In this document: in pieces, positions 1 to 64,000 of the stretch
Layout of the letters: each line of letters opens with the position of its first letter
Numbering within the stretch: position 1 is the first letter of the stretch
The notes under the pieces: generated by a model
The model's database searches: none
The model's input: the letters and a program-made list of their open reading frames with translations, nothing else
Told to the model about the DNA's origin: nothing
Assembly: GCA_002897895.1 (NCBI GenBank)
Contig: BDSY01000058.1
Span: 40,109 to 104,108, forward strand
Reading direction: 5' to 3'
DNA: 64,000 nucleotides
DNA from: a bacterium BMS3Abin06
GTDB lineage: Bacteria > Nitrospirota > Thermodesulfovibrionia > UBA6902
Program-made: the position numbers and the translations under genes

Positions 1-1399
1 AGCGTTCAGGAAGCCTGTTTTTCCTCCAGACATTATACCAGCCTCTCGGGGCTATTCCTGTAACGTATTCGTTGTCATTAAAATCAAAAGGCTCCGGATG
101 ATATTTCAAATAATATTCGAGTTCATACTGCGCAAAGGAATGTACATAAATAATATCCCCCTCCTGCCAGTTGGTTTTAATATAACTCAGCACAGGCCTG
201 ATTTCCGATCGGATTAAGGGCTTTTTCAGGTGATATGCAGCCCATGATACCGGGTAAATGAAGAGCAAACCCATGAATATGGCACCGAATATCACCGAGC
301 TTTTACTGATTTTATCTCTTATATACTCTGCGCCTTCCGAGATGATGAGTAAAAACATCGGTGCAAGGAATAATATCTGCCTGCCTTTAAATGGGTACTG
401 ATGCATTGCTGCCGCCAACAGGGTGAGAAGCACGGGGAATATAAGGAGATAAAACTTTTCTCTTTTCTCAGAAAACATTGTGACACACCCGGCAAGAAAG
501 GCAAAAGCCATAATACCGCTTAAGGTAACCCTCTTAACATATATAACGGAATCCTGGAAAAGAAAGGTATCAAAAAAGGCGTCAATAAACCATTTAATAT
601 CCATCAGCGATTTTGGAGGAAAAGGCATAAAATATTTTTCCATTACGAATGCCTTTTCCATACTCATATTCCCGGCCATCTCGGCAGTCAAACCGCTGAG
701 GTAAACAAGATAAACAGCAATAAAACTTAATGCCCAGACCGTGCATACAATTAAAATACGCCTGAGCCTTGACCATTCTTTTTTCTTTAAACAGGAGACG
801 AACAGAGCTGTTCCAACACCTCCGAGCACGAACACTGAAGGGTTTGAAGACAACACTGCAATTGCTCCGGCAAGTACAAGGATTATGATATGCCGGGTGT
901 CCGGTTTTTTTGATTGAATGGTTGTTAAAGCTAAAGTTAAAATTAACAGGGCAAACGCAATGTCTCCGGAATATGGTTTCAGTTCCGATGAATAAAAAAT
1001 GAGAGGGTCTAAGACGGCAAAAAGTGCGAGAGCAACAGGTACGGCCCCCGGGCTGACAATCTCTTTTGCCACCTTGTAAAACAGAAACAGGGATGCTATC
1101 CCGAACAAAAGAGGTACCAGCCTTAATGCGTATTCGCTGTTGCCGAACAATTGAACAGCGAGTTTTGACAATATATAAAAGCTCAACGGGCCTGTCTGGG
1201 TGTAATCCGGAGAGGGATTAATAAAGTCTGTTATCGGCCTGTTAATAATGTCCACAGCGATTACGGACTCGTCAAACCATAATGAAGTGTTATACAGGTA
1301 TCTGACGATGCGAAGCGCTATGCCGATGCAGATAATAATCCATGGGAATTTTTTAGAGTTATATATCTGACTTAATGCCTGGGATATTCCGCCTCTCAT
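1..1399 (-). CDS. Polytopic membrane glycosyltransferase, ArnT/PMT-like (GT39/GT83-like), C-terminus beyond window start (partial)
   Basis: Manual reverse-strand translation from ATG at 1399 (SD AAGGAG upstream) reads without stops to position 1 as MRGGISQALSQIYNSKKFPWIIICIGIALRIV.... It has many hydrophobic helices. It is absent from the ORF track, probably because no stop lies in the window. Confidence 0.5.
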   Translation of the reverse strand, partial: MRGGISQALSQIYNSKKFPWIIICIGIALRIVRYLYNTSLWFDESVIAVDIINRPITDFINPSPDYTQTGPLSFYILSKLAVQLFGNSEYALRLVPLLFGIASLFLFYKVAKEIVSPGAVPVALALFAVLDPLIFYSSELKPYSGDIAFALLILTLALTTIQSKKPDTRHIIILVLAGAIAVLSSNPSVFVLGGVGTALFVSCLKKKEWSRLRRILIVCTVWALSFIAVYLVYLSGLTAEMAGNMSMEKAFVMEKYFMPFPPKSLMDIKWFIDAFFDTFLFQDSVIYVKRVTLSGIMAFAFLAGCVTMFSEKREKFYLLIFPVLLTLLAAAMHQYPFKGRQILFLAPMFLLIISEGAEYIRDKISKSSVIFGAIFMGLLFIYPVSWAAYHLKKPLIRSEIRPVLSYIKTNWQEGDIIYVHSFAQYELEYYLKYHPEPFDFNDNEYVTGIAPRGWYNVWRKNRLPER

Positions 1400-1574
1400 C
1401 TATAACAAGGATACTCCTTAATTTAATATGAATCAGACAACTGTCCGGGTCGCCCCCTTTGGAAAAGTCTGCAAACATTGCAACAGAGCCGCTCATAAAT
1501 AACGGTTAGCAGCTTAACTGTTATGTTATTATAACATAACGTTTTTTTAAGAGTAATCAATACAGGAGCATATT

Positions 1575-3470
1575 ATGTGCGGCATAGCAGGGGCTTTTTA
1601 TTACAAAAAAAATCTTCCGGTCTCTAAGGAACTGCTAAAGAGAATGAGTGATGAGATTATACATCGCGGGCCGGACGATGAAGGTTTTTACCTCAAGGGG
1701 AATATTGGTCTCGCCTTCCGGAGACTCAGTATTATTGACCTCAATACAGGCAACCAGCCGATTCATAATGAAGACAAATCGGTCCGGGTTGTTTTTAACG
1801 GTGAAATCTACAATTATGTGGAATTAAGGGAAGACCTCAAAAGCCGGGGACATTCTTTCTATACCGGATCGGATACAGAGGTTATAGTTCATTTATACGA
1901 GGAATATGGAGCGGATTTTCCTCTTTACCTGAATGGAATGTACGGCATAGCACTGTGGGATGAAAAAAAGAAGGCGCTTTTCCTTGTGCGGGACAGGCCG
2001 GGAATTAAACCCCTTTACTATGCTGAAACAGATTCCGGGCTGTTGTTTGCATCTGAAATAAAGGCATTGTTAAAAGGGGGCGTCAGCCGGGTTCCGGATC
2101 ACGAGGCCATAAACCGGTACTTGTCCTATGGGTATATACCCTCACCCCTGACCGGATTCAGGGCAATCAGAAAACTTAATGCCGGACATATGCTGATATG
2201 CTCCAACAAAACCTGCGTGGAAAAAGAATTCTGGGATTTAACGGATAAAAGCTTCTCAAGTGAAGATATCAGTGAAGATGAGATAACAGGCCTTTTAATT
2301 GATGAACTAAAAGAAGTCCTCTACAGGCAAACGAGAAGCGATGTGCCTCTGGGCATATTCTTGAGCGGGGGAATAGACTCATCTCTGGTCGCATCAGTAG
2401 CAGCAGAAAAATGCAACCTGAAACTTAATGCATTTACAATAGGATTCAAAGAAGAATCTTATAATGAAACGGGCAATGCTAAAATTGTTGCAGAGAGGCT
2501 CGGGCTTCCTTTAAACGAATTTATCTTATCAGAAAGTGAAATCTTTAAAGAAATAGAGCATATAATGTCTTTTCTCGATGAACCTCTTTTCGACTATTCA
2601 GCGATCCCTGTATATTTCATTTCAAAACTGGCCAGTCTTAGTGTTAAAACAGTTATAGGCGGTGAAGGTGGGGATGAGCTGTTTGGCGGATATCAGACTC
2701 ATTATCTCCACAGAATAGCAGAGTGGTACAGGAAAGTACCCCGGTTAATGCGCAATGGTTTAAAAGCGGCTGTTAACAAGCTGCCGGAATCACACAATTA
2801 TCTCAGCCTGCCTTATAAGCTCAAGAGATTTACTTATGGCGCTGAATTCCCTTATGACTCGGCTCATTATCGATGGAAAGTGCTTTTTGATGCGGATGAA
2901 AAGAAAAAGTTGTTAAGTGACGATTTTGTGCAGGACATATCCGATTTGGAACCTTTCCATGCAATGGGTAAATATTTCGAAAAAGCACAAAAGAGAGATT
3001 ACAGTATCGGGGAGCAACTGATGTATGTTGATTTCAAGACTTTTCTGCAGGATGACCCGTTACAGAAAACAGACAGGATGAGTATGGCAAACAGTCTGGA
3101 GGTCAGGGTGCCTCTTTTGGACAATGCTATAATCGATTTTTCCCGAAAAGTTTCCCTGAACAAAAAGATAAAAGGTTTCCAAACGAAATATTTACTTCGG
3201 AAAGCATTGTCAAGGTTTCAACCGGCTGAGATAGCCTTTGGAAAGAAAAGGGGTTTTACCCCTCCGGTAGCTTTATGGATCAAAAACGGATTAAAAGACT
3301 ACATGCTTTCTTCTCTCTCTCCTGAAGCCGTTTCAAACGTGGGATTTTTAAGACATGCTTATGTAACTGAAATAATCGATGATCATCTGAACGGCAGGGC
3401 CGAAAACAGCAGGTTGATTTGGGCATTGATTGTGCTGGTAAACTGGCACCGGAATTATGTTGCCGGATAG
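1575..3470 (+). CDS. asnB: Asparagine synthetase (glutamine-hydrolysing)
   Basis: N-terminal MCGIAG class-II amidotransferase nucleophile motif and SGGIDSS PP-loop; 631 aa. Confidence 0.85.
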   Translation: MCGIAGAFYYKKNLPVSKELLKRMSDEIIHRGPDDEGFYLKGNIGLAFRRLSIIDLNTGNQPIHNEDKSVRVVFNGEIYNYVELREDLKSRGHSFYTGSDTEVIVHLYEEYGADFPLYLNGMYGIALWDEKKKALFLVRDRPGIKPLYYAETDSGLLFASEIKALLKGGVSRVPDHEAINRYLSYGYIPSPLTGFRAIRKLNAGHMLICSNKTCVEKEFWDLTDKSFSSEDISEDEITGLLIDELKEVLYRQTRSDVPLGIFLSGGIDSSLVASVAAEKCNLKLNAFTIGFKEESYNETGNAKIVAERLGLPLNEFILSESEIFKEIEHIMSFLDEPLFDYSAIPVYFISKLASLSVKTVIGGEGGDELFGGYQTHYLHRIAEWYRKVPRLMRNGLKAAVNKLPESHNYLSLPYKLKRFTYGAEFPYDSAHYRWKVLFDADEKKKLLSDDFVQDISDLEPFHAMGKYFEKAQKRDYSIGEQLMYVDFKTFLQDDPLQKTDRMSMANSLEVRVPLLDNAIIDFSRKVSLNKKIKGFQTKYLLRKALSRFQPAEIAFGKKRGFTPPVALWIKNGLKDYMLSSLSPEAVSNVGFLRHAYVTEIIDDHLNGRAENSRLIWALIVLVNWHRNYVAG

Positions 3471-3592
3471 ACTGACATCAGACCTCAATTTTTAGCTGAA
3501 CGAATTGAAGATGAGCTTGAAACCATAAAAGTATAAGTCACTATATCTCATGCAACTCTTCTCTGTTGAATTTTCTTATTTACGCCCTGAAA

Positions 3593-5080
3593 TCAAAAGG
3601 GCAGCTTGACCGGCAGTGATCCTTTAAAATTCCTTTCACCTTTTAAACATTTGATAACAGATACTTGTGCCTGTTTACTTGTATCGTATGCTGCAATGAG
3701 CAAATCCGCCTTCGGGAAATGTCCGAGCACGTAAGGACTCCCAAAGGATATCACGATTGAATTGCGGGAATTTTTTATAAGTTTCCGGATGATATTTATT
3801 TCATCGTCCCTGATACCTGAACTCCCTCCCCATGCAGCGATACTGGTGAAGAGGGCAAAGACGACTGTTTTCCGGAGAGACTCTTTTTCAGAGTCTTTGA
3901 TCCTGATATGTCCGGATATGAAATTTTTCAGAGTGGATAAGTCATGCTTGTTTTCATCAGCGGCAAATGCAAGAGAAAGACCCTGAGTATTTTTGATCGG
4001 CAGCACTCCGGGGGAGTCTTTCACAAGTGTGACGGACTTATCGGAAATTCTTTCGGAAAGCCCGGCATGTTCCTGATAATTAATTCCGGATTTTCGGATA
4101 TTTTTTATCTTTGATTTATATTTCAGAATTCTTTCCACGGCAGTGTCTATCGTCCCCTCATCAATCTTCCCTGATGCAACGGCCTGTTTAAGTTCTTCAA
4201 CAACCGAATCAGCATCTGCCGGATGAAGGAGGATGTCGCCCCCTGCATTTATGCACATTGCCGGGACATTTTCATATTCATTCAGGGCATGCATGTTCAG
4301 CGCATCCGTAAGAACAAGACCTTCATATCCCAAATCCGTTCTTAACAGGCCGGTTATCACTTTTTTTGAAAGAGAGGCAGGAAGTTCATCAATTGCCGGG
4401 ATGCTGAGGTGTCCGGTCATAATACTGCCGGCACCTGCTTTTACGGCTTCCCTGAAGGGGAATATATCCGTATTCATCAGCTCGTCAAAAGATTTGGAAA
4501 TAACGGGGAGGGCTATGTGGGAATCAATGGCTGTGTCGCCGTGTCCGGGGAAATGTTTGGCACAGCTTATCAGCCCTGCATCTTCAATGGTCTTTATGTA
4601 TGTTTTGCCGTACCATGAAACATTTTCCTGATTGTCGGAAAATGCCCTTGTACAGATTATCGGATTGTCGGGATTCCTGTTCACATCCATGACCGGTATG
4701 AGCGGCATATTGATTCCGATATCAATCGCTTCATGAGAAACAGCATTAATTACATCTTCGAGAATTTCCACGTCTGAGGAATTATTTTTATTGATTGCTG
4801 CGGCTACAGCCATCTGGCAGGGGAAATGAGTAGCTCCGTCTATTTGCTGTCCCACGCCCCGCTCTATATCGGATGCAATAAACAGGGGTGTTTCTGATAC
4901 AGACTGAAGTTTATTAATGAAAGTTTTTACTTCATTCCTTTTACCGCCAAACAGGATGAACCCTCCGATACCTTTTCGAACAAGTTCAGAAGCCCGCTCC
5001 TGATACTGAATTGAAGAGAGTTTTTCTCCATCAAGTCTGCTTATGATAAGTTGCCAGAGTTTTTGCTCAAGGCCGGACAT
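3593..5080 (-). CDS. Glycoside hydrolase family 3 protein (NagZ-like beta-N-acetylhexosaminidase / beta-glucosidase-like)
   Basis: KHFPGHGDT motif and GH3 N-terminal fold signature; 495 aa. Its first 144 nt lie inside direct-repeat copy 1. Confidence 0.7.
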   Translation of the reverse strand: MSGLEQKLWQLIISRLDGEKLSSIQYQERASELVRKGIGGFILFGGKRNEVKTFINKLQSVSETPLFIASDIERGVGQQIDGATHFPCQMAVAAAINKNNSSDVEILEDVINAVSHEAIDIGINMPLIPVMDVNRNPDNPIICTRAFSDNQENVSWYGKTYIKTIEDAGLISCAKHFPGHGDTAIDSHIALPVISKSFDELMNTDIFPFREAVKAGAGSIMTGHLSIPAIDELPASLSKKVITGLLRTDLGYEGLVLTDALNMHALNEYENVPAMCINAGGDILLHPADADSVVEELKQAVASGKIDEGTIDTAVERILKYKSKIKNIRKSGINYQEHAGLSERISDKSVTLVKDSPGVLPIKNTQGLSLAFAADENKHDLSTLKNFISGHIRIKDSEKESLRKTVVFALFTSIAAWGGSSGIRDDEINIIRKLIKNSRNSIVISFGSPYVLGHFPKADLLIAAYDTSKQAQVSVIKCLKGERNFKGSLPVKLPF

Positions 5081-5205
5081 AGAACATTATAAACTACTTT
5101 ACTGCTAAAACTCCTTGAGCCGCAGGGCATCTTTTAATGCCGGCAACATCCTTTTTACGCAGGCCCGCCCTTCTTCAATGGCTTCTGACGCCCGATCGAA
5201 TTCGA
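4937..5205. repeat. 269-bp direct repeat, copy 1 (left boundary of island)
   Basis: Identical by eye to 16003..16271. Contains the 5' end of the GH3 gene plus the native patatin/GH3 intergenic junction. Confidence 0.9.
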
Positions 5206-5223
5206 AGCGCACAAAAAAACTCT

Positions 5224-5270
5224 TGACTTTTGGCTTCCAAAAAGTGTATAAGTATAGTATAATATACTTA
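5224..5270 (+). promoter_or_regulatory. Sigma70-like promoter (TTGACT-17-TATAAG) overlapping palindrome TAAGTATA-N6-TATACTTA upstream of the ArsR-family gene
   Basis: -35 at 5224..5229, -10 at 5247..5252, inverted repeat at 5249..5270. This layout is typical of an autoregulated repressor operator. Confidence 0.5.
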
Positions 5271-5280
5271 AGGAGTAAAA

Positions 5281-5676
5281 ATGAAAGTTGAGGCCGAGTC
5301 TTTTAAGGTTCTTTCGGTAGAAACCAGAATAAAGATTATTGAAATGCTAAAGGCAGGGCCACTCCCTGTGAATACAATAACAGAAGCATTAGGGATTAGC
5401 CAATCAGCAGTATCACAGCATCTTCGCGTGCTAAAGCAAGCCGGTTTAGTTACAGACGAAAGAAGAGGTTATCACATCTTCTATTCATTGAATAAAGATA
5501 AACTCGACAAGTACCAACAGGAACTACTAAAGGTCTGCACATGTGGCTGCAAACTTGCCAAGAGAAAACAGATTTCCGAGACAAGAGAGGCGCTGTTAGA
5601 ATATAAAAAAAGACTTGAAAAAGAAATAAAAGATGTGGGAAAAAGAATCAGGGACCTCGAAAAAGCGGCAGGGTAA
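5281..5676 (+). CDS. ArsR/SmtB-family transcriptional regulator with C-terminal CTCGC motif and coiled-coil tail
   Basis: Winged-HTH signature TITEALGISQSAVSQHLRVLKQAGLV, followed by KVCTCGCKL and a charged heptad-like tail. Confidence 0.75.
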   Translation: MKVEAESFKVLSVETRIKIIEMLKAGPLPVNTITEALGISQSAVSQHLRVLKQAGLVTDERRGYHIFYSLNKDKLDKYQQELLKVCTCGCKLAKRKQISETREALLEYKKRLEKEIKDVGKRIRDLEKAAG

Positions 5677-5698
5677 CCTTATATTTTTTCTTTTTAAT

Positions 5699-5722
5699 TT
5701 AAGTATATGCTAATACACTTAA
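5699..5722 (+). promoter_or_regulatory. Palindromic operator-like motif TTAAGT-N12-ACTTAA immediately upstream of the peptide-1 RBS
   Basis: TTAAGTATATGCTAATACACTTAA. The same architecture recurs at 12547..12570. Confidence 0.5.
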
Positions 5723-5734
5723 AGGAGGTGGCCT

Positions 5735-5929
5735 ATGTGCCAGGGGGGCATAGCTATAAGTCTAAAAAATAATAATTGTGGTTGTGAAGCGAAATTTGAG
5801 GAGAGAATTATAGGCAAGGAGGATCTGCTTACACGGTTAAATGAATATAAAAGAAATTTAGAATCGGAACTTGTAATAGTCAATAGCAAGTTAGAATCAG
5901 CGTCTTCCGCCGAGAAAGGAGGTGAGTAA
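5735..5929 (+). CDS. Small protein (64 aa) with NCGCE motif and a coiled-coil tail resembling the ArsR C-terminus
   Basis: Strong SD AAAGGAGGTG. MCQGGIAISLKNNNCGCEAKFEE...LNEYKRNLESEL. Its stop overlaps the SD of the next gene. Confidence 0.5.
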   Translation: MCQGGIAISLKNNNCGCEAKFEERIIGKEDLLTRLNEYKRNLESELVIVNSKLESASSAEKGGE

Positions 5930-5931
5930 GC

Positions 5932-6051
5932 ATGGCAGATACAAAAAAGGATACCAAGAAAAACGGAACATTAGGCAATGTTGTAAAAGAAATTAAGACA
6001 TCTAATTGCGGATGCGGTTGTGGTTGTATCCCTCCGCCATTCAAAAAATAA
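5932..6051 (+). CDS. Cys-Gly-repeat micro-protein (39 aa): MADTKKDTKKNGTLGNVVKEIKTSNCGCGCGCIPPPFKK
   Basis: Perfect SD AAAGGAGGTGA six nt upstream and a strong terminator downstream. A paralogue sits at 12643..12756. It is not in the ORF track because it is too short. Confidence 0.6.
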   Translation: MADTKKDTKKNGTLGNVVKEIKTSNCGCGCGCIPPPFKK

Positions 6052-6060
6052 CAGAGGACT

Positions 6061-6098
6061 TTGTGGGGAAGAGAATTCTCTTCCCCACAAAATTTTTT
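6061..6098 (+). terminator. Rho-independent terminator (15-bp perfect stem TTGTGGGGAAGAGAA/TTCTCTTCCCCACAA followed by a T-run)
   Basis: Read directly from the sequence. It lies between the peptide gene and the MoaD-like gene. Confidence 0.8.
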
Positions 6099-6112
6099 AT
6101 TGAGGAAATAAA

Positions 6113-6385
6113 ATGAAAATTAAACTTTATGCCAATCTGCGTGATATTGTCGGAAAAGATGAATTAGAAATGGAACTAAAAGAACCCGTTTCGCTCATTG
6201 AGTTTTTGAGAAATATTTCTAATGATTATGGAGAAAAAATGAGGAAATTCTTATTCAAAGAAACAAATGAAATTGCAGAATCTCTAATTATATCTATTAA
6301 TGGCGAAGTCATTAAGGAAAATAAATCTATTTTCTTATCAAATAAAGATGAGCTATCAATCTTATTACCTTTAGCGGGGGGATAA
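6113..6385 (+). CDS. MoaD/ThiS-like ubiquitin-fold sulfur-carrier protein (ends in Gly-Gly)
   Basis: 90 aa with a C-terminal ...LLPLAGG. The pattern is MoaD-like. Confidence 0.65.
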   Translation: MKIKLYANLRDIVGKDELEMELKEPVSLIEFLRNISNDYGEKMRKFLFKETNEIAESLIISINGEVIKENKSIFLSNKDELSILLPLAGG

Positions 6386-6661
6386 TTGCAACGGATTGAA
6401 CATGTTATAGCTGAGATTGACCAATGTACAGGCTGTAATATGTGCACGTTAGCCTGTTCCATGGCACAAAAAGGGGCATTTAATCCAAGATACTCTAAGA
6501 TAAAGGTTCATCAAGAATTGATAGGCCTTGTTACAAAGATAGAATTTATTGAACAATGCGATATGAGTCTTTTAAGCCAATGTAATTTGATAGATTCTGA
6601 GCCGCTTTGTACTAAATATTGCATTTTTGATGCAATTAAATTTAAAAAAGTGGAGGATTAA
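6386..6661 (+). CDS. Small Cys-rich 4Fe-4S ferredoxin-like protein
   Basis: CTGCNMCTLAC (CxxCxxCxxxC) plus four further Cys. TTG start directly after the MoaD-like stop. Confidence 0.4.
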   Translation: MQRIEHVIAEIDQCTGCNMCTLACSMAQKGAFNPRYSKIKVHQELIGLVTKIEFIEQCDMSLLSQCNLIDSEPLCTKYCIFDAIKFKKVED

Positions 6662-6662
6662 A

Positions 6663-8006
6663 ATGAGTAATATTTTATTAATACGGCCTCATCCGGTAGT
6701 AGATGATACTAAAAATTTTCCTACCGAATCGCCTCCAATTGGTATAATCTCTCTTGGAAGTTTCCTGCGATCTAAGGGTATGGATGTCAAAGCCATTGAT
6801 TTATGCACTGACCCACAAACAGATATTGTTTCTGAAATCTTAAAAATTAAACCTGATATTGTTGGTATATCATCAATGACTTGCGACTTCCCCTCTGCCT
6901 TGAAAATTGTTGATCAAATCAAGCGACATTTTGATATTCCGACAGTTTTAGGAGGAGCACATCCAACTATATTTCCCAAGGAAGTTCTACAGAATCCCTC
7001 TATAGATTACGTAATAATTGGTGAAGGAGAATATGCCTTTCATGAGCTTATAATCGCGCTTAAGAATGATAAAGCATTCAGTGAAATAGCCTCTTTAGGT
7101 TACAAAGAGAATGGGTCGATTTTTACAAACCCGCGAAGACCATTTATTGATATTAATACTCTGCCCTTCCCTGATTACAGTTTCCTTGATAATGAGAAAT
7201 ACATTGATTTTGGAGAAAGATATCTTGGTTTTAGACACTTAGTAGCTGTTATCAGCAGGGGATGCACTAACAGATGTTCCTTTTGCGCTCAGCATCAGGT
7301 CTGGGGCAACCAGTTTAGATTCTTTTCTCCTGAGAGGGTGGTCTCTGAATTGAAAAGGTTGATGCAGGAATATAATGTTGAAGGCTTTTGGTTTAAGGAT
7401 AGCGTCCTCACAGTTAAAAACTGGACAATTCCATTTTGTGAGGAGATAAGCAGGCAAAAATTGAATGTTAAATGGGCGTGTTTAGCAAGGGTGGATCAGG
7501 TAGATAAAGAACTTATTAAAAGTATGAAGAAAGCCGGTTTAGTAAAATTATGGATAGGTGCAGAATCTGCTTCCGATAGAATTCTTCAGTTACTCAATAA
7601 ATGGATTACAGTGGATCAGACACGAAAAGCTTTTCGTATATGTAAAGACGAGTGTGTTGATACTGCAGCCTTTTTTATGTTTGGCCTCCCAACAGAAACA
7701 GTAGATGAGATGGAGTTAACCTTTGAGTTGATCCGTGAAACGAACCCTAAGCCATTGCATTTGGCAATTTATCACCCATTGCCAGGAACAGAATTGTACG
7801 AAAAATACAATGGGGCAGATGTCATAAAACATGCAAATCCCAGAGAGTTAGTCTTTGACATGGCCTGTATGTCAACAGGACCTGTGAGTAAAGAACTTGT
7901 TCAGGAGATATACGATAGCATTTGTAACTACTTCATCAAGAATGGCTCAAAACCTGACTTTAAAGAATTTAAGAGAATAGCCTCATTTCAGGAAGCGAGG
8001 GTTTAA
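6663..8006 (+). CDS. B12-binding-domain radical SAM enzyme (class B rSAM)
   Basis: N-terminal Rossmann-like B12-binding domain, then CTNRCSFC (CxxxCxxC). No SPASM-type C-terminal Cys cluster is visible. The start is chosen at the ATG after SD GGAGGA rather than the track's 6627. Confidence 0.7.
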   Translation: MSNILLIRPHPVVDDTKNFPTESPPIGIISLGSFLRSKGMDVKAIDLCTDPQTDIVSEILKIKPDIVGISSMTCDFPSALKIVDQIKRHFDIPTVLGGAHPTIFPKEVLQNPSIDYVIIGEGEYAFHELIIALKNDKAFSEIASLGYKENGSIFTNPRRPFIDINTLPFPDYSFLDNEKYIDFGERYLGFRHLVAVISRGCTNRCSFCAQHQVWGNQFRFFSPERVVSELKRLMQEYNVEGFWFKDSVLTVKNWTIPFCEEISRQKLNVKWACLARVDQVDKELIKSMKKAGLVKLWIGAESASDRILQLLNKWITVDQTRKAFRICKDECVDTAAFFMFGLPTETVDEMELTFELIRETNPKPLHLAIYHPLPGTELYEKYNGADVIKHANPRELVFDMACMSTGPVSKELVQEIYDSICNYFIKNGSKPDFKEFKRIASFQEARV

Positions 8007-9875
8007 TTGCTATACGGATATGCAGGAAAGATTCTCAGGATTAACCTAACAACATCCAAAATTACCAAAGAAGATATTCCAGAAGATTTCTACCAAAAGT
8101 ACCTCGGTGGTAATGGTTTTGGTGCACGACTACTTTATACAGAGCTGAAACCTAAAATAGATCCACTGAGCAGTGAAAATATTCTCATATTTGCAACAGG
8201 TCCTCTGAACGGCGCCATGATTCCAATGGCATCAAAGCTTTGTGCAATCTCAAAATCTCCTTTAACAGGAACATTTATGGATGGATTCTGCAGCGGGAGG
8301 ATTGGTTCTGAACTGAAATATGCCGGTTATGACATCCTTGTGATAGAGGGTAAGGCTGATAAGCCTGTCTATCTATTTGTCGATGATGACATTATTCAAT
8401 TAAGAGACGGAATGTCCCTATGGGGAAAAGATACATTTACAACCCAAATAATGATAAAGAACGAGTTAAAAGACGAAAGCGTTCAAGTTGCCTGTATTGG
8501 CCCGGCAGGTGAAAATTTGGTAAGGTATGCCTGCATTATAACAGAACAAAGGGCTGTTGGAAGTGGCGGGTTGGGCGCTGTCATGGGGTCTAAGAATCTA
8601 AAGGCAATAGCAGTTCGTGGGAGTAAGTTAGTCTCTGTATTTAACACTGCTAAATTAGAGCAATTTGTTCAACGGATAATAGTAAAGATCAAAGAAGAGC
8701 CAGCAGCTCAAGTTCTTTCAAAATACGGCACTGCGGTAGTTACGTCGGTTTTGCAATATATTGGAGGACTTCCAACGAAAAACTGGCAGTCAGGTATATT
8801 CCCGGATAGTAAGGCGCTTTCGGCAGAAACACTTGTCGATAAATATACACAGAAAAACTTATCATGTTTTGCCTGTATGATCCCATGTGGACATTATTCT
8901 GTCGTTAAAGAAGGCCCATATAAAGGGGCGATTACTAATGGTCCGGAATTTCAAAGCATAGGCGTTTTTGGCCCATTGACTGGAAATAAAAGATTGGATG
9001 CAATTATCATGGCCGATAGACTTTGCGATGAATACGGCTTAGGACAGATATCGGCAGGGGTTTGTATATCTTTTGCCATGGAATGTTTTGAGCGAGGACT
9101 TATTACCAAGAAAGATACCGATGGGATAGAGTTGAGATTTGGCAATCATGAAGCAATGATAAAGATGCTTAGAAAGATAACTTACAGGGAAGGGATAGGG
9201 GATATTCTTGCCGAAGGGGTTAAAAGGGCATCAGCTATTTTAGGAAGAGGTACAGAAAGATATGCCATCCATGTAAAAGGGATGGAGATGGCATGCTTCT
9301 GTCCCCGGGTTTTAAAGACACAGGCCTTTGGTTTTGTTGTCTCCTCAAAAGGACCAAGCCACAATGAAGTGCGTATTACAGCAGAATTGGGAAGATTAAT
9401 TCCTAATGACTTAAAGAACGGCTTAGGCTATTTGGCTAAAGAACTGATGGATTGGAGTGCAATAGCCAATTCATTAATTTGGTGTCTTAGTGCTGAAAGG
9501 ATTTTGGATATAAAATTATCCGAAGAAGTAGTAGAGATGCTCAACTTTACGACGGGAATGGATTTTGATAAAACAGAATTAGTTAAGATCGCTGAAAGGA
9601 TTCACAATTTGGAGCGTGCATTCAATATCAGGGAGGGTTTTAGCAAGCAGGATGATGTGCTTCCAAAAAGATTTCTGAAAGAGGCAATTCCGGAAGGACC
9701 TGCAAAGGGTCTGAAAATAAACAAAAAAATACTCAATGCAACTATCGATGAATACTATGCTGCCAGGGGGTGGGATAAAGGAGGCAGACCTACTATGAAT
9801 AAACTTTTAGAACTCGGATTAGAGGATGTAATGGTATATATAAATGATGAGGAGAGAATGCCTGCAGGAAAATGA
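8007..9875 (+). CDS. aor: Aldehyde:ferredoxin oxidoreductase family (tungsto-/molybdo-pterin) enzyme
   Basis: AOR N-terminal signature MLYGYAGKILRINL...LGGNGFGARLLY; 622 aa. TTG start abuts the rSAM stop. Confidence 0.8.
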   Translation: MLYGYAGKILRINLTTSKITKEDIPEDFYQKYLGGNGFGARLLYTELKPKIDPLSSENILIFATGPLNGAMIPMASKLCAISKSPLTGTFMDGFCSGRIGSELKYAGYDILVIEGKADKPVYLFVDDDIIQLRDGMSLWGKDTFTTQIMIKNELKDESVQVACIGPAGENLVRYACIITEQRAVGSGGLGAVMGSKNLKAIAVRGSKLVSVFNTAKLEQFVQRIIVKIKEEPAAQVLSKYGTAVVTSVLQYIGGLPTKNWQSGIFPDSKALSAETLVDKYTQKNLSCFACMIPCGHYSVVKEGPYKGAITNGPEFQSIGVFGPLTGNKRLDAIIMADRLCDEYGLGQISAGVCISFAMECFERGLITKKDTDGIELRFGNHEAMIKMLRKITYREGIGDILAEGVKRASAILGRGTERYAIHVKGMEMACFCPRVLKTQAFGFVVSSKGPSHNEVRITAELGRLIPNDLKNGLGYLAKELMDWSAIANSLIWCLSAERILDIKLSEEVVEMLNFTTGMDFDKTELVKIAERIHNLERAFNIREGFSKQDDVLPKRFLKEAIPEGPAKGLKINKKILNATIDEYYAARGWDKGGRPTMNKLLELGLEDVMVYINDEERMPAGK

Positions 9876-9926
9876 AAAGAAATTATTGTACATAACAGCT
9901 TTATCAATTGAATGAGGTAAAAAATT

Positions 9927-10943
9927 ATGAATAACAGATTTTTCTCAACCCAAAAAGGCCACACAAAATTATGGATAACAATTGGAATAATTGTTCTTTT
10001 TCTGATTGCTATGGGCTTATTTATATTTTCAAACAAAAAACCTGCTGATGAAATAATTATAGGTTATAGTGCATTACGCATAAGCCTTCCTGTCTTTGCT
10101 GCAAAAGAAAAAGCTTATTTTGCCGGAGAAGGTTTGAATGTTAAATTAGTAAGGTTTGACACTGCTCAACCTTTAATGACTTCTCTTGTTGCCGGCAGCG
10201 TCCGGATAGCCGGTTATACGGCCTTGCCAATAACTTATAATGCCATGCTCAGAAGTAAAACAGATCTGTATTTTGTTACAGCAATGCTTGAAGACCAAAA
10301 ACATAGAATAAGTTATCTGATTGTTCCCAAAGATACTCCGGATACTTTTACGATTGCTGAGTTAAAAGGCAAAAAGATTGGTATTCTTCCAACAGTTGCA
10401 TACAGGGCATGGTTAGAAGAAATACTGAAATTTAACGAAGTAGATCCTTCAGATGTTAAAATTGTGCAAATTACTCCGGCTCTTACTCCTTCCGCATTAG
10501 AATCCGGTCAAGTTAATGCACTCTTTACTAATGATCCTGCTGCTACAACAATTCTACAACGAGGAATCGGTAGATTGCTTAGTAAAGAAGTTGAAGTTCC
10601 AAAAATATTTGGAGAGCAATTTGTTTTTGGCAGCTTTAATATTAGAAAAGACTTTGCAGACAGCAATCCTGAGATAGCAGCAAAAATAGTTAGGGCATTA
10701 GATAAGGCAGTAACATTTGTTAATAACAATCCGGATGAAGCAAAACGGATAATGAAGAAATATTTACATGAATTACAAAAACCTTTTGTGGATTTCTACC
10801 CGGATGCCCTTTATCAAACCACTACAGAAGTTGATCCTGAAAAATTCCAGGATATTGCAGATAAATATTTAGAAATTGGAATAATCCAGAAGCCATTAAA
10901 GGTTGAGCATTTGGTTATTTCCGAAAAAATTTTTTTAAAATGA
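9927..10943 (+). CDS. ABC transporter substrate-binding protein, NitT/TauT (SsuA/TauA/ThiY-like) family
   Basis: N-terminal signal/anchor followed by an NMT1-like fold pattern. Confidence 0.6.
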   Translation: MNNRFFSTQKGHTKLWITIGIIVLFLIAMGLFIFSNKKPADEIIIGYSALRISLPVFAAKEKAYFAGEGLNVKLVRFDTAQPLMTSLVAGSVRIAGYTALPITYNAMLRSKTDLYFVTAMLEDQKHRISYLIVPKDTPDTFTIAELKGKKIGILPTVAYRAWLEEILKFNEVDPSDVKIVQITPALTPSALESGQVNALFTNDPAATTILQRGIGRLLSKEVEVPKIFGEQFVFGSFNIRKDFADSNPEIAAKIVRALDKAVTFVNNNPDEAKRIMKKYLHELQKPFVDFYPDALYQTTTEVDPEKFQDIADKYLEIGIIQKPLKVEHLVISEKIFLK

Positions 10944-10947
10944 AAGC

Positions 10948-11667
10948 ATGATTGAAATAAAAAATCTTAAAAAGAAATTTTTTTGCAATGGCAGCAATAA
11001 ATCCTTGTTTTCCGGATTTGATTTAGTAATCAGAAAAAGCGAGAAGATTGGACTTTTCGCACCAAATGGAAGTGGAAAAAGCACTCTTTTAAATATTTTA
11101 GCAGGAGTTGATAAAGATTTTGCCGGCACGGTTTCTATAGAAGGGAAACGTATAAGCTATATGCACCAGGACACTAATGCAACCTTAGCTCCCTGGTTTA
11201 CTTGTGAAAAGAATATTTTGCTTGTAAGGAAATATCATCACTTAGGCATTGAAAAAGGGAAAGCTTTACTTAAACGGTTTGTTAATGAAATAGAAATCAA
11301 CTTTTCTTTAGACCAATATCCTTTTATGCTTAGTGGCGGCCAGAGACAAATAGTTGCACTTCTGCGGGCATTGATATTTGAACCGGATGTTTTATTATTG
11401 GATGAGCCTTTCTCTGCTCTTGACATTGAAAAACGAGCTGCTTTTATAGAGTTTTTAACAAAACACTTCACTAATAATCTTACAGTAATAATGTGCTCTC
11501 ATAGAGGGGATGAGGTTAAATCATTGCTTGACAGAGCTGTAATTCTAGAACATCAGTCAGAAACAAGGATTACGATGGATATTTGTCGTTCCAAGTTCCA
11601 CTCTAAACAAGAATTTGAACAGATTATCTCTAAAATCAGATTTAAGAAAAACGGACATGAAATATAA
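10948..11667 (+). CDS. ABC transporter ATP-binding protein (NitT/TauT family)
   Basis: Walker A GSGKST, signature LSGGQRQ, Walker B LLLDEP. Confidence 0.8.
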   Translation: MIEIKNLKKKFFCNGSNKSLFSGFDLVIRKSEKIGLFAPNGSGKSTLLNILAGVDKDFAGTVSIEGKRISYMHQDTNATLAPWFTCEKNILLVRKYHHLGIEKGKALLKRFVNEIEINFSLDQYPFMLSGGQRQIVALLRALIFEPDVLLLDEPFSALDIEKRAAFIEFLTKHFTNNLTVIMCSHRGDEVKSLLDRAVILEHQSETRITMDICRSKFHSKQEFEQIISKIRFKKNGHEI

Positions 11668-12403
11668 GACCTCACTTATAGGGATTTTTTCGGCGGTTAC
11701 TATCTGGCAAATCATTGCCTGGTTAAAAATATTCAATCCAATTTATTTTGCCTCGCCCTATGAAGTAATTGCTGAATCAATCAAAATGATTCAGGGAGGC
11801 GCTGTTTTCATAGACCTTACACTCACTATTTACAGAATAGCTGTCAGTGTTATTATATCCTCACTTATTGGCATACCTCTTGGCATTGCCTTTGGTTATT
11901 TTGCTCGTATCTATAAATATGTCGGCGAAATAGTGGATTTCCTGCGTTCAATCCCGCCAATTGTAATTTATCCATTGCTCCTTATTGTCTTGGGACCCGG
12001 AGATAGTTCAAGAATAGGCGTTGCTCTTTTTGGCTCAATAGTTGTTTTGGTTCTTATTATTTCTAACGGGTTATTTCAACAAGCGCCATTGAGAAGACAA
12101 TATTTTGCATCTCTTGGAGCCAATAAGGTTCAGCTCGTAAACCACATTGTCTGGTATGAAGCGCTGCCTCATGTTATGGTCGCTTTAAGAACAGCAGTAT
12201 CCCTATCCATTATTATTATAGTGGTTACAGAAATGCTTGTTGGCGCACAATATGGTTTGGGGACAAGGGTACAGAACGTTCAAATTACCAGCAACATTCC
12301 CGATTTATTTGTCACTATCATTATTATTGGTTTAATTGGTGTTTTATTTAATAAAACCTTAATCTGTCTTGATAAGAAGCTTGTTTTTTGGAAATCTAAT
12401 TGA
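11657..12403 (+). CDS. ABC transporter permease (binding-protein-dependent inner-membrane component)
   Basis: Hydrophobic throughout. The start is set at the ATG overlapping the ATPase stop. Confidence 0.7.
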   Translation: MKYKTSLIGIFSAVTIWQIIAWLKIFNPIYFASPYEVIAESIKMIQGGAVFIDLTLTIYRIAVSVIISSLIGIPLGIAFGYFARIYKYVGEIVDFLRSIPPIVIYPLLLIVLGPGDSSRIGVALFGSIVVLVLIISNGLFQQAPLRRQYFASLGANKVQLVNHIVWYEALPHVMVALRTAVSLSIIIIVVTEMLVGAQYGLGTRVQNVQITSNIPDLFVTIIIIGLIGVLFNKTLICLDKKLVFWKSN

Positions 12404-12546
12404 TAAATTTATTGTGGAGACTTTCTTATAAAAGTTTGTATGCTTCGCAGAATTTTGCAAAACTCAGAAAGAAAAATTTGCTCTAATTTACATGATATTG
12501 ATGAAAGAGATAAGAAGGGGTAAATAATTTTAATTTCGCTTTGTAT

Positions 12547-12570
12547 TTAAGTATATGCTTATTAACTTAA
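12547..12570 (+). promoter_or_regulatory. Second copy of the operator-like palindrome TTAAGT-N12-ACTTAA
   Basis: TTAAGTATATGCTTATTAACTTAA, about 70 nt upstream of the third peptide gene. Confidence 0.5.
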
Positions 12571-12642
12571 TTACATTAGGGTTATTTTGCTGAGGAGAAG
12601 ACATTTTTTGATGCATAATCCACAGAAAGGAGGTGATAAAAA

Positions 12643-12756
12643 ATGGCTGACAAAAGCAAAAAGAAGTCTTGTGGCTGTGGATGCGATATGCTGAAGCAAT
12701 CTAGCCGCAAAGCCGCAAAAGACGAGAAAGAGTCAAAAGTCATAAGTAAGAAGTAG
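12643..12756 (+). CDS. Cys-Gly-repeat micro-protein (37 aa): MADKSKKKSCGCGCDMLKQSSRKAAKDEKESKVISKK
   Basis: Same SD AAAGGAGGTGA and MAD-K-rich N-terminus plus CGCGC core as 5932..6051. Not in the ORF track. Confidence 0.55.
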   Translation: MADKSKKKSCGCGCDMLKQSSRKAAKDEKESKVISKK

Positions 12757-12854
12757 TCAGACTCGGCCTCACCAAAAGGGGGTAGGTTCAGAAATCGCTT
12801 GCCCCCTTAACTCCAATAATATTCTAATATTACGATTCAATAAAGGAGGAAATA

Positions 12855-13991
12855 ATGAAAAAATTAAATATTGAAGAAATTAGAGAACTATCCGAGAAGC
12901 TTGCATCTGAGAAATTGGCGCCACGTGCCGCAGAGATTGATCAGAACCGTACCTTTCCCTGGGAGAACATTCGAGCACTTGGAGAAGCTGGTTTCCTTGA
13001 GTTGATCATTTCTGAGGACAACGGTGGCTTAGGATTTGGGCGAGTCTGCTTTGCTTCGGTTGCAGAGGAGATAGCTAAGGCCTGCGCTTCCACCGCTCTT
13101 ATATATGTTTCTCACTCAATCGTGACAAAGGCGATAGAACTTGCAGGTAGCGAGGCTGCAAAGAAGAACTGGTTAACTAAAATGTTAACAGGACAATCGC
13201 TTGGAGCGTTCGCTGTCCACGAGCCTGACTCCGGCAGCAACTCCGGAGCCATCACCACATTGGCAAAGAAGGAAGGCGATCACTATATCGTAAATGGTTC
13301 AAAATTTTTCATTACTTCAGCCGGGGAGGCCGACTTCTACCTGGTCCTCGTCAGGACTGACCCGGAAAAGGGGCCTCAGGGTATGAGCACATTGCTCATT
13401 GAAAAAAACACTCCCGGTCTTTCCTTCGGTCAACACGAAGATAAGATGGGTCTGACAAGTACTTCCTCAAGGGAGATGTTTTTCAGCGATTGCCTTGTAC
13501 CGAAGGAAAATCTGATAGGCAATGAAGGTGAGGGAACACAGGTTATTGGGAAAACTGTAGTTGGTTTGGGGTTCTTCGGAGCTGCCGCGATATCTGTCGG
13601 AATCGCAAGATCAGCCACTGAACTTGCAATCAAACATGCCAAGGAAAGAGCCATAGCAGGACAACCCATTGCCGTTCATCAAGCCGTTCAGTTCATGATC
13701 ACGGACATGATTCTTGGGAATGAAGCCGCAGAAGCATTTCTCAAAGTATGTGCTGCAAGAGCTGACTCAACTCAAGGCGCTGCCGTTATTAATGGGTTTA
13801 AGGCTAAGCTTTTAGCCTCTGAGATGGCTGTGGATGTTACAAACAAGGCAATCCAGGTTATGGGTGGTCATGGATACTGCCGGGATTATATAGTTGAAAG
13901 GCTTTTTCGCGACGCCCGGGGATTGACGCTTCACTTCAAAACTTCCGAGTGGCTTCGACAGGATATTGCCAAGGCAGCATTGGGATTGTAA
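12855..13991 (+). CDS. Acyl-CoA dehydrogenase
   Basis: ACAD fold pattern; 378 aa; good SD. Confidence 0.8.
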   Translation: MKKLNIEEIRELSEKLASEKLAPRAAEIDQNRTFPWENIRALGEAGFLELIISEDNGGLGFGRVCFASVAEEIAKACASTALIYVSHSIVTKAIELAGSEAAKKNWLTKMLTGQSLGAFAVHEPDSGSNSGAITTLAKKEGDHYIVNGSKFFITSAGEADFYLVLVRTDPEKGPQGMSTLLIEKNTPGLSFGQHEDKMGLTSTSSREMFFSDCLVPKENLIGNEGEGTQVIGKTVVGLGFFGAAAISVGIARSATELAIKHAKERAIAGQPIAVHQAVQFMITDMILGNEAAEAFLKVCAARADSTQGAAVINGFKAKLLASEMAVDVTNKAIQVMGGHGYCRDYIVERLFRDARGLTLHFKTSEWLRQDIAKAALGL

Positions 13992-14016
13992 AAGCACAGG
14001 CAGGTCAACACACTAT

Positions 14017-14396
14017 CGAGCGGTGAAAGACAGAGGGCATGGCGCTTGCTCAAAAACCCCGGATACTTTTACTTGATGAGCCGATGACCTTTCTGGACAT
14101 TCATCACCAGTTCGAGATAATGGAGTTGTTGCAGAGACTCCAGAAGACTCCAGAAGGGTCTTGACATTACAGTAATCATGGTCATCCATGACCTGAACCA
14201 TGTGGCAAGGTTCAGCCACAGGGTAATTGCGCTGAAACATGGCCGTGTAATCAAGGATGGGTATCCACATGAAGTAATAACCGAGGATATCCTGAGAGAT
14301 GTTTTTGGAGTGAAGGCAAAGGTAATGGTAATGGCATTTAAGGATCATCATAATCGTGATTTCACTTTATGTTTCCCCTGTGGGGTCTGTAAGTAA
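14017..14396 (+). pseudogene. 5'-truncated, frameshifted remnant of a FecE/BtuD-type (iron-siderophore/cobalamin class) ABC ATPase
   Basis: ALAQKPRILLLDEP...LQRLQK then a frame change to ...LDITVIMVIHDLNHVARFSHRVIALKHGRVI. The frameshift coincides with a 10-bp tandem duplication AGACTCCAGA at 14135..14154. Walker A and signature regions are absent. Confidence 0.7.
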
Positions 14397-14411
14397 GCGG
14401 GAAGTGAAAAA

Positions 14412-15254
14412 ATGATCAGGACAGAAAATTTAACAAAGTATTACGGCAGTAAATGCGCTGTCAATTCGGTCTCCTTCAATATCAGGAAAGGAGAAGTCTT
14501 CGCGCTGCTCGGTCCTAACGGGGCCGGTAAGACAACAACCATTAAGATGCTGACCACCCTGAGCAGGCCTACAGAAGGAAAGATATTCATTAATAATCTT
14601 GATGTGGTAGTCGATCAGTTAAAGGTCAAGAGGCTGGTGGCCGTTGTGCCGCAGGTGGGAAACTTTGACAGGGAGCTTTCAGTATATGAAAACATGCTTG
14701 TTTACGGGATGCTTTATGGAGTAAAGGAGCCCGGACCGAAGATAGAAAAAAATCTTGATGCTTTAGGGCTGCTGAAAGAGAGAGATACCATTGCAGAGGT
14801 CCTTTCGGGCGGCATGCAGAGGAGGCTCCTTATTGCAAAAGCGCTCTTATCGGAGCCCGATGTCCTGTTCCTTGATGAACCAACAGTAGGACTTGATCCC
14901 CATGTGAGAAGGGAGATCTGGGACATTATCAGGAACATACGGAACAATGGGAAGACAATTCTGATGACCACCCACTATATCGAAGAGGCAGAGATGCTTT
15001 GTGATAGGATCGGTATCCTGTCTCATGGAAGCCTGATCGCAATAGATACTCCAGGGAACTTGAAGGACAACATAGGCAGATATGTTGTAGAAATTCCATC
15101 ATCCAATGGCAGCGGAAGGACTGAGCGTGTCATATGCAGAGACAGGGCTGAGGCGGAAGAGACCGCCCGAAGGTCTGACAACAGAGTTGTGATCAGGCCT
15201 GCAAATCTGGAAGACGTATTTATTCAACTGACAGGGGAGATGGTCGAGGGATGA
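14412..15254 (+). CDS. ABC-2 type exporter ATP-binding protein
   Basis: GPNGAGKTT, LSGGMQRRL and LFLDEPT motifs. Confidence 0.8.
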   Translation: MIRTENLTKYYGSKCAVNSVSFNIRKGEVFALLGPNGAGKTTTIKMLTTLSRPTEGKIFINNLDVVVDQLKVKRLVAVVPQVGNFDRELSVYENMLVYGMLYGVKEPGPKIEKNLDALGLLKERDTIAEVLSGGMQRRLLIAKALLSEPDVLFLDEPTVGLDPHVRREIWDIIRNIRNNGKTILMTTHYIEEAEMLCDRIGILSHGSLIAIDTPGNLKDNIGRYVVEIPSSNGSGRTERVICRDRAEAEETARRSDNRVVIRPANLEDVFIQLTGEMVEG

Positions 15255-15988
15255 ACTGGTACCCGGTATTTTACAGGGAGATGCTGCTCTTTAAGAAAAA
15301 GCTCTGTAAGCTTGGTTATGTCTTTTCATCTCTATTGTTCCCGGTGCTCTATCTGGTGGCATTTGGCATGGGGCTTGGCAGAAGGGTAAATATTGAGGGA
15401 ACGGGTTATATAGAGTTTCTTATTCCGGGCATAGCCGCCATGACCTCGATGACAAATTCATATAACCTTGTTTCAAACTCTTTAAGTATGGGCAGGCTTT
15501 TTTTTAAGAGCTTTCAGGTTGTTATCCAGTCACCTCTGCCGCATTTCTCGATCATGACAGGAATAGTGTTTTCGGGGATTGTGAAGGGAGCACTTGCATC
15601 TGCAGTTATTGTCCTCGCGGGCTTGATAATATTCAGGGCCTTTCCATTCAGTCTTGTCTCTTTTCTTGGGCTTTTATTAAACCTGATATTGTTCTCCTCT
15701 ATGGGTGTAGTCGCAGGGCTGCTTATAAGGTACCCTGAAGATAATGCTATTTATACCAACTTCTTTATAATGCCGATGGCATTCTTCTCGGGTACATTCT
15801 TTCCTGTAGACAATCTGCCGGCAGCGGTAAAAGGCATAATCATGTTTTTACCGCTGCACTACACCAACATTCTGATAAGAAGCGATGAACTGAGCAAGGA
15901 GGTGATTCTGCCGATATCAGTATTACTTGCAGTTTCGATAACACTATTTTTATGCGGAGCAAAACTGATTAAAAATTACAGTGAATAA
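15251..15988 (+). CDS. ABC-2 type exporter permease
   Basis: Six-TM-like hydrophobic protein; overlaps the ATPase stop by 4 nt. Confidence 0.7.
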   Translation: MNWYPVFYREMLLFKKKLCKLGYVFSSLLFPVLYLVAFGMGLGRRVNIEGTGYIEFLIPGIAAMTSMTNSYNLVSNSLSMGRLFFKSFQVVIQSPLPHFSIMTGIVFSGIVKGALASAVIVLAGLIIFRAFPFSLVSFLGLLLNLILFSSMGVVAGLLIRYPEDNAIYTNFFIMPMAFFSGTFFPVDNLPAAVKGIIMFLPLHYTNILIRSDELSKEVILPISVLLAVSITLFLCGAKLIKNYSE

Positions 15989-16002
15989 TTTCGGGCGTTA
16001 TC

Positions 16003-16271
16003 CCTTTTACCGCCAAACAGGATGAACCCTCCGATACCTTTTCGAACAAGTTCAGAAGCCCGCTCCTGATACTGAATTGAAGAGAGTTTTTCTCCATCAA
16101 GTCTGCTTATGATAAGTTGCCAGAGTTTTTGCTCAAGGCCGGACATAGAACATTATAAACTACTTTACTGCTAAAACTCCTTGAGCCGCAGGGCATCTTT
16201 TAATGCCGGCAACATCCTTTTTACGCAGGCCCGCCCTTCTTCAATGGCTTCTGACGCCCGATCGAATTCGA
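16003..16271. repeat. 269-bp direct repeat, copy 2 (right boundary of island)
   Basis: Identical to 4937..5205. It carries an orphan 5' fragment of the GH3 gene on the minus strand (16003..16146) and supplies the last ~33 codons of the patatin gene. Confidence 0.9.
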
Positions 16272-17136
16272 GCAGTCCAATCTGCCCTAATCGCGGGGCA
16301 AGCATAACATCCGGCGGGTCACCGGCCATCCGGCTTCTTGTGATGCGGTCCTGCATGATATTTATGGAGCTGGCCAGGACATCAAACAATCCCGGCGTGC
16401 CCGAGGGTTGGGGCATAATGGAAGTCGCCCGTTCCTTGAGGCTTGCGGAGAGCTTTTCAAGGAGTTTTCTCTCAGTGCTTGCTTCTTTTCTTTTAAGAGA
16501 CTTTCCCCGGCTTTTACGAAGATGTTTGCCGACTATGTCCCCGTTCAGGTTAACGGCAATGACTACCTGTGCCCCCATCGCACGGCAAAGTGAAACCGGT
16601 ACAGGGTTAACCAGGCCGCCGTCCACTAACCATTTATCATCAAGTTTTACAGGCGTAAAGATGCCGGGCAAAGCAATGGATGCGCGTACGGCATCTAAAA
16701 GCGATCCCTTTGTGAACCAGGTTTCACGGCCTGAATTTAAATCAGTAGCAACTGTTCCAAAAACTCCCGGAAGTTCTTCAATTAACCGGATACTGATATG
16801 CTTGTGCAGAAAGTCCATCAGGCGTTTACCCTGAACAAACCCTCCTCCTTCAACCAGTTTTATATCCAGATATCGAACTATATCGCGTACGTGCAGGCTT
16901 CGCACCAGGTCTTCGAGCATGTCGAGTTGATTGCAAAGGTAAGCTGCTCCGACGAGTGCACCGACTGAAGTGCCGCATACGATATCAGGTTTTATGCCTG
17001 ACTCACTGAGAGCGTGGAGCACACCTATATGCCCCCAGCCGCGTGCAGAACCGCTGCCGAGTGCAAGGCCGATTATATTCCGTTTTGTTTTCATTGAATC
17101 AACAATCATTATTACGTTAATAATACAATATGTCAT
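16171..17136 (-). CDS. Patatin-like phospholipase (RssA-like)
   Basis: GxSxG (GTSVG) nucleophile elbow and DGG motif. Confidence 0.75.
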   Translation of the reverse strand: MTYCIINVIMIVDSMKTKRNIIGLALGSGSARGWGHIGVLHALSESGIKPDIVCGTSVGALVGAAYLCNQLDMLEDLVRSLHVRDIVRYLDIKLVEGGGFVQGKRLMDFLHKHISIRLIEELPGVFGTVATDLNSGRETWFTKGSLLDAVRASIALPGIFTPVKLDDKWLVDGGLVNPVPVSLCRAMGAQVVIAVNLNGDIVGKHLRKSRGKSLKRKEASTERKLLEKLSASLKERATSIMPQPSGTPGLFDVLASSINIMQDRITRSRMAGDPPDVMLAPRLGQIGLLEFDRASEAIEEGRACVKRMLPALKDALRLKEF

Positions 17137-17198
17137 GCATAAATCGATAATAAATTATCAACTGGATTGCGCGGCAAATCTGTAATATAATCCTTTAT

Positions 17199-17891
17199 AT
17201 GACAAACAGACGGAATTATTACCGTATACTCCAGGTTCAGCCCGATGCCCCACTGGAAATTATTCGCTCCTGCTATTACACGCTTATGCGTAAATTAAAG
17301 CAGCATCCGGACCTTGGCGGTGAACACTGGAATGCTGTAATTATAAATGAGGCTTATGCAACCCTCAGAGATAGCAATAAACGCGCTGAATATGATAAAA
17401 GACTCTTTGAACATTATACAAAAAAACCGATTCCTGATAAAAATTCCGTCAGGAAACCTTCCATCAGCATCTTTTGCCCTTTCTGCAAAAGACCCCTTGC
17501 GCGTAAAGCAAAACCCGGGGAAAGCTGTCCTTCATGCAGAAGTCCTTTACAAGCAATGAGTACCGGGGAAGCATTGCACCATGATTATCATCGCTCGGTT
17601 GATCGTATAAAAAAGTCCGGGAACCTTCGATACTATTCTTCCTGGCCCCAAAAGGGAAAAGAAGCAAAAATTCTTGACCTTTCACCAAAAGGAATTCGTT
17701 TTCTGTGTGCTGAGGAACTGGACCGGGAATTAATTGTCAAGCTGAGTAGTCCTTTGTTGAAAGCGATTGCAAAAGTAATAGATACCCAAAAAAAGGAGGC
17801 AGGTGGAAAGACTTTCTTTGCTGTTGGAGCCCAGTTTCTTACGGTGAACTTTGCGAACCCGAAAGGCTCATTTTTTTCTACTATTATTTAA
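17199..17891 (+). CDS. J-domain protein with Cys4 zinc-ribbon and C-terminal PilZ-like domain
   Basis: HPD motif (KQHPDLGG), CPFC...CPSC, then RSVDR ... DLSPKG (RxxxR / DxSxxG c-di-GMP-binding pattern). Confidence 0.5.
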   Translation: MTNRRNYYRILQVQPDAPLEIIRSCYYTLMRKLKQHPDLGGEHWNAVIINEAYATLRDSNKRAEYDKRLFEHYTKKPIPDKNSVRKPSISIFCPFCKRPLARKAKPGESCPSCRSPLQAMSTGEALHHDYHRSVDRIKKSGNLRYYSSWPQKGKEAKILDLSPKGIRFLCAEELDRELIVKLSSPLLKAIAKVIDTQKKEAGGKTFFAVGAQFLTVNFANPKGSFFSTII

Positions 17892-18004
17892 CAATCATGT
17901 TGCGTCAATACAGTTCTGGGTAAGTATTTGATTTGCAATCAGCAGTGAATTTTTGATAAATAAATAATAACGATACCGACGGAAACGAGGGATTTAAATA
18001 GATA

Positions 18005-19027
18005 ATGGTAAATAATCATAATGCTGTCCATGCTGAAAAACCCGGGCAGGAAGATCTGAGGGATATGATTGCCAGATATTTGCCCCCTGAGCGTGTGCCG
18101 AAAAAAGTCAAAGTTATCACAGATACATCTGATTTCTTCAGGGTTGATTACGATGATGTGGTTGTTCTTGATGGACGGCCTTACCTTATCAGGAATTATG
18201 AACGGGAGGGGCGTTTCAGCATAGATGAGCAGCCGAAATTCTGGGTTAAGAGGGCCATTGACCTGGAGGATGGAAGTCTGAAAATTATTAAAATGGTCTT
18301 CTCTGAAAGATTCAGGGCAAAGGTTGGCGATATGATTTTTGAATGTGTGCGAAGTTCTAAAAAAGAGGCCAGAATTCTTGATTTAGTCAGGGGTCACCCG
18401 AATTTCATGCATGGATTCAGCACCAGAGACTCTACCGGGAATATCATAAGAATCATTGACTATATCCCTGGCATAACCATGGATATCCTGATATCAAGAC
18501 TCGGCAGAAACCATGAGGACTACTTTTATAATTACTTCCCTTCAGTTTTTGTCGATTATATCGAGCTGGTCGAGGCCATTGCATTTCTTCACAGGCATGG
18601 TGAAAAACATGGGGACATCAGGCGCGACCATATTATAAAGGATAAGCGAGGAGGCCGGTACAGGTGGATAGACTTTGATTTTAACTATTGGCATAAAGAG
18701 AATATGTTTGGTTATGATCTGTTCGGGCTGGGCAATGTCCTGGTTTATCTTGCAGGGCGGGGGGATGTTACCACACAGTATCTTGGACATAATAATCAGG
18801 CTGCATTGCAAAGGCTGACTATTGATGACATGAACATTATTTTTAATAACCGGGTAGTCAATCTGAAAAAGATTTATCCTTATATCCCTGATACACTTAA
18901 TTTTGTGCTGCTTCACTTTTCTGCAGGGGCGGAGGTCTTCTATGATGATACCGGGCAATTACTGGATGATCTGAATGAAGCAAGAGATAATCTTAACGTT
19001 GCTCATGATTCAGTAAGGGAGGAATAA
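18005..19027 (+). CDS. Protein-kinase-like (atypical Ser/Thr kinase or phosphotransferase fold) protein
   Basis: Catalytic-loop-like HGDIRRDHII and DFD (WIDFDFN) motifs. Confidence 0.4.
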   Translation: MVNNHNAVHAEKPGQEDLRDMIARYLPPERVPKKVKVITDTSDFFRVDYDDVVVLDGRPYLIRNYEREGRFSIDEQPKFWVKRAIDLEDGSLKIIKMVFSERFRAKVGDMIFECVRSSKKEARILDLVRGHPNFMHGFSTRDSTGNIIRIIDYIPGITMDILISRLGRNHEDYFYNYFPSVFVDYIELVEAIAFLHRHGEKHGDIRRDHIIKDKRGGRYRWIDFDFNYWHKENMFGYDLFGLGNVLVYLAGRGDVTTQYLGHNNQAALQRLTIDDMNIIFNNRVVNLKKIYPYIPDTLNFVLLHFSAGAEVFYDDTGQLLDDLNEARDNLNVAHDSVREE

Positions 19028-19032
19028 AAGGT

Positions 19033-19503
19033 ATGGAAAACTCTGGCAAACTCAAAGACAGGCACATCCTCATTGCATTAGATGAGTCGGAAAATGCAAG
19101 AAGGGCGCTTCTTTACGCAGCGGATTTTCTTGGAGGCACGCCGGGATTTCGTGCAACACTCCTGAGAATTATCCCTGAACCTCCGGAAGATTATTTTGAT
19201 TCGGATGAAGAGCGCAATAAGTGGATTGAAGACAGGCGTTCCACTGCAAAGGAGATGCTCGAAAATTACCGCAAAATACTCATTCAATCCGGTTTCAGGG
19301 AAGATAAAGTGGATGTCCTGATCAATGTCAGGAGTTGCCCTTCTGTTGCAAAATGCATACTTGATGAGCAGAAGAGACTCGGATGCTGTACAGTGGTTGT
19401 AGGGCGGCGGGGAATATCAAAAAAGGAAGAATTTATATTCGGCAGCACCTCTAATAAAATCCTTCACAACGGGAAAAACTGCGCTGTATGGGTGATAGAA
19501 TAA
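19033..19503 (+). CDS. Universal stress protein (UspA family)
   Basis: 156 aa with the ...VVVGRRGISKKEEFIFGSTSNKILHN ATP-binding tail. Confidence 0.75.
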   Translation: MENSGKLKDRHILIALDESENARRALLYAADFLGGTPGFRATLLRIIPEPPEDYFDSDEERNKWIEDRRSTAKEMLENYRKILIQSGFREDKVDVLINVRSCPSVAKCILDEQKRLGCCTVVVGRRGISKKEEFIFGSTSNKILHNGKNCAVWVIE

Positions 19504-19549
19504 TTTAACCGGAGAAGGCCTGAAAAGCGCTGAAATTATCAGATAACGG

Positions 19550-21088
19550 TCATATTGATTTTTCTTCTATATCATATTTCTTTATTTTATACCCTATCTG
19601 CCTGGATGTAATTCCAAGAAGCCGCGCTGCTTTTGCCTGAACCCAGCCTGTTTTTTCAAGGGCATTAAGAATATTCGATTTTTCAATTTCCCCGATATTC
19701 GCTGTTAACGATGCCGACTTGCCGGAACTTTTAGGACGCTGAATACTCAGAGAAACAGGCAGGTCCGAGGCCGTGATCAGCTCTGAAGGCGACATAATGA
19801 CTAATCTTTCAATTGTGTTTTCAAGTTCCCTGACATTCCCGGGCCAGTTATAATTCAAAAAGACCTGCAAAGCGCTTTTATCAAGGACAACGGAGCGATT
19901 ATTTTCCTGATTGAACTTTTTCAGGAAGTGATCAATCAGGACAGGAATGTCTTCTCCCCTGTCACACAGGGGGGGCAGGAAAAGCGGTATCACATTAAGC
20001 CTGTAATAAAGGTCTTCCCTGAATTTTCCCTGTGATACCAGATGTTCAAGATTTCTGCTGGTTGCCGTTATGATCCTGACATCAACCTTGGTGGTTTTTT
20101 CACTCCCGACACGTTCAAACTCTCTTTCCTGAAGTACCCGCAAGATTTTCGGCTGGAGTGTCGGTGGAAGATCGCCGATCTCATCAAGAAATATGGTGCC
20201 CTTGTTTGCAAGCTCGAATTTGCCGCATCGCGAAGCAATAGCGCCGGTAAAAGCTCCCTTTTCATGGCCGAAGAGCTCGGACTCCAGAAGCCCTTCGGGT
20301 ATGGATGCACAGTTGAATTTTATGAAAGCCTCTTTGCTTCTGGGACTCATATAATGAATCGCTTTTGCAAACAGCTCCTTTCCCGTGCCGCTTTCACCGC
20401 GAAGAAGAACGGTTGCCTTTGATGGAGAGACGCGGTGAATGGCCTCAAATACCTCCTGCATTCTGTCTGACTGGCCGATAACATTTTCAATGCTGTATTT
20501 CCCTTTTAATTCTCTCTTTAAATCTTCTTTTTCTTTTTCAACCTCTTCATAGCTCTCCCAGAGTTTAATAAACTGGGCGATTAATGAGGCTACAATCTTC
20601 AGAACTCTGAGGTCATCATCAACGCCTCCCTGCTTTTTTGAATAAATTCTGTCTACACTCAAAACTCCCAGAACTTCATTCTTCAGCATTATCGGGACAC
20701 AGAGGAAAGATATTCCGTCTTTTTCAGGTCTTGAACCTGTCTTGTTGAGAAACAAGGGTTCTTCCCCGATATTGGGAATCACCATTGGAATCTTTTTTTC
20801 CAGTACCCGGCCCACAATACCTTCCCCGATACGATATTTCCCCTTTTCAATATTGTTTTTTGTAAGCCCGTGCGCTGCAACAATGCGCAGCTCTCTTGAT
20901 AAAGGATCAAGTAAAAATACGCAACCCCTTTGCATCTCAAGAAGACTGCCCAGAGTCGATATTACAGAGAGGAGGTTTTTATCAAGGTCAAAGGACGTAG
21001 TGAGAACCTTGCTGACTTCGAGAATGGCCGAAAGCTCCCTGTTTTTGCGAACAATCAGATCGGTCTTTTTATTCACGGCTGCTTTCAT
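19550..21088 (-). CDS. Sigma-54-dependent transcriptional activator with N-terminal GAF domain
   Basis: GESGTGKE Walker A, GAFTGA motif, C-terminal Fis-type HTH. Confidence 0.85.
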   Translation of the reverse strand: MKAAVNKKTDLIVRKNRELSAILEVSKVLTTSFDLDKNLLSVISTLGSLLEMQRGCVFLLDPLSRELRIVAAHGLTKNNIEKGKYRIGEGIVGRVLEKKIPMVIPNIGEEPLFLNKTGSRPEKDGISFLCVPIMLKNEVLGVLSVDRIYSKKQGGVDDDLRVLKIVASLIAQFIKLWESYEEVEKEKEDLKRELKGKYSIENVIGQSDRMQEVFEAIHRVSPSKATVLLRGESGTGKELFAKAIHYMSPRSKEAFIKFNCASIPEGLLESELFGHEKGAFTGAIASRCGKFELANKGTIFLDEIGDLPPTLQPKILRVLQEREFERVGSEKTTKVDVRIITATSRNLEHLVSQGKFREDLYYRLNVIPLFLPPLCDRGEDIPVLIDHFLKKFNQENNRSVVLDKSALQVFLNYNWPGNVRELENTIERLVIMSPSELITASDLPVSLSIQRPKSSGKSASLTANIGEIEKSNILNALEKTGWVQAKAARLLGITSRQIGYKIKKYDIEEKSI

Positions 21089-21113
21089 ATAATAAAAATT
21101 GTCGGAGAATTAA

Positions 21114-22634
21114 TTAAACCTGCAGCTTCTTCCCGGCTGCCAGTTTGTTCAGGGCATTTATGTAAGCTTTGGCAGATGCAATGATAATATCGGTATCGGC
21201 CCCGTGGCCGTTGACAGTCCGGCCTGCTTCTTCAAGTGAACAGACGACTTCACCAAGGGCGTCGGTGCCGCCTGTGATAGCCTTGACTTCATACTTGAGC
21301 AGTCTGCTTTTAGTGCCGGTTATTAAAGTGATTGCCTTGAATACCGCATCAACAGGCCCGTCTCCGTACCCGGTTTTCTCAATCATTTCTCCGTTAACTT
21401 TGAGTTTGAGAACGGCAGTCGGCTTTTGATCTGTGCCGGATGATACGCTCAGGCCTGTGAGACTGTATATCTCAGGCACCATTGTGAACTCTTCGGAAAC
21501 AAGCGCTTCAATGTCTTCATCATAAATTTCTTTTTTCTGGTCGGCCAGTTTCTTAAAACGTTCAAAAGCGCTGTTGACTTCTTCATCACTTAATGTATAG
21601 CCGAGTTCATCAAGTCTCGTCCTGAATGCATGGCGGCCCGAATGTTTGCCGAGGACAAACTTTGTTTTATGTAACCCGATTGTCTCAGGTCTGATAATTT
21701 CATAGGTTGATTTTTCTTTCAGGAGCCCGTCCTGGTGTATCCCTGATTCATGTGCAAAGGCATTGGCGCCGACAATAGCCTTGTTGGGCTGGACGGATAT
21801 CCCTGTGATTTTTGTAACAAGCCTGCTGCTGCGCATAATCTCTTCTGTATTGATATTTGTGTCGGCATTAAATAATTCACGCCTTGTCCTTAAAGCCATT
21901 ACAACTTCTTCCATGGAGCAGTTGCCCGCGCGTTCTCCGATACCGTTAACAGTGCATTCAACCTGGCCTGCTCCGTTAAGAACGGCTGAAAGAGAGTTTG
22001 ACGTGGAAAGTCCGAGATCATTATGGCAGTGCACCGAGATAACGGCCTTATCAATATTCTTTACCCTCTCACAGAGGGTTTTTATCATTGCCCCGAATTC
22101 GCCGGGAATGCTGTAGCCGACTGTGTCAGGAATATTCACTGTTAATGCGCCTGCCTCAATAACCGCCTCTACAACTTCACAGAGATACCCTGTGTCGGTA
22201 CGGGTCGCATCCATTGGTGAAAATTCAACGTCATCTACAAAACTCTTTGCAAGCTGAACCATTTGCACAGACCTTTTAAGGGCTTCTTTACGGTCAATAC
22301 GAAACTGGTATTTCAGATGTATATCGGAAGTGGAATGAAATGTGTGAATTCGTCTCCTGGGTGCCTCTTTAAGCGATTCCCATGCACGTTTGATATCCTC
22401 TTCTTTTGCCCGGGCAAGGCTGCAGATAACAGGGCCGTCGACTTCACCACCGATGGTTTTAATTGCCTCAAAATCACCCGGCGAAGCTATAGCAAAACCG
22501 GCCTCGATAATATCCACTCCAAGGCGTGCAAGCTGTCTTGCAAGGCGGAGCTTTTCCTCGACATTCATGGATGCACCGGGTGATTGCTCCCCGTCTCTCA
22601 GGGTTGTATCAAAAATTTTTATTATCCTCATCAC
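21114..22634 (-). CDS. leuA: 2-isopropylmalate synthase
   Basis: N-terminal FDTTLRDGEQ; 506 aa. Confidence 0.85.
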   Translation of the reverse strand: MMRIIKIFDTTLRDGEQSPGASMNVEEKLRLARQLARLGVDIIEAGFAIASPGDFEAIKTIGGEVDGPVICSLARAKEEDIKRAWESLKEAPRRRIHTFHSTSDIHLKYQFRIDRKEALKRSVQMVQLAKSFVDDVEFSPMDATRTDTGYLCEVVEAVIEAGALTVNIPDTVGYSIPGEFGAMIKTLCERVKNIDKAVISVHCHNDLGLSTSNSLSAVLNGAGQVECTVNGIGERAGNCSMEEVVMALRTRRELFNADTNINTEEIMRSSRLVTKITGISVQPNKAIVGANAFAHESGIHQDGLLKEKSTYEIIRPETIGLHKTKFVLGKHSGRHAFRTRLDELGYTLSDEEVNSAFERFKKLADQKKEIYDEDIEALVSEEFTMVPEIYSLTGLSVSSGTDQKPTAVLKLKVNGEMIEKTGYGDGPVDAVFKAITLITGTKSRLLKYEVKAITGGTDALGEVVCSLEEAGRTVNGHGADTDIIIASAKAYINALNKLAAGKKLQV

Positions 22635-23350
22635 GCCGCTTCTTTTGATTTTCTCTTTTTATTAAAAATATATGTGCCTTCTGCTATTCCCCAGAAAACA
22701 TAGATAATGGAGAAAGTAAATATCACTATTTCAGGATACATAAATATAAGAACAAATGCCACTACAATTACAACGAGGAGCCAGAAGGGCTTCCTTTTTT
22801 TAAAGTCAATTTCTTTCAGCCCGTGAAATCGCAGGGTGCTGACCATAAGGGCTGCAAGTAAAACCATCAGGAAAAGAATCGTATAGTTTTTTCCGCTCAG
22901 ACTGCCCCATGCCTCATTATAAAACAATACTAAGGAAGCCGCGACTGTACCTGCTGCGGGTATGGGCAGGCCGGTAAAAGCCTTGCTTTCCGCACTTCCC
23001 ATCTGGACATTATACCTCGCAAGCCTCAATGCGCCGCATATGACAAAAAGAAATACAGCTCCCCATCCGAGACGGCCGAAGGGCTGCAGGGCCCAGCTGT
23101 AGATCAGGACGGCAGGGGCAACGCCAAAGGCAATGAGGTCGGAAAGAGAGTCAAGTTCAATCCCGAATTTTGTGGTGCTGTTTGTTAATCTTGCGACCCA
23201 GCCGTCAAGGCCGTCAAAGATATTTGCAATTAATATCGCCCATGCGCTGTATATGAAATGTCCCTTGAATGCTGCAAGAATGGCATAAAAGCCGCAGAAC
23301 ATCCCTCCCAGCGTCAGGGAATTCGGTAGTATGTAGATTCCTTTTCTCAT
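22631..23350 (-). CDS. pssA: CDP-diacylglycerol--serine O-phosphatidyltransferase
   Basis: CDP-alcohol phosphatidyltransferase motif DGxxAR...G...D (DGLDGWVAR). Confidence 0.75.
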   Translation of the reverse strand: MRKGIYILPNSLTLGGMFCGFYAILAAFKGHFIYSAWAILIANIFDGLDGWVARLTNSTTKFGIELDSLSDLIAFGVAPAVLIYSWALQPFGRLGWGAVFLFVICGALRLARYNVQMGSAESKAFTGLPIPAAGTVAASLVLFYNEAWGSLSGKNYTILFLMVLLAALMVSTLRFHGLKEIDFKKRKPFWLLVVIVVAFVLIFMYPEIVIFTFSIIYVFWGIAEGTYIFNKKRKSKEAA

Positions 23351-23387
23351 AATTCAGCAATCAGCCTTTATTGTCATCTGTCTTTTT

Positions 23388-23499
23388 CTGATTGCATAAC
23401 TCTTTAACTCTTTAACTCTTTAACTCTTTAACTCTTTAACTCTTTAACTCTTTAACTCTTTAACTCTTTAACTCTTTAACTCTTTAACTCTTTAACTCC
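23388..23499. repeat. Tandem repeat, about 13-14 copies of an 8-bp unit AACTCTTT
   Basis: Read directly. It sits between psd and pssA and supplies the last codons (..VKELKS) and stop of psd. Confidence 0.8.
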
Positions 23500-24117
23500 C
23501 AGTATCGTTTCACCTGCTGTAACCCTGTCGTTTAATTGTACCTTAATTTCAGTATCTAACGGCAGGTAAATATCCACCCTTGAACTGAACTTGATCATTC
23601 CGTATCTCTCTCCCTGGGAAAGTGATTCTCCGGGCTTTACCCTGCAAACCGCGCGCCTTGCAACAGCGCCCGCTATCTGTTTTACCACAACCGGCCCGTG
23701 ATTATCACAATCAAGAAGCATGGTGATATGTTCATTTAAAATTGAGGCATCGTCTTTAAATGCGGAATAGAACTTGCCGGGGTAATGCTGAACATCTTTG
23801 ACAATGCCGTCACACGGCGCCCTGTTAATATGGACGTTTAACGGCGACATGAAGGTGCTTATCTTCAGTCTGTTCCCGTTTAATATCTCGTCTTCCTTTG
23901 CCTCTGTAATCAGGATAATTTTTCCGTCGGCAGGGGCAATGAATGCGTTCCTGTCAGTGGTTATGACCCTCTCGGGATCTCTGAAAAAATAGAACATGAA
24001 GAGCGTAAGTATCAGCGCAAGCGCAGCCCCCCATCTCAACCCCAGGATTGCTGATATAACAGTGATTGAAGCGAAGAAGATGATAAAAGGATAGCCTTCT
24101 TTAGCAAATTGAAGCAT
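23476..24117 (-). CDS. psd: Phosphatidylserine decarboxylase-related protein (small Psd/Asd type)
   Basis: 213 aa with an N-terminal TM segment, read by eye as a PSD-like fold. Context is psd-pssA. Confidence 0.6.
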   Translation of the reverse strand: MLQFAKEGYPFIIFFASITVISAILGLRWGAALALILTLFMFYFFRDPERVITTDRNAFIAPADGKIILITEAKEDEILNGNRLKISTFMSPLNVHINRAPCDGIVKDVQHYPGKFYSAFKDDASILNEHITMLLDCDNHGPVVVKQIAGAVARRAVCRVKPGESLSQGERYGMIKFSSRVDIYLPLDTEIKVQLNDRVTAGETILGVKELKS

Positions 24118-24149
24118 GTATTCAGAACCCGGACAGTTTCCCGGCGAAG

Positions 24150-24177
24150 TCTGAGTTCTGAGTTCTGAGTTCTGAGT
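24150..24177. repeat. Heptamer tandem repeat (TCTGAGT)x4
   Basis: Read directly, in the ilvC-psd intergenic region. Confidence 0.8.
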
Positions 24178-24186
24178 TCCGTATTA

Positions 24187-25260
<1,074 letters not shown>

Positions 25261-25306
25261 TTACGGTCACGAATCACGGACACGTCTGACGTATGTTGTT
25301 CGTTTT

Positions 25307-25798
25307 TCATTTAGGTTTCTTAACTCCCTCACGGGCTATTGCCACCTTGCCGGTGCGCACGAACTCTTTAATCCCGAAAGGCTTTATCAGTTCTATGAAT
25401 GCATCTATCTTTTTTTCATCACCAGTGATCTCTACCGTGAAAGTAGTGGTGCCCGAGTCAACTATTCTTCCCCTGAATATCTCCGCGAGTTTGAGAAATT
25501 CCGTCTTGTCATTTTTTTTCGGGGCAACCTTGATGAGCACCATCTCTCTCTCAACATGGTCAACCTCCATGTAGTCTACGACTTTTATGATATCAATCAG
25601 TTTGTTGAGCTGTTTTGTTATCTGTTCAACGATCCTGTCATCCCCGCTTGTAACAATAGTCATGAGTGAAATTGCCGGGTCTATGGTCTCACCAACGGAA
25701 AGGCTTTCAATATTGAACCCCCTGCCGCTGAACAGGCCGGAGACCCTTGAAAGGACTCCGAATTTATTTTCTACAAGTATTGATATCGTATGCCTCAT
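25307..25798 (-). CDS. ilvN: Acetolactate synthase small (regulatory) subunit
   Basis: ACT-domain start MRHTISILVENKFGVLSRVSGLFSGRGFNIESL. Confidence 0.85.
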   Translation of the reverse strand: MRHTISILVENKFGVLSRVSGLFSGRGFNIESLSVGETIDPAISLMTIVTSGDDRIVEQITKQLNKLIDIIKVVDYMEVDHVEREMVLIKVAPKKNDKTEFLKLAEIFRGRIVDSGTTTFTVEITGDEKKIDAFIELIKPFGIKEFVRTGKVAIAREGVKKPK

Positions 25799-25866
25799 CT
25801 CTCTCCTCTAAAATAAATCGTTCCGGCAGTTTGAGCCTTTTATATTGTTGAAACGGCTCGAACTCT

Positions 25867-27600
25867 TTATTTTACCGCCTTAAGTTTTTTTTCAGACCTT
25901 TTCTCTTCTTCTTCAAAAATCATCTCGTCAATTGCCGCACCGGCCGGCACCATTGGAAAGACCTTTTCTTTCCAGTCAACAACAAAGTCCATAAATACCG
26001 GTTTATCTTTTATCTTCAGGGCCTCCCTGAGAACCGGCACTACTTCATCCGGCTTTTCAGCCCTTAAGCCTACGGCGCCGTATGCCTCGGCGACCTTGAC
26101 AAAATCCGGTATTACGTCAAGTTTGGTATGTGAGTAGCGCTCCCTGAAAAACAGTTCCTGCCACTGCCTGACCATGCCGAGGTAACCGTTGTTAAGGATC
26201 GCCACTTTTACAGGCAGTTTGTTTATAACGGCTGTCGCTAATTCCTGTATGTTCATCTGAATGCTTCCGTCGCCGGCTATGTCAAAAACCAGTTTGCCGG
26301 GGCAGGCAATCTGCGCGCCGATTGCCGCAGGAAAGCCGTATCCCATTGTGCCGAGGCCGCCTGAAGTGAGCAACTGCCTCGGCTTGTCATATTTGTAGAA
26401 TTGCGCGGCCCACATCTGGTTCTGCCCGACTTCAGTACAGATTATTGCTTCGCCCTTTGAGACTTCATATATCTTTTCTACGACAAATTCGGGCTTGATT
26501 ATTTTTTTGTTGAGGTTGTAGCTGAGCGGTTTCTCATCTTTCCAGTAGTCAATCTGTTTTAACCAGGCGCTTCTGACCGCATCCCACTGGGCCTTCTGCT
26601 CTTTGACTGCTTTAATCATATCCTTCAGCACATTCTTTACATCCCCGACAACAGGCAGATCAACCCTTACATTTTTTCTGATGGAGGTGGGGTCGATATC
26701 GATGTGTATGATTTTTGCATCCGGGGCAAACGCACTTGTTTTTCCTGTGACACGGTCGTCAAATCTTACGCCGATGCCGATAAGGAGGTCCGAGTCCTGA
26801 ACGGATTTGTTTGCATAATATGTGCCGTGCATGCCGAGCATGCCTAATGAAAGTTTGTGTGTGCCCGGGAACCCGCCGAGTCCCATCAGTGTCATGGTAA
26901 CGGGGATTCTGGCTGTCTCAGCCAGGCCCTTAAGTTCTTTTGAGGCGCCGGATAAAATTACACCGCCCCCAGCCATGATAACCGGTTTTTTGGCCTTTGC
27001 TATCATCTGGGCGGCCTGTTTTATCATCCATTTATTCCCCTGGTAAGTCGGGTTGTAGCTTCTGAGCTTTACCTCAGCCGGCCATTTGAAATCAGCCATT
27101 CCTGCTGTTACGTCTTTCGGCAAATCGATAAGCACGGGGCCCGGCCTCCCGGTTGACGCTATATGGAATGCCTCTCTTACAGTTTTTGCCAGATCCTTTA
27201 TGTCCTTGACAAGGTAATTATGCTTGGTGCAGGGTCTTGTAATCCCTACTATATCGGCCTCCTGAAATGCATCATTGCCGATAAGCATGGTCGGCACCTG
27301 GCCGGAGAAGACTACGAGCGGAATGGAATCCATTGAAGCAGTAGCTATACCCGTTACAGTGTTGGTTGCGCCGGGGCCTGATGTGACAATTGCCACTCCG
27401 ACTTTCCCGCTTACCCTTGCGTATCCGTCCGCTGCATGAATAGCCCCCTGCTCATGCCTTGCAAGGATAAGCTCTACGTCCTTCTCATCATAAAGAGTAT
27501 CGAAAATATTGAGTACCACGCCTCCGGGATAACCAAAGATGTGCTTTACGCCTTCTTTTTTCAGACACTCTATTAATATTTCAGCGCCGCTTATTTTCAT
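25867..27600 (-). CDS. ilvB: Acetolactate synthase large subunit
   Basis: ThDP-binding motifs; 577 aa. Confidence 0.85.
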
Positions 27601-27621
27601 CTCTTCTCCAAACCCTGGTTT

Positions 27622-29283
27622 TTATTTTTGAATTTTCATCACTGCGCCTGTGCTTGCCGATGTAACCAATGATGCATAGCGTGCAAGCCAGCCCTTATTG
27701 ATCTTGGGTTTAATCGCCCTGTATGTTTTTAATCTCTTTTTTATCTCTTCATCACTGACAAGTAAATCCAGTTTTCTTTTCGGTATATTAATGCTTATTG
27801 TATCTCCATCCCTGACAACGGCAATCGGCCCGCCTTCCATTGCTTCGGGAGATACATGGCCTATGCACGGGCCCCTTGTCCCCCCGGAAAAACGCCCGTC
27901 CGTAATCAGGGCTACGGAGTCGCCCAATCCCATTCCGGCTATGGATGCGGTTGAGTTCAGCATTTCCCGCATACCCGGCCCGCCTATGGGTCCCTCATAG
28001 CGAATAACTACAACATCTCCTGCCTTGATCTTATTGCCGAGAATTGCCTTTAACGTGGCTTCTTCCGAGTTAAATACCCTTGCCCTGCCTTTAAACCGCA
28101 GCATTTTTTTGCTGACAGCCGTCTGTTTTACGACTGCGCCGTCAGGGGCAAGAGAGCCTCTTAAGACCGCGATGCCGCCTTCTTTATGGTATGCTTTCTT
28201 AAGCGGCCTGATAACTTCCGGATCCGTAATCTCGGCCTTATCGGCAATATTAAAGGTCTTCATTCCTGATACGGTATTGGTATTATTCATGCTTGATTTT
28301 AACCTCTTTAACACAGCCGGTATACCGCCTGCATATTCCAGATCCTCAAGGTAATGTGTCCCTCCGGGAAGCATGTTTGAAATATGGGGCGTATTTTTGC
28401 TGATTTCATCAAATAACTCTAAAGACAACGGGACATTTGCCTCATGTGCAATTGCCGGAATATGCAATACAGTGTTTGTTGAACCCCCGAGTGCCATATC
28501 AACCCTTATGGCATTTTCAAAGGCCTCGCCCGTCAATATCTTTCCGGGAGTTATTTTCTTTTTCACTAATTCTACTATCCTGCTTCCGCTTTCAAATGCA
28601 ATCCTCCGCTTTTTAGCGGACACTGCCAGAGCTGTTGCGCATCCGGGAAGGCTCATACCGAGAGCCTCGGTTACACAGGCCATTGTGTTTGCCGTATACA
28701 TTCCCTGGCACGAACCCGAGCCGGGACAGGCGCACATCTCAAGCTCTGCAAGGTCGGGATCACTCAAAAGTCCCTTCTTATATTTTCCTATTGCCTCAAA
28801 GGTATCATTTACGAGCGAAAGTCTTTTGCCCCTTAAGCGCCCTGAAAGCATCGGCCCTGCAGTAACAACTATTGACGGGACATTGACCCTTGCGGCTGCC
28901 ATAAGCATACCCGGAGTGATCTTGTCACAATTTGTCAGAAGCACCAGACCGTCAAGCTGATGGGCCTCGGCAATGGTCTCAACCATATCGGCTATAAGCT
29001 CCCTTGAGGCCAGGCTGTAATGCATTCCCCTGTGTCCCATGGCAATCCCGTCGCAGATGCCCGGAATGCCAAAAAAGAAGGGATAACCACCGCCCGTATG
29101 AACGCCTTTTTCAATAAACCTTTCAAGATCGCGCATGCCTGTGTGCCCTGGGATGATGTCCGTAAAGCTTGTGGCCACACCTATAAACGGTTTGCCCATT
29201 TCAGTGCGCGGGATCCCCGTGGCATAAAGTAATGCCCTGTGTGGCACCCTTTCCAGTCCTTTTTTAATTGTATTGCTTTTCAT
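27622..29283 (-). CDS. ilvD: Dihydroxy-acid dehydratase
   Basis: ILVD/EDD signature ([19 protein letters not shown]); 553 aa. Confidence 0.85.
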
Positions 29284-29322
29284 AATGGATAAATTTGATT
29301 AACCCGGGAGAATGGCGGTCTT

Positions 29323-29535
29323 TTATTTATATTCCCTGATAAGCCGGGCCATACGGTCTTTATATTGAAGCTTCTGCTTCTGGATTTTTTTTCTCTCGAT
29401 CTCCTCATCAGGTGTAAGATATTTCTTTTTATTTATGTCTTCAAGAGATTGTTCCAGTCTTTTATGCTCCTCCTCAATTTTCCTGTATTCTTCGTTCTCA
29501 TTCCTCAAAATACTGATTATGTCCGCTTTTTTCAT
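29323..29535 (-). CDS. Small coiled-coil protein, DUF465/YdcH-like
   Basis: 70 aa, charged, with ...LTPDEEIERKKIQKQKLQYKD.... Confidence 0.4.
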   Translation of the reverse strand: MKKADIISILRNENEEYRKIEEEHKRLEQSLEDINKKKYLTPDEEIERKKIQKQKLQYKDRMARLIREYK

Positions 29536-29711
29536 ATGGGCTCCCCCTTATATGTAATAAACTGAAAAATTACCATATTCTACAGAAAATTACAAGGCCG
29601 CTGCTTTGACAAATCTCCCATATTTCACTAACATAAAAAGGATTTCGTGTTTGTTCTGTTTCCTCTTTTTTTTATGTTAACACTGATTTTTCTTAATAAA
29701 GGGTACAACTT

Positions 29712-31076
29712 ATGTTGATCGACACTCATTGCCACCTTGATATGGATGCATTTGACAATGACAGGGATGCGGTTGTCAAAAGGGCGGGGGATGCAAATAT
29801 TGAGTATATTATAAATGCAGGCTCTGACAGAGAAGGAAATATCAGGGGCATTGAATTATCGGATCAGTACCCCGATGTATTTTCCGCGGTCGGGATTCAT
29901 CCCCATGATGCAAAGACGCTGGATACGACATTATACAAGGAATTAAAGGAGTGGGCAAAAAAGCCGAAGGTCGTGGCCATCGGTGAAATCGGCCTTGATT
30001 ATCACTACCTGCACTCTCCGAAAGGCGTTCAGATAGAGGCATTCAGACAACAGATAGCCCTCGCAAGAAGCCTGGGCCTCCCTGTTATTGTTCACAGCCG
30101 GGAAGCGAAAAGTGACACGCTGCGGATACTTTGCGATGAAGTGGCTGATACACCGGGTGTTCTCCACTGCTTTTCAGGTGATATGGATATGGCTGAAAAG
30201 GCGATGGAACTCGGCCTCTATATCTCCTTTGCCGGTACGGTTACATTTAAGAACGCAGAAAAACTGAGGGAAGTCGCCCGGTTTATTCCCGATGAATTCC
30301 TGCTTATTGAAACAGATGCCCCTTACCTGAGTCCTGTGCCTGTGAGGGGCAGGAGGAATGAACCCTCTTTTTTGAAATACACTGCCGAAGTCATGGCGGA
30401 GATCAGGGACGTAAGTGTTGCGGATATAGCCAGGATAACAAGACTCAATGCCAAGCGGTTGTTCAGGATAGGGGATATTGCCGAACAGGGAGAGATAGCT
30501 TATAAAATAAGAGACTCCCTGTACCTGAATATCACAAACAGATGTACGAACAGATGCGGTTTTTGCATCAGGTTCCGCACAAGTTATGTAAAAGGGCACA
30601 ACCTGCGCCTTGAAAGAGAACCTTCGGCATTGCAGGTTATCAAGGCCATCAAAGATCCGGGGTCATATAAAGAGATTGTCTTCTGCGGAATCGGTGAACC
30701 GTTTCTGAGGCTTGACCTTGTAAAAAAGGTCTCTAAGTGGGTCAGGGAACAGGGCGGCTCAGTCAGGATAAACACTAACGGCCACGGTAATATGATTCAC
30801 GGCAGAAACATACTGCCTGAACTAAAAGGTATTGTGGACAGCCTTTCCATCAGCCTTGATGCAGAGGATGAGGAGAAGTACAGAAAAATCTGTAAACCTG
30901 AAATGAAAGATGCCTTCAAAGGAGTTATATCATTCATCGAAGAGGCTAAAAAATATATTCCGGACGTAAAAGTTACAGTTGTCAAGGTGCCTCAGATAAA
31001 TATGGACAAATGTTATGCACTTGCAAAAAATTTAGGCGTTAAACTGAGTGTGAGAAAGTTTAATGTGGTGGGGTGA
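29712..31076 (+). CDS. TatD-family metal-dependent hydrolase fused to a C-terminal radical SAM domain
   Basis: N-terminal MLIDTHCHLD TatD signature. C-terminal half has NITNRCTNRCGFC (CxxxCxxC). Confidence 0.7.
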   Translation: MLIDTHCHLDMDAFDNDRDAVVKRAGDANIEYIINAGSDREGNIRGIELSDQYPDVFSAVGIHPHDAKTLDTTLYKELKEWAKKPKVVAIGEIGLDYHYLHSPKGVQIEAFRQQIALARSLGLPVIVHSREAKSDTLRILCDEVADTPGVLHCFSGDMDMAEKAMELGLYISFAGTVTFKNAEKLREVARFIPDEFLLIETDAPYLSPVPVRGRRNEPSFLKYTAEVMAEIRDVSVADIARITRLNAKRLFRIGDIAEQGEIAYKIRDSLYLNITNRCTNRCGFCIRFRTSYVKGHNLRLEREPSALQVIKAIKDPGSYKEIVFCGIGEPFLRLDLVKKVSKWVREQGGSVRINTNGHGNMIHGRNILPELKGIVDSLSISLDAEDEEKYRKICKPEMKDAFKGVISFIEEAKKYIPDVKVTVVKVPQINMDKCYALAKNLGVKLSVRKFNVVG

Positions 31077-31140
31077 AAAAAGTAAGGGCAATTCATGAAT
31101 TGCCCCTGCATCTTACCTGCCCGGTTTTTGCTACATTAAG

Positions 31141-31169
31141 GTTGCATTGATTTTTAATGGCTGATATGA
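31141..31169 (+). promoter_or_regulatory. Sigma70-like promoter TTGCAT-17-TATGAT for the rpsF-ssb-rpsR operon
   Basis: Read directly. A leader hairpin GCCCTTAC...GTAAGGGC follows at ~31190..31214. Confidence 0.45.
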
Positions 31170-31257
31170 TATAAAACTATACTCTTTGCCCTTACCTTAC
31201 CGGAGTAAGGGCTTATCTTTCCATAGAGGGAAGAATCAATCCAGAAGGAGGTATTGA

Positions 31258-31686
31258 ATGAATTATTACGAAAAAATCGTAATCCTTGACCCGAATCTTG
31301 AAGACAATGCGGTTGACGAAACGGTTGAGAGGATCAAGGATTTAATTGTCAGGCACGGCGGTGAGATTTTTAAAACGGAAAAATGGGGCCGCCGTAAATT
31401 AGCTTACGAGTTGAATAAACACCAGAAGGGCAACTATATACTTCTCCTGTTTAAGTCCCCTCCTTCAACAATCCTTGAACTCGAAAAATTATCTAAAGTG
31501 GTTGACCCTATTATCAAGTTTATGGTTGTAAAGCTGACAAACAAGAAACAAATAGCAGCTATAGCACAATCTGCGACTGAAACAGCTGCCAAAGAAGCCG
31601 CCGTAGAAGAAACAACGACTGCCCCGGAAAAGCCTGCAGAAGCAGGGGAGGTTGCGCCGCCGCAGGAGGAGATGAAAAATGTTTAA
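31258..31686 (+). CDS. rpsF: 30S ribosomal protein S6 (with acidic/Ala-Pro-rich C-terminal extension)
   Basis: MNYYEKIVILDPNLEDN...GRRKLAY. Confidence 0.85.
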   Translation: MNYYEKIVILDPNLEDNAVDETVERIKDLIVRHGGEIFKTEKWGRRKLAYELNKHQKGNYILLLFKSPPSTILELEKLSKVVDPIIKFMVVKLTNKKQIAAIAQSATETAAKEAAVEETTTAPEKPAEAGEVAPPQEEMKNV

Positions 31687-32080
31687 TAAAATTATTCTTA
31701 TCGGTAATCTGACAAGAGACCCTGAAATGAGATATACACCGCAGGGGACTTCTGTCTGCAATTTCGGCATTGCTGTTAATCGTAAGTATAAACAGGGCGA
31801 AGAGGCAAAAGAAGAGGTTACATTTATAAATGTGGTTGTATTCGGCAAGCATGCGGACGTATGCGGACAATACCTGAATAAGGGCAGGTCCGTGCTTGTT
31901 GAGGGGAGGCTGCAGGAGAGACGCTGGGAGACGGAAGACGGGCAGAAAAGAAGCAAGCATGAGGTTGTCGCCCAGAGCGTACTTTTCCTTTCAAAGAAAC
32001 AGGGTCCCGCTGATATGGACTCTCCTGGAGGGGGAGAGGCCGCCGCACCGGTAGAAACCACTGATATAGAGCCTTTTTAA
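31679..32080 (+). CDS. ssb: Single-stranded DNA-binding protein
   Basis: OB-fold SSB pattern MFNKIILIGNLTRDPEMRYT and acidic C-terminal tip DIEPF. Confidence 0.85.
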   Translation: MFNKIILIGNLTRDPEMRYTPQGTSVCNFGIAVNRKYKQGEEAKEEVTFINVVVFGKHADVCGQYLNKGRSVLVEGRLQERRWETEDGQKRSKHEVVAQSVLFLSKKQGPADMDSPGGGEAAAPVETTDIEPF

Positions 32081-32107
32081 GAATAATTCAGGAAAAGGAG
32101 TTTAAAA

Positions 32108-32332
32108 TTGCATTACAGAAGATACCAGAGAAGAAAGTACTGCAGGTTCTGTGCAGACAAAGTAGATTTAATAGACTATAAAGACATGAAGACCCTGAGA
32201 AATTATGTTACGGAGAGAGGCAAAATCATTGCCGGCAGAATGACCGGCAACTGCGCAAAACATCAGAGGGCCCTGACAAGGGCTGTTAAGAGGGCGAGAA
32301 CCATAGCCCTTCTGCCGTTTATAGAGAAATAA
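32108..32332 (+). CDS. rpsR: 30S ribosomal protein S18
   Basis: YCRFC...Y.D...LR.Y..E.GKI...R.TG..AKHQR.L..A.KRAR; TTG start after SD AAAAGGAG. Confidence 0.85.
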
Positions 32333-32613
32333 TGAGAATTCCAAAAGGCCGGGTTACTGTTTTAGCGAAGGAGATAATTGAAGAGCTCCTGAGGAGGGAG
32401 CAGATTGATCTGAAAATCTCCAGGGAAGAGGCGGTTGCATTGATAGAAGGATTGCTGCTTGAAGAGCTGATGGTGGAAGACAGGCTGAATGCTGAAGTGA
32501 GAGAAATTTTAAAGCAATATGATTCTGAAATTGAAAAAGGACGCCTTGATTACCGCAGGCTTTTTGAAATGACGAAGCATAAGCTCATTAAAGAACGGAA
32601 TATTATTTTATGA
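32332..32613 (+). CDS. Small conserved hypothetical protein (tandem paralogue A; possibly DUF507-like)
   Basis: 93 aa; similar by eye to the next ORF. Confidence 0.35.
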   Translation: MRIPKGRVTVLAKEIIEELLRREQIDLKISREEAVALIEGLLLEELMVEDRLNAEVREILKQYDSEIEKGRLDYRRLFEMTKHKLIKERNIIL

Positions 32614-32888
32614 GACTTTCCGATGACAAGGTAAGCCACCTTACACATATCATACTGAAGGGACTGCTTGATAAGGGCGCCGTTACCCCCCTTGAAGAGG
32701 AAGGGCAGATCAGGCGTGAAATCAGAAGAGTCATAGTGAAAGAGTTGAAGATTGCAGAGGATATAGATGAGCTGGTCAAAAGGAAACTGCAGTCTTATTC
32801 AAAGAAGATATACGAGGGCGGTTCCGAATGGGAAGTCCTGTATAACAAGTTCTATGAAGAAGAAGCCGCTAAAAAGGGCAGATCTTAA
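32610..32888 (+). CDS. Small conserved hypothetical protein (tandem paralogue B)
   Basis: 92 aa; overlaps the previous stop. Confidence 0.35.
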   Translation: MRLSDDKVSHLTHIILKGLLDKGAVTPLEEEGQIRREIRRVIVKELKIAEDIDELVKRKLQSYSKKIYEGGSEWEVLYNKFYEEEAAKKGRS

Positions 32889-32978
32889 AACTCAGGGACA
32901 TCCTGGTTTTTCCTTTCACAACCGCCAAACCGCAAACTCATTAAATCCGGCATCATTCATACGGAGGTCATTTCTATA

Positions 32979-34895
32979 ATGAACGCAACACAGAAGTTAA
33001 TATCATCACATCTCGAATCAGGAAAAATGAATGCCGGTGAAGAGATTGCAATATCAATCGACCAGACATTGACCCAGGATGCAACGGGGACAATGGCGTA
33101 TCTTGAATTTGAGGCAATGGGCATCCCAAAGGTAAAGACAAAGCTGTCGGTAAGCTATGTTGACCATAATACACTTCAGACAGGATTTGAGAATGCCGAT
33201 GACCACAGATTCTTAAAGACGATAGCAGGCAAATACGGAATTTATTTTTCAAGACCCGGAAACGGCATCTGCCACCAGGTCCACCTCGAAAGATTCTCGC
33301 GGCCCGGGCAGACTCTTTTAGGTTCAGACAGCCACACACCAAACGCAGGCGCTGCAGGTATGCTCGCCATAGGCGCAGGCGGGCTTTCTGTAGCCCTTGC
33401 AATGGCCGGAGAGGCGTTCTGGCTGGTGATGCCTGAAGTTTTACACATAAAACTTACAGGCACATGCCAAAGGGGAGTAAGCGCAAAAGATATAATCCTT
33501 GAAGTCCTCAGAAGATTGAGTGTAAAGGGCGGTGTCGGCAAGATTATTGAATACGGCGGTGTCGGCATAAAGAACCTCACCATACCCGAAAGGGCAACAA
33601 TAACAAACATGGGCGCTGAACTCGGAGCCACATCCTCTGTTTTCCCTTCAGATGAGCAGACCCTGGCCTTTTTCAGGGCAGAGGGACGTGAAAGTGACTG
33701 GAAGGAACTTAAGCCTGACCCGGACGCTGAATATGATGAAGAGATAATTATAGATCTTGATGCCCTGGAACCCCTCATAGCTGCCCCGTCAAGTCCTGAT
33801 AATGTGAAGCTCGTAAAAGATGTCGAAGGGAAGCCGGTGAGGCAGGTTTGCATAGGGAGCTGCGTTAATTCCTCTTTTGCCGATCTCATGATTGCAGCAA
33901 AAATACTTAAAGACAACAAGGTTCATCCTGATGTAAGTCTTGCAATCAGTCCAGGCTCGCGGCAGGCATTACAGATGATTACAGAAAACGGGGCATTGGC
34001 AGATCTCATATCAGCCGGTGCAAGAGTCCTTGAATGTACTTGCGGTCCATGCATTGGAATGGGGCAGTCGCCTGCAACAGGTACAATAACGCTCAGGACC
34101 TTTAACAGGAATTTTCCCGGCAGAAGCGGTACGCCTGATGACCGGGCTTATCTCTGCAGTCCTCTGACAGCGGCAGCCTCTGCAATTACCGGTAAGATAA
34201 CAGACCCCCGGGATATTGTGAAAGAACCCATAAGGATTTCCCTTCCCGGGAAATATACTATAGACGATTCAATGATTATCCCGCCTTCGGATGAGCCGGG
34301 GGAAGTTGTGATTGAGAGAGGCCCCAACATCAAACCATTCCCTGTAAAAGGGGCGCTTGAGGAATCCTTAAAAGCAGTGGTGATATTGAAAGTCGGTGAC
34401 AATATTACAACTGATGACATCATGCCGGCCGGCGCAAAGATTCTGCCCTTAAGATCAAATATCCCTGCTATATCCGAATATGTATTTTCAAAAGTAGATG
34501 CTACATTCCCTGCCAGGGCCAGGTCTCAGGGCAGTGGAATTATTCTTGGGGGAATAAACTATGGCCAGGGGTCAAGCAGGGAACATGCAGCCCTTGCGCC
34601 GATGTATCTCGGCATCAAGGTCGTGCTTGCCAAGTCCTTTGCGCGTATCCACAGGGACAACCTGATAAATTTCGGCATTATTCCATTAACTGTTTCTCCG
34701 GAGGTATATGATTCCTTTGAACAGGATGCTGAAATAGAGTTTCCGAACCTTGCTAAAGAAGTAAGGGAATCGTCGGAAATAACTTTTGCAGATATCAATA
34801 AAGGTGAAACATACTCGGCAGAACACGGCCTTACAGCAAGGCAGAGGGGAATAATTTTAGCCGGTGGATTGCTCAATTATGTAAGGGGAAAATAA
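32979..34895 (+). CDS. Aconitase-family hydratase (fused catalytic and swivel domains, ~640-aa class)
   Basis: SDSHTPNAGAAG and other aconitase Fe-S ligand-region motifs; 638 aa. Confidence 0.7.
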   Translation: MNATQKLISSHLESGKMNAGEEIAISIDQTLTQDATGTMAYLEFEAMGIPKVKTKLSVSYVDHNTLQTGFENADDHRFLKTIAGKYGIYFSRPGNGICHQVHLERFSRPGQTLLGSDSHTPNAGAAGMLAIGAGGLSVALAMAGEAFWLVMPEVLHIKLTGTCQRGVSAKDIILEVLRRLSVKGGVGKIIEYGGVGIKNLTIPERATITNMGAELGATSSVFPSDEQTLAFFRAEGRESDWKELKPDPDAEYDEEIIIDLDALEPLIAAPSSPDNVKLVKDVEGKPVRQVCIGSCVNSSFADLMIAAKILKDNKVHPDVSLAISPGSRQALQMITENGALADLISAGARVLECTCGPCIGMGQSPATGTITLRTFNRNFPGRSGTPDDRAYLCSPLTAAASAITGKITDPRDIVKEPIRISLPGKYTIDDSMIIPPSDEPGEVVIERGPNIKPFPVKGALEESLKAVVILKVGDNITTDDIMPAGAKILPLRSNIPAISEYVFSKVDATFPARARSQGSGIILGGINYGQGSSREHAALAPMYLGIKVVLAKSFARIHRDNLINFGIIPLTVSPEVYDSFEQDAEIEFPNLAKEVRESSEITFADINKGETYSAEHGLTARQRGIILAGGLLNYVRGK

Positions 34896-34946
34896 AAAAG
34901 CTTGCAAAACTCCTGAGAATGTTATATTTATATAAAGAATTATCTT

Positions 34947-35100
34947 TAATTAGTGTCTGTGTATAAATTGCTATTTTATTCCTGTCATGCCCGAAGTCTT
35001 TAATCGGGCATCCAGAACTCATTAGAAAAGACTGGATTCCGGCTTAAGGACTGCCGGAATGACAGACAGGCACATTGAGTTTATACACAGACACTAATTA
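34947..35100. mobile_element. MITE-like element, copy 1 (154 bp, perfect 21-bp terminal inverted repeats TAATTAGTGTCTGTGTATAAA)
   Basis: TIRs read directly. An internal secondary inverted repeat is present. A second copy lies at 44476..44630. Confidence 0.65.
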
Positions 35101-35140
35101 GTTAAGAGAGATAAATTTTTATGGAAAGGGGGGTTCGACT

Positions 35141-35488
35141 ATGAGATTATTACTCGTGCTGTTAAGTTTGCTTGTCTTCGTGATGGCTGGATGTACTACT
35201 ACTTATGTGATGAAATCCGGGGACAAGATGCTGCTGGAAAATGCAATAAATGCAGCAAAAGATGCAAAGTCTTCTGCTGAAGATGCGTCCTCTGCTGCAA
35301 GTAATGCATCAATGAAAGCAGACAAGGCGGAAAGAGCTGCTAACAGAGCGGAAGGCGCAGCTGACAGAGCTGGAAATGCGGCAGACAGAGCGGAAAGGGC
35401 TGCAAACAGAGCGGAGCGCGCGGCTGATGATGCTGCATCAGCGGCTGAAAAGTCTGTCAAGGCATTTGAAATGAAACAGATGAAATAA
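35141..35488 (+). CDS. Lpp-like alanine-rich coiled-coil lipoprotein
   Basis: Signal peptide plus lipobox (VMAGC), then repeated AERAANRAE heptad-like units. Confidence 0.6.
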   Translation: MRLLLVLLSLLVFVMAGCTTTYVMKSGDKMLLENAINAAKDAKSSAEDASSAASNASMKADKAERAANRAEGAADRAGNAADRAERAANRAERAADDAASAAEKSVKAFEMKQMK

Positions 35489-35489
35489 A

Positions 35490-36368
35490 TTACCTTGAAA
35501 TCACGGCAGGAAGCCCTGTTGCACTTTTTATTGCGTGAATCATCAGTTGTGTGTCAACATATTTAAGCAGGCGCTTCCTGCCGAGATTTTTTACGGCAAG
35601 CATCATAAGTTCCGGGTCTTCTATCCCCGAACGGTGAACCTCAATATAAACCTTATTGTTATACATGCCTGTCTTTACCGGTTCGTTTAATATCTTAACC
35701 GGTGTTCCCGGTTTGATGAATTTAAATAGTGTTTTTATATCCTCAGGATAAAGCCTGATGCAGCCGTGGCTCACTCTGCGTCCAATTCCATACGGCCTGT
35801 TTGTACCGTGTATCCCATAACCGTTTACTGAAAGCTGCAGCCAGTATCCGCCAAGGGGATTGTCAGGGCCGGGTGGAACAAAGGCCGGCAGTTCAGGGTT
35901 TTCTTCCCTGATATTATCCGGAACATGCCAGACCGGGTCTTTGACTTTCAGAGTTACTCTGAAAATACCCGTGGGGGTATTGAATCCCTGTCTCCCGATG
36001 CCTATCGGGTAAGTCGTAACATATTTACGGTTATTTAAAATAAAAAAATAATATAGCCTCATTTCTGCAAGGTTAATTATCAGGCCGTCATCTAAAATCT
36101 CCGGAAGAAGCCATGAAGTCGGTATTATTATTCTGCTTCCGTTATCAGGCACCCAGGGATCACTGTTACTGTTGGCAGCAGCAATTTCGTTAAATCCTAC
36201 GTCATATTCCCTGGCAAGCTTAATAAGTGTCTCATCGTCTTGTATCGTATATGTTCTGTTAACACCTATAATCAATTTGGACGGGTTATCAAGAGGAAAG
36301 ACGCCGGAGCCATATATATTTGAAACGGCAAGTAATAAGAGAGCCACTGTTAAGGTCAGGATACGCAT
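35490..36368 (-). CDS. L,D-transpeptidase (YkuD/ErfK family) with N-terminal LysM domain
   Basis: HGCIRL catalytic motif, a LysM-like segment and a signal peptide. Confidence 0.75.
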   Translation of the reverse strand: MRILTLTVALLLLAVSNIYGSGVFPLDNPSKLIIGVNRTYTIQDDETLIKLAREYDVGFNEIAAANSNSDPWVPDNGSRIIIPTSWLLPEILDDGLIINLAEMRLYYFFILNNRKYVTTYPIGIGRQGFNTPTGIFRVTLKVKDPVWHVPDNIREENPELPAFVPPGPDNPLGGYWLQLSVNGYGIHGTNRPYGIGRRVSHGCIRLYPEDIKTLFKFIKPGTPVKILNEPVKTGMYNNKVYIEVHRSGIEDPELMMLAVKNLGRKRLLKYVDTQLMIHAIKSATGLPAVISR

Positions 36369-36529
36369 GCTTAATAATAAATTATTTTTTTATCTTTTTT
36401 CCTGAAAGTATTAAATTGCACACTGTTGGGTGACCTGGGATTCCACCGAAATATCGTTTGCATCGACCGGCTACATAACGTGCTTAATTTAGGTTACCTG
36501 TAGTGGTATGATTTGTTATAATTAATCCC

Positions 36530-36931
36530 ATGAAGAAAGCTACTACAAACTGGTTACTATCAATGGAGTACGACTTAAAAACCGCCGCATCATTATTAAA
36601 AAACAAGAGATATATCTATGTGGTCTTTATGTGCCATCTTGCCATAGAGAAAGCCCTGAAAGCGATACTTTCAGAGATGCATAAAGAACTGCCGCCGTAT
36701 ACCCATAATATCAATCGACTGATAGAGTTAGGAACTATATCACTACCTGACACCTATCAGGTTTTTATTGACAAAATCAATCTCCAGAGTGTACCAACAA
36801 GATATCCTGAGGATTTTCAGAAAATTTCAAAAGAATTCAATAAAAAGATCGCTGAAGATTATTTAAAGCAAACAAGGGGAATAATAAGATGGTTAAAGCA
36901 AAATATACCACAACTGAAATCAAAAAAATAG
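36530..36931 (+). CDS. HEPN-domain protein (toxin-like partner of the MNT)
   Basis: CHLAIEKALKA helix typical of HEPN; 133 aa. Confidence 0.6.
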   Translation: MKKATTNWLLSMEYDLKTAASLLKNKRYIYVVFMCHLAIEKALKAILSEMHKELPPYTHNINRLIELGTISLPDTYQVFIDKINLQSVPTRYPEDFQKISKEFNKKIAEDYLKQTRGIIRWLKQNIPQLKSKK

Positions 36932-37230
36932 TAAGAGCTTTGGTTGAAATACTTATTACAAATAACATAGCTGTCGATAAAATAATATTGTACGGTTCTT
37001 ACGCCACCGGCAGACCTCGTAACCATTCAGACATAGACATAGCAGTGATTTCACCTTCTTTTAACGGGAAGAAAATTCTGGAAATTCAGGAAGAACTTGC
37101 AAAGGCATTTTCAAAATATCTGTCAATAATAGAACCTGTTGGATATTCATCAGAAGATTTCCGGGCTGCTGAACCGGAGACCCTGCTCGGTGAAATTAAG
37201 AAGGCAGGAAAGATACTGTATGCTGCTTGA
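36889..37230 (+). CDS. Minimal nucleotidyltransferase (MNT) domain protein
   Basis: LYGSYATG....SDIDIAV (GSx9-13DxD); overlaps the HEPN gene by 43 nt. Confidence 0.7.
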   Translation: MVKAKYTTTEIKKIVRALVEILITNNIAVDKIILYGSYATGRPRNHSDIDIAVISPSFNGKKILEIQEELAKAFSKYLSIIEPVGYSSEDFRAAEPETLLGEIKKAGKILYAA

Positions 37231-37269
37231 AAAGCAGACAACCATAAGATGCTGATGGATGCATCAGAT

Positions 37270-37592
37270 ATAGACATACTGTATCTGCAATGCAGAGTCA
37301 AATTTGGCAGCGAATTGCTGATAATGACTCGCACAAAGTGTTGATTTCTAATTGACAAACATGCTTGCCATGATATATAAAATGATACTGCTGATTCACC
37401 AAAACCAAAATAAGCTCCAATTTCCCTTAATGGAGAGCCATTAAATCTATGGCTTGCATATATCGTCACCTTTTTCGCAATTGATTCATCGTAAAAAAGA
37501 TTCGTCACCTTTTTATATATTGACTCAATATTTTCAACTTTTCTGATCTCTCTCATTGCAGGAAAATCTCTGTCCTTGTTTTTCAGATTCAT
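37270..37592 (-). CDS. Hypothetical HTH protein with a DnaA domain-IV-like segment (possibly truncated)
   Basis: ...LREIGAYFGFGESAVS... resembles the DnaA C-terminal HTH. The upstream ORF-track extension overlaps the MNT gene, so only the N-terminal ~107 codons are called. Confidence 0.25.
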
Positions 37593-37722
37593 GTTCTATG
37601 GTTATTTGGGCAACAACCCGTAAAGATGCGACACCACAAAGAGAGAAAGAAGATTTTTCAGTGGCTTAATGCATTAAGCAGTTGTTAAGATATGCAAAAA
37701 ATAATAATGGAAATGAGAGGGG

Positions 37723-37840
37723 ACAGAACACTGAAAGGACAATTTCAGCAGCCTGTCAGGGGCTGATCCCGTTCAGTCTCCGTTGGATATTATGTTGATA
37801 TTTGAAATGGTTCTTATAGCATGCATTCTCGTCGCAGGTA
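37723..37840. repeat. 118-bp direct repeat copy A (diverged duplicate of the promoter and 5' end of the gene at 38500)
   Basis: 111/118 identical to 38440..38557. Encodes a truncated MDIMLIFEMVLIACILVAG... Confidence 0.8.
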
Positions 37841-37915
37841 CTCGTCAGACGTTTAGCCTTAAGGAATAAATGTTGAAACAATCTGATACTATTACTGATA
37901 TAATGATAAAATAAT

Positions 37916-38158
37916 ATGAAAGCAACAGAATATTTCAAATACATTCGAAAAAGGCCGGATAGGAGTATTATTAAAGATGAATGGATTGAGAAGGTTATCA
38001 ACTATCCATTGAAAGAGGAAATTCAATCAGATGGAAGAATCAGGAGATGGGCAAAAATAGAAGAAATGGACGGAAGAGCATTGAGGGTTATATTGTTAAG
38101 TGATGGAGAAACTGTTCATAATACATTTTTCGATAGATCATTCAAGGAGGATCGATAA
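37916..38158 (+). CDS. DUF4258-like small protein (putative toxin)
   Basis: 80 aa with a ...GRALRVILLSDGETVHNTFFDR tail. Confidence 0.45.
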   Translation: MKATEYFKYIRKRPDRSIIKDEWIEKVINYPLKEEIQSDGRIRRWAKIEEMDGRALRVILLSDGETVHNTFFDRSFKEDR

Positions 38159-38365
38159 ATGAAAATAAAATATTTTTCCGATACAGATACGGCATTATTG
38201 GAATTTTCTGAGAATGAAGTATACGAAACAAAAGAAATAAATGAAAATATATACATTGACCTGGGCAAGGATGGCAAGTTAATAAGTATGACAATAGAAC
38301 ACGCTAAAGAGCAGGCAACAATAAAAGAGTTCTCCTATCAGGAAATTGAGAAAGAAATTGCATGA
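38159..38365 (+). CDS. DUF2283-like small protein (putative antitoxin)
   Basis: MKIKYFSDTDTALLEFSENEV... has a typical DUF2283 start. Its start abuts the previous stop. Confidence 0.5.
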   Translation: MKIKYFSDTDTALLEFSENEVYETKEINENIYIDLGKDGKLISMTIEHAKEQATIKEFSYQEIEKEIA

Positions 38366-38439
38366 CTGGATAACAAGACAGTTGTTATCTTCCCAATTAA
38401 ACCAACTCAAAGAATAATCCAATCGTCAGTGGGGGCGCC

Positions 38440-38557
38440 ACAGAACACTGAAAGGACAATTTCAACAGCCTGTCAAGGGCTGATCCCGTTCAGTCTCCCT
38501 TGGATATTATGTTAATATTTGAAATCGTTCTTATAGCTTGCATCCTCGTCGCAGGTA
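38440..38557. repeat. 118-bp direct repeat copy B (native 5' region of the methyltransferase gene)
   Basis: See copy A. Confidence 0.8.
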
Positions 38558-39069
38558 TGCTTATTGTGTTGACATCGATGAAAACCGGCATTTCTCCTTC
38601 CCCGAGTTCAAGCAAGACTGTCCGGGCAATGATGGCAACTATGGAAGATTCAGGAGCAGGACCTATCGTGGACCTGGGGTCCGGGTGGGGAACACTCGTT
38701 ATCGCATTCGCCGGAAAGTACCCGCAGCGACAGGTGATTGGTTATGAATTATCACTGGTTCCATGGTTATTCTCATCGATTCGCAAGTCTGTCTCGCGAT
38801 TGAACAATCTGACCCTGTATCGCAAAGATTTCCGGAATGCCGACCTCTCTCATGCATCTGTCCTCACATGTTACCTGTTCCCCGGGGGCATGGTTTCTCT
38901 TAAGGAAAAACTGGAACGCGACAAGATAACAGAAGTCCTCATTGTGAGCAGCACATTTGCACTGCCATCATCAGAGCCAACCAGGGTTATTCGGGTAAAG
39001 GACATGTACAGAACTCCGATTTATCTGTATCATCAAAGCCGGAGGGCCGTGTGTGGTCAATCTTTATAA
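38500..39069 (+). CDS. Small membrane-anchored class I SAM-dependent methyltransferase
   Basis: N-terminal TM helix and motif I VDLGSGWGT. Confidence 0.55.
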   Translation: MDIMLIFEIVLIACILVAGMLIVLTSMKTGISPSPSSSKTVRAMMATMEDSGAGPIVDLGSGWGTLVIAFAGKYPQRQVIGYELSLVPWLFSSIRKSVSRLNNLTLYRKDFRNADLSHASVLTCYLFPGGMVSLKEKLERDKITEVLIVSSTFALPSSEPTRVIRVKDMYRTPIYLYHQSRRAVCGQSL

Positions 39070-39267
39070 TTGACAAAAATAAAATGCTCTGACTTAGTTT
39101 CAAAACAGCGGCATACAGAAAACATGGTCTGCGCCACAATAAGTAATGCGCAATATTTCTGAAACCAATTCTTGCATTTGAGTATCAACACTCGCTTGTG
39201 CAAGGATGAGTTGTTTTTCCCTTCTGAAAATGGTAGTATTTATTCATACCGGCAAGGAGGCTTTTCA

Positions 39268-39504
39268 ATGGCAACAGCAGTAAAGAAAACAATATCACTT
39301 CCACCTGAACTCGCAAAAGAAGCTGAAGAGATTGCCCGCGAGGAAGGGAAGCCGCTGAGTGTTGTAATTCAGGATGCCCTGCGGCTCGCCAGAAAAGAAA
39401 GACTCAAAAAGGGATTTAAAGAATTACAGGGATACTGGAGTAGTAAAGCTAAAGAAAAAGGTATCCTAACCGAAAAAGATCTGCAGAAATACCTCAAAAA
39501 ATGA
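39268..39504 (+). CDS. Ribbon-helix-helix (CopG-like) antitoxin
   Basis: SD AAGGAGG. MATAVKKTISLPPELAKEAEEIAREEGK.... The start is chosen downstream of the ORF-track start. Confidence 0.55.
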   Translation: MATAVKKTISLPPELAKEAEEIAREEGKPLSVVIQDALRLARKERLKKGFKELQGYWSSKAKEKGILTEKDLQKYLKK

Positions 39505-39893
39505 GGGTTGTTTTTGATTCAAATATTTTCATTTCCGCCCTCATTATTCACGGCAGCCGGGCTGAAAAGGCAATTGTCAGGATTGTCAATAATCAGGATA
39601 TACTTGTCCTGTCCAAGACGATCATTGATGAGGTATTATCCGTTCTTGCTAAAAAATTCAGTCGTGACAGAGAGGCTATAAGCCGTGTTGCAGTTTATCT
39701 TGATGAGCTGGGAGATATCGTTTGTCCAATCAAGATGCTCAAGATATTCAGGGACGATCCTGATAACAGGATTCTTGAATGCGCAGTCAGCGGAAAAGCA
39801 GACGCAATCGTAACCGGTGATAAAGAAATGCTCAGTTTAAAGGAGTATAAAGGGATAAAGATAATGACTCTAAGAGATTATATGGAGCATTAA
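39501..39893 (+). CDS. PIN-domain toxin (VapC-like)
   Basis: MRVVFDSNIFISAL start and conserved acidic residues; overlaps the antitoxin stop. Confidence 0.65.
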   Translation: MRVVFDSNIFISALIIHGSRAEKAIVRIVNNQDILVLSKTIIDEVLSVLAKKFSRDREAISRVAVYLDELGDIVCPIKMLKIFRDDPDNRILECAVSGKADAIVTGDKEMLSLKEYKGIKIMTLRDYMEH

Positions 39894-39941
39894 CAATTAA
39901 TTTTCCGCGCCGCATTCTTTCTTTAAACCCATATAGGAATA

Positions 39942-41087
39942 TTGTTTATGTATGAATATCAGAGGAATAAGCTTTATTTTGCCCAGATTGCAGATGGGAT
40001 AAAAGAACTGGGGGTAGAGGAACTGTCTGAACTTGGTGCGCGTAAAGTCAGCCCTGCATATGGGGGGATTTATTTTAATGCGGACAGGGAAGCGCTTTAT
40101 CGAATCAATTATTTCACAAGATTTGCTTCAAGAATTCTTGCGCCCCTCGTCTCGTTTGATTGCGGCACTTCCGATCAATTATACGAAAAGGCAAAACAGA
40201 TAAACTGGCCGGATTTTATTTCCGGGAAAAATACATTTGCCGTATTCGGTAATGTATCAAACAGCATGATAACTAATTCACATTATGCATCTCTACGTTT
40301 AAAAGATGGAATTGCCGATTCATTCCGGGAGATATCCGGGAAAAGGCCTGATGTTGACTCAAGAAATCCGGATATATGGCTGAACCTCCACATCAGAGAT
40401 GACAAAGCCGTGATTAGTCTGGATACATCCGGAGGTTCTCTTCATCGCCGGGGATACAGAAAAGATTCCGTGTCTGCACCAATGCAGGAGACGGTTGCTG
40501 CGGCGATTATCAGATATGCAGAATGGAATGGAGAAGTTCCGCTTTATGATCCAATGTGCGGTTCCGGCACTTTACTCTGTGAAGCGTTGATGCATTACTG
40601 CAAAATCCCTTCAGCTATTTTTCGTGAACACTTTGGATTTGAATTTTTGCCGGACTATGATAGCTCAGTATGGAAAAAAGTCAAAAAAGAACTTAACGGG
40701 CAAATCCGGGACCTGCCTGAAGGATGTATTGTCGGCAGTGATTTATCCCCAAAAGCTGTTGAAATATCAAGGCTGAATATATGTAATTTGGAGTATGGAG
40801 AAAAAATAAAACTTGAAGCGCTTGATTTCAGAAAAATCAAAGGTCTGGAAAATGGAATTATTATTACAAATCCTCCGTACGGCATCCGTATGGGAAACAG
40901 GCAGGAACTTGATCTCCTTTACAAATCGCTTGGAGATTTTTTAAAACAGAAATGCAAAGGTTCTGCTGCCTATATTTATTTCGGTGAACGGGAATTTATA
41001 AAAAAAATCGGCCTGAAACCGACCTGGAAAAAGCCGTTGAAAACAGGCGGCCTTGATGGAAGATTAGTAAAATATGAGATGTTTTAA
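39942..41087 (+). CDS. THUMP-domain RNA (guanine-N2) methyltransferase, RlmL/Trm14-like
   Basis: NPPYG motif (IITNPPYGIRMG) and a SAM-binding DPMCGSGT. Confidence 0.7.
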   Translation: MFMYEYQRNKLYFAQIADGIKELGVEELSELGARKVSPAYGGIYFNADREALYRINYFTRFASRILAPLVSFDCGTSDQLYEKAKQINWPDFISGKNTFAVFGNVSNSMITNSHYASLRLKDGIADSFREISGKRPDVDSRNPDIWLNLHIRDDKAVISLDTSGGSLHRRGYRKDSVSAPMQETVAAAIIRYAEWNGEVPLYDPMCGSGTLLCEALMHYCKIPSAIFREHFGFEFLPDYDSSVWKKVKKELNGQIRDLPEGCIVGSDLSPKAVEISRLNICNLEYGEKIKLEALDFRKIKGLENGIIITNPPYGIRMGNRQELDLLYKSLGDFLKQKCKGSAAYIYFGEREFIKKIGLKPTWKKPLKTGGLDGRLVKYEMF

Positions 41088-41091
41088 ATAA

Positions 41092-41583
41092 ATGGAAGAG
41101 AAAAGTAAAACACAAAGGAAAAAAGAAGCTCAGTCTTTGCAGGTGCTTGGAGAGAAGCTTGTGAAATTGTCAATTGAACAGATCAAAGAGATTGATCTGC
41201 CGGTTGAAATTTACGACGCCGTCAAATTTGCAAAAACAATTAAAAAACATGGTGCGATTAAAAGGCAGATGCAGTACATTGGTACAGTGATGCGAAAATA
41301 TGATCCTGAGCCTATTCGGGAAGCCCTTGATAATATAGAACATGGGAACTACAAAAAAGCCATGGCATTCAAAGAGATAGAAGAATGGCGGGATGAACTT
41401 ATAGCCGGAAATAAAATGCTTATGGAAGAAATATTGGAAAAATGTCCTGATGCAGACCGGCAGCAATTAACCCAGCTTGTTCGGAATGCTATCAGGGAAA
41501 TGGAGAATAATAAGCCGCCCAGGGCATCCCGGACATTATTCCATTATCTATCTAAAGAAAATAAGAAACAGGTAAGATATTAA
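41092..41583 (+). CDS. yjgA: Ribosome-associated protein YjgA/DarP (DUF615)
   Basis: QMQYIGTVMRKYDPEPIREALD and PDADRQQLTQLVRNAIRE...NKPP match the E. coli YjgA pattern. Confidence 0.7.
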   Translation: MEEKSKTQRKKEAQSLQVLGEKLVKLSIEQIKEIDLPVEIYDAVKFAKTIKKHGAIKRQMQYIGTVMRKYDPEPIREALDNIEHGNYKKAMAFKEIEEWRDELIAGNKMLMEEILEKCPDADRQQLTQLVRNAIREMENNKPPRASRTLFHYLSKENKKQVRY

Positions 41584-41607
41584 AAATCCAATAAAGTGAG
41601 GTTGAAG

Positions 41608-41925
41608 ATGAAAGAATATGTCATGATTCCTTTTCAGGTAGAGGAGGACAAATTAGAAGAGGCGAAGAAGGCCATAAATGAGCTTATCTCTAATGTTCGT
41701 GAGAATGAGCCCGGAACGCTGCTTTACAAATCACTTCAGTTAAAGAAAGACCCGACAAGTTTCGTTCATTTTATGGTTTTTGCCGATAATGCTTCTCACA
41801 TGCATCACCGCACCGCTAAATATGTATTGGAATTTGTGAAAAAACTTTATTCTCTTTGCCCTAATGAACCGTATCCGATTTTTCTTGAGAATTTTGATTC
41901 ATGCGGTATTGCTTTAGAACCATAA
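41608..41925 (+). CDS. Antibiotic-biosynthesis-monooxygenase (ABM/Dabb-like) small alpha+beta barrel protein
   Basis: About 105 aa with a ferredoxin-like fold pattern. Confidence 0.35.
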   Translation: MKEYVMIPFQVEEDKLEEAKKAINELISNVRENEPGTLLYKSLQLKKDPTSFVHFMVFADNASHMHHRTAKYVLEFVKKLYSLCPNEPYPIFLENFDSCGIALEP

Positions 41926-41953
41926 AGGTAGTGGGTCATTTTGGGATAATAGT

Positions 41954-42376
41954 TCACGAATTTTTTATAGAGAAACATCTTTTTGGATAATTTATTTTAA
42001 GAGTAAAATTATCTAAAAAACTTCTAACACCCAATAAAACGATATTTAAGCCTTCAGAAAAATCAATAGATTTATCAGGGATACTGTAAATGACTTTATT
42101 TTGTTTTATGTCAAATATTTCAATTGTTGTTGTGTGTGAATATGCAGTAGTCAGACCTCCAGCAGTATGAACAGGCTTAGCCGTTCCATTTTCAAGTTTA
42201 TGCCCTAATTGTTCAGTTAAGAAAGCAGGCATAGTACAATCATCTGCCCCTGTATCAATCAAACCGTAAGTATCGATATGTTTACGCGTATGCGGATTAG
42301 TTATTCTAACAGGCAACCAGGGACGTTCTACATCATTTTTCCTTAAACATAAGAACGGGAAGTCTGTTATTGGCAT
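41954..42376 (-). CDS. Retropepsin-like aspartic protease (clan AA)
   Basis: GLIDTGAD (D-T/S-G-A) active-site motif. Confidence 0.6.
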   Translation of the reverse strand: MPITDFPFLCLRKNDVERPWLPVRITNPHTRKHIDTYGLIDTGADDCTMPAFLTEQLGHKLENGTAKPVHTAGGLTTAYSHTTTIEIFDIKQNKVIYSIPDKSIDFSEGLNIVLLGVRSFLDNFTLKINYPKRCFSIKNS

Positions 42377-42594
42377 TAATATATATGTACCATACCCTTT
42401 TTAGGTACATAAAATATTACAGGGTTTCTTGCGCCCTTCTTTTTTGCATTGTTGAAAACTTTTGCGGGATCAGAGCCGGAACTTAGCACCTCATTGTTCT
42501 TAAAAGAACGAGTGGCAACATATTTGCCATCATACTTACTGCCATCTTTTAACAAAATAGTAGCTTGCATATTGTTCCTCTCTTTCTTCTTCAT
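42376..42594 (-). CDS. Small hypothetical protein immediately upstream of the retropepsin-like gene
   Basis: 72 aa. Its stop is adjacent to the start of the downstream gene. Confidence 0.3.
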   Translation of the reverse strand: MKKKERNNMQATILLKDGSKYDGKYVATRSFKNNEVLSSGSDPAKVFNNAKKKGARNPVIFYVPKKGMVHIY

Positions 42595-42967
42595 GGTTTT
42601 TATATCGGGATATCATTACTTTTACTTTAATTATAGAATGATAAGGGTAATAGTCAATAGAAAGCACAAAAACGGTATCTCTTTTGGCCCAATGTTCATA
42701 GATTATTATTAATTTATTATAGGATTCTGTCAAGCATTATTTGGATATTAAGAAATATTATACTATGCAGATAATATGGGAATATGTGTGACCTGTTCTA
42801 CAATAGAACGGGCAAGGACATTAATATCTTTGGAAGGTTTTTGCGTTACGGGTTTTTTGCTTGACCGTTTAGGCATGTTTTATTCTAACATGCCGTACTG
42901 TCATTGTCTATAACCATGAAATCCAAACTGACCCACTACCATAAAAAAGACAATAAAAAAGACTTTC

Positions 42968-43147
42968 TTGACACACTGTTTTTGAAGCAGTATACTTAAA
43001 ACTTACCTGGGGGAGGCGATGCCTGAGAGTCCCGGCTATTCGGGAGACCCCTTGAACCTGAACTGGTTAATGCCAGCGGAGGAAAGGATAAATAGCACCT
43101 TATACCGTATTCCCGCAGGTAGTTACCATAAGGGAATACGGTTTTTT
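42968..43147 (+). ncRNA. Promoter (TTGACA-17-TATACT) plus TPP (THI-box) riboswitch with terminator expression platform
   Basis: CTGAGA, ACCC and TTGAACCTGAACTGGTTAATGCCAGCGGAGG THI-box core. An 11-bp perfect hairpin ACCGTATTCCC/GGGAATACGGT with a T-run lies at 43104..43147. Confidence 0.8.
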
Positions 43148-43159
43148 ATTTGGAGAAAA

Positions 43160-44476
43160 ATGGATCAAAAAGAACTCACGAAATCCGATGCATTATATAT
43201 CAGGGATATCCTTGCGAAATCTCTTGATATGCAATCATTGAACCTTACCGAGGTCTCGGCGCTTTTAGAAGTAAGCGACAGGTACCTGTGGTCGGAGATA
43301 TTTGATGCTGCACGCAGTGTAAAGGAAAAGGTTTATGGAAAAAGGATCGTGCTCTTTGCCCCGCTCTATCTGTCAAACGAGTGCATGAATGACTGTTTGT
43401 ATTGTGGTTTCAGAAAGGGCAACACGGATGCAAAGAGAAAAACGCTTACTGTAAATGAAGCGCTCGAAGAGGCGGCCCTGCTTGCAGGCAGGGGATATAA
43501 AAGGCTTCTGCTTGTTTCGAGTGAACATCCAAAACGTGCGGGTATTGATTATTTTGAAAAAATTACAGATGCAATTTATAAGAAAACGGATATTCGGATC
43601 CTGCACGTAAACTCCGCCCCTATGAGCGTGGATGATTTTAAAAGGCTCAAGGCCTCGGGTGTTGGTGTATATCAGTGCTTCCAGGAGACATATCACATGC
43701 CGACTTACAGGTTTATGCATCCGACAGGGTCTAAATCGGATTATGCATGGCGTCTGGGAGTAATGGACAGGGCAATAGAAGCCGGCTTTGAGGATGTGGG
43801 AATGGGCGTGCTGCTTGGCCTTTATGACTGGCGCTGGGATGTGGCTGCATTGATTGCCCATTGCCGGAGGCTTATTAATAAATACGGATTCGGCCCTCAC
43901 ACCCTCTCTGTTCCGAGATTGCAGCCGGCACAGGGTTCTAAGGCGGATAATTTACGGTACAGGGTTTCGGACGATGACCTCAAAAAAATAGTCGCTATTT
44001 ACAGGCTGGCCCTGCCTTATGTCGGCGTTGTTGTTTCTACGAGAGAGCCGTCCGGACTCAGGGATGAACTGTTTTCATCAGGTGCGTCGCAGGTGTCGGC
44101 GGGGTCAAAGACGAGCCCGTGGGGCTATATGAAGGACGGTGATACCGAACAGTTTGAGATTGGAGACAGCAGGAGTCTTGAAGAGGTCATAGGGAAGATT
44201 GCAAGCCTTGGACTCATGCCGAGTCTCTGCACAGCCTGTTACAGGGAAGGCAGGAGCGGAGAGCGGTTTAAGAATCTTGCGGAGGAGACAACTATTAAAA
44301 ACTTCTGTCATGAAAATGCCCTCTTGTCTCTCAAAGAATACGTGGAAGATTGTGCATCAGGTGAAGTGAAAAAAGAATTAACAAAAATATTGAATGAAGA
44401 AATCGCTAAAAGCCGGAACGGTCTTGCTGAAAAGTTTAAACTTATTGAGGCTGGTAAGAGGGATATGCATGTATGA
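43160..44476 (+). CDS. thiH: ThiH/HydG-family tyrosine-lyase radical SAM enzyme (thiazole biosynthesis context; HydG-like C-terminal CX2CX22C)
   Basis: CMNDCLYC rSAM motif. C-terminal CTAC-22 residues-C. Sits behind the TPP riboswitch and ahead of thiSGEC. The start is reset to the ATG after the riboswitch. Confidence 0.65.
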   Translation: MDQKELTKSDALYIRDILAKSLDMQSLNLTEVSALLEVSDRYLWSEIFDAARSVKEKVYGKRIVLFAPLYLSNECMNDCLYCGFRKGNTDAKRKTLTVNEALEEAALLAGRGYKRLLLVSSEHPKRAGIDYFEKITDAIYKKTDIRILHVNSAPMSVDDFKRLKASGVGVYQCFQETYHMPTYRFMHPTGSKSDYAWRLGVMDRAIEAGFEDVGMGVLLGLYDWRWDVAALIAHCRRLINKYGFGPHTLSVPRLQPAQGSKADNLRYRVSDDDLKKIVAIYRLALPYVGVVVSTREPSGLRDELFSSGASQVSAGSKTSPWGYMKDGDTEQFEIGDSRSLEEVIGKIASLGLMPSLCTACYREGRSGERFKNLAEETTIKNFCHENALLSLKEYVEDCASGEVKKELTKILNEEIAKSRNGLAEKFKLIEAGKRDMHV

Positions 44477-44630
44477 ATTTAGAGTCTGTGTATAAATAAC
44501 GCAAATGCTCAAAAGCATGTCATTCCCGCAAGCGAAGCGAGTCGGGAATCCTTCTTAAAGAAACGATTCCGGACAAGCCGGAATGACAGAAAAACGACAA
44601 CTGTTAGACTTTATACACAGACACTAATTA
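44476..44630. mobile_element. MITE-like element, copy 2 (155 bp; right TIR identical to copy 1, left TIR 18/21)
   Basis: TTTATACACAGACACTAATTA at 44610..44630, in the thiH-thiS intergenic region. Confidence 0.6.
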
Positions 44631-44646
44631 AGGGCGAGACTTAAAA

Positions 44647-44847
44647 ATGAAATTAATATTAAATGGCAATGAGACTGAATTCAGTGATGATCTTACGGTC
44701 GCAGGACTATTGAAGAATCTTGAGATCGAGCCTGTAAGGGTTGCGGTTGAGGTTAATCTGAATATTCTCAAAAAATGTGATTTTAAAAAGCATGTCCTGA
44801 AAGATGGCGATGCGGTGGAGATAGTTAATTTTGTAGGGGGAGGGTAG
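44647..44847 (+). CDS. thiS: Sulfur-carrier protein ThiS (ends Gly-Gly)
   Basis: 66 aa ending ...NFVGGG. Confidence 0.75.
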
Positions 44848-44854
44848 GAATTTA

Positions 44855-45625
44855 ATGGATAACAAATTAGTAATCAGAGGTATTGAGTTTAAGTCCCGTC
44901 TCTGGGTCGGGACAGGGAAGTATAAAGACTTTGAAGAGACTGCAAGGGCTATTGAGGCATCCGGCGCTGATGTTGTCACTGTTGCGGTAAGAAGGACAAA
45001 TATATTTGACAGAAAGTCGAAAAATCTGCTGGATTACATTGATCCTGAAAAATACAAAATTCTTCCCAATACAGCGGGCTGTTATACGGTTGAGGATGCT
45101 TTAAGGTACTCCAGGCTTGCAAGAGAAGCAGGGGTATCCGACCTTATCAAACTTGAAGTCATTGGTGATGAAAAGACTCTTTTCCCGGACAATATCGGTC
45201 TTTTAGAGGCAACTGAGATACTGGCAAAAGAAGGATTTATTGTCCTTCCTTATACTAACGATGACCCGGTTATGGCACAGAGGCTTGTCGATGCAGGAGC
45301 TGCTGCGGTTATGCCGCTTGCCGCGCCGATAGGGTCGGGGCTGGGAATACGAAATCCGTATAACATAAAAATCATTCTTGAACAGGCTAAAGTTCCGATT
45401 ATTGTTGATGCCGGAGTCGGCACTGCCTCTGATGTTGCAATTGCAATGGAATTAGGCTGCGATGCAGTTCTATTAAATACGGCGATAGCAGGGGCCGAAT
45501 ATCCTGTTGCCATGGCAGAAGCCATGAAACACGCTGTCATGGCAGGCCGTCTGGCTTATAAGGCAGGCAGGATTCCGAGGAAGCTTTATGCAACTGCAAG
45601 CAGTCAGATTGAGGGAATGCTGTAA
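44855..45625 (+). CDS. thiG: Thiazole synthase
   Basis: ThiG TIM-barrel signature; 256 aa. Confidence 0.85.
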
Positions 45626-45629
45626 GGAA

Positions 45630-45657
45630 AATTACGAATTACGAATTAGGAATTACG
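45630..45657. repeat. Heptamer tandem repeat (AATTACG)x4, one variant unit
   Basis: Read directly, between thiG and thiE. Confidence 0.8.
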
Positions 45658-45683
45658 AATTGGTTGATTTTAATTTATATCTT

Positions 45684-46304
45684 ATGACTGATAGAAAACG
45701 GTTGTTGAAAACTCAAAATCCGAAACTCGAAACCCGGAAATTATTATCTGCTGTAAGGCAGGCGTTAAAAGGCGGGGTAAGGGCAATCCAGGTTAGAGAA
45801 AAAGATCTGGATACACGGGAGCTTTTGAAGCTGGCATATAAAATGAGAGACCTGACAAATAATTTTAATGCGCGTCTTTTTATAAACGACAGGTTTGATA
45901 TTGCGCTTGCAGTCGGCGCTGATGGTGTCCACCTTGCGCAAAACAGTATTCCGGTTGAAGCTGTTAGAAATGCAGTAAAGAAAAAACTTGTGATCGGGGT
46001 TTCGACACATTCTTTGAAAGAGGCAAAGGCTGCTGAAAAGGGAGGGGCTGATTTTATTACTCTCGGCCCTGTTTACAGAACACCGTCAAAACTGAAATAC
46101 GGTGACCCTGTAGGTCTGGATACTTTAAGCAAAGTAAGCGGTACAATAAAAATTCCGGTCTTTGCAATCGGTGGAATAAAGAGAGACAGGATAGAAAAAG
46201 TAAAGAAAGCAGGGGCCTTCGGGGTTGCAATGATATCGGAAATATTTGGAGCTGAGGATATAAAAGAAAGAGCAAATGAAATAAATCAAAAATTGGAAAC
46301 TTGA
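45684..46304 (+). CDS. thiE: Thiamine-phosphate synthase
   Basis: LYLMTD start and TMP-TENI pattern. The start is chosen downstream of the ORF-track start, which runs through the heptamer repeat. Confidence 0.75.
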   Translation: MTDRKRLLKTQNPKLETRKLLSAVRQALKGGVRAIQVREKDLDTRELLKLAYKMRDLTNNFNARLFINDRFDIALAVGADGVHLAQNSIPVEAVRNAVKKKLVIGVSTHSLKEAKAAEKGGADFITLGPVYRTPSKLKYGDPVGLDTLSKVSGTIKIPVFAIGGIKRDRIEKVKKAGAFGVAMISEIFGAEDIKERANEINQKLET

Positions 46305-46333
46305 GTTTGAACGAAGTTTTTTAAGGAGAATTT

Positions 46334-47635
46334 ATGATCAAAACTCTGGAACATACAAGGATTGAGCTTGCAGGAAAAGGGATTATTACGGATGAAGTAA
46401 AGCAGGTGGCTGTTGATGAAAACATTGACCCCGAGCAGCTTTCAAAAGATATTGCCGAAGGTCTGACAGTTATATCAAGAAATATCAAGCACGATATAAA
46501 ACCATTAGGAATCGGCAGGGGCCTGAGGACAAAGATAAATGCCAACATCGGCACGTCAAAAGACAGGATATCTCTTGATGAAGAGATGCAAAAACTCGAT
46601 GTGCTGATTCAATACGGCGCTGATGCTGTGATGGACCTTTCTACTGGCGGGCCGATAAAAGAGATCAGGAGGCTGCTTCTCAGTAAGTCGACTGTCTCGG
46701 TCGGTACTGTCCCCATTTACGAGGCTGTGGCAAAGGCAGCTGAAGACAGGGGTTCGATTGCAAAGATGAGTGTTGATGACCTGTTTAATGTAATAGAAGG
46801 GCATGCAGAAGAGGGCGTTGATTTTGTTACTGTTCATTCCGGACTCACAAGAAAAACTATCGAGACGCTCAGAGAGGACGGAAGAATACTTGATATCGTC
46901 AGCCGCGGCGGGGCGTTTCTTGTTGAGTGGATGATATACAATGACAGGGAGAATCCGCTTTATGAAGATTATGACAGATTGCTGGAACTCGCAAAGAAAT
47001 ATGACCTGACATTAAGCCTCGGTGACGCAGCGCGGCCCGGATGTATTTCCGATGCCACAGACAGGACTCAGATAGATGAGCTCCTGACGCTTGGAGAATT
47101 AAGGGACAGGGCAGTTAAAGAAGGAATCCAGGTCATCATTGAAGGACCCGGACATGTGCCGATTAACCAGGTTGAATTGAACATAAAAATGCAAAAAGAA
47201 ATTTGTAAGGGCGCACCGTTTTATGTGCTTGGCCCCCTTGTAACGGATATTGCAATGGGTTATGACCATATATCGTCTGCTATTGGCGGTGCCATTGCCG
47301 GCGCAGCAGGCGCTGACTTCCTCTGCTATGTTACGCCTTCAGAACATATCAGGCTTCCGAATATAGAAGATGTTAAAGAAGGAGTTATTGCATCAAAGAT
47401 TGCGGCACATGCGGCGGATATTGCAAAAGGCGTCAAAGGCGCTATTGATATTGATAATGAAATGGCGAGGAGAAGAAAGGCGCTTGACTGGAACGGCCAG
47501 ATAGAGCTTTCATTAAATCCTGAAAGAGTAAAGAGCCGGCGCTCGGAAGTGCCTCCAACCGAATCAGAGGTCTGCAGCATGTGCGGAGAATTTTGTGCTA
47601 TCAAAACCGTGGAAGAGGCTTTGAAGAAAAGGTAG
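46334..47635 (+). CDS. thiC: Phosphomethylpyrimidine synthase
   Basis: C-terminal CSMCGEFCA Fe-S motif; 433 aa. Confidence 0.85.
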   Translation: MIKTLEHTRIELAGKGIITDEVKQVAVDENIDPEQLSKDIAEGLTVISRNIKHDIKPLGIGRGLRTKINANIGTSKDRISLDEEMQKLDVLIQYGADAVMDLSTGGPIKEIRRLLLSKSTVSVGTVPIYEAVAKAAEDRGSIAKMSVDDLFNVIEGHAEEGVDFVTVHSGLTRKTIETLREDGRILDIVSRGGAFLVEWMIYNDRENPLYEDYDRLLELAKKYDLTLSLGDAARPGCISDATDRTQIDELLTLGELRDRAVKEGIQVIIEGPGHVPINQVELNIKMQKEICKGAPFYVLGPLVTDIAMGYDHISSAIGGAIAGAAGADFLCYVTPSEHIRLPNIEDVKEGVIASKIAAHAADIAKGVKGAIDIDNEMARRRKALDWNGQIELSLNPERVKSRRSEVPPTESEVCSMCGEFCAIKTVEEALKKR

Positions 47636-47636
47636 G

Positions 47637-48950
47637 TTATTTAATCGCTCCTGTCTCGTCAAGTTTTAAATTTGAATCAAAGGCTATTGCCTTTTGCTTC
47701 CTTAGTTCATCAATTTTCCTGAGAGGTCTTTCCAGCATATTGCTTCTCGTAGTAACAAGGGAATCATATTCCCTCTTGGCAGCATCCAGTCTTTCCCCCA
47801 TCATTCTGAATTTGTCCTTATAGGCATTCCACTGTTTGGAGAATTCACCTAACAGTTCAAGTATTTCAGAGGCAGTCCGTTCAAGGTTGAAATTTTCGAT
47901 GGCCTGCCTGACTACCGCTAAAACCGCGTATAGTGTGAAAGGCGAACATAATATAACCTTCTGCCTTAATGCCTCATCCATAATCGTTATATCGGATTCA
48001 TTTATAAAACTGTACACCTGCTCATTCGGAATAAAAATAATTACATAATCCACAGTGTTATCCGAAGGGTTGATATATTCACGGGTTGTTACCTGTTTGA
48101 TCATGGTTTTCGTGTTTTTCAGGAGTTCGTCCTTATATCGTTTCCTGTCATGATTGGTTGAGGCATTGAGATAATGCATGTAATTGTCTAAAGGAAACTT
48201 TACATCCATGTTTATTTTCAGGTGGTTCGGCATGAAAAAAGTGTAGTCAGGCCTGCCTGATGAACCATCCAGTGTTTTCTGCTTGCTATAGTTAATACCT
48301 TCAACCATTCCGGTCAGATTGATAATGTCCTCTGCCATGCGCTCTCCCCACTCGCCTCTTTTTTTGGAGCTCGCAAGGGCCTGCTTGAGATGCTCTGTAG
48401 TATCCCGCAGCCTTAATGTAACATCCTCGTGTTTTTTAATAAGGGTGGAGACCTCTATGTTTCCTTTGCCGACATCCGCAATTTTTTGTTTGACATCGGA
48501 AAGTGTTTTATCCATTTCTTTGATGCTTTTATCAATAAGATCTTTCTTGCCTTCAAGCTCTTTAGAGCCTTCAACTGTGCTGGATTTTAATTTTTCCTCG
48601 GCAAGCTTTAAAAACTCGGCAGAATTTTTTGAAAGGGCCTCTAAAGAAATAGTGCTGAATTTATCTATCAGCTCTTTTTCCATTGACTGGAGGTTTTTTT
48701 CAGCCTCATGATATTTAGCCTCAAGCGCAGCCCTGATCTGCGACTCATTCTGCAATTCATTCTGAGTCCGGGCAAGTTCTCCGGTTTTTTGTTCGATCTG
48801 CTGTCTCAGTTCATTATTTATCGCTTCTGCGCTTCTTGCCTCTCCCTCAGCCTGAGCTGCCTTTTTTGAGAGAACAATGTAAAGAATAAGTGATGCCAGA
48901 ACACTGCCGATTACAAGACCTGAAACAAGCAACCCGATATCTGTTGTCAT
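47637..48950 (-). CDS. rmuC: DNA recombination protein RmuC
   Basis: N-terminal TM segment, long coiled coil and C-terminal RmuC nuclease-like region. Confidence 0.7.
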   Translation of the reverse strand: MTTDIGLLVSGLVIGSVLASLILYIVLSKKAAQAEGEARSAEAINNELRQQIEQKTGELARTQNELQNESQIRAALEAKYHEAEKNLQSMEKELIDKFSTISLEALSKNSAEFLKLAEEKLKSSTVEGSKELEGKKDLIDKSIKEMDKTLSDVKQKIADVGKGNIEVSTLIKKHEDVTLRLRDTTEHLKQALASSKKRGEWGERMAEDIINLTGMVEGINYSKQKTLDGSSGRPDYTFFMPNHLKINMDVKFPLDNYMHYLNASTNHDRKRYKDELLKNTKTMIKQVTTREYINPSDNTVDYVIIFIPNEQVYSFINESDITIMDEALRQKVILCSPFTLYAVLAVVRQAIENFNLERTASEILELLGEFSKQWNAYKDKFRMMGERLDAAKREYDSLVTTRSNMLERPLRKIDELRKQKAIAFDSNLKLDETGAIK

Positions 48951-49043
48951 AGTTATTTAATCATCCTTTTGTTTTTTATTATACTGATTATATTGTTTTC
49001 AGTGTAGCCTGAACATATCATTACCTGCCATATTTTTGCAGCA

Positions 49044-49478
49044 TCAAGGTTGATAATCCAGCAGCTTCTGCCTGACATATACCAGATGTTGAAGGAATGC
49101 CACAAATGCCCTGTACAGCTTGGCGTTATCATCCTCCAGGCTTTTCAGCAGTGCATCGCAAAAGAAAGATGTACAGCGGAACGGTCTCTGCCATCTTTCA
49201 CGTGAACATCCCTTTTCATTCAGAAAACGGCAGGGCTCTGTTTCTTCCCGGTCGGATGGATTATCAGGGATGTCTGCGCCGAAGGGCCTCAGAAAAACCA
49301 GGTCATTACTCTCATAACGCCCGTGTTTGTCAATGCAGCAGACCTTTTCGCATGCAGGGCAGACTATTGAAGTATGTTTCTCTATAAAAGGAGAAACAGC
49401 GCTGAATGCACTTTTAAGTTCATTTGCAAGTTCAGTTCTTTCTTCAGTCTGAATACGCTTTTGGGTATTTTTTTCCAT
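49044..49478 (-). CDS. YkgJ-family Cys-rich (CxxCxxCC) putative Fe-S/Zn-binding protein
   Basis: CPACEKVCC motif. Confidence 0.5.
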   Translation of the reverse strand: MEKNTQKRIQTEERTELANELKSAFSAVSPFIEKHTSIVCPACEKVCCIDKHGRYESNDLVFLRPFGADIPDNPSDREETEPCRFLNEKGCSRERWQRPFRCTSFFCDALLKSLEDDNAKLYRAFVAFLQHLVYVRQKLLDYQP

Positions 49479-49627
49479 AAGTTTTATGTTGCAAGTGATT
49501 TTTATGCAGGTAAATTAAGCCTATTCTATAAAATATATCATTTATTTGTAACCCTCTGCCCTGAGATACGGTTCTGTGATATAATGTTGCTCTCAGATAA
49601 ATAGCTGTATTGAAAGGATGAGTGTTT

Positions 49628-51415
49628 ATGAGCGAAGAAATGGAAATAAAAAATAAACCGTATGTTATCACAAGAAATAAAGTTATATTTGATTATGCCA
49701 GACTTGGCTGTGATACATCTGAAAAACTATTAAGAAGCCCTTTGTTCCTTGAGATCGTAGACAGGTTTATCGAGCGGCTTGCATCAAAAGGAAGCTCACT
49801 TTTTGCATTTCTCAACGATAGTCTTCCAGGAGTAAAGCGTAAGGAAATGGCAAGTTATCTCGTTAATCTGTTCAGACTTCTTTCCGGCCATTCTGCTCAG
49901 GAGGTAGTTTCAATGAAGAAGGACTATGCGCGCTTAATTGAAAGGGCTGAATATCTTCATGAATTTGTAGAGGAGCTGTACAATTACTGGAGGCGGCTGG
50001 AGCGGTTTATTTATTTTGAGGCGCCTAAACGGTCCCGGCATGCCGGGAGCGGCATTCACCATGTACAGTTTATTAAGGTCAATGATGAATTCAAGAATAA
50101 TGTTCTTTACGTGTACAGGCGAATCGGCGAAAACCTTCTCGGAAAAAATCCGCGTGTTTACAGGCAGCTGCCTGCCGGCGCTAACATGGGAATGTTACTT
50201 GAGCAGATCGATTGGAACTGTCCGGATGAACTGAGAGCATTTTCAGATATTCCTTTTATCCGGCTATCATTGATAGAACCACCGTTGATTCTGTATCCTC
50301 AAATGAATAAAAGAAAGGGCATATTTGAGGAAATCCATAGTCTTTCAGGTGAAATGTTCCGACTTGACTCAAGCGAGTGGTTTTGCTTTCCTGCAAAAGT
50401 CGGCTCTTTAACCGCGCATATATATTTTCACCGCGATTTCATATCGCTCGGACTTGCTTTAAGCAACCTTTTTGAAATAGCTGATTACGAAGATATAGAG
50501 GGCAAACAGCCGGAAATTATACTGCTTTTTGGCCTTCAGAGTGAGTCCCTTCCGGCTAAGACAGTGTTTTATGAAGACAAAAACTCCGGCATGCTTTTAG
50601 GTATGGTTGCTCATTCAGAGGAGGTTGATTATTTCGGCTATTTCAAGAAAATGACCCTTACTCTTCATAACATTGTAATGCTTAAACGGGGCTGTCTGCC
50701 TGTTCACGGTGCAATGGTATACATCAAGCTTAAAGATGGAGGAGAGGCAAATATTGTTATCATCGGCGACAGTGGAGCGGGCAAGTCAGAGACGCTTGAG
50801 GCATTGCGGGTCCTTGCAGAGGAGCATATCTGCGAAATGAGAATTATTTTTGATGACATGGGTTCAATAGGCCTCAACGATGAAGGAAAAGTAGCCGGGT
50901 ATGGTACGGAAACAGGAGCATTTGTGAGACTTGACGACTTGCAGCCCGGATATGCATATGAAGAAATTGACAGAAGCATATTTATGAATCCGGACAAAGG
51001 CAATGCACGTTTAATAGTCCCTATCACCCATTATTCTGAAATAGTTAAGGGATACCCCATAGATATCGTGCTTTATGCAAATAATTACGATCAGATAGAT
51101 GCCGGGCATCCTATTATAGAATTTTTCTCATCGCAAGATGAGGCTATCTCCTTATTCAGAAGCGGAGCCAGGTTTGCAAAGGGAACTACTGACGAAAAAG
51201 GTATAGTTCATACATATTTTGCTAATCCTTTTGGTGCACCTCAACGTAAAGAGATTCATGAAGAAGTTGCCGGACGTTATTTCAATAAAATGTTTGACTC
51301 AGGAGTGAAGGTTGGTCAAATAAGAACACGTCTCGGCATCGAAGGTTATGAGCAGACCGGACCGCATGCAGCATCAAAAGAGCTGTTCAGTATTATTAGA
51401 CGGTTGAGTCGATAA
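49628..51415 (+). CDS. Large protein with HprK-C-like P-loop (GDSGAGKSE) domain
   Basis: IVIIGDSGAGKSETLEALRVL resembles the HPr kinase/phosphorylase Walker A. The N-terminal ~350 aa are unassigned. Confidence 0.45.
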   Translation: MSEEMEIKNKPYVITRNKVIFDYARLGCDTSEKLLRSPLFLEIVDRFIERLASKGSSLFAFLNDSLPGVKRKEMASYLVNLFRLLSGHSAQEVVSMKKDYARLIERAEYLHEFVEELYNYWRRLERFIYFEAPKRSRHAGSGIHHVQFIKVNDEFKNNVLYVYRRIGENLLGKNPRVYRQLPAGANMGMLLEQIDWNCPDELRAFSDIPFIRLSLIEPPLILYPQMNKRKGIFEEIHSLSGEMFRLDSSEWFCFPAKVGSLTAHIYFHRDFISLGLALSNLFEIADYEDIEGKQPEIILLFGLQSESLPAKTVFYEDKNSGMLLGMVAHSEEVDYFGYFKKMTLTLHNIVMLKRGCLPVHGAMVYIKLKDGGEANIVIIGDSGAGKSETLEALRVLAEEHICEMRIIFDDMGSIGLNDEGKVAGYGTETGAFVRLDDLQPGYAYEEIDRSIFMNPDKGNARLIVPITHYSEIVKGYPIDIVLYANNYDQIDAGHPIIEFFSSQDEAISLFRSGARFAKGTTDEKGIVHTYFANPFGAPQRKEIHEEVAGRYFNKMFDSGVKVGQIRTRLGIEGYEQTGPHAASKELFSIIRRLSR

Positions 51416-51502
51416 TTTTAGAGAAAAAACAAGGGGGGAGGGCCGGAAGATTACAAGAACAGCAGTGGCATATATTATTTATTTGTAAGCCTGCCCCGCA
51501 GT

Positions 51503-51991
51503 TCATCTTTTTGAATAATACTCCATCTCAAGAAGGCGAATTTTCCTGTTTACTCCCGATGAGTACCCGCCGATGGAGCCGTCCGACTCAATAATCCTGT
51601 GGCATGGTATAACAACAGGGATGGGATTTTTTGAAAGCGCCCGGCCAACTGCCCTTGCTGCTGAAGGTTTGCCGGTTTTTTCAGCGATCCACTTATAAGT
51701 TCTTGTCTCTCCAAATGGTATTTCTTTCAGCGCAGACCATACTTTTTTTTCAAAATCCGTGCCTGTGAGGAATTTTATCTCCTGGCTGAAATGAGTGTCT
51801 GACCCCTGAAAATATAGTGTGAGTTCCTTTATGAAATTCTCAGGCGCTGAATCCACTTTAAAAGGAATATCGGATGGCCTGGTAAAAGATATCCCGGAAA
51901 GAAACTTCCCTGAAAAAATCAGATACATGGAACCTAAAGGGGATTTGAATATATCATAAAAGAGAGTAGACCTGTTCACCGCTTGACTCAT
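51503..51991 (-). CDS. ogt: Methylated-DNA--protein-cysteine methyltransferase
   Basis: PCHRII active-site motif. Confidence 0.8.
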   Translation of the reverse strand: MSQAVNRSTLFYDIFKSPLGSMYLIFSGKFLSGISFTRPSDIPFKVDSAPENFIKELTLYFQGSDTHFSQEIKFLTGTDFEKKVWSALKEIPFGETRTYKWIAEKTGKPSAARAVGRALSKNPIPVVIPCHRIIESDGSIGGYSSGVNRKIRLLEMEYYSKR

Positions 51992-54176
51992 TAAGACTGG
52001 ACTCTTTTTACTTCCAGTACACCATTTATCTGAGACATTTTTCTCAGGATGCCATCGAGCTGACCTTTATCCTTTATTTCAAGTGCAAAATTAAAGAGCG
52101 CCTGTTTTTCATGCGTTGAGGAAGCATCGAGATGCTTTATATTAACATTATTCGTTGATAAAACAGCGCTTAATTCAGCAAGCAATCCCCGCTTATCAAC
52201 TGTAACTACCTGCGCCTTGACAGCATAAGTAGATTCCCCGTCCCCGTCCCACTCAACATCAACAAGACGATCGACATCAATTGTATGGGTGTCAAGAGTG
52301 GGGCAATTCACTCTATGTATCGACACCCCTCTGCCTCTCGTAATAAAACCCGTTACCTTTTCACCCGGAAGGGGATAACAGCACTTTGCACGGTGAAACA
52401 TTATATTATCAACACCTTTAATTTTTATACCCTTGCCTTCCTCTTCCCTTATCTCATCTTTTCCGGCAGGGGCTTTTTCTTTTTCATCCTTTACGGAAGT
52501 CTTTTCAGACTCAGGCAAAAGCCTGTTTATGATCTTGTGCACAGAAAGCCTTCCATACCCTATGGCAACAAAGAGGTCCTCGTAAGTTTTTATTCTATAA
52601 GGCCTGGCAATTGCAAGAATATCTTTTGATTTTGCTATTGACGGACTCAGTTTATGTCTCCGGAGGGCCTTTTCCAGCAGCTCTTCACCAAGGGCAATGC
52701 CCTTTTTCCTCTCCTCTATCTTCAACCACTGTTTTATCCTCGCCCTGGCCCGCTGGGTCTTTACGAATTTTAACCAGTCCCTGCTCGGCACATGCCCCTG
52801 GGAGGTTATTATTTCTACGGTATCACCGTTTTGCAGCTTGTACCTTAAGGGGACTATCCTTCTGTTAACCTTTGCCCCCGTGCATTGATGCCCGACCTCC
52901 GTATGGATACTATAGGCAAAATCAATGGGAGTGGCATCTAAGGGAAGCTCCACTATATCTCCCTCCGGAGTGAATACAAAAACTACTCCCGGAATAATAT
53001 TGCCTTTAATAGCCTCAAAGAATTCCCTTGCATCCGGTGTGTCCTTTTGTGATTTGACAAACTCCCTGAGCCAGGAAAAATACTTATCATCTACCATTGC
53101 TGCATTATCCCGTTCCTTGTATTTCCAGTGAGCCGCAATTCCCTCTTCGGCAAGCCGGTCCATCTCTCCGGTTCTTATCTGAAACTCGACCCTCTCACCC
53201 TTTGGGCCGATAATCGTAGTGTGAAGGGACTGGTAAAGGTTTGATTTCGGGGCCCCTATGAAATCTTTAAATCTGCCCGGCACGGGTGTCCAGAGTGAGT
53301 GGATAAGACCTAATGCGGCATAACAGTCAGCCTGGGTATCAGTGATTATTCTCGTTGCTATAACATCGTATACCAGTTCAAAAGGTATTTTCTGTTTTTG
53401 CATCTTTTGATAAATTCCATAGTAGTGCTTTACCCTGCCGAATACCCTGGCGGGAATAGAGGCAGCCTTTAAGTGGGCTTCGACTATCTTTATTACTTCA
53501 TGCAGGTATCCTTCCTGCTCCTCTCTTTTTTTGGCAACCTTTTTCACAAGTTCATCATAGACATCCGGCGCAAGAAACTTGAAACTCAGGTCTTCAAATT
53601 CCGATTTCAGCCAGCCGATACCAAGCCTGTTTGCAAGAGGTGCATATATCTCCAGTGTTTCGCGGGCTATTTTTTCCCTTTTAGCTGCAGAAAGATATTC
53701 AAGTGTGCGCATATTGTGAAGTCTGTCGGCAAATTTAATAAGTATAACCCTCATATCCTCGGCCATTGCAAGGAACATTTTTCTGAAATTTTCGGCCTGG
53801 GCGTCCTCACTCGTTCTGAATTCTATCTGGCTGAGTTTTGTCAGGCTTTCAACTAAAAAAGCGACATCTTCTCCAAAAAGAGCACTGATATCTTCTACTG
53901 TCGTATCTGTATCTTCAACAGTATCGTGCAGCAGTCCTGCTGCAATTGAGTTAGTATCCATTTTCATGTTGCACAGAATTCCTGCAACAGCAAGAGGGTG
54001 CTGTATATAAGGGTCCCCTCCTTTTCTCTTTTGTTTATAATGCACTTCATTTGAAAAAGCGTATGCCCTTCGCAGAAGGTCGGCATTTGCCTCGGGATTA
54101 TACGAAAAAACCCTGTCTATTAGGGCATCTACGGTGTTTATGTCTCTTAATACAACCATGATTTTATTATAACTCA
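51991..54176 (-). CDS. relA: Bifunctional (p)ppGpp synthetase/hydrolase RelA/SpoT
   Basis: HD, RelA_SpoT, TGS and ACT domain order. The start is set at MSYNKIMVVLRD (54176 or 54158) instead of the track's 54315, which would read through a repeat region. Confidence 0.8.
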
Positions 54177-54226
54177 TTTTCCGCACATTGTAATAGTTAA
54201 CCGGGTATCTAAGATACCCGGTGAAG

Positions 54227-54390
54227 AAGTCAGGAGTCAGAATCCGGAATTCAGAATGAAAAGAGAAAAAGCTAAAGAGTTTCAAGATTTGATAGTCTGT
54301 CAAAAAGCGCATCAATCAGGAGAAATAAGTAAATTGTCAGAGGCATATTCCAAAGCAATTCTGACTCCTGACTCCTGACTCCTGAATTCT
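54227..54390. repeat. Inverted heptamer arrays (GAGTCAG)n/(CTGACTC)n flanking a ~100-bp segment that encodes an N-terminal remnant of a four-helix-bundle (23S IVS-type) protein
   Basis: Left arm 54227..54259, right arm 54358..54390. The internal remnant ORF reads MKREKAKEFQDLIVCQKAHQSGEISKLSEAY. Confidence 0.55.
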
Positions 54391-54910
54391 TGTTAAACAT
54401 TTTCTTATGCATATTCCTCTGTGGATTTCTGAATTCTTTAATAATTTAGCTTGCTTTTTTTAATCGATTTGTTAATAATTAGAAAATCCGTAACTTATTA
54501 CAGTATAATTTTTTATAATATCTGATTTATTAGTTTAATTATGAGAAAAAATATCCTGGTTATCAAGGAAGGTCTCATAAAAAAATTATATTTAATTCGG
54601 AATAGATCTCAGTATCAACTTCATATCGGCCCTGTCGGTTCGAAACCTATTCTAAAATTCAGAATACCTGCTCAGATTATTTCTTACAATAATTATGCCT
54701 GTTAAATATTGTACAGCTAAAGAATCATGGCGCTTAACTGCTTAATTTTATGCAAATGTAAGGTTAACTATTCAAGGATTTAAGCCGTATTAAGAGTAAG
54801 AGAGCCAAGGTTTTCTGATTAGGATAATCAGAAAAATCGGAGATAAAATGTCCGGAAATTACAGAAAACCTTCTTAAGAAACTTTTTATTAATAATACAA
54901 AGTTCATAAA

Positions 54911-57019
54911 ATGGATATTTTCAGCCTTTCTTCTCTATCGGCATTTGTGATATGTGAATTATTGGCCGGGTTTGTTTATTTAAAAAATCCGAAGAATAAA
55001 ATAAACATATCGTTTGCGGTTGTAACGTTTCTTATCGGAATATGGCCACTTTTCCCATATGCAACGTGGGTATCCCGTTCCAGGGAAGAAGCCCTTCTTT
55101 TTACAAGACTTGTTTATATTGCGGTTATTTTAATGCCGCCGGCTTTTTTGTTTTTTGTTTATAACCTGACTGATATCTATAGTATTAAAAAAGAAAGAAA
55201 CAGGCTGCCATTATTTTATCTGATTTCCGCTGCTTTCCTGTTTAATTCTTTTAATCCGAATTTCATAAAAAATGTTCAGCCCTTTGGTTTAAGTTTTGCC
55301 GTTGTTCCGGGAATAATGTACCATCTGTTTTCCCTGTTTTTTGCAATAGCGATTGTTTTGGGCTATATAAAGATTTTTATCAGATACAAAGAAGTGACGG
55401 GTTTTAAAAAGAAGCAGCTTTTTTACATATTAATTGCGTTTGTTACAGCAGGCATTGCCGTCTTTATTCATTTCCTTTCGGCATACGGGGTTGAAGTGAT
55501 GTATCCCCATGAACTCCTTGTTATTTTATTTGCAGCTCTGGTTTTATATTCTATTGTCAGGTACAGGGCAATGGATGTTAATATTGCATTTAAAAAAAGG
55601 ATGGCCTACTCCCTTTCCGTTGGTCTCCTGACCGGTTTATTTATTGTTTTCGTTCTTGCTGTCACAAATCTGTTTTCAACTTTCATAAAAATACATTCGT
55701 TTCAGATCAGTATAGTTGCGGCCTTTTTAATTGCCCTCCTTTTTAATCCATTCAGAAACAGGATTTATGCCCTGATTGACAAAGTTTTTTATAAAAAGTC
55801 TTATGATTATTATGCCACCATACAGCAGGTCAGCTCTACACTTACTTCAATGTTCAATTTGCAGGAGATATTCCAGTTTACAGGGAAAATAATTTATGAA
55901 GTGATGGGATTGAAAAGCATTTATCTGCTGTCTGCTAAAACAGGTGGTGGTTATGAAGTTGTTTACCATACGTCTAAAAAGATCAAAAGGGGAAAAAATG
56001 AAACGCAACATCCTGACACTAAAGAGAGTATAAGGATAGGCAATCGATCGGGGATAGTCAGGTTTTGCAGGAAATCAGGAGATATTATTATTAAGGATGA
56101 GCTGCCGGCAATCGAAGCAACCCTTGAACGGGATATGATTGGAAAAATTAAAGATGATCTTGAACTTTTTCATGCTGAAGCGGTAGTTCCGGTAATTGTT
56201 GACAGCAGATTGTCGGTTTTAATCGTGCTGGGAGAAAAATTATCATGCGATATATTTACCGGTGAAGATATTAACCTGCTTAATACGATTTCCGATCAAA
56301 CGGCCATTGCTATAAAAAATGCCCGACTTTATAAAGACAAGGTTCATTCCGAGTGGCTTGCATCCATCGGAATGATGTCGGCGACTTTTGCACATGAGAT
56401 CAGAAACCCTCTGACCTCGCTTAAAACTTTTGCGCAGCTGATGCCTGAGAAGTATAATGACGCTGAATTCAGGAATACATTTTCAAAGATTGTTGAAGGC
56501 GAGATAGAGAAAATAGACGGACTGATTGGCGATCTCCTTGATTTTTCTACAGAGAAGAGGTCTTCCCGTGTTAACAATTTCAATCTTGTATCATTAGTAG
56601 ATGAGACAGTTGATTATGTCAGGGAAAAACTGGAACGGGAGGAAAAGAAAATTGCTATCAGAAAAACATACAACGAAGATGAAATATATATGTCTGGTGA
56701 TGCAACTAAGCTGAAACAAACTTTTATCAACATATTAACTAACGGTTGCCAGGCAATGCATGGAGAAGGTGTATTAACAGTTAAAATTAAACCTAATGGT
56801 AAATACATTGATGTGGCAGTTGCGGATACGGGAGAAGGTATTGATACCGATGATATTTTAAAGGTTTTCGACCCCTTTGTCACATCCAAGGATATGGGAT
56901 TAGGTCTCGGGCTTGCTATCAGCAAGAGAATTGTAGAAGACCATAAGGGGCGAATAAATGTTAAGAGTAAATTATCAAAAGGATCGACATTTACAGTTTC
57001 ATTGCCTGTACAGAATTAA
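54911..57019 (+). CDS. Membrane sensor histidine kinase (multi-TM sensor, GAF, HisKA, HATPase_c)
   Basis: FAHEIRNPLTSL H-box and G-box DTGEGI...GLGLGLAIS. Confidence 0.8.
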   Translation: MDIFSLSSLSAFVICELLAGFVYLKNPKNKINISFAVVTFLIGIWPLFPYATWVSRSREEALLFTRLVYIAVILMPPAFLFFVYNLTDIYSIKKERNRLPLFYLISAAFLFNSFNPNFIKNVQPFGLSFAVVPGIMYHLFSLFFAIAIVLGYIKIFIRYKEVTGFKKKQLFYILIAFVTAGIAVFIHFLSAYGVEVMYPHELLVILFAALVLYSIVRYRAMDVNIAFKKRMAYSLSVGLLTGLFIVFVLAVTNLFSTFIKIHSFQISIVAAFLIALLFNPFRNRIYALIDKVFYKKSYDYYATIQQVSSTLTSMFNLQEIFQFTGKIIYEVMGLKSIYLLSAKTGGGYEVVYHTSKKIKRGKNETQHPDTKESIRIGNRSGIVRFCRKSGDIIIKDELPAIEATLERDMIGKIKDDLELFHAEAVVPVIVDSRLSVLIVLGEKLSCDIFTGEDINLLNTISDQTAIAIKNARLYKDKVHSEWLASIGMMSATFAHEIRNPLTSLKTFAQLMPEKYNDAEFRNTFSKIVEGEIEKIDGLIGDLLDFSTEKRSSRVNNFNLVSLVDETVDYVREKLEREEKKIAIRKTYNEDEIYMSGDATKLKQTFINILTNGCQAMHGEGVLTVKIKPNGKYIDVAVADTGEGIDTDDILKVFDPFVTSKDMGLGLGLAISKRIVEDHKGRINVKSKLSKGSTFTVSLPVQN

Positions 57020-57229
57020 TAAATAAATATATAATAAAGAAGCTGTAATAGTTCACTTTCCTGTCATTTCGGCGGAAGGGATAGAATCTCTTTATGTTGG
57101 GATTTAAGATTCCTTGCTTCATTCGGAATTACAGTTCAGGCAGCAATTTCGATATGGTCTGAACAATTGCAATTTCTGCAAATTATCATAGTAGGTTATT
57201 ACTTAATTATTTTGACGGCAATATAGTCT

Positions 57230-59269
57230 ATGGAACTTATCGCATTATTGAGTAATAGTGATGATCTGATTATCCCGGATGTAAAGGATGCACTCAGGAA
57301 GTACACAGTGTATCCGTTGAAGACATTAGAAGAACTTGAGGACCTGTACGGCAATATCCCCCTGAATCTCTTCCTTATTGATACGACCTCCCAGAGGTTG
57401 TCTTCTCTCTGTGATTTCTTAAACAAACTCGATCAAAATGTGGTCATGCTAATTGCACCTGAAAAACTTGACAGGTTTAAAATGGATAATCTCCCGCAGA
57501 GCGTGTTTGATTCCATTGATATCGGGTCAATAAGAACCGGTCTTCCGGTTATAGTTGAACGTGCTCTCGAAAGGCAGAGGTTTGGAAATGAAATAAAGTT
57601 ACTGAAGCAATCGCGGGATATTGTATCGCCGGTGCAGATGAAGGCTTATAACGGATTAGAGACGGAAACATTTTTAAACCGCAGTGAACCTGTGCCGGGC
57701 GGCAGATATATCCATGAAAAGGTTATTGTTAATTTTGCCAGAATGTTGTCGGTAAGTTTTGACATGCGGAAGCTTTTAGATCATTTTATAGATTCTGTAA
57801 TGGAGATTGCCCGCGTAAGCAGGATGTCTATTATGCTCAGGGATAAAGAAGGCTTTTATGTCAAGACGCACTATGGCATAGATCCATATATTGCTGATAA
57901 TCTTAAACTCCGGAAAGAGAGCTCTCTTGCAAGCCGGCTGACAAGAACAGGGCGGATCATGCAAAAGCCGGCCGGTTTTACAGGTGCGGATACAGCATGC
58001 ATTAAAGCCGAAATGGAAGCACTGCAGTGCTCGGTTTCATTTCCCATGATATACAAGGGCAAGCTGATAGGGATCTTTAATATCGACGATAAAATCACTG
58101 AAGAGCCTTTTTACAGGGAGGAACTGGAGATAATATACATATTATGCAATTATCTTGCGGCTGCTGTAAAGGATATAGACCTCTATCATCAAATGTGGTA
58201 TCAGAAGGAGTTTACAAAGAACATACTTTCAAGTATGAGCAGCGGAATGATCGCAATAGACTGCGATGAAAAAATCACCATTTTTAATCAGCAGGCATCG
58301 GAGATACTGAACCTTGATCCTTCAGAAATAATCGGCAGTGATTTAAGGGCGCTCCCCCCGCCGCTCGGAGATATATTATATGAAACCATGGCAACCGGCA
58401 TTTCTTACAGCCGGTATGAGGTTACAATAAATCCTGCGAAACTGCCGCTTGGAATAAACAGTTACAGGCTGCTTGACGAACAGAAAAATCCGGTAGGAGC
58501 GGGGATTTTATTTTCCGACCTCTCTGATTCCAGGAAGTTGGAGGAGCAGCAAAGGAGGGCGGAGAACCTCAAAGCCGTAAATGACCTTATGGCAAAGATA
58601 GCCCATGAGGTGAGGAATCCTTTAACTTCAATACAGATATATACACAGTTATTGAATGACAAATATAACGATGATGAATTAAACAAATTTTATATTTCAA
58701 CTGTAAGGCAATCAATCAACACGCTTGACAGTTTGATTGATAAACTGGTGACTTTTTCAAGCACTCAAAACTATAATTTTAACAAGGTGGAATTAAACGG
58801 CTTTTTAAGAGAGACCGAAGAGTTCATATTGAAGGATATGCCTCAGACCCACCGGTTTTCAAGGCAGCTGCTGCATAATTCTTTTTATATTAATGCCGAT
58901 AGAAAACAGATGACAAAGGCGATTTACTATATTATATTATTTATTATCGACAAAACACCTGAAGGAGCGGTTATTACTATGGATCTTGACACAATAATGC
59001 AGGATACCCCTTTTATTGAGATATCGATAAAATATGCCGGAGATATATCTATTAAGGATGGGAAGCAGAACCTGTTAAAACCCCTGCTGGATATCGGTCA
59101 TCTCGGAACCGAGTTGAATGTGCCGATAAGCCATAAGATTATTGAAGGGCACAGCGGAAGTCTTGATATGAAAAGCGAGGGCGGCATTAATACCTTTATC
59201 ATCAGGCTGCCGCTTGTTGACAGGAGAAGCTCTAATGTTTTCTTTGTGCGAGGTCATTTAAATGGATAA
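57230..59269 (+). CDS. Cytoplasmic sensor histidine kinase (receiver-like N-terminus, GAF, PAS, HisKA, degenerate ATPase)
   Basis: IAHEVRNPLTSI H-box and a PAS-like segment. Confidence 0.7.
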   Translation: MELIALLSNSDDLIIPDVKDALRKYTVYPLKTLEELEDLYGNIPLNLFLIDTTSQRLSSLCDFLNKLDQNVVMLIAPEKLDRFKMDNLPQSVFDSIDIGSIRTGLPVIVERALERQRFGNEIKLLKQSRDIVSPVQMKAYNGLETETFLNRSEPVPGGRYIHEKVIVNFARMLSVSFDMRKLLDHFIDSVMEIARVSRMSIMLRDKEGFYVKTHYGIDPYIADNLKLRKESSLASRLTRTGRIMQKPAGFTGADTACIKAEMEALQCSVSFPMIYKGKLIGIFNIDDKITEEPFYREELEIIYILCNYLAAAVKDIDLYHQMWYQKEFTKNILSSMSSGMIAIDCDEKITIFNQQASEILNLDPSEIIGSDLRALPPPLGDILYETMATGISYSRYEVTINPAKLPLGINSYRLLDEQKNPVGAGILFSDLSDSRKLEEQQRRAENLKAVNDLMAKIAHEVRNPLTSIQIYTQLLNDKYNDDELNKFYISTVRQSINTLDSLIDKLVTFSSTQNYNFNKVELNGFLRETEEFILKDMPQTHRFSRQLLHNSFYINADRKQMTKAIYYIILFIIDKTPEGAVITMDLDTIMQDTPFIEISIKYAGDISIKDGKQNLLKPLLDIGHLGTELNVPISHKIIEGHSGSLDMKSEGGINTFIIRLPLVDRRSSNVFFVRGHLNG

Positions 59270-60284
59270 CAGGGAAAGAATTCTTGTTATAGATGATGAG
59301 CTGGCGCCCAGGGAATCCATCCGGATGATTTTGAAGGATCAATATGCCGTATCTACGGCTGAAGGGGCGCTTGAAGGGTTGGATATTATGAGCCGGAATC
59401 CTGTAAACCTGGTAGTAATGGATATAAAGATGCCGAAAATGGATGGTATCACGGCACTGCAGGAGATAAAGAAAAGACATCCCGACACCGAGGTTATTCT
59501 GTTAACGGCATATGCCAGTCTTGAAACAGCCAGGGATGCGATACGGTTTGGCGCTTTTGATTATTTGATAAAGCCTTTTGATAAAGACAATGTATTATCT
59601 GTTGTCGGGAAAGGACTGGCTAAAAGGCGGGCTAACACAGGTTTGAGATTAGAGCGTGATATCTTGTTAGACAGGGCCTCCTATCTTGAAGAGCAGGTAA
59701 ATAATGCCAGGAGTAATATCATGACGTGCTATGAAGGCACGGTTAATGCGCTGATTCTTACTATTGATGCCAAAGACCATTATACATATGATCACTCAAA
59801 CCGGGTTGCAAAATTATCTTCTTCTTTAGCAAAGGCGTTCGGGGTCCCTGACAGAACAGTAAAAGAGATAGAGAATGCAGCCTCTATCCATGATATAGGG
59901 AAGATCGGCATAGAAGAAAATATTCTCAAGAAAAACGGAAAGTTGACTTCATACGAATATACGGAAATAAAAAAACATCCTGCGATAGGCGCCCGGATTG
60001 TTCAGTCCGTGCCCTTTCTTGAGGACGCAATTCCGGTCATTCTTTATCATCATGAAAGGTTTGATGGAAAGGGATATCCCGAGGGCAGAGAAGGTGAACA
60101 GATACCTCTCGCAGCGAGAATAGTAGTTGTTGCAGATGCTATTGATGCAATGATGAGCGCCAGGCCTTATAGAGATGCGCTCACCATAAACAGAGTTTTA
60201 GACGAATTAAGAGATAATACCGGAACCCAGTTTGATCCCGGGATTGTGGATGTTATATTGAAAGGCAAAGTACCGTTCGAATAA
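59262..60284 (+). CDS. Response regulator with HD-GYP phosphodiesterase domain (RpfG-like)
   Basis: REC domain with D54-like aspartate; HD...HHERFDGKGYP. Confidence 0.8.
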   Translation: MDNRERILVIDDELAPRESIRMILKDQYAVSTAEGALEGLDIMSRNPVNLVVMDIKMPKMDGITALQEIKKRHPDTEVILLTAYASLETARDAIRFGAFDYLIKPFDKDNVLSVVGKGLAKRRANTGLRLERDILLDRASYLEEQVNNARSNIMTCYEGTVNALILTIDAKDHYTYDHSNRVAKLSSSLAKAFGVPDRTVKEIENAASIHDIGKIGIEENILKKNGKLTSYEYTEIKKHPAIGARIVQSVPFLEDAIPVILYHHERFDGKGYPEGREGEQIPLAARIVVVADAIDAMMSARPYRDALTINRVLDELRDNTGTQFDPGIVDVILKGKVPFE

Positions 60285-60440
60285 TTGCATCGTTATTTTT
60301 ATGTTGATTGCACCTATGCCGATGACCCGGCCGATGTTCTCCCCTGATGCTTCATGATCTTTACGCTCCAATGCTCCGGTCAGTTTTATATCGTCCAAAT
60401 CCTCAACCTTCATTTATGCCCCCTTTTTTATTCTTTTACG

Positions 60441-60479
60441 GACACGGGAGGTAAGACCGGTTTTCGTGTCCGTTTTTAT
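60441..60479 (+). terminator. Rho-independent terminator (CGGACACG/CGTGTCCG stem followed by a T-run)
   Basis: Read directly after the HD-GYP gene. Confidence 0.6.
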
Positions 60480-60529
60480 TCTTGTCTTTTACGGTCACGT
60501 TAAACGGACACGTCCCACGATCCTTTCCA

Positions 60530-61675
60530 GTCGCAATCCCTTATTTATCAGGTCTTCTTTGATTCAAAGCAAACACAAACAGATACTGAACGCATAGTCG
60601 CAATCCCTTTTTCATCAGGTCTTCTTTGATTCTGTTTCACTGGGCAAATTAGGATTAATGCTTGCCGTCGCAATCCCTTTTTCATCAGGTCTTCTTTGAT
60701 TCTACCTGGCTGCAAAAAAGCCCTCCTTAATCCGATGTCGCAATCCCTTTTTCATCAGGTCTTCTTTGATTCACAGTCCTGAAGAATAACTGTAAAGCAA
60801 GTCGTCGCAATCCCTTTTTCATCAGGTCTTCTTTGATTCACCCTGCAGGAGGATGGGACATATCAGATATGGGAGTCGCAATCCCTTTTTCATCAGGTCT
60901 TCTTTGATTCAATGAAAAAGAGTGAACCCGTGAAGTGGCATTCAGTCGCAATCCCTTTTTCATCAGGTCTTCTTTGATTCATTATTTTTTTCTTATTTGA
61001 ATTACTAACTTTGTCGCAATCCCTTTTTCATCAGGTCTTCTTTGATTCGATTTTAAAATGTGCAATTACATATTAAGCGGCATGTCGCAATCCCTTTTTC
61101 ATCAGGTCTTCTTTGATTCCAAGATTGGAGCTTAGCCTCGCAGAACGTAAGAGTCGCAATCCCTTTTTCATCAGGTCTTCTTTGATTCTTTAAGGGCTAT
61201 CGGCTTGTGGTAGGCCACTGTGTCGCAATCCCTTTTTCATCAGGTCTTCTTTGATTCACTGTTGCTCTCCATGCTATGCAAGATTTTCTGGGTCGCAATC
61301 CCTTTTTCATCAGGTCTTCTTTGATTCAATTAATGTTGTTGGGAAACATCCAGCGCTGAGTCGCAATCCCTTTTTCATCAGGTCTTCTTTGATTCTCAAA
61401 AACAGGTCAAATACCTTTTGTCAAATACTCGTCGCAATCCCTTTTTCATCAGGTCTTCTTTGATTCCTTTCATTTCCTTTAATTACACTGCAAATTCACC
61501 AGTCGCAATCCCTTTTTCATCAGGTCTTCTTTGATTCTGTGCCTCATTCACAGAGGTACCTCTTTTGATCCGTCGCAATCCCTTTTTCATCAGGTCTTCT
61601 TTGATTCGTGAATACGGTGCCAAACGTGGTAAAAGATTAGTCGCAATCCCTTTTTCATCAGGTCTTCTTTGATTC
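60530..61675 (-). CRISPR. CRISPR array with 17 repeats of 36 nt (GTCGCAATCCCTTTTTCATCAGGTCTTCTTTGATTC on the plus strand) and 16 spacers of 31-35 nt
   Basis: Repeats start at 60530 (degenerate, 2 mismatches), 60597, 60667, 60736, 60804, 60875, 60945, 61013, 61084, 61153, 61222, 61292, 61360, 61431, 61502, 61572 and 61640. An AT-rich leader at 61676..61803 lies next to cas2. The degenerate repeat is distal. Transcription is inferred on the minus strand, so crRNA repeats would end ...GGGATTGCGAC. Confidence 0.9.
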
Positions 61676-61803
61676 AGCACCCCTCAAAAATAATTTGTGA
61701 AATCCAGCTATTACAGCGCCCATTGAGCAGCTTTTCTTTCTTACTGAAAGCAACCTGTTTTTGCCTCCCTTTTTTGAATTTTGAATCTTCGGAGCAGAGA
61801 CTT

Positions 61804-62082
61804 TTACTCAAGAAAAATTTCTACTCCGTCCGGCACCCTGTCTCCGCATCCCATAACAATAACTTTATAATCAGAGGGAAGCGGATATATCCTCACATCG
61901 TCTTTTTCTTCATCAATTAACCAGCTCAGTTGCTCCTTTAACTCTCTTAATTGCGGCCACGTCAATGTGCAATGGAAAACCGAGTACTGGAGATGTATTC
62001 CCCGGCTTTTCATAAATCTGTAAACCCGCGCCAGTCTTCGGGGTTTGGTTATATCGTAACATACAAGATAGTCAGTCTTCAT
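61804..62082 (-). CDS. cas2: CRISPR-associated endoribonuclease Cas2
   Basis: MKTDYLVCYDI...YSVF start. Confidence 0.8.
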   Translation of the reverse strand: MKTDYLVCYDITKPRRLARVYRFMKSRGIHLQYSVFHCTLTWPQLRELKEQLSWLIDEEKDDVRIYPLPSDYKVIVMGCGDRVPDGVEIFLE

Positions 62083-62900
62083 GAAAGCATCTCTCTTATT
62101 AAGTCAAAAAGTTCATCAATAATGTCTTCTGCTTTCTCTTTGACCTCTTTTCGCTTGTTCTCAAAGCGGTGTGCGATATTCCTGATGCCCCGGTCTGTCA
62201 TAACCCAGTGCCCGGTTTCATTTTTGATCAGCTCCCTGAGATTAACAGAATGGAAAAACTGCAATGTCTGCATATCACTTTCACCGCCCATGATATAACA
62301 AATATCAAGGGCAAGCCCGAAGTTATGCCTCCGGTGAATCACTCCAAGATGAGGGTCAAGCCCCGAGTGTATAAGGCTTTCTATAATTACATTTCTGAAG
62401 ATACCCGTAATGATTCCGTTGACAGCAAGCCACTTTCTTTCCTTAACCTTTCTGATGCCCTTCAATATTTCCTGGTAATTACCCTCTCCAAAACCTTTTA
62501 TCTCAAGCTTCGCTGCCAGCGGGGGAACATATCTTCTCAACATGTTTAATTGCAGTAAAATCCTTTTGGCAGTCGCCCATTTCTGATAGTGAAGAATTGT
62601 TCCTTCAGAATCCAAAAGCACCTTTTGCTCTTTGTAGTGATCCGGCAGCCGGTGGTTGTACGGGATGACTACTGCTGATTCATCCGCCCTTCTGTTCATG
62701 AATGTTATCGGTATATTATTGTCGGCAAAAAGAGTGATCGTCCCTGAATCAAGCCGGACATTGCCTATGACAATTACCCTTCCCACCAGGCGCGCGGGGA
62801 TCCTCCGGCCTGCCCGGCCTTCTTCCTTAACCCAGATTGAAGGGCCGTCTCTTTTTATCACCGGTTTATTTGCCTGACTTATATACAGGGTCCTGCCCAT
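62079..62900 (-). CDS. cas1: CRISPR-associated Cas1 (copy A, next to cas2; diverged catalytic motif)
   Basis: MGRTLYIS start after SD AAGGAGGA and Cas1 N-terminal beta-sandwich pattern. The start is chosen downstream of the ORF-track start. Confidence 0.7.
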   Translation of the reverse strand: MGRTLYISQANKPVIKRDGPSIWVKEEGRAGRRIPARLVGRVIVIGNVRLDSGTITLFADNNIPITFMNRRADESAVVIPYNHRLPDHYKEQKVLLDSEGTILHYQKWATAKRILLQLNMLRRYVPPLAAKLEIKGFGEGNYQEILKGIRKVKERKWLAVNGIITGIFRNVIIESLIHSGLDPHLGVIHRRHNFGLALDICYIMGGESDMQTLQFFHSVNLRELIKNETGHWVMTDRGIRNIAHRFENKRKEVKEKAEDIIDELFDLIREMLS

Positions 62901-63843
62901 CCATAATCCTCCTTGCAATCCCTCTTGCTTCCTCAACCCAGAGCGGCCTCATCTCCTGTGCCCATTGTTCATATAATGGATAAAACTTCTTTCGGCTCGC
63001 CTTTTTCAGATAACAGCCCGGCCTTTCATCATTCATCGCAAAGTCTCTCTTTGTGAGTGTCCGCTCCCTGAACAGTTCCCATACAAATCTGTCGACCTGA
63101 GGGCGGTATGACTCAACAAGGTCGCATGCAAGGGATTCTCTTCCATAGTCAAACTGATGATAAAACCCGATCACAGGATCAAGACCGATAACCTCTATCT
63201 CCCTGACGAGTTCAAAGTGCATCATTGTATAGCAGAGCGAAAGCATGGCATTGACAGGATCCAGAGGCGGCCTCCTGTTTCTCTTCTTGAATCCCAGGGA
63301 TTCGGGGAATATTCCTGTAAAGGCTGAAAAATAACCTGCAGATCCCCCGCCTTCCATGCCGCGCAGTGTCTCCATTTCCATGTTCTGTTTTTCAATTTCA
63401 ATGACTATCCCCTGAAGCGTGCATATTGCCCTGGTCAGCGGATAGCGCAGATCAGGACGTTTTTCCCTGACATGCATCAGAAACTCCTTCTGGCCTTCCA
63501 TCTTTCTCCTGACAATGTCTGTTGCTGCTTTCATATTAAAATCAGAGAGTGACTTTTCGTACTGTTTAATCCTCAATAACCCGTTGTTGTGCAGTCTGCC
63601 ATGCAGCATCCCGCAAAACCTCAGCCTCTTGCCTGATAAAAACAGGACACTTATCCCTTCCCGCGCAAGCATATTCAGCGCTGATGTCTCAATCAATATA
63701 TTTCCCACTATTACGACCCGTTTAAGCGGGTTAACAGGCACAACGCCCTCTCGTCCCTGCTTTGAGTAAAAAGCAAGAGCTTTACCATCCGGTTTCAGAT
63801 GAAGTTCTTTTCTGTCAATGTATAGTGTACTCATAAGCTTCAA
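62866..63843 (-). CDS. cas1: CRISPR-associated Cas1 (copy B, canonical motifs)
   Basis: STLYIDRKE start; YHQ...DLVESYRPQVDRFVW matches the canonical Cas1 metal-site region. Confidence 0.75.
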   Translation of the reverse strand: MKLMSTLYIDRKELHLKPDGKALAFYSKQGREGVVPVNPLKRVVIVGNILIETSALNMLAREGISVLFLSGKRLRFCGMLHGRLHNNGLLRIKQYEKSLSDFNMKAATDIVRRKMEGQKEFLMHVREKRPDLRYPLTRAICTLQGIVIEIEKQNMEMETLRGMEGGGSAGYFSAFTGIFPESLGFKKRNRRPPLDPVNAMLSLCYTMMHFELVREIEVIGLDPVIGFYHQFDYGRESLACDLVESYRPQVDRFVWELFRERTLTKRDFAMNDERPGCYLKKASRKKFYPLYEQWAQEMRPLWVEEARGIARRIMDGQDPVYKSGK

Positions 63844-64000
63844 TTATCAATCAGTAATTATCAATGATCAATCAAGGAAGTTTTTTCATTCATAATTCTT
63901 AATTCTTAATTACTCATTGATTTTCACCCTATATAAAAATACGCAGGATCTTTTGGCTGCACTCCGATCCCTATAGCATGAGTCCTGCTTCTTGCATCCA

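Follow-up and report, generated by a model that had tools for sequence, protein, structure and literature searches.

A conserved, unnamed family of predicted Cys-Gly micro-proteins encoded behind a Cys-triad ArsR-type repressor in anaerobic bacteria

In the SmtB-SmtA and BxmR-BmtA systems of cyanobacteria, the gene of an ArsR/SmtB repressor adjoins that of a small Cys-rich protein, and palindromic operator sites are found at the promoters. SmtA and BmtA are folded Cys9His2 zinc-cluster proteins, and SmtB has metal sites at helix 3 and helix 5. The ArsR of Acidithiobacillus ferrooxidans (AfArsR) reportedly senses As(III) and has a Cys triad in its C-terminal part. Cu(I) sites of the CopY type lie in CxCxxxxCxC tails, and Cox17-type proteins are small CCxC chaperones that form Cu4S6 clusters. 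The micro-proteins described here partially resemble the small proteins of these systems. They constitute a conserved family that so far has no name, and in many anaerobic phyla their genes lie directly behind that of a distinct subtype of ArsR repressor.

The window is a 64-kb stretch of DNA from the bacterium BMS3Abin06. It contains three peptide genes, all on the forward strand. pep1 (5735..5929) encodes 64 aa, with an N-terminal Met-Cys, one CGC and then a coiled-coil helix. pep2 (5932..6051) encodes 39 aa, in which the core CGCGCGC-IPPPFKK comes after a hydrophilic N-terminal tail; pep3 (12643..12756), 37 aa in length, has an N-terminal core CGCGC and then a Lys-rich C-terminal tail. By their cores, pep2 and pep3 can be regarded as one family with two architectures. 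AAAGGAGGTG Shine-Dalgarno (SD) sites are present upstream of all three open reading frames, with AAAGGAGGTGA the same for pep2 and pep3, and AAAGGAGGTGG (5726-5732) for pep1. The pep1 stop codon lies within the pep2 SD (AAA GGA GGT GAG TAA gc ATG), an arrangement by which pep2 is predicted to be translationally coupled to pep1. An earlier note on this DNA had described the three CGC open reading frames behind SD sites, the identical SD of pep2 and pep3 and the overlap of stop codon and SD, and all of these, translations included, are confirmed. It had also called the genes undetected, which is correct for pep2, a gene on no public record, but not for pep1 (BMS3Abin06_01490) and pep3 (BMS3Abin06_01499), which are already annotated as hypothetical proteins.

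A scan of small open reading frames on both strands of the 64 kb shows that these three are the only ones that contain CGC and are preceded by an SD. The CGCGC sequence occurs in two stop-free segments, compared with a mean of 0.01 and a maximum of 1 in 200 dinucleotide shuffles, and a chance origin of the three open reading frames is excluded. Pfam and NCBIfam scans, metallothionein models included, give zero matches for pep1, pep2 and pep3 at E <= 1, and a PDB search with the peptides gives no match. Word-indexed homologue queries with the BMS3Abin06 pep1 and a 41-aa extended pep2 return pep1 itself or nothing. Nothing relevant was found in the literature on the peptides, on DUF5320 or on small CxCxC/CopD proteins with ArsR.

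Gene callers seldom report these open reading frames, and the family was therefore assembled from genomic loci of the ArsR subfamily, with 62 loci that have a C-terminal CxCGC motif in ArsR set against 12 that do not. A peptide core is found just downstream of arsR in 51 of the 62 motif loci versus one of the 12 others (Fisher p = 1.7e-6); the background rate of core-bearing open reading frames is 0.018 per kb. The peptides are strictly tied to this ArsR subtype. The earlier note had staked its reading on conservation of the CGC cores, and these are kept in orthologous loci and in distant ones. The open reading frames at motif loci encode 22-57 aa and share the core C-G/D-C-G-C-(I/V)-P-P-x-K, and most loci have a strong SD, AAGGAGGT, 7-8 nt upstream of the start. 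The 14 pep2 representatives found by phmmer are all 34-39 aa in length except for one pep1-pep2 fusion. The pep3 architecture is typical of Desulfobacterota loci (cf. MAEKKNVCGCGCIPLKQ...KKSK), with similar peptides in L051, L060 and L068-L071. Annotation routinely overlooks proteins this small (22-57 residues), and relatives of pep2 carry the label 'hypothetical'. Carriers, which come from groundwater, sediments and hydrothermal sulfide deposits, belong to the Nitrospirota, Desulfobacterota, Nitrospinota, Omnitrophota, Methylomirabilota and further groups of anaerobes that are mostly uncultured.

At the codon level, each Cys position of 65 cores is split roughly 50:50 between TGC and TGT, and Gly is encoded by all four of its codons. 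Because the wobble positions vary freely, selection acts on the protein; the codon pattern marks the peptides as translated products under protein-level selection. Among 50 peptides, 28 have three Cys, 16 have four, four have six and two have nine, and two or three tandem cores are found in L048, L050, L053, L061, L062 and L064. Whereas the core is conserved, the tails differ among members in their length, charge and sequence and may lie on either side of it. pep2 and pep3 are hydrophilic and probably disordered, with the Cys3 unit as the sole conserved element. A nucleic-acid or membrane role, which the earlier note had drawn from the Lys-rich tails, is not borne out, as the net charge of 50 members ranges from -5 to +12 and eight are neutral or acidic. 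The peptides differ from SmtA and BmtA in having 3-4 Cys in one CxCxC unit with a disordered tail rather than a folded zinc cluster, and they match no metallothionein model.

The repressor gene (5281..5676, forward strand) encodes a 131-aa ArsR/SmtB-family protein with a winged helix-turn-helix core, which matches PF01022 (57.5 bits, cut-off 22) and NF033788 (92.8 bits, cut-off 55). A C86-T-C88-G-C90 triad ends helix 5; after it come a flexible linker and, at the C-terminus, a helix of 32 residues. These three are the only cysteines of the window ArsR. C86, C88 and G89 are near-invariant among 22 ArsR homologues, and the Cys triad is near-invariant throughout the subfamily. The AF2 model (mean pLDDT 82.7) places the triad between helix 5 and the long C-terminal helix (99-130), with a low-confidence loop at 92-100. 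By the helices of this model, the canonical sensory site is absent; the helix-3 region (residues 30-53) lacks Cys, and helix 5 (72-85) lacks His. Unlike SmtB, then, the repressor would use its C-terminal Cys triad. Among solved structures, NmtR, SmtB and CzrA come closest, with similarity that spans residues 5-84 only. The NCBIfam ArsR equivalog TsoR was rejected as the identity of the protein (51.6 bits versus 115), and a literature search found no paper on TsoR. As in AfArsR, one chain carries a cluster of three Cys where helix 5 ends or beyond that point, and not in a helix-3 CVC site. The spacing CxCGC differs from that of AfArsR, a coiled-coil helix is added in many members and no ars genes appear in a census of 150 close neighbours.

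At the DNA sequence level, a 24-bp palindrome, TAAGTA-N10-TACTTA, precedes arsR, pep1/pep2 and pep3. O1 (5248..5271; ATAAGTATA-GTATAA-TATACTTAA) has perfect 8-bp arms. O2 (5699..5722; TTAAGTATATGCTAATACACTTAA) ends 3 nt upstream of the pep1 SD, and O3 (12547..12570; TTAAGTATATGCTTATTAACTTAA) is 73 nt upstream of pep3. The three sites in the window compare with 0.28 expected; O3 and O2 agree in 22 of 25 positions, and chance would give 0 such matches. The sigma-70-like arsR promoter, read from the sequence on the forward strand (5223..5252), consists of TTGACT (5223-5228), an 18-nt spacer and TATAAG (5247-5252), and its -10 element overlaps O1. Both TTGACA/TTGACT with TATAAGT at the same place and O1 counterparts upstream of arsR are found in L008, L009, L010, L012, L015 and L016. 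In L008, L011 and L047, a counterpart of O2 separates arsR from the first peptide gene, and sites at the O2 position are also visible in L009, L010, L012, L015 and L016. The palindromes are inferred to be candidate ArsR operators. The earlier note had linked the peptides to an adjacent ArsR/SmtB regulator, and with three shared palindromes and co-occurrence with one ArsR subfamily (p = 1.7e-6), the link is tighter than it had stated. It is on these grounds that the smtB-smtA arrangement, with its predicted counterpart of operator sites at promoters, is the best analogy.

On the forward strand, pep2 is followed by an intrinsic terminator (6060..6098; also delimited as 6060..6091), made up of a perfect stem of 14 bp, the loop AATT and a T-run. 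The segment 5990-6112 folds at -37 kcal/mol (z = -4.3). The terminator had been noticed earlier and is real, but its perfect stem is 14 bp, not 15. The folding of 5990-6112 gives no competing antiterminator fold, and an attenuator model was rejected because no alternative fold was found. An Rfam scan gives two chance-level matches only, both on the terminator.

The module is somewhat better explained as a self-contained sense-and-sequester or chaperone system for a soft metal(loid), with the logic of SmtB-SmtA, than in any other way. ArsR would bind TAAGTA-N10-TACTTA before its own gene, pep1-pep2 and pep3, and would leave the DNA when a soft, thiol-seeking ligand occupies its Cys triad. The derepressed peptides would then chelate the same ligand with matching Cys3 sites, and either buffer it or pass it to a membrane protein; its removal would restore repression, as in SmtB-SmtA. 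By this analogy, the peptides most likely bind the same thiol-loving metal(loid) that the repressor senses. Cu(I) and As(III) are the leading candidate ligands, Cu(I) because of the link to CopD described below and As(III) because of the position and number of the sensor cysteines; Hg(II) and Cd(II) are possible. The clustered CxC thiolates on a flexible winged-helix repressor tail and on very small soluble proteins, together with a partnership with a CopD/CtaG-like membrane protein, are features shared with CopY and Cox17, and as the Cys come in threes, a peptide dimer would offer six thiolates. No sequence homology with CopY or Cox17 is detected, however, and the repressor fold is that of ArsR and not of BlaI/CopY. 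Further points count against this reading. The 3-4 Cys of the peptides are few compared with metallothioneins, and CopD proteins are copper importers, which fits poorly with derepression by excess copper. The window has no CopD gene of its own, and the census of 150 close neighbours shows none of the classical genes for metal resistance (P-type ATPase, ArsB/Acr3, CDF, MerA). If Cu(I), As(III) or Hg(II) is indeed their ligand, no smaller regulated metal buffers would be known, and the peptides would fill a gap in the metal(loid) handling of organisms behind the cycling of sulfur, arsenic and mercury.

Only ArsR and CopD are conserved as partners of the peptides. In 26 of the 62 motif loci, and in none of the 12 others (p = 0.006), the gene after the peptide encodes a CopD-family membrane protein. 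Two representatives of this partner score 42.1 and 37.3 bits against PF05425 (cut-off 32.1), and precomputed Pfam matches agree on the CopD family in L088-L090. The partner scores 41 bits against the CopD equivalog NF033808, where 195 are needed, and is thus taken to be a half-size relative with four transmembrane segments and not CopD itself. H13, M46, M102 and H106 are invariant in it. Independent public gene calls give the order ArsR, 39-aa peptide, CopD/DUF4149, and the genes are co-directional, which together with the frequent membrane protein is unlike SmtB-SmtA. Relatives show a hairpin in the sequence between the peptide and the CopD gene; since a hairpin precedes the downstream gene, we propose that the peptides are made in excess. 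The CopD-like gene is absent from the window. There, pep3 is directly followed by an acyl-CoA-dehydrogenase-family (ACAD) gene (12855..13991, forward strand; Pfam Acyl-CoA_dh domains), which is probably in the same regulon as pep3; in L017 and L014, an ACAD orthologue (66% and 51% identity, respectively) comes directly after the arsR-peptide pair. The best NCBIfam matches of the window ACAD are acryloyl-CoA reductase and 3-sulfinopropanoyl-CoA desulfinase. The same island has an aldehyde:ferredoxin oxidoreductase (AOR) and a sulfonate-type ABC transporter. Some loci have a DsrE protein or Pyr_redox_2 flavoproteins, the latter read as SQR-like. A membrane protein that looks TauE/SafE-like by eye is also present in some loci.

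Several of these neighbours (DsrE, Pyr_redox_2, the TauE/SafE-like protein, ACAD and the window AOR) suit sulfur or electrophile chemistry and speak against the metal reading. This raises the question of whether ArsR senses reactive sulfur (persulfide, polysulfide) or electrophiles such as aldehydes and acryloyl compounds, with the Cys3 peptides as sacrificial or carrier thiols in hosts that may lack glutathione. The sensor cysteines are all clustered, and the AOR, the transporter and the ACAD of the window island, the ACAD orthologues in L014 and L017, and the DsrE, SQR-like and TauE/SafE-like proteins elsewhere are in agreement with such a role, as is a weak, sub-threshold match of ArsR to BigR, a persulfide-sensing regulator of the ArsR family. 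No such neighbour is conserved, however, each being found in at most seven of 77 loci. A Pfam census of 150 close neighbours shows no enriched metal-resistance, sulfur or RiPP family. The only widely conserved partner is the CopD-family protein with its invariant His and Met, and known ArsR-type persulfide sensors have two distant cysteines and not a CxCxC triad. A non-metal thiol buffer or carrier is therefore rather unlikely, although it survives better than the other alternatives.

The relation of pep1 to the repressor suggests another role. Profile-profile comparison by hhalign aligns the pep1 family with ArsR tails (probability 98%, E = 2.4e-13); the relationship is seen by this method only, and BLASTP of pep1 against ArsR gives no alignment. 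From this similarity, pep1 is identified as a free-standing homologue of the CxC and coiled-coil tail of the repressor. Orthologues of pep1 with an MCQ... start are found in L008-L016, and in two other organisms (L012 and P0135) pep1 and pep2 are joined in one reading frame. DUF5320 (PF17253), a family of unknown function, has small members that begin with a Gly/Cys-rich segment and end in a coiled coil. Pep1-type relatives in L063, L081 and L014 have a similar layout of Cys/Gly motif and coiled coil and align to the model over its C-terminal two thirds, but with scores (21.0, 16.2 and 15.9 bits) under the gathering threshold of 27; the window pep1 gives no match and is more clearly related to the ArsR tail.

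Perhaps, then, the peptides are mainly regulators. pep1 would hetero-oligomerise with the ArsR tail and shift its oligomeric state, for example to a tetramer that bridges O1 and O2 over ~450 bp, with pep2 and pep3 as co-ligand donors or acceptors. The homology of pep1 to the tail, the pep1-pep2 fusions, the long free C-terminal helix in the AF2 model and the conserved spacing of the operator-like sites that flank arsR (~5249/5700 in the window, 6706/7158 in L008) are all consistent with this proposal. The spacing, however, simply equals the length of the arsR gene. Moreover, pep1 and the tail helix are missing from most loci, where ArsR is short (Desulfobacterota, Nitrospinota and others), and a pep2-type peptide is kept there, which implies that the function of the core is independent of tail mimicry. 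A mainly regulatory role is accordingly improbable.

Within the sense-and-sequester reading, the tail homology leads to a more specific proposal, which is tentative. pep1 would be a detached replica of the sensor tail, and pep2 and pep3 minimal Cys3 units that copy the ligand site. Together with the half-size CopD-like protein they might form a new class of metallochaperone or metallothionein, in which the affinity of the buffer is matched to the set-point of the sensor and pep1 plugs into the repressor tail to tune its oligomeric state. Such a sensor-tail mimic would be an unusual design.

The earlier note had also likened the Cys-Gly cores to precursors of radical-SAM-modified peptides (RiPPs), which would be modified by the B12-radical-SAM enzyme encoded at 6663..8006 or by other maturases. 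A Cys-rich repetitive core, the tandem cores of some members and the position of the enzyme gene 600 bp downstream in the window are what might be expected of such precursors, and the enzyme has scores, though below cut-off, against models of RiPP radical-SAM enzymes such as ApyD. However, a B12-radical-SAM gene is near the module in only four of 77 loci, radical-SAM domains occur in four of 150 close neighbours, and no protease, RRE/PqqD or exporter is conserved. The tails are variable and lie on either side of the core, so that the usual pattern of a conserved leader and a variable core is reversed. In addition, the strong terminator separates pep2 from the radical-SAM operon, and the enzyme is encoded with MoaD, ferredoxin and AOR, which suggests cofactor or substrate chemistry. 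As the radical-SAM enzyme is not a conserved neighbour, the RiPP idea is unsupported and very unlikely.

Cis-acting leader peptides, whose product has no function and which control the downstream gene by ribosome stalling at Cys or Pro-Pro, are scarcely credible: the open reading frames are short, a terminator and then an operon follow pep2, relatives have the peptide-CopD hairpin and there is a very weak match to a mycobacterial Cys-rich leader family (E = 0.13), but Gly, Ile/Val, Pro-Pro and Lys are conserved alongside Cys, the downstream genes (CopD, ACAD and variable others) vary widely and are not for cysteine biosynthesis, and the existence of pep1-pep2 fusions and of variants with several cores suggests that the product is functional. 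The Cys-rich leader family NF042936 (Ms4527A) was rejected, with a best match of 11.9 bits versus a cut-off of 45.

The family is now defined by a clear signature in its sequence, by a regulator subtype of its own, by a predicted operator and by a membrane partner that is often present. A link to mercury was considered and set aside, as hgcAB is just upstream of arsR in L015 and near arsR in L068, only two of ~80 loci. The published hgcAB regulator of P. mercurii, ArsR2, has a different, four-Cys layout (bioRxiv 10.1101/2022.10.17.512643).

The window holds three small open reading frames for Cys-Gly-rich peptides, and their translations agree exactly with those proposed in the earlier note. 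pep1 (5735..5929) begins MCQGG...NNCGC... and continues as a helical stretch with a heptad-like pattern; pep2 (5932..6051) encodes MADTKKDTKKNGTLGNVVKEIKTSNCGCGCGCIPPPFKK; and pep3 (12643..12756) encodes a peptide beginning MADKSKKKSCGCGCDMLKQ. Each is preceded by a near-perfect and correctly spaced Shine-Dalgarno sequence, AAAGGAGGTG. That of pep2 consists of the last four codons of pep1 and its stop codon (AAA GGA GGT GAG TAA), which indicates that the two are translationally coupled. A hairpin with a 14-bp perfect stem and a T-run is found 3′ of pep2 at 6060..6098 (folding z = -4.3 relative to shuffled sequence). On both strands of the 64 kb window, pep1–pep3 are the only small CGC-containing open reading frames with a Shine-Dalgarno sequence, and CGCGC occurs twice in stop-free segments, compared with 0.01 expected from 200 dinucleotide shuffles. 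Chance is thus excluded. In the public annotation of BMS3Abin06 (Nitrospirota), pep1 and pep3 are hypothetical proteins; pep2 is absent from public records.

The gene 5′ of pep1, arsR (5281..5676, forward strand), encodes a 131 aa ArsR/SmtB-family repressor (PF01022, 57.5 bits; NF033788, 92.8 bits). Its subfamily comprises 1892 matches at E ≤ 1e-5, and the best 120 share 56–100% identity. Alignment of 22 members shows C86, C88 and G89 of the motif VCTCGC to be near-invariant, and after the motif comes a heptad-patterned sequence, ...LLEYKKRLEKELKxVEKRI.... The C-terminal triad supplies the only cysteines of the window protein, whose sequence has neither of the classical sites, CxC in helix 3 or His/Asp in helix 5. 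In an AlphaFold2 model with a mean pLDDT of 82.7, the winged-helix core extends to residue 85 and helix 5 ends with the triad; a linker of low confidence (92–100) and a confident 32-residue helix (99–130) follow. Solved structures of the family (NmtR, SmtB, CzrA and others) cover residues 5–84 only. Two ArsR homologues, P0111 and P0115, have an extra RCCLPP in the linker after CTCGC that resembles GC(I/V)PP of the peptide cores, as though a peptide-like unit sits within the sensor tail.

A 24-bp palindrome, TAAGTA-N10-TACTTA, is present in exactly three copies in the window, where 0 to 0.28 are expected. O1 (5248..5271) is just 5′ of arsR, O2 (5699..5722) just 5′ of the pep1 Shine-Dalgarno sequence, and O3 (12547..12570) 73 nt 5′ of pep3. 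O1 overlaps the -10 element of the arsR promoter, TTGACT-N18-TATAAG, and a promoter of this type is kept together with the palindrome in related loci L008, L009, L010, L012, L015 and L016. Conservation extends to the palindrome that separates arsR from the first peptide gene: it is present in L008, L011 and L047 and visible in the other loci too. From these positions, arsR and the three peptide genes are predicted to share one operator, which the repressor would bind.

Word-based protein searches do not recover the peptide family, because such open reading frames are seldom called as genes; it emerged from a scan of 80 genomic loci retrieved for the ArsR subfamily. Directly 3′ of arsR, typically ∼65 nt past its stop codon, is an open reading frame of 22–57 aa with the Shine-Dalgarno sequence AAGGAGGT and the conserved element C-G/D-C-G-C-(I/V)-P-P-(V/I/M)-K. 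Three architectures are found: a tail preceding the core, as in pep2, in Nitrospirota, Nitrospinota, Omnitrophota and many 'Deltaproteobacteria'; a core preceding a Lys-rich tail, as in pep3, in Desulfobacterales (e.g. MAEKKNVCGCGCIPLKQ...KKSK); and two or three tandem cores in Desulfobulbaceae/Desulfurivibrio (L048, L050, L053, L061, L062 and L064). Cysteines are grouped in threes, the counts being three (28 peptides), four (16), six (four) and nine (two). Family charge spans -5 to +12, which weakens the suggestion in the earlier note that Lys-rich tails point to association with nucleic acid or membrane. The CGC cores, from which that note argued, are conserved in orthologous loci.

A core open reading frame accompanies the ArsR CxCGC tail in 51 of 62 loci but is found in only one of 12 loci without this tail (Fisher p = 1.7e-6), and the background frequency is 0.018 per kb. 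Among 65 cores, TGC and TGT are about equally used at each Cys position and Gly appears in all four codons; this free codon choice signifies selection on the amino acid sequence rather than on a motif in DNA or RNA. When pep2 was compared exhaustively with 1.84 billion representatives by phmmer, 14 significant matches were obtained, which are 34–39 aa long with the same layout, except for one protein of 96 aa; where sources name them, they are 'hypothetical'. The peptides are shown to be real, selected products linked to the Cys-triad repressor subtype, and we have high confidence that they constitute a genuine micro-protein family under ArsR control. Searches of Pfam, NCBIfam and PDB give no matching entry, and none of the papers in the library searched describes the peptides. 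Membership tests failed for RiPP precursors, DUF5320 and Cys leader peptides.

pep1 orthologues between arsR and pep2 in L008–L016 start with MCQ..., have CxC ∼13 residues in, and continue with SKE(D/E)LLxRLxEYKKxLESEL. More distant relatives of 60–75 aa are found 3′ of arsR in L014, L052, L063, L073, L081 and L085. Those of L063, L081 and L014 score 21, 16.2 and 15.9 bits against DUF5320, where the threshold is 27, and a scan of the L085 relative gives no match. Alignment of the pep1-family profile with the ArsR-tail profile spans 45 columns (hhalign probability 98%, E = 2.4e-13), with the CxC motifs and EYK heptads in register. On this profile match, pep1 is a free-standing copy of the tail of the sensor itself. 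The family is unnamed and multi-phylum, with its own sensor subtype and a sensor-tail mimic. Single-frame fusions of pep1 and pep2, in L012 and in protein P0135, the latter directly 3′ of an arsR gene, argue that the two act together.

Neighbouring genes were grouped by all-against-all clustering. The sole widely conserved partner is a protein of ∼160 aa with four transmembrane segments, encoded immediately 3′ of the peptide gene in 26 of 62 motif loci and none of 12 others (p = 0.006). It matches Pfam CopD (42.1 and 37.3 bits, threshold 32.1) as well as DUF4149, aligns to the C-terminal half only of the CopD equivalog model, and has invariant H13, M46, M102 and H106. The order ArsR, 39-aa peptide, CopD/DUF4149 is repeated in independent public gene calls, and hairpins like that of pep2, read from the sequences, precede CopD in relatives. 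The window has no CopD-like gene. A rarer second partner is an acyl-CoA-dehydrogenase-family (ACAD) gene, whose window copy (12855..13991) is 3′ of pep3 and whose orthologues lie directly 3′ of arsR-peptide in L017 (66% identity) and L014 (51% identity). Between pep3 and this gene, at 12757–12812, is a hairpin rich in G and C (AAGGGGG...CCCCCTT) that lacks a T-run and was not flagged by the terminator scan; perhaps it modulates read-through to the ACAD gene. For the 150 genes lying within 1.8 kb, a Pfam census gives only scattered families (seven methyltransferases, six Pyr_redox_2, five TldD/PmbA, four radical SAM), with no P-type ATPase, ArsB/Acr3, CDF or Mer protein among them. Given this variable neighbourhood, the module behaves as an autonomous unit placed in many contexts. 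In L015 (8594–9903), a Thermodesulfovibrionales MAG, hgcA (cap-helix NVWCAAGK) and hgcB (C-terminal CC) are immediately 5′ of arsR-pep1-pep2-CopD, and hgcAB is also near the module in L068 (9166–10170), a deltaproteobacterial MAG. P. mercurii has an ArsR-like hgcAB regulator with a different Cys layout (bioRxiv 10.1101/2022.10.17.512643).

With modest confidence, the peptides are taken to be a soft-metal(loid) buffer or chaperone. A soft, thiophilic ligand would bind the ArsR triad and release the repressor, as ligand binding does, to our knowledge, in all characterised ArsR/SmtB sensors. The peptides would then be produced in excess over the membrane protein, capture this ligand at their own matching Cys3 sites, and buffer it or hand it to the CopD-like protein, so that repression would be restored. 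The logic is that of SmtB–SmtA, although the effectors here are far smaller; the system would work like an ArsR–metallothionein pair, yet metallothionein membership tests failed. The link to CopD and the invariant His and Met residues favour Cu(I) as ligand; a Cu4S6 cluster of the kind in CopY- or Cox17-type sites could also be built from two Cys3 units. As(III) is favoured by the placement of three Cys where helix 5 ends, which resembles that in AfArsR. For Hg(II) the only hint is hgcAB adjacency, in two of ∼80 loci.

The strongest rival, itself rather unlikely, is a non-metal thiol role in persulfide or electrophile sensing and scavenging. The window aldehyde:ferredoxin oxidoreductase (AOR), sulfonate-type transporter and acryloyl-CoA-reductase-like ACAD support it, as do DsrE and SQR-like neighbours in occasional loci, but none of these is conserved. 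Less probable still is a primarily regulatory function through tail mimicry: most loci have a short ArsR with neither coiled coil nor pep1 and retain the pep2-type peptide, so mimicry cannot be the core function. The earlier note also raised RiPP precursors, now improbable, as the linkage test failed (radical SAM accounts for four of 150 close genes) and a strong terminator lies between pep2 and the operon with the B12-radical SAM gene (6663..8006). A cis-acting leader peptide is highly improbable in view of the conserved Gly, Pro-Pro and Lys, the pep1–pep2 fusions, and a pep2 hairpin fold with no competing antiterminator.

The module of the window lies in a 10.8-kb island (5206–15999) flanked by a perfect 272-nt direct repeat (4934–5205 and 16000–16271). 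The island contains arsR, pep1, pep2, a MoaD-ferredoxin-B12-radical SAM-AOR operon, a sulfonate-type ABC transporter, pep3, the ACAD gene and an ABC-2 transporter. Since the repeat is made up of the 5′ end of a GH3 gene and the 3′ end of a patatin-like gene, the island resembles an insertion accompanied by a duplication. Five public contigs with the same module (L002, L003, L004, L005 and L007) are 98–99.8% identical, with similarity beginning exactly at 5213; upstream of this point L004, at least, differs in carrying nitrogenase-like, NifB-like and P-II genes. A mobile or recombining cassette is suggested by these features, an assembly chimera being a possible alternative. The operon at 6113–12403 encodes a MoaD/ThiS-like protein ending in GG, a ferredoxin-like protein, the B12-radical SAM enzyme, a tungsten-type AOR and the ABC transporter, the three subunits of which match NCBIfam SaoX/SaoA/SaoP weakly, well under the cut-offs. 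For the radical SAM gene, the mechanical open reading frame opens with TTG at 6627 and runs into the upstream ferredoxin-like gene; public calls start at ATG 6663, giving 447 aa.

Follow-up and report, generated by a model that had tools for sequence, protein, structure and literature searches.

Which chemistry could join a class-B (B12-binding domain) radical SAM enzyme to an AOR-family enzyme in a single operon? The question is raised by a locus from BMS3Abin06, a deep-sea MAG of an uncultured anaerobic Nitrospirota bacterium; the BMS3A samples presumably originate from massive-sulfide deposits. Within the window (the whole 64-kb stretch of DNA that was analyzed), four packed genes on the forward strand encode a MoaD/ThiS-type protein, a ferredoxin-like protein, the radical SAM enzyme, and the AOR-family enzyme, with gaps of 0, 1, and 0 nucleotides, which confirms their placement in the initial annotation (Table 1). 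The ferredoxin-like gene starts with a TTG immediately 3′ of the TAA of the MoaD-like gene. The radical SAM open reading frame opens with TTG at 6627, and its conserved N terminus and a GGAGG Shine-Dalgarno sequence place the start at ATG 6663, 1 nucleotide past the stop codon of the ferredoxin-like gene. The AOR gene begins with a TTG that abuts the radical SAM TAA (8006/8007); in a related locus (L006), the junction is TAATG. Because the four genes are separate open reading frames, we prefer "translationally coupled" to the earlier description "fused."

Table 1. Coordinates of features of the island within the window
Feature	Position	Strand	Basis
Operator-like imperfect palindrome ATAAGTATAGTATAATATACTTAA (box 1), upstream of arsR	5248..5271		24-nt box search
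ArsR/SmtB-family regulator, C-terminal V-C-T-C-G-C, coiled-coil tail	5281..5676	+	NF033788, PF01022
Operator-like box 2 TTAAGTATATGCTAATACACTTAA, upstream of micro-ORF 1	5699..5722		24-nt box search
Micro-protein 1, 64 aa, N-terminal CGC, predicted helical tail	5735..5929	+	Good Shine-Dalgarno
Micro-protein 2, 39 aa, Lys-rich, ...SNCGCGCGCIPPPFKK	5932..6051	+	CGCGC(GC) micro-ORF beside arsR
Strong terminator-like hairpin, 14-bp stem then T-run	6060..6091	+	MFE -37 kcal/mol, z = -4.4
MoaD/ThiS-family ubiquitin-like protein, Gly-Gly end	6113..6385	+	TIGR01687, PF02597
Small 8-Cys ferredoxin-like protein	6386..6661	+	Conserved Cys; weak Fer4, YdhY matches
Radical SAM enzyme of class B (B12-binding domain); 447 aa; not assigned to a named subfamily	6663..8006	+	PF02310, PF04055
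AOR-family pyranopterin/[4Fe-4S] enzyme, E313Q + D343G	8007..9875	+	AFOR_N, AFOR_C
NMT1/SsuA-like substrate-binding protein, NitT/TauT-family ABC importer	9927..10943	+	PF13379, PF09084
ABC transporter ATPase	10948..11667	+	PF00005, 81.7 bits
ABC transporter permease; likely start ATG 11657 (ORF opens TTG 11615)	11615..12403	+	PF00528, 49.1 bits
Operator-like box 3 TTAAGTATATGCTTATTAACTTAA, upstream of micro-ORF 3	12547..12570		24-nt box search
Micro-protein 3, 37 aa, MADKSKKKSCGCGCDML...	12643..12756	+	
Acyl-CoA-dehydrogenase-fold (ACAD-like) protein without catalytic Glu	12855..13991	+	Three ACAD domains match

The region from 5.2 to 14.0 kb is an island of two separable modules, one running ThiS-Fd-rSAM-AOR-SBP-ATPase-permease (module 1; Fd, rSAM, and SBP denote the ferredoxin-like, radical SAM, and substrate-binding proteins) and the other composed of the ArsR, micro-protein, and ACAD-like genes (module 2). 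GC content is 0.37 to 0.38 in the cluster versus 0.43 elsewhere, and the cluster is adjoined by an integrase and a primase in L087 and by a transposase in L001. The island is best explained as horizontally mobile and ArsR controlled. A second ABC system (14412-15988; ABC-2 type), which had been counted as part of the island, lies beyond the conserved cluster.

The radical SAM/AOR pairing is rare yet conserved

The domain calls of the initial annotation held in profile searches, which matched the radical SAM, AOR, and MoaD domains. The B12-binding domain, on which the original reading of the radical SAM protein depended, matched PF02310 at 92.3 bits (cutoff, 32.1), alongside PF04055 at 68.8 bits (cutoff, 29.5), and the CX3CX2C motif (C201/C205/C208) is invariant. 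BchE, the best NCBIfam equivalog, scored 199.7 bits (cutoff, 481); matches to ArsL (65 bits; cutoff, 450), PhpK (116; cutoff, 600), ApyD (166.7; cutoff, 750), and rSAM_ocin_1 (120.8; cutoff, 281.85) were also below threshold. When a structure model was searched with Foldseek, the top matches were OxsB, TsrM, MgmA, AprD4, TokK, and CysS, in agreement with the domain assignment, and AprD4 was the best by TM-score. The modeled fold thus resembles those of cobalamin radical SAM enzymes, including the nonmethylating OxsB and the diol dehydratase AprD4. To our knowledge, AprD4 binds no cobalamin. By sequence, the protein carries a real B12-binding domain, and cobalamin binding itself is predicted.

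The same gene set recurs in L001, L004, L006, L087, L088, and L093/L094, with identities of 51 to 73% for the radical SAM protein and 61 to 84% for AOR; it is present in at least 7 nonredundant loci from at least 7 distinct metagenomic lineages. AOR, ThiS, and ferredoxin-like genes were found in all 7 of these loci, ArsR in 6, the substrate-binding protein in 5, and the ACAD-like protein in 3, the loci missing any of the last three being short contigs. This recurrence excludes chance as the source of the arrangement. The radical SAM orthologue group comprises only ~11 clusters among 5.8 billion, and no orthologue was found in 185,579 GTDB species-representative genomes. None of the 157 outgroup loci, which hold the nearest radical SAM relatives, contained AOR, ThiS, ferredoxin-like, or ACAD-like genes, and literature searches for an operon combining a class-B radical SAM enzyme with AOR found nothing. 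The pairing is rare yet conserved and is not a described operon, as had been proposed at the outset.

The MoaD-like and ferredoxin-like proteins belong to a wider AOR unit

The MoaD-like protein (90 amino acids) matched PF02597 at 36 bits (cutoff, 22.5) and TIGR01687 moaD_arch at 55.1 bits (cutoff, 49.5), and its C-terminal ...LAGG is invariant in 7 orthologues. Matches of the ferredoxin-like protein to Pfam Fer4 and YdhY were weak; its 8 Cys residues (CX2CX2CX3C...CX7-8CX8-9CX3C) are kept in all orthologues. ThiS and AOR genes adjoin its gene in every case examined, and it is probably the electron-transfer subunit of AOR. The ThiS-Fd-AOR unit is also found where the radical SAM gene is absent (L089, L090, and the P0132 context), in some cases together with ThiF or cysteine desulfurase; in L090, an ordinary, E-type AOR is flanked by genes of this type with cysteine desulfurase or ThiF. 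L001 and L087 carry a ThiF-type E1, and the P0132 context has a ThiF-rhodanese; no ThiF was found within the 64-kb window. The arrangement of a MoaD-like protein, a small Fe-S protein, and AOR is already known, as the initial annotation recognized, and reaches well outside this clade. The MoaD-like aorD/aorE are regarded as W-cofactor maturation factors, and BamB, XOR, and bacterial AOR are each accompanied by small Fe-S subunits (PMC6365974). The MoaD-like protein had originally been cast as a sulfur carrier for the pathway; since ThiS, small Fe-S, and AOR genes occur together without the radical SAM gene, cofactor maturation fits its role better.

The operon encodes an AOR variant without the catalytic Glu

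The AOR-family protein matched AFOR_N at 264.6 bits and AFOR_C at 410.2 bits, and its best solved structure was Pyrococcus furiosus AOR (435 bits, 40% identity). In P. furiosus numbering, Glu313 is replaced by Gln and Asp343 by Gly in this clade; the four cluster Cys residues and His448 are kept. Position 313 is Gln in 13 of 13 clade members and Glu in 107 of the 108 other aligned sequences (P. furiosus AOR and 107 homologues). P0134, an E-type protein with no radical SAM gene nearby, likewise has Gly where P. furiosus AOR has Asp343. An AOR clade combining D343G with E313Q, at an otherwise near-invariant catalytic Glu, is new; this loss of a catalytic Glu, like that in the ACAD-like protein described below, was absent from the initial annotation. 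Gln at position 313 speaks against oxidation of aldehydes in the ordinary way, and the idea that AOR oxidizes an aldehyde made by the radical SAM enzyme may therefore be wrong in detail. Q/G-type AORs accompanied by ThiS and ferredoxin-like genes were also found without a radical SAM gene, in L089 (within 10 kb) and P0132 (8.8-kb contig); the former adjoins a hydrolase, ECF, and an SsuA-like importer, and the context of the latter includes a MacAB exporter. AOR is therefore not strictly dependent on the radical SAM enzyme.

The importer gives a sulfonate lead

For the substrate-binding protein, the best NCBIfam model was SsuA_fam (114.1 bits; cutoff, 163.5), and SsuA was again best, over the full length, for the cluster proteins of other loci (115 to 151 bits). 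These scores lie below the trusted cutoff and make a sulfonate ligand no more than a lead. The nearest relatives of the radical SAM protein (35 to 39% identity) are found in SsuABC-type islands, whose substrate-binding protein scores as SsuA family at 200.6 bits, above the same cutoff, and which also hold MetK, a second radical SAM protein, and a QueG/RDH-like protein. Three of the 157 outgroup loci also contained nitrogenase-like genes; together with sulfonate transporters, these resemble published anaerobic organosulfur-assimilation islands (PMC13474568, PMC11423573). Given the level of identity to these SsuABC-associated relatives, function may differ. Known substrate-specific enzymes are absent from the cluster, which has no sulfite reductase or exporter, CoA ligase, aminotransferase, or alcohol dehydrogenase.

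A Cys-rich module flanks the operon

The ArsR protein matched NF033788 at 92.8 bits (cutoff, 55) and PF01022 at 57.5 bits. Its C-x-C-x-C motif is kept in all orthologues and in L176, where a trio of ArsR, CGCGC peptide, and ACAD-like genes stands alone, with no radical SAM gene in the 17 kb read (8 kb on each side of the ACAD-like gene). A CGCGC(GC) micro-ORF adjoins arsR in L176 and in every radical SAM-AOR locus long enough to show it. Micro-protein 1, which has no Pfam or NCBIfam match, is conserved in L004, L005, L006, and L093/L094. The 24-nt operator-like box has only three matches in 64 kb, each within the cluster, and L006, L087, and L176 have similar boxes 5′ of arsR or of the micro-ORFs. 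The terminator-like hairpin follows micro-protein 2 and precedes the MoaD-like gene, which leaves the module 1 promoter undefined; L006 has a hairpin of other sequence at the same position.

When the ACAD-like protein was aligned to Bcd (5ol2_C) and SCAD (1jqi), HFK stood opposite YEG. HFK is kept in L001, in L087, and in 118 of 120 homologues among the matches listed (71 to 86% identity). In L173-175, an HFK-type gene adjoins ArsR, DsrE-like, and Pyr_redox_2 genes; its surroundings include MerR/MerT in L173, and those of the L176 gene include ArsR/ArsP. This ACAD-like protein without the catalytic Glu and the sensor module are new. The ArsR, CGCGC micro-protein, and ACAD-like genes form a separate, widespread module that flanks the operon and probably regulates it. 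The original view of one island specifying one metabolite system survives in part: the shared operator-like boxes link regulation, but the island combines two modules that can be separated.

Discussion

As the best model, held tentatively, we infer that the island serves to import a compound, probably organosulfur in nature, and to process it anaerobically. The SsuA-like ABC importer would bring in a small polar compound, probably of the organosulfur/sulfonate type. The cobalamin-type radical SAM enzyme would then carry out an oxygen-independent radical step, which may be either C-X cleavage or rearrangement of a 1,2-elimination type (as in AprD4 and OxsB) or methylation, and the variant AOR would perform a redox step on the resulting carbonyl/carboxyl compound, fed or drained by its ferredoxin-like partner. 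The oxidoreductase would be a heteromeric pyranopterin (probably tungsten) enzyme, with a catalytic subunit carrying Gln for the general-base Glu313 and an 8-Cys di-cluster ferredoxin-like subunit; the MoaD-type sulfur carrier would be dedicated to its cofactor maturation, with a ThiF/MoeB-type E1 supplied in other genomes. Module 2 would be a thiol-chemistry sensor/response unit, with a thiophilic metal(loid) or a reactive sulfur species as its candidate ligand, and its operator-like boxes would place module 1 under its control. Gene content, coupling, conservation, rarity, the substitutions, the boxes, and the surroundings of relatives are observed; complex formation, transport direction, substrate class, enzyme roles, and the ArsR effector are the parts that we infer. 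Counting against the model are the lack of substrate-specific enzymes of known function, the below-cutoff SsuA scores, the identity of only 35 to 39% to the SsuABC-associated radical SAM relatives, the Gln at position 313, the Q-type AORs found without a radical SAM gene, the cobalamin-free AprD4 as best structural match, and the terminator ahead of the MoaD-like gene.

The radical SAM enzyme might instead be a maturase that acts on the Q-type AOR by modifying (e.g., methylating) either its pyranopterin cofactor or one of its residues, with the MoaD-like protein and ThiF in the same dedicated cofactor line. The abutting stop and start codons of a pair that is inseparable in 7 of 7 loci favor this reading, which the initial annotation had raised as its alternative. 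The clade-defining D343G also removes a side chain of the pterin-binding DxxGL(C/D) motif and could fit a modified pterin, and the MoaD-like and ThiF genes of the cluster are of cofactor-biosynthesis types. Radical SAM methylation of a pterin is known in methanopterin biosynthesis, and a MoaA-like radical SAM gene, cmo, reportedly lies beside P. furiosus aor; we count both in its favor. However, Q/G-type AORs occur with ThiS and ferredoxin-like genes but no radical SAM gene, Gly at the Asp343 position also occurs in an E-type protein, and the nearest radical SAM relatives are unrelated to AORs and travel with SsuABC importers, MetK, and other radical SAM genes, leaving a maturase role unlikely. 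The main idea of the initial annotation, biosynthesis of a thio- or methyl-substituted small molecule in which a ThiF-thiocarboxylated MoaD-like protein donates sulfur to a metabolite that the radical SAM enzyme and AOR build or tailor, seems quite improbable. It would account for the Gly-Gly carrier and for the ThiF-type proteins of other loci; class-B radical SAM enzymes are mostly methylases, and an AOR active site that has lost two acidic residues could suit a thioacid or other anionic substrate. Yet neither an exporter nor scaffold-building enzymes are encoded in the cluster, the transporter is an importer because it has a substrate-binding protein, ThiF is missing from the window itself, and ThiS-Fd-AOR with cysteine desulfurase or ThiF flanks E-type AORs (L090), as cofactor maturation predicts.

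A thiophilic metal/metalloid island (As, Sb, Hg, Cu, or Cd) would have the ArsR Cys residues sense the element, the CGCGC peptides chaperone or buffer it, the radical SAM enzyme make or break a carbon-metalloid bond, and the importer take up an organometal(loid). ArsR/SmtB metalloregulator membership points this way, as do the conserved three-Cys motif of the regulator and the 3 to 4 Cys residues of the peptides, which are reminiscent of S3 As(III) sites and the SmtB/SmtA pair. A CopD-like membrane protein encoded within the L004 and L006 clusters, the Mer and Ars neighbors of HFK-type genes, the weak radical SAM similarity to P-methyltransferases and ArsL, and the deep-sea source are also consistent with it. 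We nonetheless regard this explanation as quite unlikely: known ars, mer, and cop structural genes are missing from the cluster, the ArsL and PhpK scores reflect generic class-B similarity, metal(loid) transport is not known for SsuA-like importers, and the AOR-family enzyme is left unexplained. A RiPP role, in which the radical SAM enzyme would take the CGCGC micro-proteins as precursor substrates, is very improbable and largely refuted by context. Small conserved Cys-rich open reading frames do lie near a class-B radical SAM gene with subthreshold ApyD and rSAM_ocin_1 matches, but the peptide is always 3′ of arsR rather than of the radical SAM gene (at the far end or on the other strand in L001, L087, and L088), the trio of L176 occurs without a radical SAM gene, no protease or exporter was found, and the ABC system is an importer.

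The combination of the radical SAM enzyme, a Glu-less AOR, sulfonate-type uptake, and a Cys-rich sensor points to an undescribed anaerobic pathway.

Organization of the gene cluster

Four plus-strand genes, encoding a MoaD/ThiS-like protein, a ferredoxin-like (Fd-like) protein, a radical SAM enzyme with a B12-binding domain (rSAM), and an AOR-family enzyme, are separated by gaps of 0, 1, and 0 nt, and each is preceded by a Shine-Dalgarno-like purine run. The initial annotation had proposed this gene set from the sequence, and Pfam and NCBIfam profile searches bore it out, with solid ThiS/MoaD, B12-binding, radical SAM, and AFOR_N plus AFOR_C assignments. The rSAM start was placed at ATG 6663, within an ORF that itself opens at TTG 6627, on the basis of an alignment of ten orthologs and a GGAGG box. 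The TTG start of the AOR gene was confirmed by an orthologous locus from another genome (L006), where the junction reads TAATG and the N terminus, MLYGY, is identical. Together with genes for the substrate-binding protein (SBP), ATPase, and permease of an ABC importer, the four genes form what we call module 1; module 2, or the trio, comprises ArsR, CGCGC micro-proteins, and a protein with the acyl-CoA-dehydrogenase fold (ACAD-like protein).

Nine of ten window proteins tested were identical to entries of BMS3Abin06 and Nitrospirae/Nitrospirota metagenome-assembled genomes (MAGs). The MAG annotation calls the rSAM "coproporphyrinogen III oxidase" and gives the AOR as "putative oxidoreductase YdhV"; both labels fail on family scores or alignment. 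Outside the cluster, the genes are of the housekeeping type (asnB, ilv/leu, and phospholipid synthesis).

Table. Features of the cluster and of other parts of the window
Feature	Position	Strand
arsR	5281-5676	+
micro-ORF 1, 64 aa	5735-5929	+
micro-ORF 2, 39 aa	5932-6051	+
strong hairpin, then T-run	6060-6091	+
MoaD/ThiS-like, 90 aa, ...LAGG	6113-6385	+
ferredoxin-like, 91 aa	6386-6661	+
B12-domain radical SAM, 447 aa	6663-8006	+
AOR-family, 622 aa	8007-9875	+
SBP	9927-10943	+
ABC ATPase	10948-11667	+
permease	11615-12403	+
micro-ORF 3, 37 aa	12643-12756	+
acyl-CoA-dehydrogenase-like, 378 aa	12855-13991	+
TatD-type hydrolase/radical SAM fusion, 454 aa	29712-31076	+
split DUF507 (two ORFs)	32332-32888	+
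stretch of GC 0.365	36000-40000	
TPP riboswitch	42999-43101	+

Four features elsewhere in the window were recorded. In a single ORF, a complete TatD-type hydrolase domain (295 bits) is joined to a radical SAM domain (71.5 bits). DUF507 is split: two neighboring ORFs (93 and 92 aa), which overlap, match the N-terminal and the C-terminal half of its Pfam model. The stretch of low GC content carries HEPN and PIN-domain genes and several ORFs without a family match and is probably a toxin-antitoxin or defense islet. The TPP riboswitch (66.2 bits; gathering score, 54.3), which is the sole Rfam match in the window and unrelated to the cluster, lies directly upstream of the ORF at 43019-44476 and overlaps its mechanical start.

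The radical SAM enzyme carries a B12-binding domain

The initial annotation had described the rSAM as a cobalamin-domain enzyme, and domain analysis found the B12-binding domain at the N terminus (PF02310; 92.3 bits against a cutoff of 32.1), together with a radical SAM domain (PF04055; 68.8 bits against 29.5). Across 116 sequences, the cysteines of the CX3CX2C motif (C201, C205, and C208) do not vary. This motif and the GGxH...GEGE signature of the B12 domain are common to the rSAM and 106 relatives, while 23 residues invariant among its orthologs, C402 among them, are missing from those relatives. An AlphaFold model (pLDDT, 75.7) matched OxsB, TsrM, MgmA, AprD4, TokK, and CysS in Foldseek with TM-scores of 0.6 to 0.73 and a probability of 1.0. 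The leading sequence matches were AprD4, at 72 bits and confined to the radical SAM core, and OxsB, at 52 bits with the B12 domain included. By domain content and modeled fold, the enzyme is thus a predicted class B (cobalamin-type) radical SAM enzyme. AprD4 carries a B12-type domain but is not known to bind cobalamin.

The rSAM reached no NCBIfam equivalog cutoff, and the best match was BchE, at 199.7 bits against 481.35. All of the named class B subfamilies tried (BchE, HpnJ, ApyD, BzaD, PhpK, MgmA, HpnR, ArsL, and others) were far under cutoff. The class B enzymes with solved structures (OxsB, TsrM, MgmA, TokK, and CysS) and the B12-less look-alike AprD4 have the same N-terminal Rossmann-like B12 domain and barrel, but their sequence identity to the rSAM is only 16 to 20%, and an AOR as genomic partner is unprecedented among them.

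The AOR-family enzyme lacks Glu313

The AOR-family protein matched AFOR_N (264.6 bits; cutoff, 29.8) and AFOR_C (410.2 bits; cutoff, 27). Its nearest solved structure is P. furiosus AOR (1AOR; 435 bits, 40% identity), followed by FOR (353 bits), AorB (342 bits), WOR5 (282 bits), and BamB (223 bits). The homolog search gave at least 7,951 matches with E values of ≤1e-50 among the 8,000 candidates scored, and 120 homologs were aligned with P. furiosus AOR, whose numbering is used here. The four [4Fe-4S] cysteines (C288, C291, C295, and C494) are kept in the window AOR and in every close homolog, as are Asp338 and His448 in the window AOR.

Glu313 of the E-Y-E motif, the proposed general base of AOR, is Glu in all five aligned solved enzymes (AORs/FOR/AorB) and Gln in the window AOR. 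Gln occupies this position in 13 of 13 members of a clade 56 to 99% identical to the window AOR (the Q-clade), against Glu in 107 of the 108 other sequences. The only other position that separates the Q-clade from the rest likewise is Asp343, which is replaced by Gly in the first pterin-binding motif. Within the two DxxGL(C/D)x pterin-binding motifs (338-344 and 489-495), D338 and C494 are kept; relative to P. furiosus AOR, then, Glu313, Asp343, and Asp489 have become Gln, Gly, and Asn. Through E313Q and D343G, two acidic groups are therefore gone from the active-site region. In this alignment the absent Glu313 is what places the enzyme, putatively, outside the AOR sensu stricto/FOR type, although His448 is kept. 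The Q-clade appears to be undescribed in the open-access literature.

The Q-clade also takes in the AORs of locus L089 and of an 8.8-kb contig carrying homolog P0132, both of which are without an rSAM (within 10 kb at L089), and the Gln substitution is therefore older than the rSAM pairing. The YdhV identity given to the enzyme in the MAG annotation is unsupported: the YdhV equivalog NF007354 scored 262.9 bits against a cutoff of 868, over the N-terminal part only, and the YdhV active-site region does not align with the window AOR.

MoaD-like and ferredoxin-like partners

The MoaD-like protein passed the TIGR01687 cutoff (55.1 bits; cutoff, 49.5), and its ...LAGG C terminus is invariant. The Fd-like protein has one canonical CxxCxxCxxxC(P)-type motif and four further conserved cysteines with atypical spacing; all eight cysteines are kept in all orthologs, and its Pfam Fer4 matches are weak and below gathering scores.

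The triad of ThiS, small Cys-rich protein, and AOR reaches beyond the rSAM clade. At L089 (AOR 57% identical), the genes are Crp, ThiS, a 100-aa protein, AOR, a hydrolase, an ECF transporter, and an SsuA-like ABC system; on the P0132 contig they are ThiF-rhodanese, ThiS, Fd, AOR, and MacAB; and at L090 (AOR 50% identical) they are cysteine desulfurase, ThiS, a 69-aa protein, and AOR. ThiF (E1) is found in the clusters of the orthologous loci L001 and L087 as well as in the P0132 context; no ThiF or CopD-like gene occurs anywhere in the 64-kb window. Because a cysteine desulfurase or E1 adjoins ThiS, as expected for dithiolene sulfur supply, the MoaD-like gene is read as a cofactor maturation gene, and we infer that the Fd-like protein is an electron-transfer subunit.

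The rSAM-AOR pairing is conserved and rare

A search of 5.8 billion protein clusters gave only about 11 relatives of the rSAM at 51 to 96% identity and nothing further above 37%. The contigs of the close relatives hold the same gene set. The order in L004, L005, L006, and L093/L094 is ArsR, micro-ORFs, ThiS, Fd, rSAM, AOR, (CopD-like), SBP, ATPase, permease; that in L001 and L087 is ACAD, rSAM, AOR, SBP, ATPase, permease, ThiS, Fd, ThiF, with ArsR and a micro-ORF at one end. No ortholog of the rSAM was found in 185,579 species represented by one genome each (best match, 39% identical), and a metagenome scan contributed only three more loci.

Among 157 loci of more distant rSAM relatives, none had an AOR, ThiS, Fd-like, or ACAD-like gene near the rSAM. 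Together with the recurring gene set, this count indicates that the rSAM-AOR pairing is real, conserved, and rare. The claim of the initial annotation that a class B rSAM directly followed by an AOR is no common, characterized operon thus held in the gene neighborhood search of these 157 loci. The open-access literature gave nothing relevant on an AOR coupled to a radical SAM enzyme, and the conserved coupling appears to be undescribed.

Two variations among the orthologous loci were noted. A CopD-like membrane protein of ~163 aa is encoded between AOR and SBP in the cluster's closest relatives (L004:5011-5505 and L006:4962-5453) and is missing from the window. The copy at L088:7181-10000 looks decayed, with the rSAM split into ORFs of 210 and 195 aa, the ACAD-like protein truncated and without its HFK residues (see below), and ThiS shortened; it could be a pseudogenized island or an assembly error.

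The GC content of the cluster is 0.37 to 0.38 (0.37 for positions 6001 to 12000), against 0.43 in its surroundings. In L087, the cluster adjoins genes for an integrase, a D5-type primase, and Toprim proteins (L087:1-5421), and a transposase lies beside it in L001 (L001:18534-19028). The AT-rich composition and these neighbors suggest a mobile island.

The importer and the relatives of the rSAM point toward sulfonates

The window SBP scored 114.1 bits against the SsuA family TIGR01728 and did not reach the cutoff of 163.5. The SBPs of rSAM-AOR clusters elsewhere aligned over their full length at 115 to 151 bits, also below cutoff, and the SsuA family was the top-scoring family for every SBP of these clusters, that of the window included.

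The nearest outgroup of the rSAM (33 to 40% identity), from Geobacter, Methanoperedenaceae, Acetobacterium, Chlorobiaceae, and other MAGs, has a conserved module of its own. Of the 157 outgroup loci, counted at rSAM identities of 28 to 40%, 47 had a "variant radical SAM" protein (NF045502) as a neighbor, 38 an uncharacterized 155-aa protein, and 35 an SsuA-like SBP together with a permease and an ATPase; SAM synthetase was present in 26, a QueG/reductive-dehalogenase-like protein in 25, and nitrogenase-like genes in 3. At L010, one of these loci, the SBP scores above the cutoff of the SsuA family (200.6 bits; cutoff, 163.5). The occurrence of nitrogenase-like genes next to sulfonate ABC transporters is the published signature of anaerobic organosulfur assimilation by the MAR and ISR systems (PMC13474568, PMC11423573). 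The SsuA-like SBPs and the SsuABC-linked rSAM relatives provide a lead, at the level of sequence, to putative sulfonate-type transport.

The sister rSAM system was read at L009 to L012, L014, L015, L019, L020, L022, and L097 to L100 (e.g., L010:6042-12933), with a gene set of B12-rSAM, NF045502, the 155-aa protein, the QueG/reductive-dehalogenase-like protein, SAM synthetase, and SsuABC, sometimes with nitrogenase-like genes adjacent. It looks like an undescribed anaerobic organosulfur system, far commoner than the rSAM-AOR cluster.

The selenocysteine-assisted organometallic (SAO) locus described by Haft (preprint 10.1101/2022.07.06.499078) was also considered for the cluster. The weak NCBIfam matches of the transporter to SaoX (53 bits against 300), SaoA (112 against 360), and SaoP (92 against 295) were far under cutoff and no SaoL (MerB-like) gene is present, and this identity was therefore rejected.

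ArsR, the micro-proteins, and the ACAD-like protein form a separable trio

ArsR matched the HTH_metalloreg subfamily (92.8 bits; cutoff, 55) and fell below cutoff for BigR (44 against 155) and TsoR (52 against 115); its C-x-C-x-C motif is invariant among orthologs. A Lys-rich CGCGC(GC) micro-ORF lies beside arsR in every sufficiently long rSAM-AOR locus. BLASTP gave no alignment of micro-protein 1 with the C terminus of ArsR, of which it had been considered a paralog.

The ACAD-like protein matched PF02771, PF02770, and PF00441, all above cutoff, and aligns end to end with butyryl-CoA dehydrogenases. The residues HFK stand opposite the catalytic YEG of Bcd and SCAD, and the alignments, read directly, show no Glu at the IVD/LCAD-type alternative position. 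HFK is kept in L001 and L087 and in 118 of the 120 ACAD-like homologs listed, all 120 of which are 71 to 86% identical; unlike the rSAM, the family is common, being large and strongly conserved. The best NCBIfam match of the ACAD-like protein is the acryloyl-CoA reductase AcrC (317 bits; cutoff, 640). The second best, at 246 bits against 600, is 3-sulfinopropionyl-CoA desulfinase, with which it shares its fold and which likewise is not known to have the catalytic Glu base. The HFK family differs from the desulfinase and from other nondehydrogenase ACAD folds in its own ArsR-linked context. Among sequenced plasmids there was no close homolog of the protein, all matches being <60% identical.

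A stand-alone trio from another organism was read at L176:7507-9400 (compare positions 5281-6051 and 12547-13991 of the window), with an ArsR carrying V-C-T-C-G-C and a coiled-coil tail, an HFK protein, and a micro-ORF. This micro-ORF encodes 33 aa, Lys-rich and with CGCGC (MAEEKQGTCGCGCIPF...), and is followed by a terminator. The 17-kb L176 locus read holds no rSAM or AOR. At L173 to L175, the HFK gene is divergent from a different ArsR with DsrE-like, MFS, Pyr_redox_2, and MMPL genes and adjoins OsmC and MerR/MerT. The island is thus a composite of a widespread cysteine-based sensor and response trio and a rare ThiS-Fd-rSAM-AOR-importer operon inside or beside it. Searches of the open-access literature found no description of a trio of ArsR(C-x-C-x-C), CGCGC peptide, and base-less ACAD and nothing relevant on TsoR. 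The trio may sense either reactive sulfur species or, alternatively, a thiophilic metal(loid).

Exactly three copies of a 24-nt imperfect palindrome, TTAAGTATATGCTAATACACTTAA, are present in the 64 kb: one lies upstream of arsR, another upstream of micro-ORF 1, and the third upstream of micro-ORF 3 and the ACAD-like gene. Similar boxes in L006, L087, and L176 were seen by eye only, and a strict regular-expression search (≤2 mismatches) did not find the 24-nt box in other loci. The distance between the hairpin and the MoaD-like start is only about 20 nt, which makes read-through from the promoter under box control the most likely source of module 1 transcripts. Leader-peptide attenuation, in which a Cys-rich micro-ORF and terminator would sense cysteine, was rejected because the micro-ORF of L001, L087, and L088 follows arsR and lies downstream of or divergent from the operon. 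An Rfam search of the window found no Moco or TPP riboswitch at the cluster.

Comparison with described systems

The cluster resembles a multisubunit bacterial AOR operon with maturation genes. The initial annotation had pointed out that MoaD-like and Fe-S genes beside AOR genes are known, and this is indeed so for the aor operon of Aromatoleum aromaticum, which encodes Fe-S, AOR, and FAD subunits and two MoaD-like proteins that are viewed as factors in W-cofactor maturation; small Fe-S partners are known for BamB and XOR, too (PMC6365974). The aorABCDE operons of A. aromaticum and Moorella thermoacetica share with the cluster an AOR catalytic subunit, a small Fe-S subunit, and MoaD-like genes. 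They differ in that the gene for the FAD subunit (AorC) is absent from the window cluster, that the Fe-S protein here is 91 aa with 8 Cys whereas AorA is a four-cluster protein, and that the catalytic subunit here is nearer the archaeal type (435 bits to 1aor against 342 to AorB) and carries E313Q and D343G. Furthermore, a class B rSAM here stands between the Fe-S gene and the AOR gene, and the cluster extends to an SsuA-like importer and an ArsR module.

P. furiosus AOR forms a homodimer and has no Fe-S partner, unlike the window AOR with its Fd-like gene. As Kletzin et al. reportedly described in 1995, a radical SAM gene, cmo, adjoins aor in P. furiosus; cmo is MoaA-like, not a B12-domain rSAM. 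BamB (class II benzoyl-CoA reductase) with BamC is a precedent: an AOR-fold enzyme whose active site is altered, and which has a small Fe-S subunit as its partner, can perform a different, reductive reaction (PMC6365974). However, BamB is distant from the window AOR (223 bits), which is much closer to true AORs, and Bam partner genes are absent from the window.

The MAR and ISR islands (rSAM MarB/IsrB with SsuABC/TauABC) are alike in that a radical SAM enzyme is clustered with SsuA-family importers in anaerobes (PMC13474568, PMC11423573), and the likeness extends to the nearest relatives of the rSAM, which have nitrogenase-like genes and a true SsuA beside them in 3 of 157 outgroup loci. In contrast, nitrogenase-like genes are absent from the window, MarB and IsrB are NifB-like rather than class B, and the described MAR/ISR loci have no AOR-family enzyme. 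On the family tests applied, the cluster and its proteins fall outside AOR sensu stricto, aorABCDE, YdhV, the named class B rSAM subfamilies, SsuA, and true ACADs.

A tentative pathway and its rivals

In the best-supported reading, which we hold only tentatively, the SsuA-like importer would take up a small polar, probably organosulfur, compound, the class B rSAM would carry out an oxygen-independent radical step, and the Q-type AOR with its Fd-like partner would perform a redox step on the rSAM product. MoaD and ThiF would serve in pyranopterin cofactor maturation, with expression under the control of the ArsR trio. The main rival, that the rSAM instead matures or modifies the AOR cofactor, finds a suggestive point in D343G, but Q/G-type AORs occur without an rSAM and the relatives of the rSAM are linked to transporters, not AORs; we consider it unlikely. 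Biosynthesis of a thio-metabolite, with ThiS as sulfur donor, is more improbable still, as is a metal(loid) pathway. A RiPP role for the micro-proteins is essentially excluded by context, since the L176 trio occurs without an rSAM in the 17 kb read.

The pathway of import, radical step, and AOR redox step can be put in a more specific and rather doubtful form. The rSAM and the Gln-variant AOR would constitute a new oxygen-independent route for breaking or making C-S (or other C-X) bonds of imported organosulfur, in which the rSAM makes an intermediate, a tungsten pyranopterin enzyme that has abandoned aldehyde oxidation performs a new redox reaction on it, and a new Cys-rich sensor of ArsR, micro-protein, and flavoprotein switches the system on.

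To our knowledge, AOR-family enzymes are the only biocatalysts that reduce unactivated acids, and we know of no AOR branch other than BamB to have left aldehyde chemistry. A clade without the general-base Glu, obligately paired in one lineage with a cobalamin-type rSAM, would be a second departure from aldehyde chemistry, and the Q-clade would offer a handle on further chemistry of the tungsten pyranopterin site. The trio of ArsR(C-x-C-x-C), CGCGC peptide, and base-less ACAD, for its part, is widespread. Glycyl-radical lyases and the nitrogenase-like MAR and ISR systems account for only part of the anaerobic use of unactivated organosulfur without oxygenases. On the strength of the SsuA-like importer and of rSAM relatives linked to SsuABC, the rSAM-AOR cluster and its much commoner sister system are testable candidates for organosulfur use. 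If the C-S bond reading were true, the cluster would represent a new reaction class of the AOR family and a third anaerobic solution for organosulfur, beside the glycyl-radical and nitrogenase-like enzymes.

Follow-up and report, generated by a model that had tools for sequence, protein, structure and literature searches.

The question raised by this locus is whether two intergenic segments of about 155 bp, found in a 64-kb stretch of DNA (the window, which was analysed over its full length), are copies of one mobile element, and what would move them. Copy 1 occupies positions 34947-35100, with perfect ends TAATTAGTGTCTGTGTATAAA / TTTATACACAGACACTAATTA. Copy 2 occupies positions 44476-44630: its right end is identical to that of copy 1 and its left end matches at 18 of 21 positions. 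Both descriptions, given in the original prediction, were confirmed, as were the related interiors (GTCATKCCCG...CGGGMATCC...GATTCCGG...CCGGAATGAC in both copies). Searched with up to 3 mismatches, the 21-mer end has exactly 4 sites in the window, i.e. the ends of the two copies, and none in 100 dinucleotide shuffles of the window (0 expected); a family HMM search of the window also returned copy 1 and copy 2 only. That the similarity results from chance or from an assembly artefact is therefore close to impossible, and this explanation can be considered as already refuted. The sole observation in its favour is a break within copy 2 in two short contigs from the same population, whereas copy 2 is found at the thiH-thiS junction in five independent assemblies, all the assemblies of this population carry it, and hundreds of related copies exist elsewhere.

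As predicted, copy 1 lies between genes for aconitate hydratase (32979-34895) and an Lpp/OprI-like lipoprotein (35141-35488). The context proposed for copy 2 holds for its position, between a radical-SAM gene (ending at 44476) and thiS (44647-44847), downstream of a TPP riboswitch (42999-43101). The label thiH calls for a refinement: this ThiH/HydG-family gene passes the NCBIfam cut-off of HydG and not that of ThiH. An orthologous site lacking the insertion was found for neither copy; in the nearest relative (L122) an unrelated 111-bp spacer is present at the position of copy 2. The window encodes no transposase, in agreement with the original prediction, and about 72 kb of the host contig, the window included, contained no ssn gene and no gene for a transposase.

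Both copies share the same anatomy. In copy 1 a left hexamer TAATTA (34947..34952) is followed by the left terminal inverted repeat (TIR) GTGTCTGTGTATAAA (34953..34967, + strand), an end also carried by an ISNCY-type insertion sequence (IS). Then come an NTS/SRM-like hairpin A, TGTCAT-GCCCG-loop-CGGGC-ATCCAG (34983..35015, +), a central A-rich linker (35016..35031), a second NTS/SRM-like hairpin B, CTGTCATTCCGGCAGTCCTTAAGCCGGAATCCAG (35032..35064, −), the right TIR TTTATACACAGACAC (35080..35094, −) and a right hexamer TAATTA (35095..35100). In copy 2 the left hexamer AATTTA (44476..44481) is degenerate, 2 of its 6 positions being unlike the right hexamer; its first base is also the last base of the TGA stop codon of the thiH/hydG-like gene. 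The left TIR GAGTCTGTGTATAAA (44482..44496, +) falls within a family in which GAG and GTG variants are both common. It is followed by an NTS/SRM-like hairpin A with an expanded loop, TGTCATTCCCG-loop-CGGGAATCC (44518..44553, +), by hairpin B, TGTCATTCCGGCTTGTCCGGAATCG (44564..44588, −), after which a T-rich run is present on the minus strand only, by the right TIR TTTATACACAGACAC (44610..44624, −) and by the right hexamer TAATTA (44625..44630), 16 nt upstream of the thiS start codon.

The predicted 21-bp TIRs are thus inverted ends, of shorter length: the outer 6 bases behave as a duplicated target hexamer, so that the TIR proper measures 15 bp. A target duplication of TA or TAA had been proposed; the flanking sequence is instead a TA-WW-TA hexamer. 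Flanking hexamers in the family are distributed as follows: direct-only in 36 cases, inverted-only in 4, palindromic in 24 and unmatched in 33, and family conservation ends sharply just outside the hexamer. Neither window copy alone proves duplication: the hexamers of copy 2 are unequal (AATTTA vs TAATTA), and that of copy 1 is uninformative on its own because it is palindromic. Duplications of 2, 4 or 6 bp all imply the same empty site, so that the sequence is equally compatible with these three lengths.

The further copies expected of a MITE do exist. An 18-mer of the end was found in more than 113 loci, nearly all in Nitrospirota MAGs, which yielded 100 non-redundant complete elements whose lengths cluster around 144-145 and 153-155 bp. 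Among the matches listed, more than 100 further copies occur across Nitrospirota/Thermodesulfovibrionia species genomes, of which a hand count of the locus list gave about 40. This MITE family is widespread in Nitrospirota, mainly in Thermodesulfovibrionia, and is devoid of coding capacity. Its elements are built on a single plan: 15-bp TIRs GWGTCTGTGTATAAA, T-rich spacers and a core of about 70-80 bp, between two TA-WW-TA hexamers. The left TIR hardly varies among 45 aligned copies, and ends, spacers and core are in register in more than 60 copies from many species. The subfamily of copy 2 is common to L018, L092, L093 and L111 (89-91% identity). Family-wide comparison also revealed three unrelated interiors between the same ends, and tandem head-to-tail arrays with a 149-bp period, equal to the TIR-to-TIR length plus the hexamer, in which neighbours share one hexamer. 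In one genome two loci carry an identical 143-bp body between unlike hexamer repeats (TAATTA/TAATTA at one, TATTTA/TATTTA at the other). Two near-identical assemblies (L091 and L039) differ by one extra element plus a hexamer, a polymorphism that could also be an assembly collapse, both assemblies coming from the same sequencing project.

A transposase matched to these TIRs was identified in full-length elements of about 1.63 kb that share their ends and their flanking hexamer with the MITE. One of them (L046:190-1844) contains a single ORF of 453 aa, whose score of 358.6 bits with the ISNCY family transposase model NF033593 exceeds the cut-off of 325 bits and which also matches the Pfam DDE_Tnp_1 domain. 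Eighteen more IS copies of 1622 bp each are flanked mostly by TAATTA, and at least 2994 transposase homologs were counted. The two IS subfamilies correspond to the two TIR variants found in the MITEs. At L203 an intact IS copy abuts a MITE, and the same genome carries MITE loci L014, L020, L081 and L103. Further copies and a TIR-matched transposase are both present and, together with the direct hexamer repeats and the arrays, they support the MITE reading of the original prediction.

To the internal inverted symmetry described originally, which is real, a correction has to be made: the segments are hairpins of the NTS/SRM type. Judged from its sequence, the interior consists of two such hairpins (GTCAT-stem-loop-stem-ATCC) placed head-to-head, so that each DNA strand has one 5'-GTCAT-stem-loop-stem-ATCC-3' motif. 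NTS/SRM hairpins are the motif that small GIY-YIG nucleases (Ssn) of Neisseria and other bacteria bind and cut, and this only in ssDNA (PMC11893778). With the definitions of that work (Nat Commun 2025), the SRM pattern has 59 sites in 768 kb of family loci vs 3 in a shuffle, 32 of the 59 falling within MITEs, and the 28-nt Neisseria NTS consensus has seven sites with at most 1 mismatch. The four window hairpins have longer loops, for which reason none of them passes the strict SRM pattern. In the family alignment the hairpin stems covary and GTCAT and ATCC are fixed: for hairpin A (helix 3) all 5 pairs vary on both sides, with 96% paired, and hairpin B corresponds to helix 5. These fixed flanks around a covarying stem mirror the mutational map of SsnA, as do the GTC upstream and the C downstream of the palindrome in hairpin A of copy 1. 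The same type of hairpin pair directly brackets GIY-YIG genes (PF01541) at L071, L214, L045 and L204 in related Nitrospirota. The products, of about 105 aa, are assigned to cd10448/Ssn on architecture and on a Tyr-Tyr-Glu spacing equal to that of SsnA Y6, Y17 and E64, rather than by direct comparison with SsnA. The core of the MITE thus looks like a gene-less miniature of this cassette, its A-rich linker standing where the ssn gene stands in full-length cassettes. At L071 an ssn-bearing unit with a decayed left MITE end, and no clearly recognisable right TIR, directly abuts a complete MITE. We therefore consider it likely that both loci are MITE copies, of two subfamilies, moved in trans by the ISNCY transposase and having a miniature SRM-ssn-SRM cassette as their core.

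An alternative is that the hairpin pair itself is the real unit, spreading in an Ssn-linked or hairpin-dependent manner, with the ISNCY-type ends as incidental remnants and the DDE transposase uninvolved. Cores without ends do occur (L004:2739-2804, L011:1599-1667, L011:4262-4333, L023:6966-7030 and L029:7272-7348, among others), SRM-ssn-SRM cassettes without TIRs split operons at L214 and L216, and the NTS-ssnA-NTS architecture has been called IS-like (PMC11893778). Against this stand the register of ends, spacers and core, the direct repeat located outside the TIRs and not outside the core, the identical bodies that include the TIRs, the two other interiors between the same ends, and the array period, all of which make this alternative rather improbable. 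The interior, where short imperfect palindromes are combined mosaic-like into inverted pairs, also recalls BIME, i.e. REP-type palindromic units kept by a RAYT (IS200/IS605-like TnpA-REP). REP have a 5' GTAG-type head motif, whereas the present hairpins fit the NTS/SRM definition; moreover the loci examined showed no Y1 transposase, the partner identified is of the DDE type, and REP are not known to have long TIRs or flanking direct repeats. Such an origin is highly unlikely.

The original prediction kept a family of structured regulatory RNAs or terminators as a fallback, and in such a case the inverted ends would form the closing stem of a cis-acting RNA under selection. Folded as RNA, the copies give very stable long hairpins, one per copy (−66.3 kcal/mol, z = −9.1; −50.9 kcal/mol, z = −7.2), stems covary, and a terminator-like hairpin with a T-run is predicted on the minus strand of copy 2. 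However, relative to co-directional genes neither orientation of the elements is preferred (17 same, 18 opposite), and their distances to downstream start codons agree with a null built from TAWWTA sites, without position bias. Rfam gave no match for the element even at E up to 10, and promoter and terminator matches are no commoner than in shuffles, with no terminator predicted on the sense strand. Regulatory RNAs would not be expected to have directly repeated hexamers at their ends, to form tandem arrays or to have a partner that encodes a transposase, and the three unrelated interiors also argue against them. The fallback finds no support; it is largely refuted and we give it very little credence.

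Under the MITE reading, a gene-less miniature of an SRM-ssn-SRM cassette would have been enclosed by ISNCY ends, and would now be spread by that transposase. Movement by cut-and-paste or copy-in would be catalysed in trans by the DDE enzyme of the 1.63-kb IS, with insertion into AT-rich TAWWTA sites and duplication of at least the central two bases, most simply of all six. Cleavage of the hairpins by Ssn may be envisaged as well. The insertion of copy 2 would have split a tight thiH-thiS junction; since neither a sense-strand terminator nor a convincing promoter is predicted in copy 2, it must be transcribed through, as a long mRNA hairpin. An effect of this copy on thiH-thiS read-through, as suggested originally, may be envisaged. 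The elements probably act in this genome as passengers that are neutral or slightly harmful.

Correia elements (CREE) of Neisseria are the classic bacterial MITE: about 100-155 bp long, non-coding, TIR-bounded, intergenic and multicopy, they duplicate TA, are often co-transcribed with their neighbours and form a long hairpin as RNA. The Nitrospirota MITEs resemble them in all these respects except the repeat unit, which is TA-WW-TA. Their end sequences are unrelated to those of Correia elements, whose core is not known to have NTS hairpins, and they have a matching ISNCY-type IS, whereas to our knowledge no autonomous partner has been established for Correia elements. Neisseria intergenic mosaic elements (NIMEs) are repeat units flanked by dRS3 inverted repeats. 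Like them, the present elements form mosaic intergenic arrays with ATTCCC-N8-GGGAAT-type palindromes in inverted pairs (dRS3 description from PMC11893778); they differ in having IS-type TIRs and flanking direct repeats, features not known from NIMEs, as well as one constant plan and a partner that supplies a transposase gene. With NTS/SRM systems they share the fixed GTCAT...ATCC flanks around a variable covarying stem and, in Nitrospirota, single-domain small GIY-YIG genes between two inverted hairpins. They differ in that the hairpins, in a constant head-to-head pairing, lie within a transposable element bounded by TIRs, and in that the window has longer-looped hairpins outside the strict pattern and no ssn gene. 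The NTS/SRM identity of a MITE interior is new here; the main text of PMC11893778 makes no mention of Nitrospirota or of a MITE context. The autonomous partner shares its main features with the ISNCY family (NF033593 above cut-off, DDE_Tnp_1, single ORF, inverted ends); its nearest annotated relative is ISRle10 of Rhizobium johnstonii, and it is only about 34% identical to annotated ISNCY/ISRle10 plasmid transposases. The ISDol1 group of ISNCY makes 6-7-bp direct repeats, which would fit the hexamer. Finally, MICs are TIR-bounded, transposase-less elements with a passenger gene inside, e.g. MIC231 of Bacillus cereus. Unlike MICs, the L071 unit has no recognisable right end and is a single case, but its GIY-YIG gene and two hairpins behind a MITE-type left end form the arrangement expected of a passenger-bearing MITE relative, and provide a lead in this direction.

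The two MITE copies were recovered at 34947-35100 (copy 1, 154 bp), with perfect 21-base ends, and at 44476-44630 (copy 2, 155 bp), whose right end is identical and whose left end agrees at 18 of 21 positions, as given in the original prediction. Allowing up to 3 mismatches, the 21-mer end occurs at exactly 4 sites in the 64 kb and at none in 100 shuffles. The copies lack coding capacity, no ORF of 50 aa or more overlapping either of them. The terminal repeats were described as 21 bp long: the inverted ends are confirmed, but the terminal inverted repeat (TIR) proper is a 15-bp core, GWGTCTGTGTATAAA, present at each end of both copies, and the outer six bases are a duplicated hexamer. Copy 1 and copy 2 belong to different subfamilies; their own hexamers are uninformative for copy 1 (TAATTA/TAATTA) and degenerate for copy 2 (AATTTA/TAATTA). 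With an HMM built from 45 family members, no copy besides these two is detected in the window, and none at all in an additional 8.4 kb of the host contig.

Copy 1 is indeed intergenic, with an aconitate hydratase gene on one side and an Lpp/OprI-like lipoprotein gene on the other. Copy 2 had been placed between thiH and thiS behind a riboswitch; its position and thiS stand, whereas the upstream gene (43160-44476) is a ThiH/HydG-family radical-SAM gene that passes the HydG cut-off only (HydG, 421.7 bits for an NCBIfam cut-off of 312; ThiH, 299 for a cut-off of 380). This gene nevertheless belongs to the thiS-thiG-thiE-thiC cluster, within which copy 2 sits 3' of a TPP riboswitch (42999-43101). 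The first base of copy 2 is also the final base of the upstream stop codon, and 16 nt separate the right end of the copy from the thiS ATG; the insertion therefore split a spacer of roughly 20 nt. For annotation, the thiH-thiS spacer is here an insertion into a TPP-riboswitch-controlled operon. Two short contigs of the window's population stop inside this element (L118:1-71 and L119:1-115), as is typical where a multi-copy repeat interrupts short-read assembly.

Other repeats were noted in the window. A 272-nt perfect direct repeat (4934-5205 and 16000-16271, 11,066 bp from copy to copy) bounds a segment of about 11 kb with genes for an HTH regulator, a ThiS-like protein, a B12-radical SAM protein, an aldehyde:ferredoxin oxidoreductase, an ABC transporter and an acyl-CoA dehydrogenase. 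In another assembly of the same population (L247) the sequence is 100% identical up to 5205 and resumes at 16000, so that the segment is absent and the patatin gene lies next to the GH3 gene; the difference reflects either a genuine indel/island polymorphism or an assembly jump over the 272-nt repeat. A CRISPR array (60524-61692) holds at least 17 copies of the 36-nt repeat GTCGCAATCCCTTTTTCATCAGGTCTTCTTTGATTC with a 67-71-bp period, and adjoins a pair of Cas1-like ORFs that overlap on the minus strand (62079-63843), which may be a frameshifted or duplicated cas1. The remaining repeats are an 8-bp tandem repeat, TAACTCTT, of about 13 copies (23397-23500), a 118-nt direct repeat, 94% identical (37723-37840 and 38440-38557, 717 bp apart), and an inverted repeat of 34 nt, 79% complementary with a 100-nt spacer (54224-54391), made of GAGTCAG/CTGACTC units just 3' of a relA/spoT-like gene.

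The existence of further copies elsewhere was borne out by a scan of one genome per species (596 Gb), in which the 18-mer TTTATACACAGACACTAA matches at least 113 loci. Among the matches listed, nearly all are MAGs labelled Nitrospirota, Nitrospirae, Thermodesulfovibrionia or Thermodesulfovibrio, from about 40 species by hand count; a handful of lone matches in unrelated phyla, without a partner end, is about the chance rate by our own estimate for 596 Gb. Pairing of left and right ends yielded 100 non-redundant complete elements, with lengths clustering at about 144-145 and 153-155 bp, of which 91 are intergenic by a crude ORF call. Identity between the window copies and those of other species is 75-91%, and the TIR is nearly invariant across 45 aligned copies. 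No description of the family was found in the literature searched by organism, IS family and end sequence, and it seems to be undescribed in the searchable literature. Its ends, unusually conserved across the whole phylum, are a handy marker; the family often breaks assemblies of Nitrospirota MAGs and, for annotation, accounts for many spurious short ORFs in Nitrospirota genomes.

Directly outside the conserved GWGTC...GACWC lies the hexamer TA-WW-TA, beyond which conservation drops abruptly. A target duplication of TA or TAA had been suggested; a flanking direct repeat is present at the family level, but its unit is the hexamer. Flanking hexamers of 97 elements are distributed as follows: direct-only in 36 cases, inverted-only in 4, palindromic in 24 and unmatched in 33. 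Direct-only hexamers are thus much more numerous than inverted-only ones, and therefore the outer six bases are a duplicated target and not part of the inverted repeat. Duplications of 2, 4 or 6 bases fit equally, because all three predict the empty site TAWWTA. Head-to-tail elements are common, with one hexamer between neighbours and a period of 149 bp. The BMS3Bbin05 genome has an identical 143-bp body on two contigs, flanked by TAATTA/TAATTA in one case and by TATTTA/TATTTA in the other. Two loci of one sequencing project, with flanks 100% and 99% identical, carry two elements (L091) and one element (L039), the difference being exactly one element plus one TAAATA (149 bp); it could also be an assembly collapse. 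When junctions were searched all-against-all for empty sites, tandem arrays confounded most of the result, leaving one usable case. For the window copies no empty site was found among the assemblies compared: copy 2 is occupied in all 5 with enough upstream sequence, and two more contigs break inside it. Nor was an empty thiH-thiS site found among 80 metagenomic ThiG loci, of which only L122 and L141 retain thiH beside thiS, both with unrelated spacers; in the nearest relative with thiH beside thiS the spacer is an unrelated 111 bp.

The search through the TIRs for a parent IS led to an ISNCY-family element with the same ends (L046, L203, L226-L245). Two pairs of ends about 1.6 kb apart led to an intact copy with a single ORF of 453 aa (L046) and a decayed copy (L027). 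The 453-aa protein has a DDE_Tnp_1 domain and scores 358.6 bits with NF033593 (ISNCY family transposase, cut-off 325); the IS5 and IS1182 families were rejected, their NCBIfam models scoring far below their cut-offs. This transposase has at least 2994 homologs at E <1e-20, the best 120 being 77-94% identical; a 1622-bp element, in most cases between TAATTA hexamers, is present in 18 of 20 further encoding contigs. Two IS subfamilies, with ends GAGTCTGTGTATAAA and GAGTCTGTCCATAAA, were distinguished, and both variants are also found in MITEs. In L203 an intact IS copy directly adjoins a MITE, one TAATTA being common to both, and the same genome also has MITE loci L014, L020, L081 and L103. MITE and IS are alike only in their ends, their interiors being different, and neither the window nor an additional 8.4 kb of the contig contains a transposase homolog. 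The nearest annotated relatives of the partner transposase are ISNCY/ISRle10-type transposases on plasmids, at about 34% identity. From these sequences we infer that the MITEs are probably mobilised in trans by the ISNCY transposase. The MITE interpretation is borne out by copy number, direct hexamer repeats and the IS with matching ends. It can also be stated more precisely: the ends are 15 bp long, the target repeat is TAWWTA and the partner belongs to the ISNCY family. Considered only as a MITE, the element is ordinary.

We see no sign of a host function in either window copy. The predicted RNA fold of copy 2 is a hairpin of -51 kcal/mol, which would be placed in the mRNA if, as is likely, the downstream thi genes are transcribed through the copy. 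We regard the alternative initially put forward, a structured regulatory RNA or terminator family, as highly improbable: relative to co-directional flanking genes, the asymmetric core lies about equally often in either orientation (17 same, 18 opposite), and the distance from elements to start codons is no shorter than for TAWWTA sites generally. No sense-strand terminator is predicted, terminator-like sites being only antisense, and promoter-like and terminator-like matches are at the background level of shuffled sequences. In Rfam there is no match at the gathering score, and permissive settings return only noise (E = 1.7 and 8.7). A preference for sites just 5' of ribosome-binding sites was considered and rejected, since 6 of 81 ends are within 30 nt of a start codon compared to 26 of 287 intergenic TAWWTA sites, i.e. 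without enrichment. The idea that ATGACA and the TIR together make an outward promoter was likewise discarded, with spacing ranging by our reading from about 14 to 22 nt among copies and scan matches no commoner than in shuffles. The Correia element (CREE) was also rejected: the present ends are GWGTCTGTGTATAAA with a TA-WW-TA repeat, as against the Correia terminal repeat and a TA duplication. We take the Correia end sequence to be unrelated to GWGTCTGTGTATAAA.

Within the MITE, the core reads GTCAT-stem-loop-stem-ATCCAG, a short A-rich linker, then CTGGAT-stem-loop-stem-ATGAC. In the 45-copy alignment GTCAT, ATCC and ATGAC are almost invariant, and both sides change in 5 of 5 pairs of the first hairpin stem and in 3 of 6 of the second; 91% of the cells are paired, compared to 26-43% when partners are slid by 1-3 columns. 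The core is also present without terminal repeats at some loci, and the TIRs of the family also bound two other interiors. At L022:5567-5710, L023:3565-3708, L058:3508-3651 and L080:972-1115, the same TIRs and hexamers surround a wholly different 100-bp interior with CCCTCNCCCTCAAGGGAGNGGG-type palindromes, and therefore the ISNCY ends carry at least three unrelated hairpin cargoes.

The hairpins were compared to the targets of the Ssn nucleases, namely the NTS of Neisseria, CGTCATTCCCGCGMAVGCGGGAATCYRG, and the SRM, a degenerate Ssn-related motif (PMC11893778, 2025). SsnA is a 94-aa GIY-YIG protein that binds and cuts the NTS hairpin only in single-stranded DNA, and ssn genes typically have the hairpins on their flanks (PMC11893778). 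How NTS/SRM hairpins multiply, and the role of Ssn outside Neisseria, are left open in that paper, whose main text does not mention Nitrospirota (PMC11893778). The published SRM pattern, HGTCWYN(0-2)YYVSBRHN(0-5)WNVSBRGN(0-2)RNCYNB (PMC11893778), has 59 sites in 768 kb of Nitrospirota loci, against 3 in a shuffle, and 32 of the 59 are inside MITEs; the NTS consensus with at most 1 mismatch has 7 sites in the same loci. None of the window's four hairpins, which have longer loops, matches the strict SRM pattern, and the only match in the window is an unrelated site (25045-25078). All four retain GTC 5' and C 3' of the palindrome.

A motif search of the fetched loci identified small GIY-YIG ORFs in L071 and L045 that match Pfam PF01541 only. 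In such PF01541-only proteins, of about 95-106 aa, SRM matches abut both ends in L071 and L214, with variants in L045, L204 and L216. The Tyr-Tyr-Glu spacing of the L071 and L045 ORFs is that of Y6, Y17 and E64 of SsnA. Of 8000 scored candidate homologs, 7996 are below 1e-10, and those named among the best 120 are mostly Nitrospirae or Thermodesulfovibrionales. No curated NCBIfam family fits the Nitrospirota proteins, and the PDB offers at best a weak match, to a UPF0213 protein; their architecture and catalytic-residue spacing suggest that they are ssn-like, with cd10448 as the candidate class. GIY-YIG genes are absent from both the window and another 8.4 kb of its contig.

Hairpin-flanked ssn-like cassettes separate rmlC from an epimerase gene (L214:964-1320), etfB from etfA (L216-L225, around 1001-1318), and a glycosyltransferase gene from a methyltransferase gene (L204:1001-1318); in these intra-operon cassettes the last ~10 codons and the stop codon lie in the 3' hairpin. 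The L214 unit is exact from GTCAT to ATGAC: its SRM hairpin stops 6 nt 5' of the ATG, and the last ~10 codons and TGA are inside the inverted second hairpin (...SGFPDRVGE*). The MITE core is this SRM-ssn-SRM structure with about 16 nt in place of the gene. In L071 the hairpin-ssn-hairpin unit opens with a decayed MITE left end directly abutting a complete MITE; a right TIR of this unit was not found, and a candidate at 5044 was dismissed as a chance or rearranged palindrome. On the minus strand of L076:25-260, beside a MITE, a GIY-YIG gene without N-terminus is preceded by four tandem GTCATGGTGAGCYT and appears to be a decayed ssn-like cassette.

The MITE cargo is thus a pair of Ssn-type hairpins that resembles an ssn cassette reduced to a miniature without its gene; at the sequence level the evidence for this is good. 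We tentatively suggest, as a reading somewhat short of an even chance, that Ssn-target hairpins of Nitrospirota are not self-spreading, a gene-less SRM-ssn-SRM miniature having been captured between ISNCY ends and copied around the genome and between species by the DDE transposase. If so, the element would be chimeric, one mobile system spreading the recognition sites of another, nuclease-based system, and the expansion of NTS/SRM repeats, so far unexplained, would have a concrete mechanism. Each insertion would then create, on both strands, a target for the cutting of single-stranded DNA, whether incoming or replicating; in a host with an Ssn homolog, each copy would amount to one cleavable hairpin on either strand when the DNA is single-stranded. 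Spread of a fixed hairpin pair by a transposase is a route that can be tested in this family, which also supplies matched sets of hairpin, GIY-YIG gene and transposase for biochemistry. In SsnA, cutting depends most on the three bases 5' of the palindrome and binding most on the C just 3' of it (PMC11893778); the MITE hairpins, with a fixed GTC, a variable paired stem and a fixed C, follow the same pattern as this mutational map.
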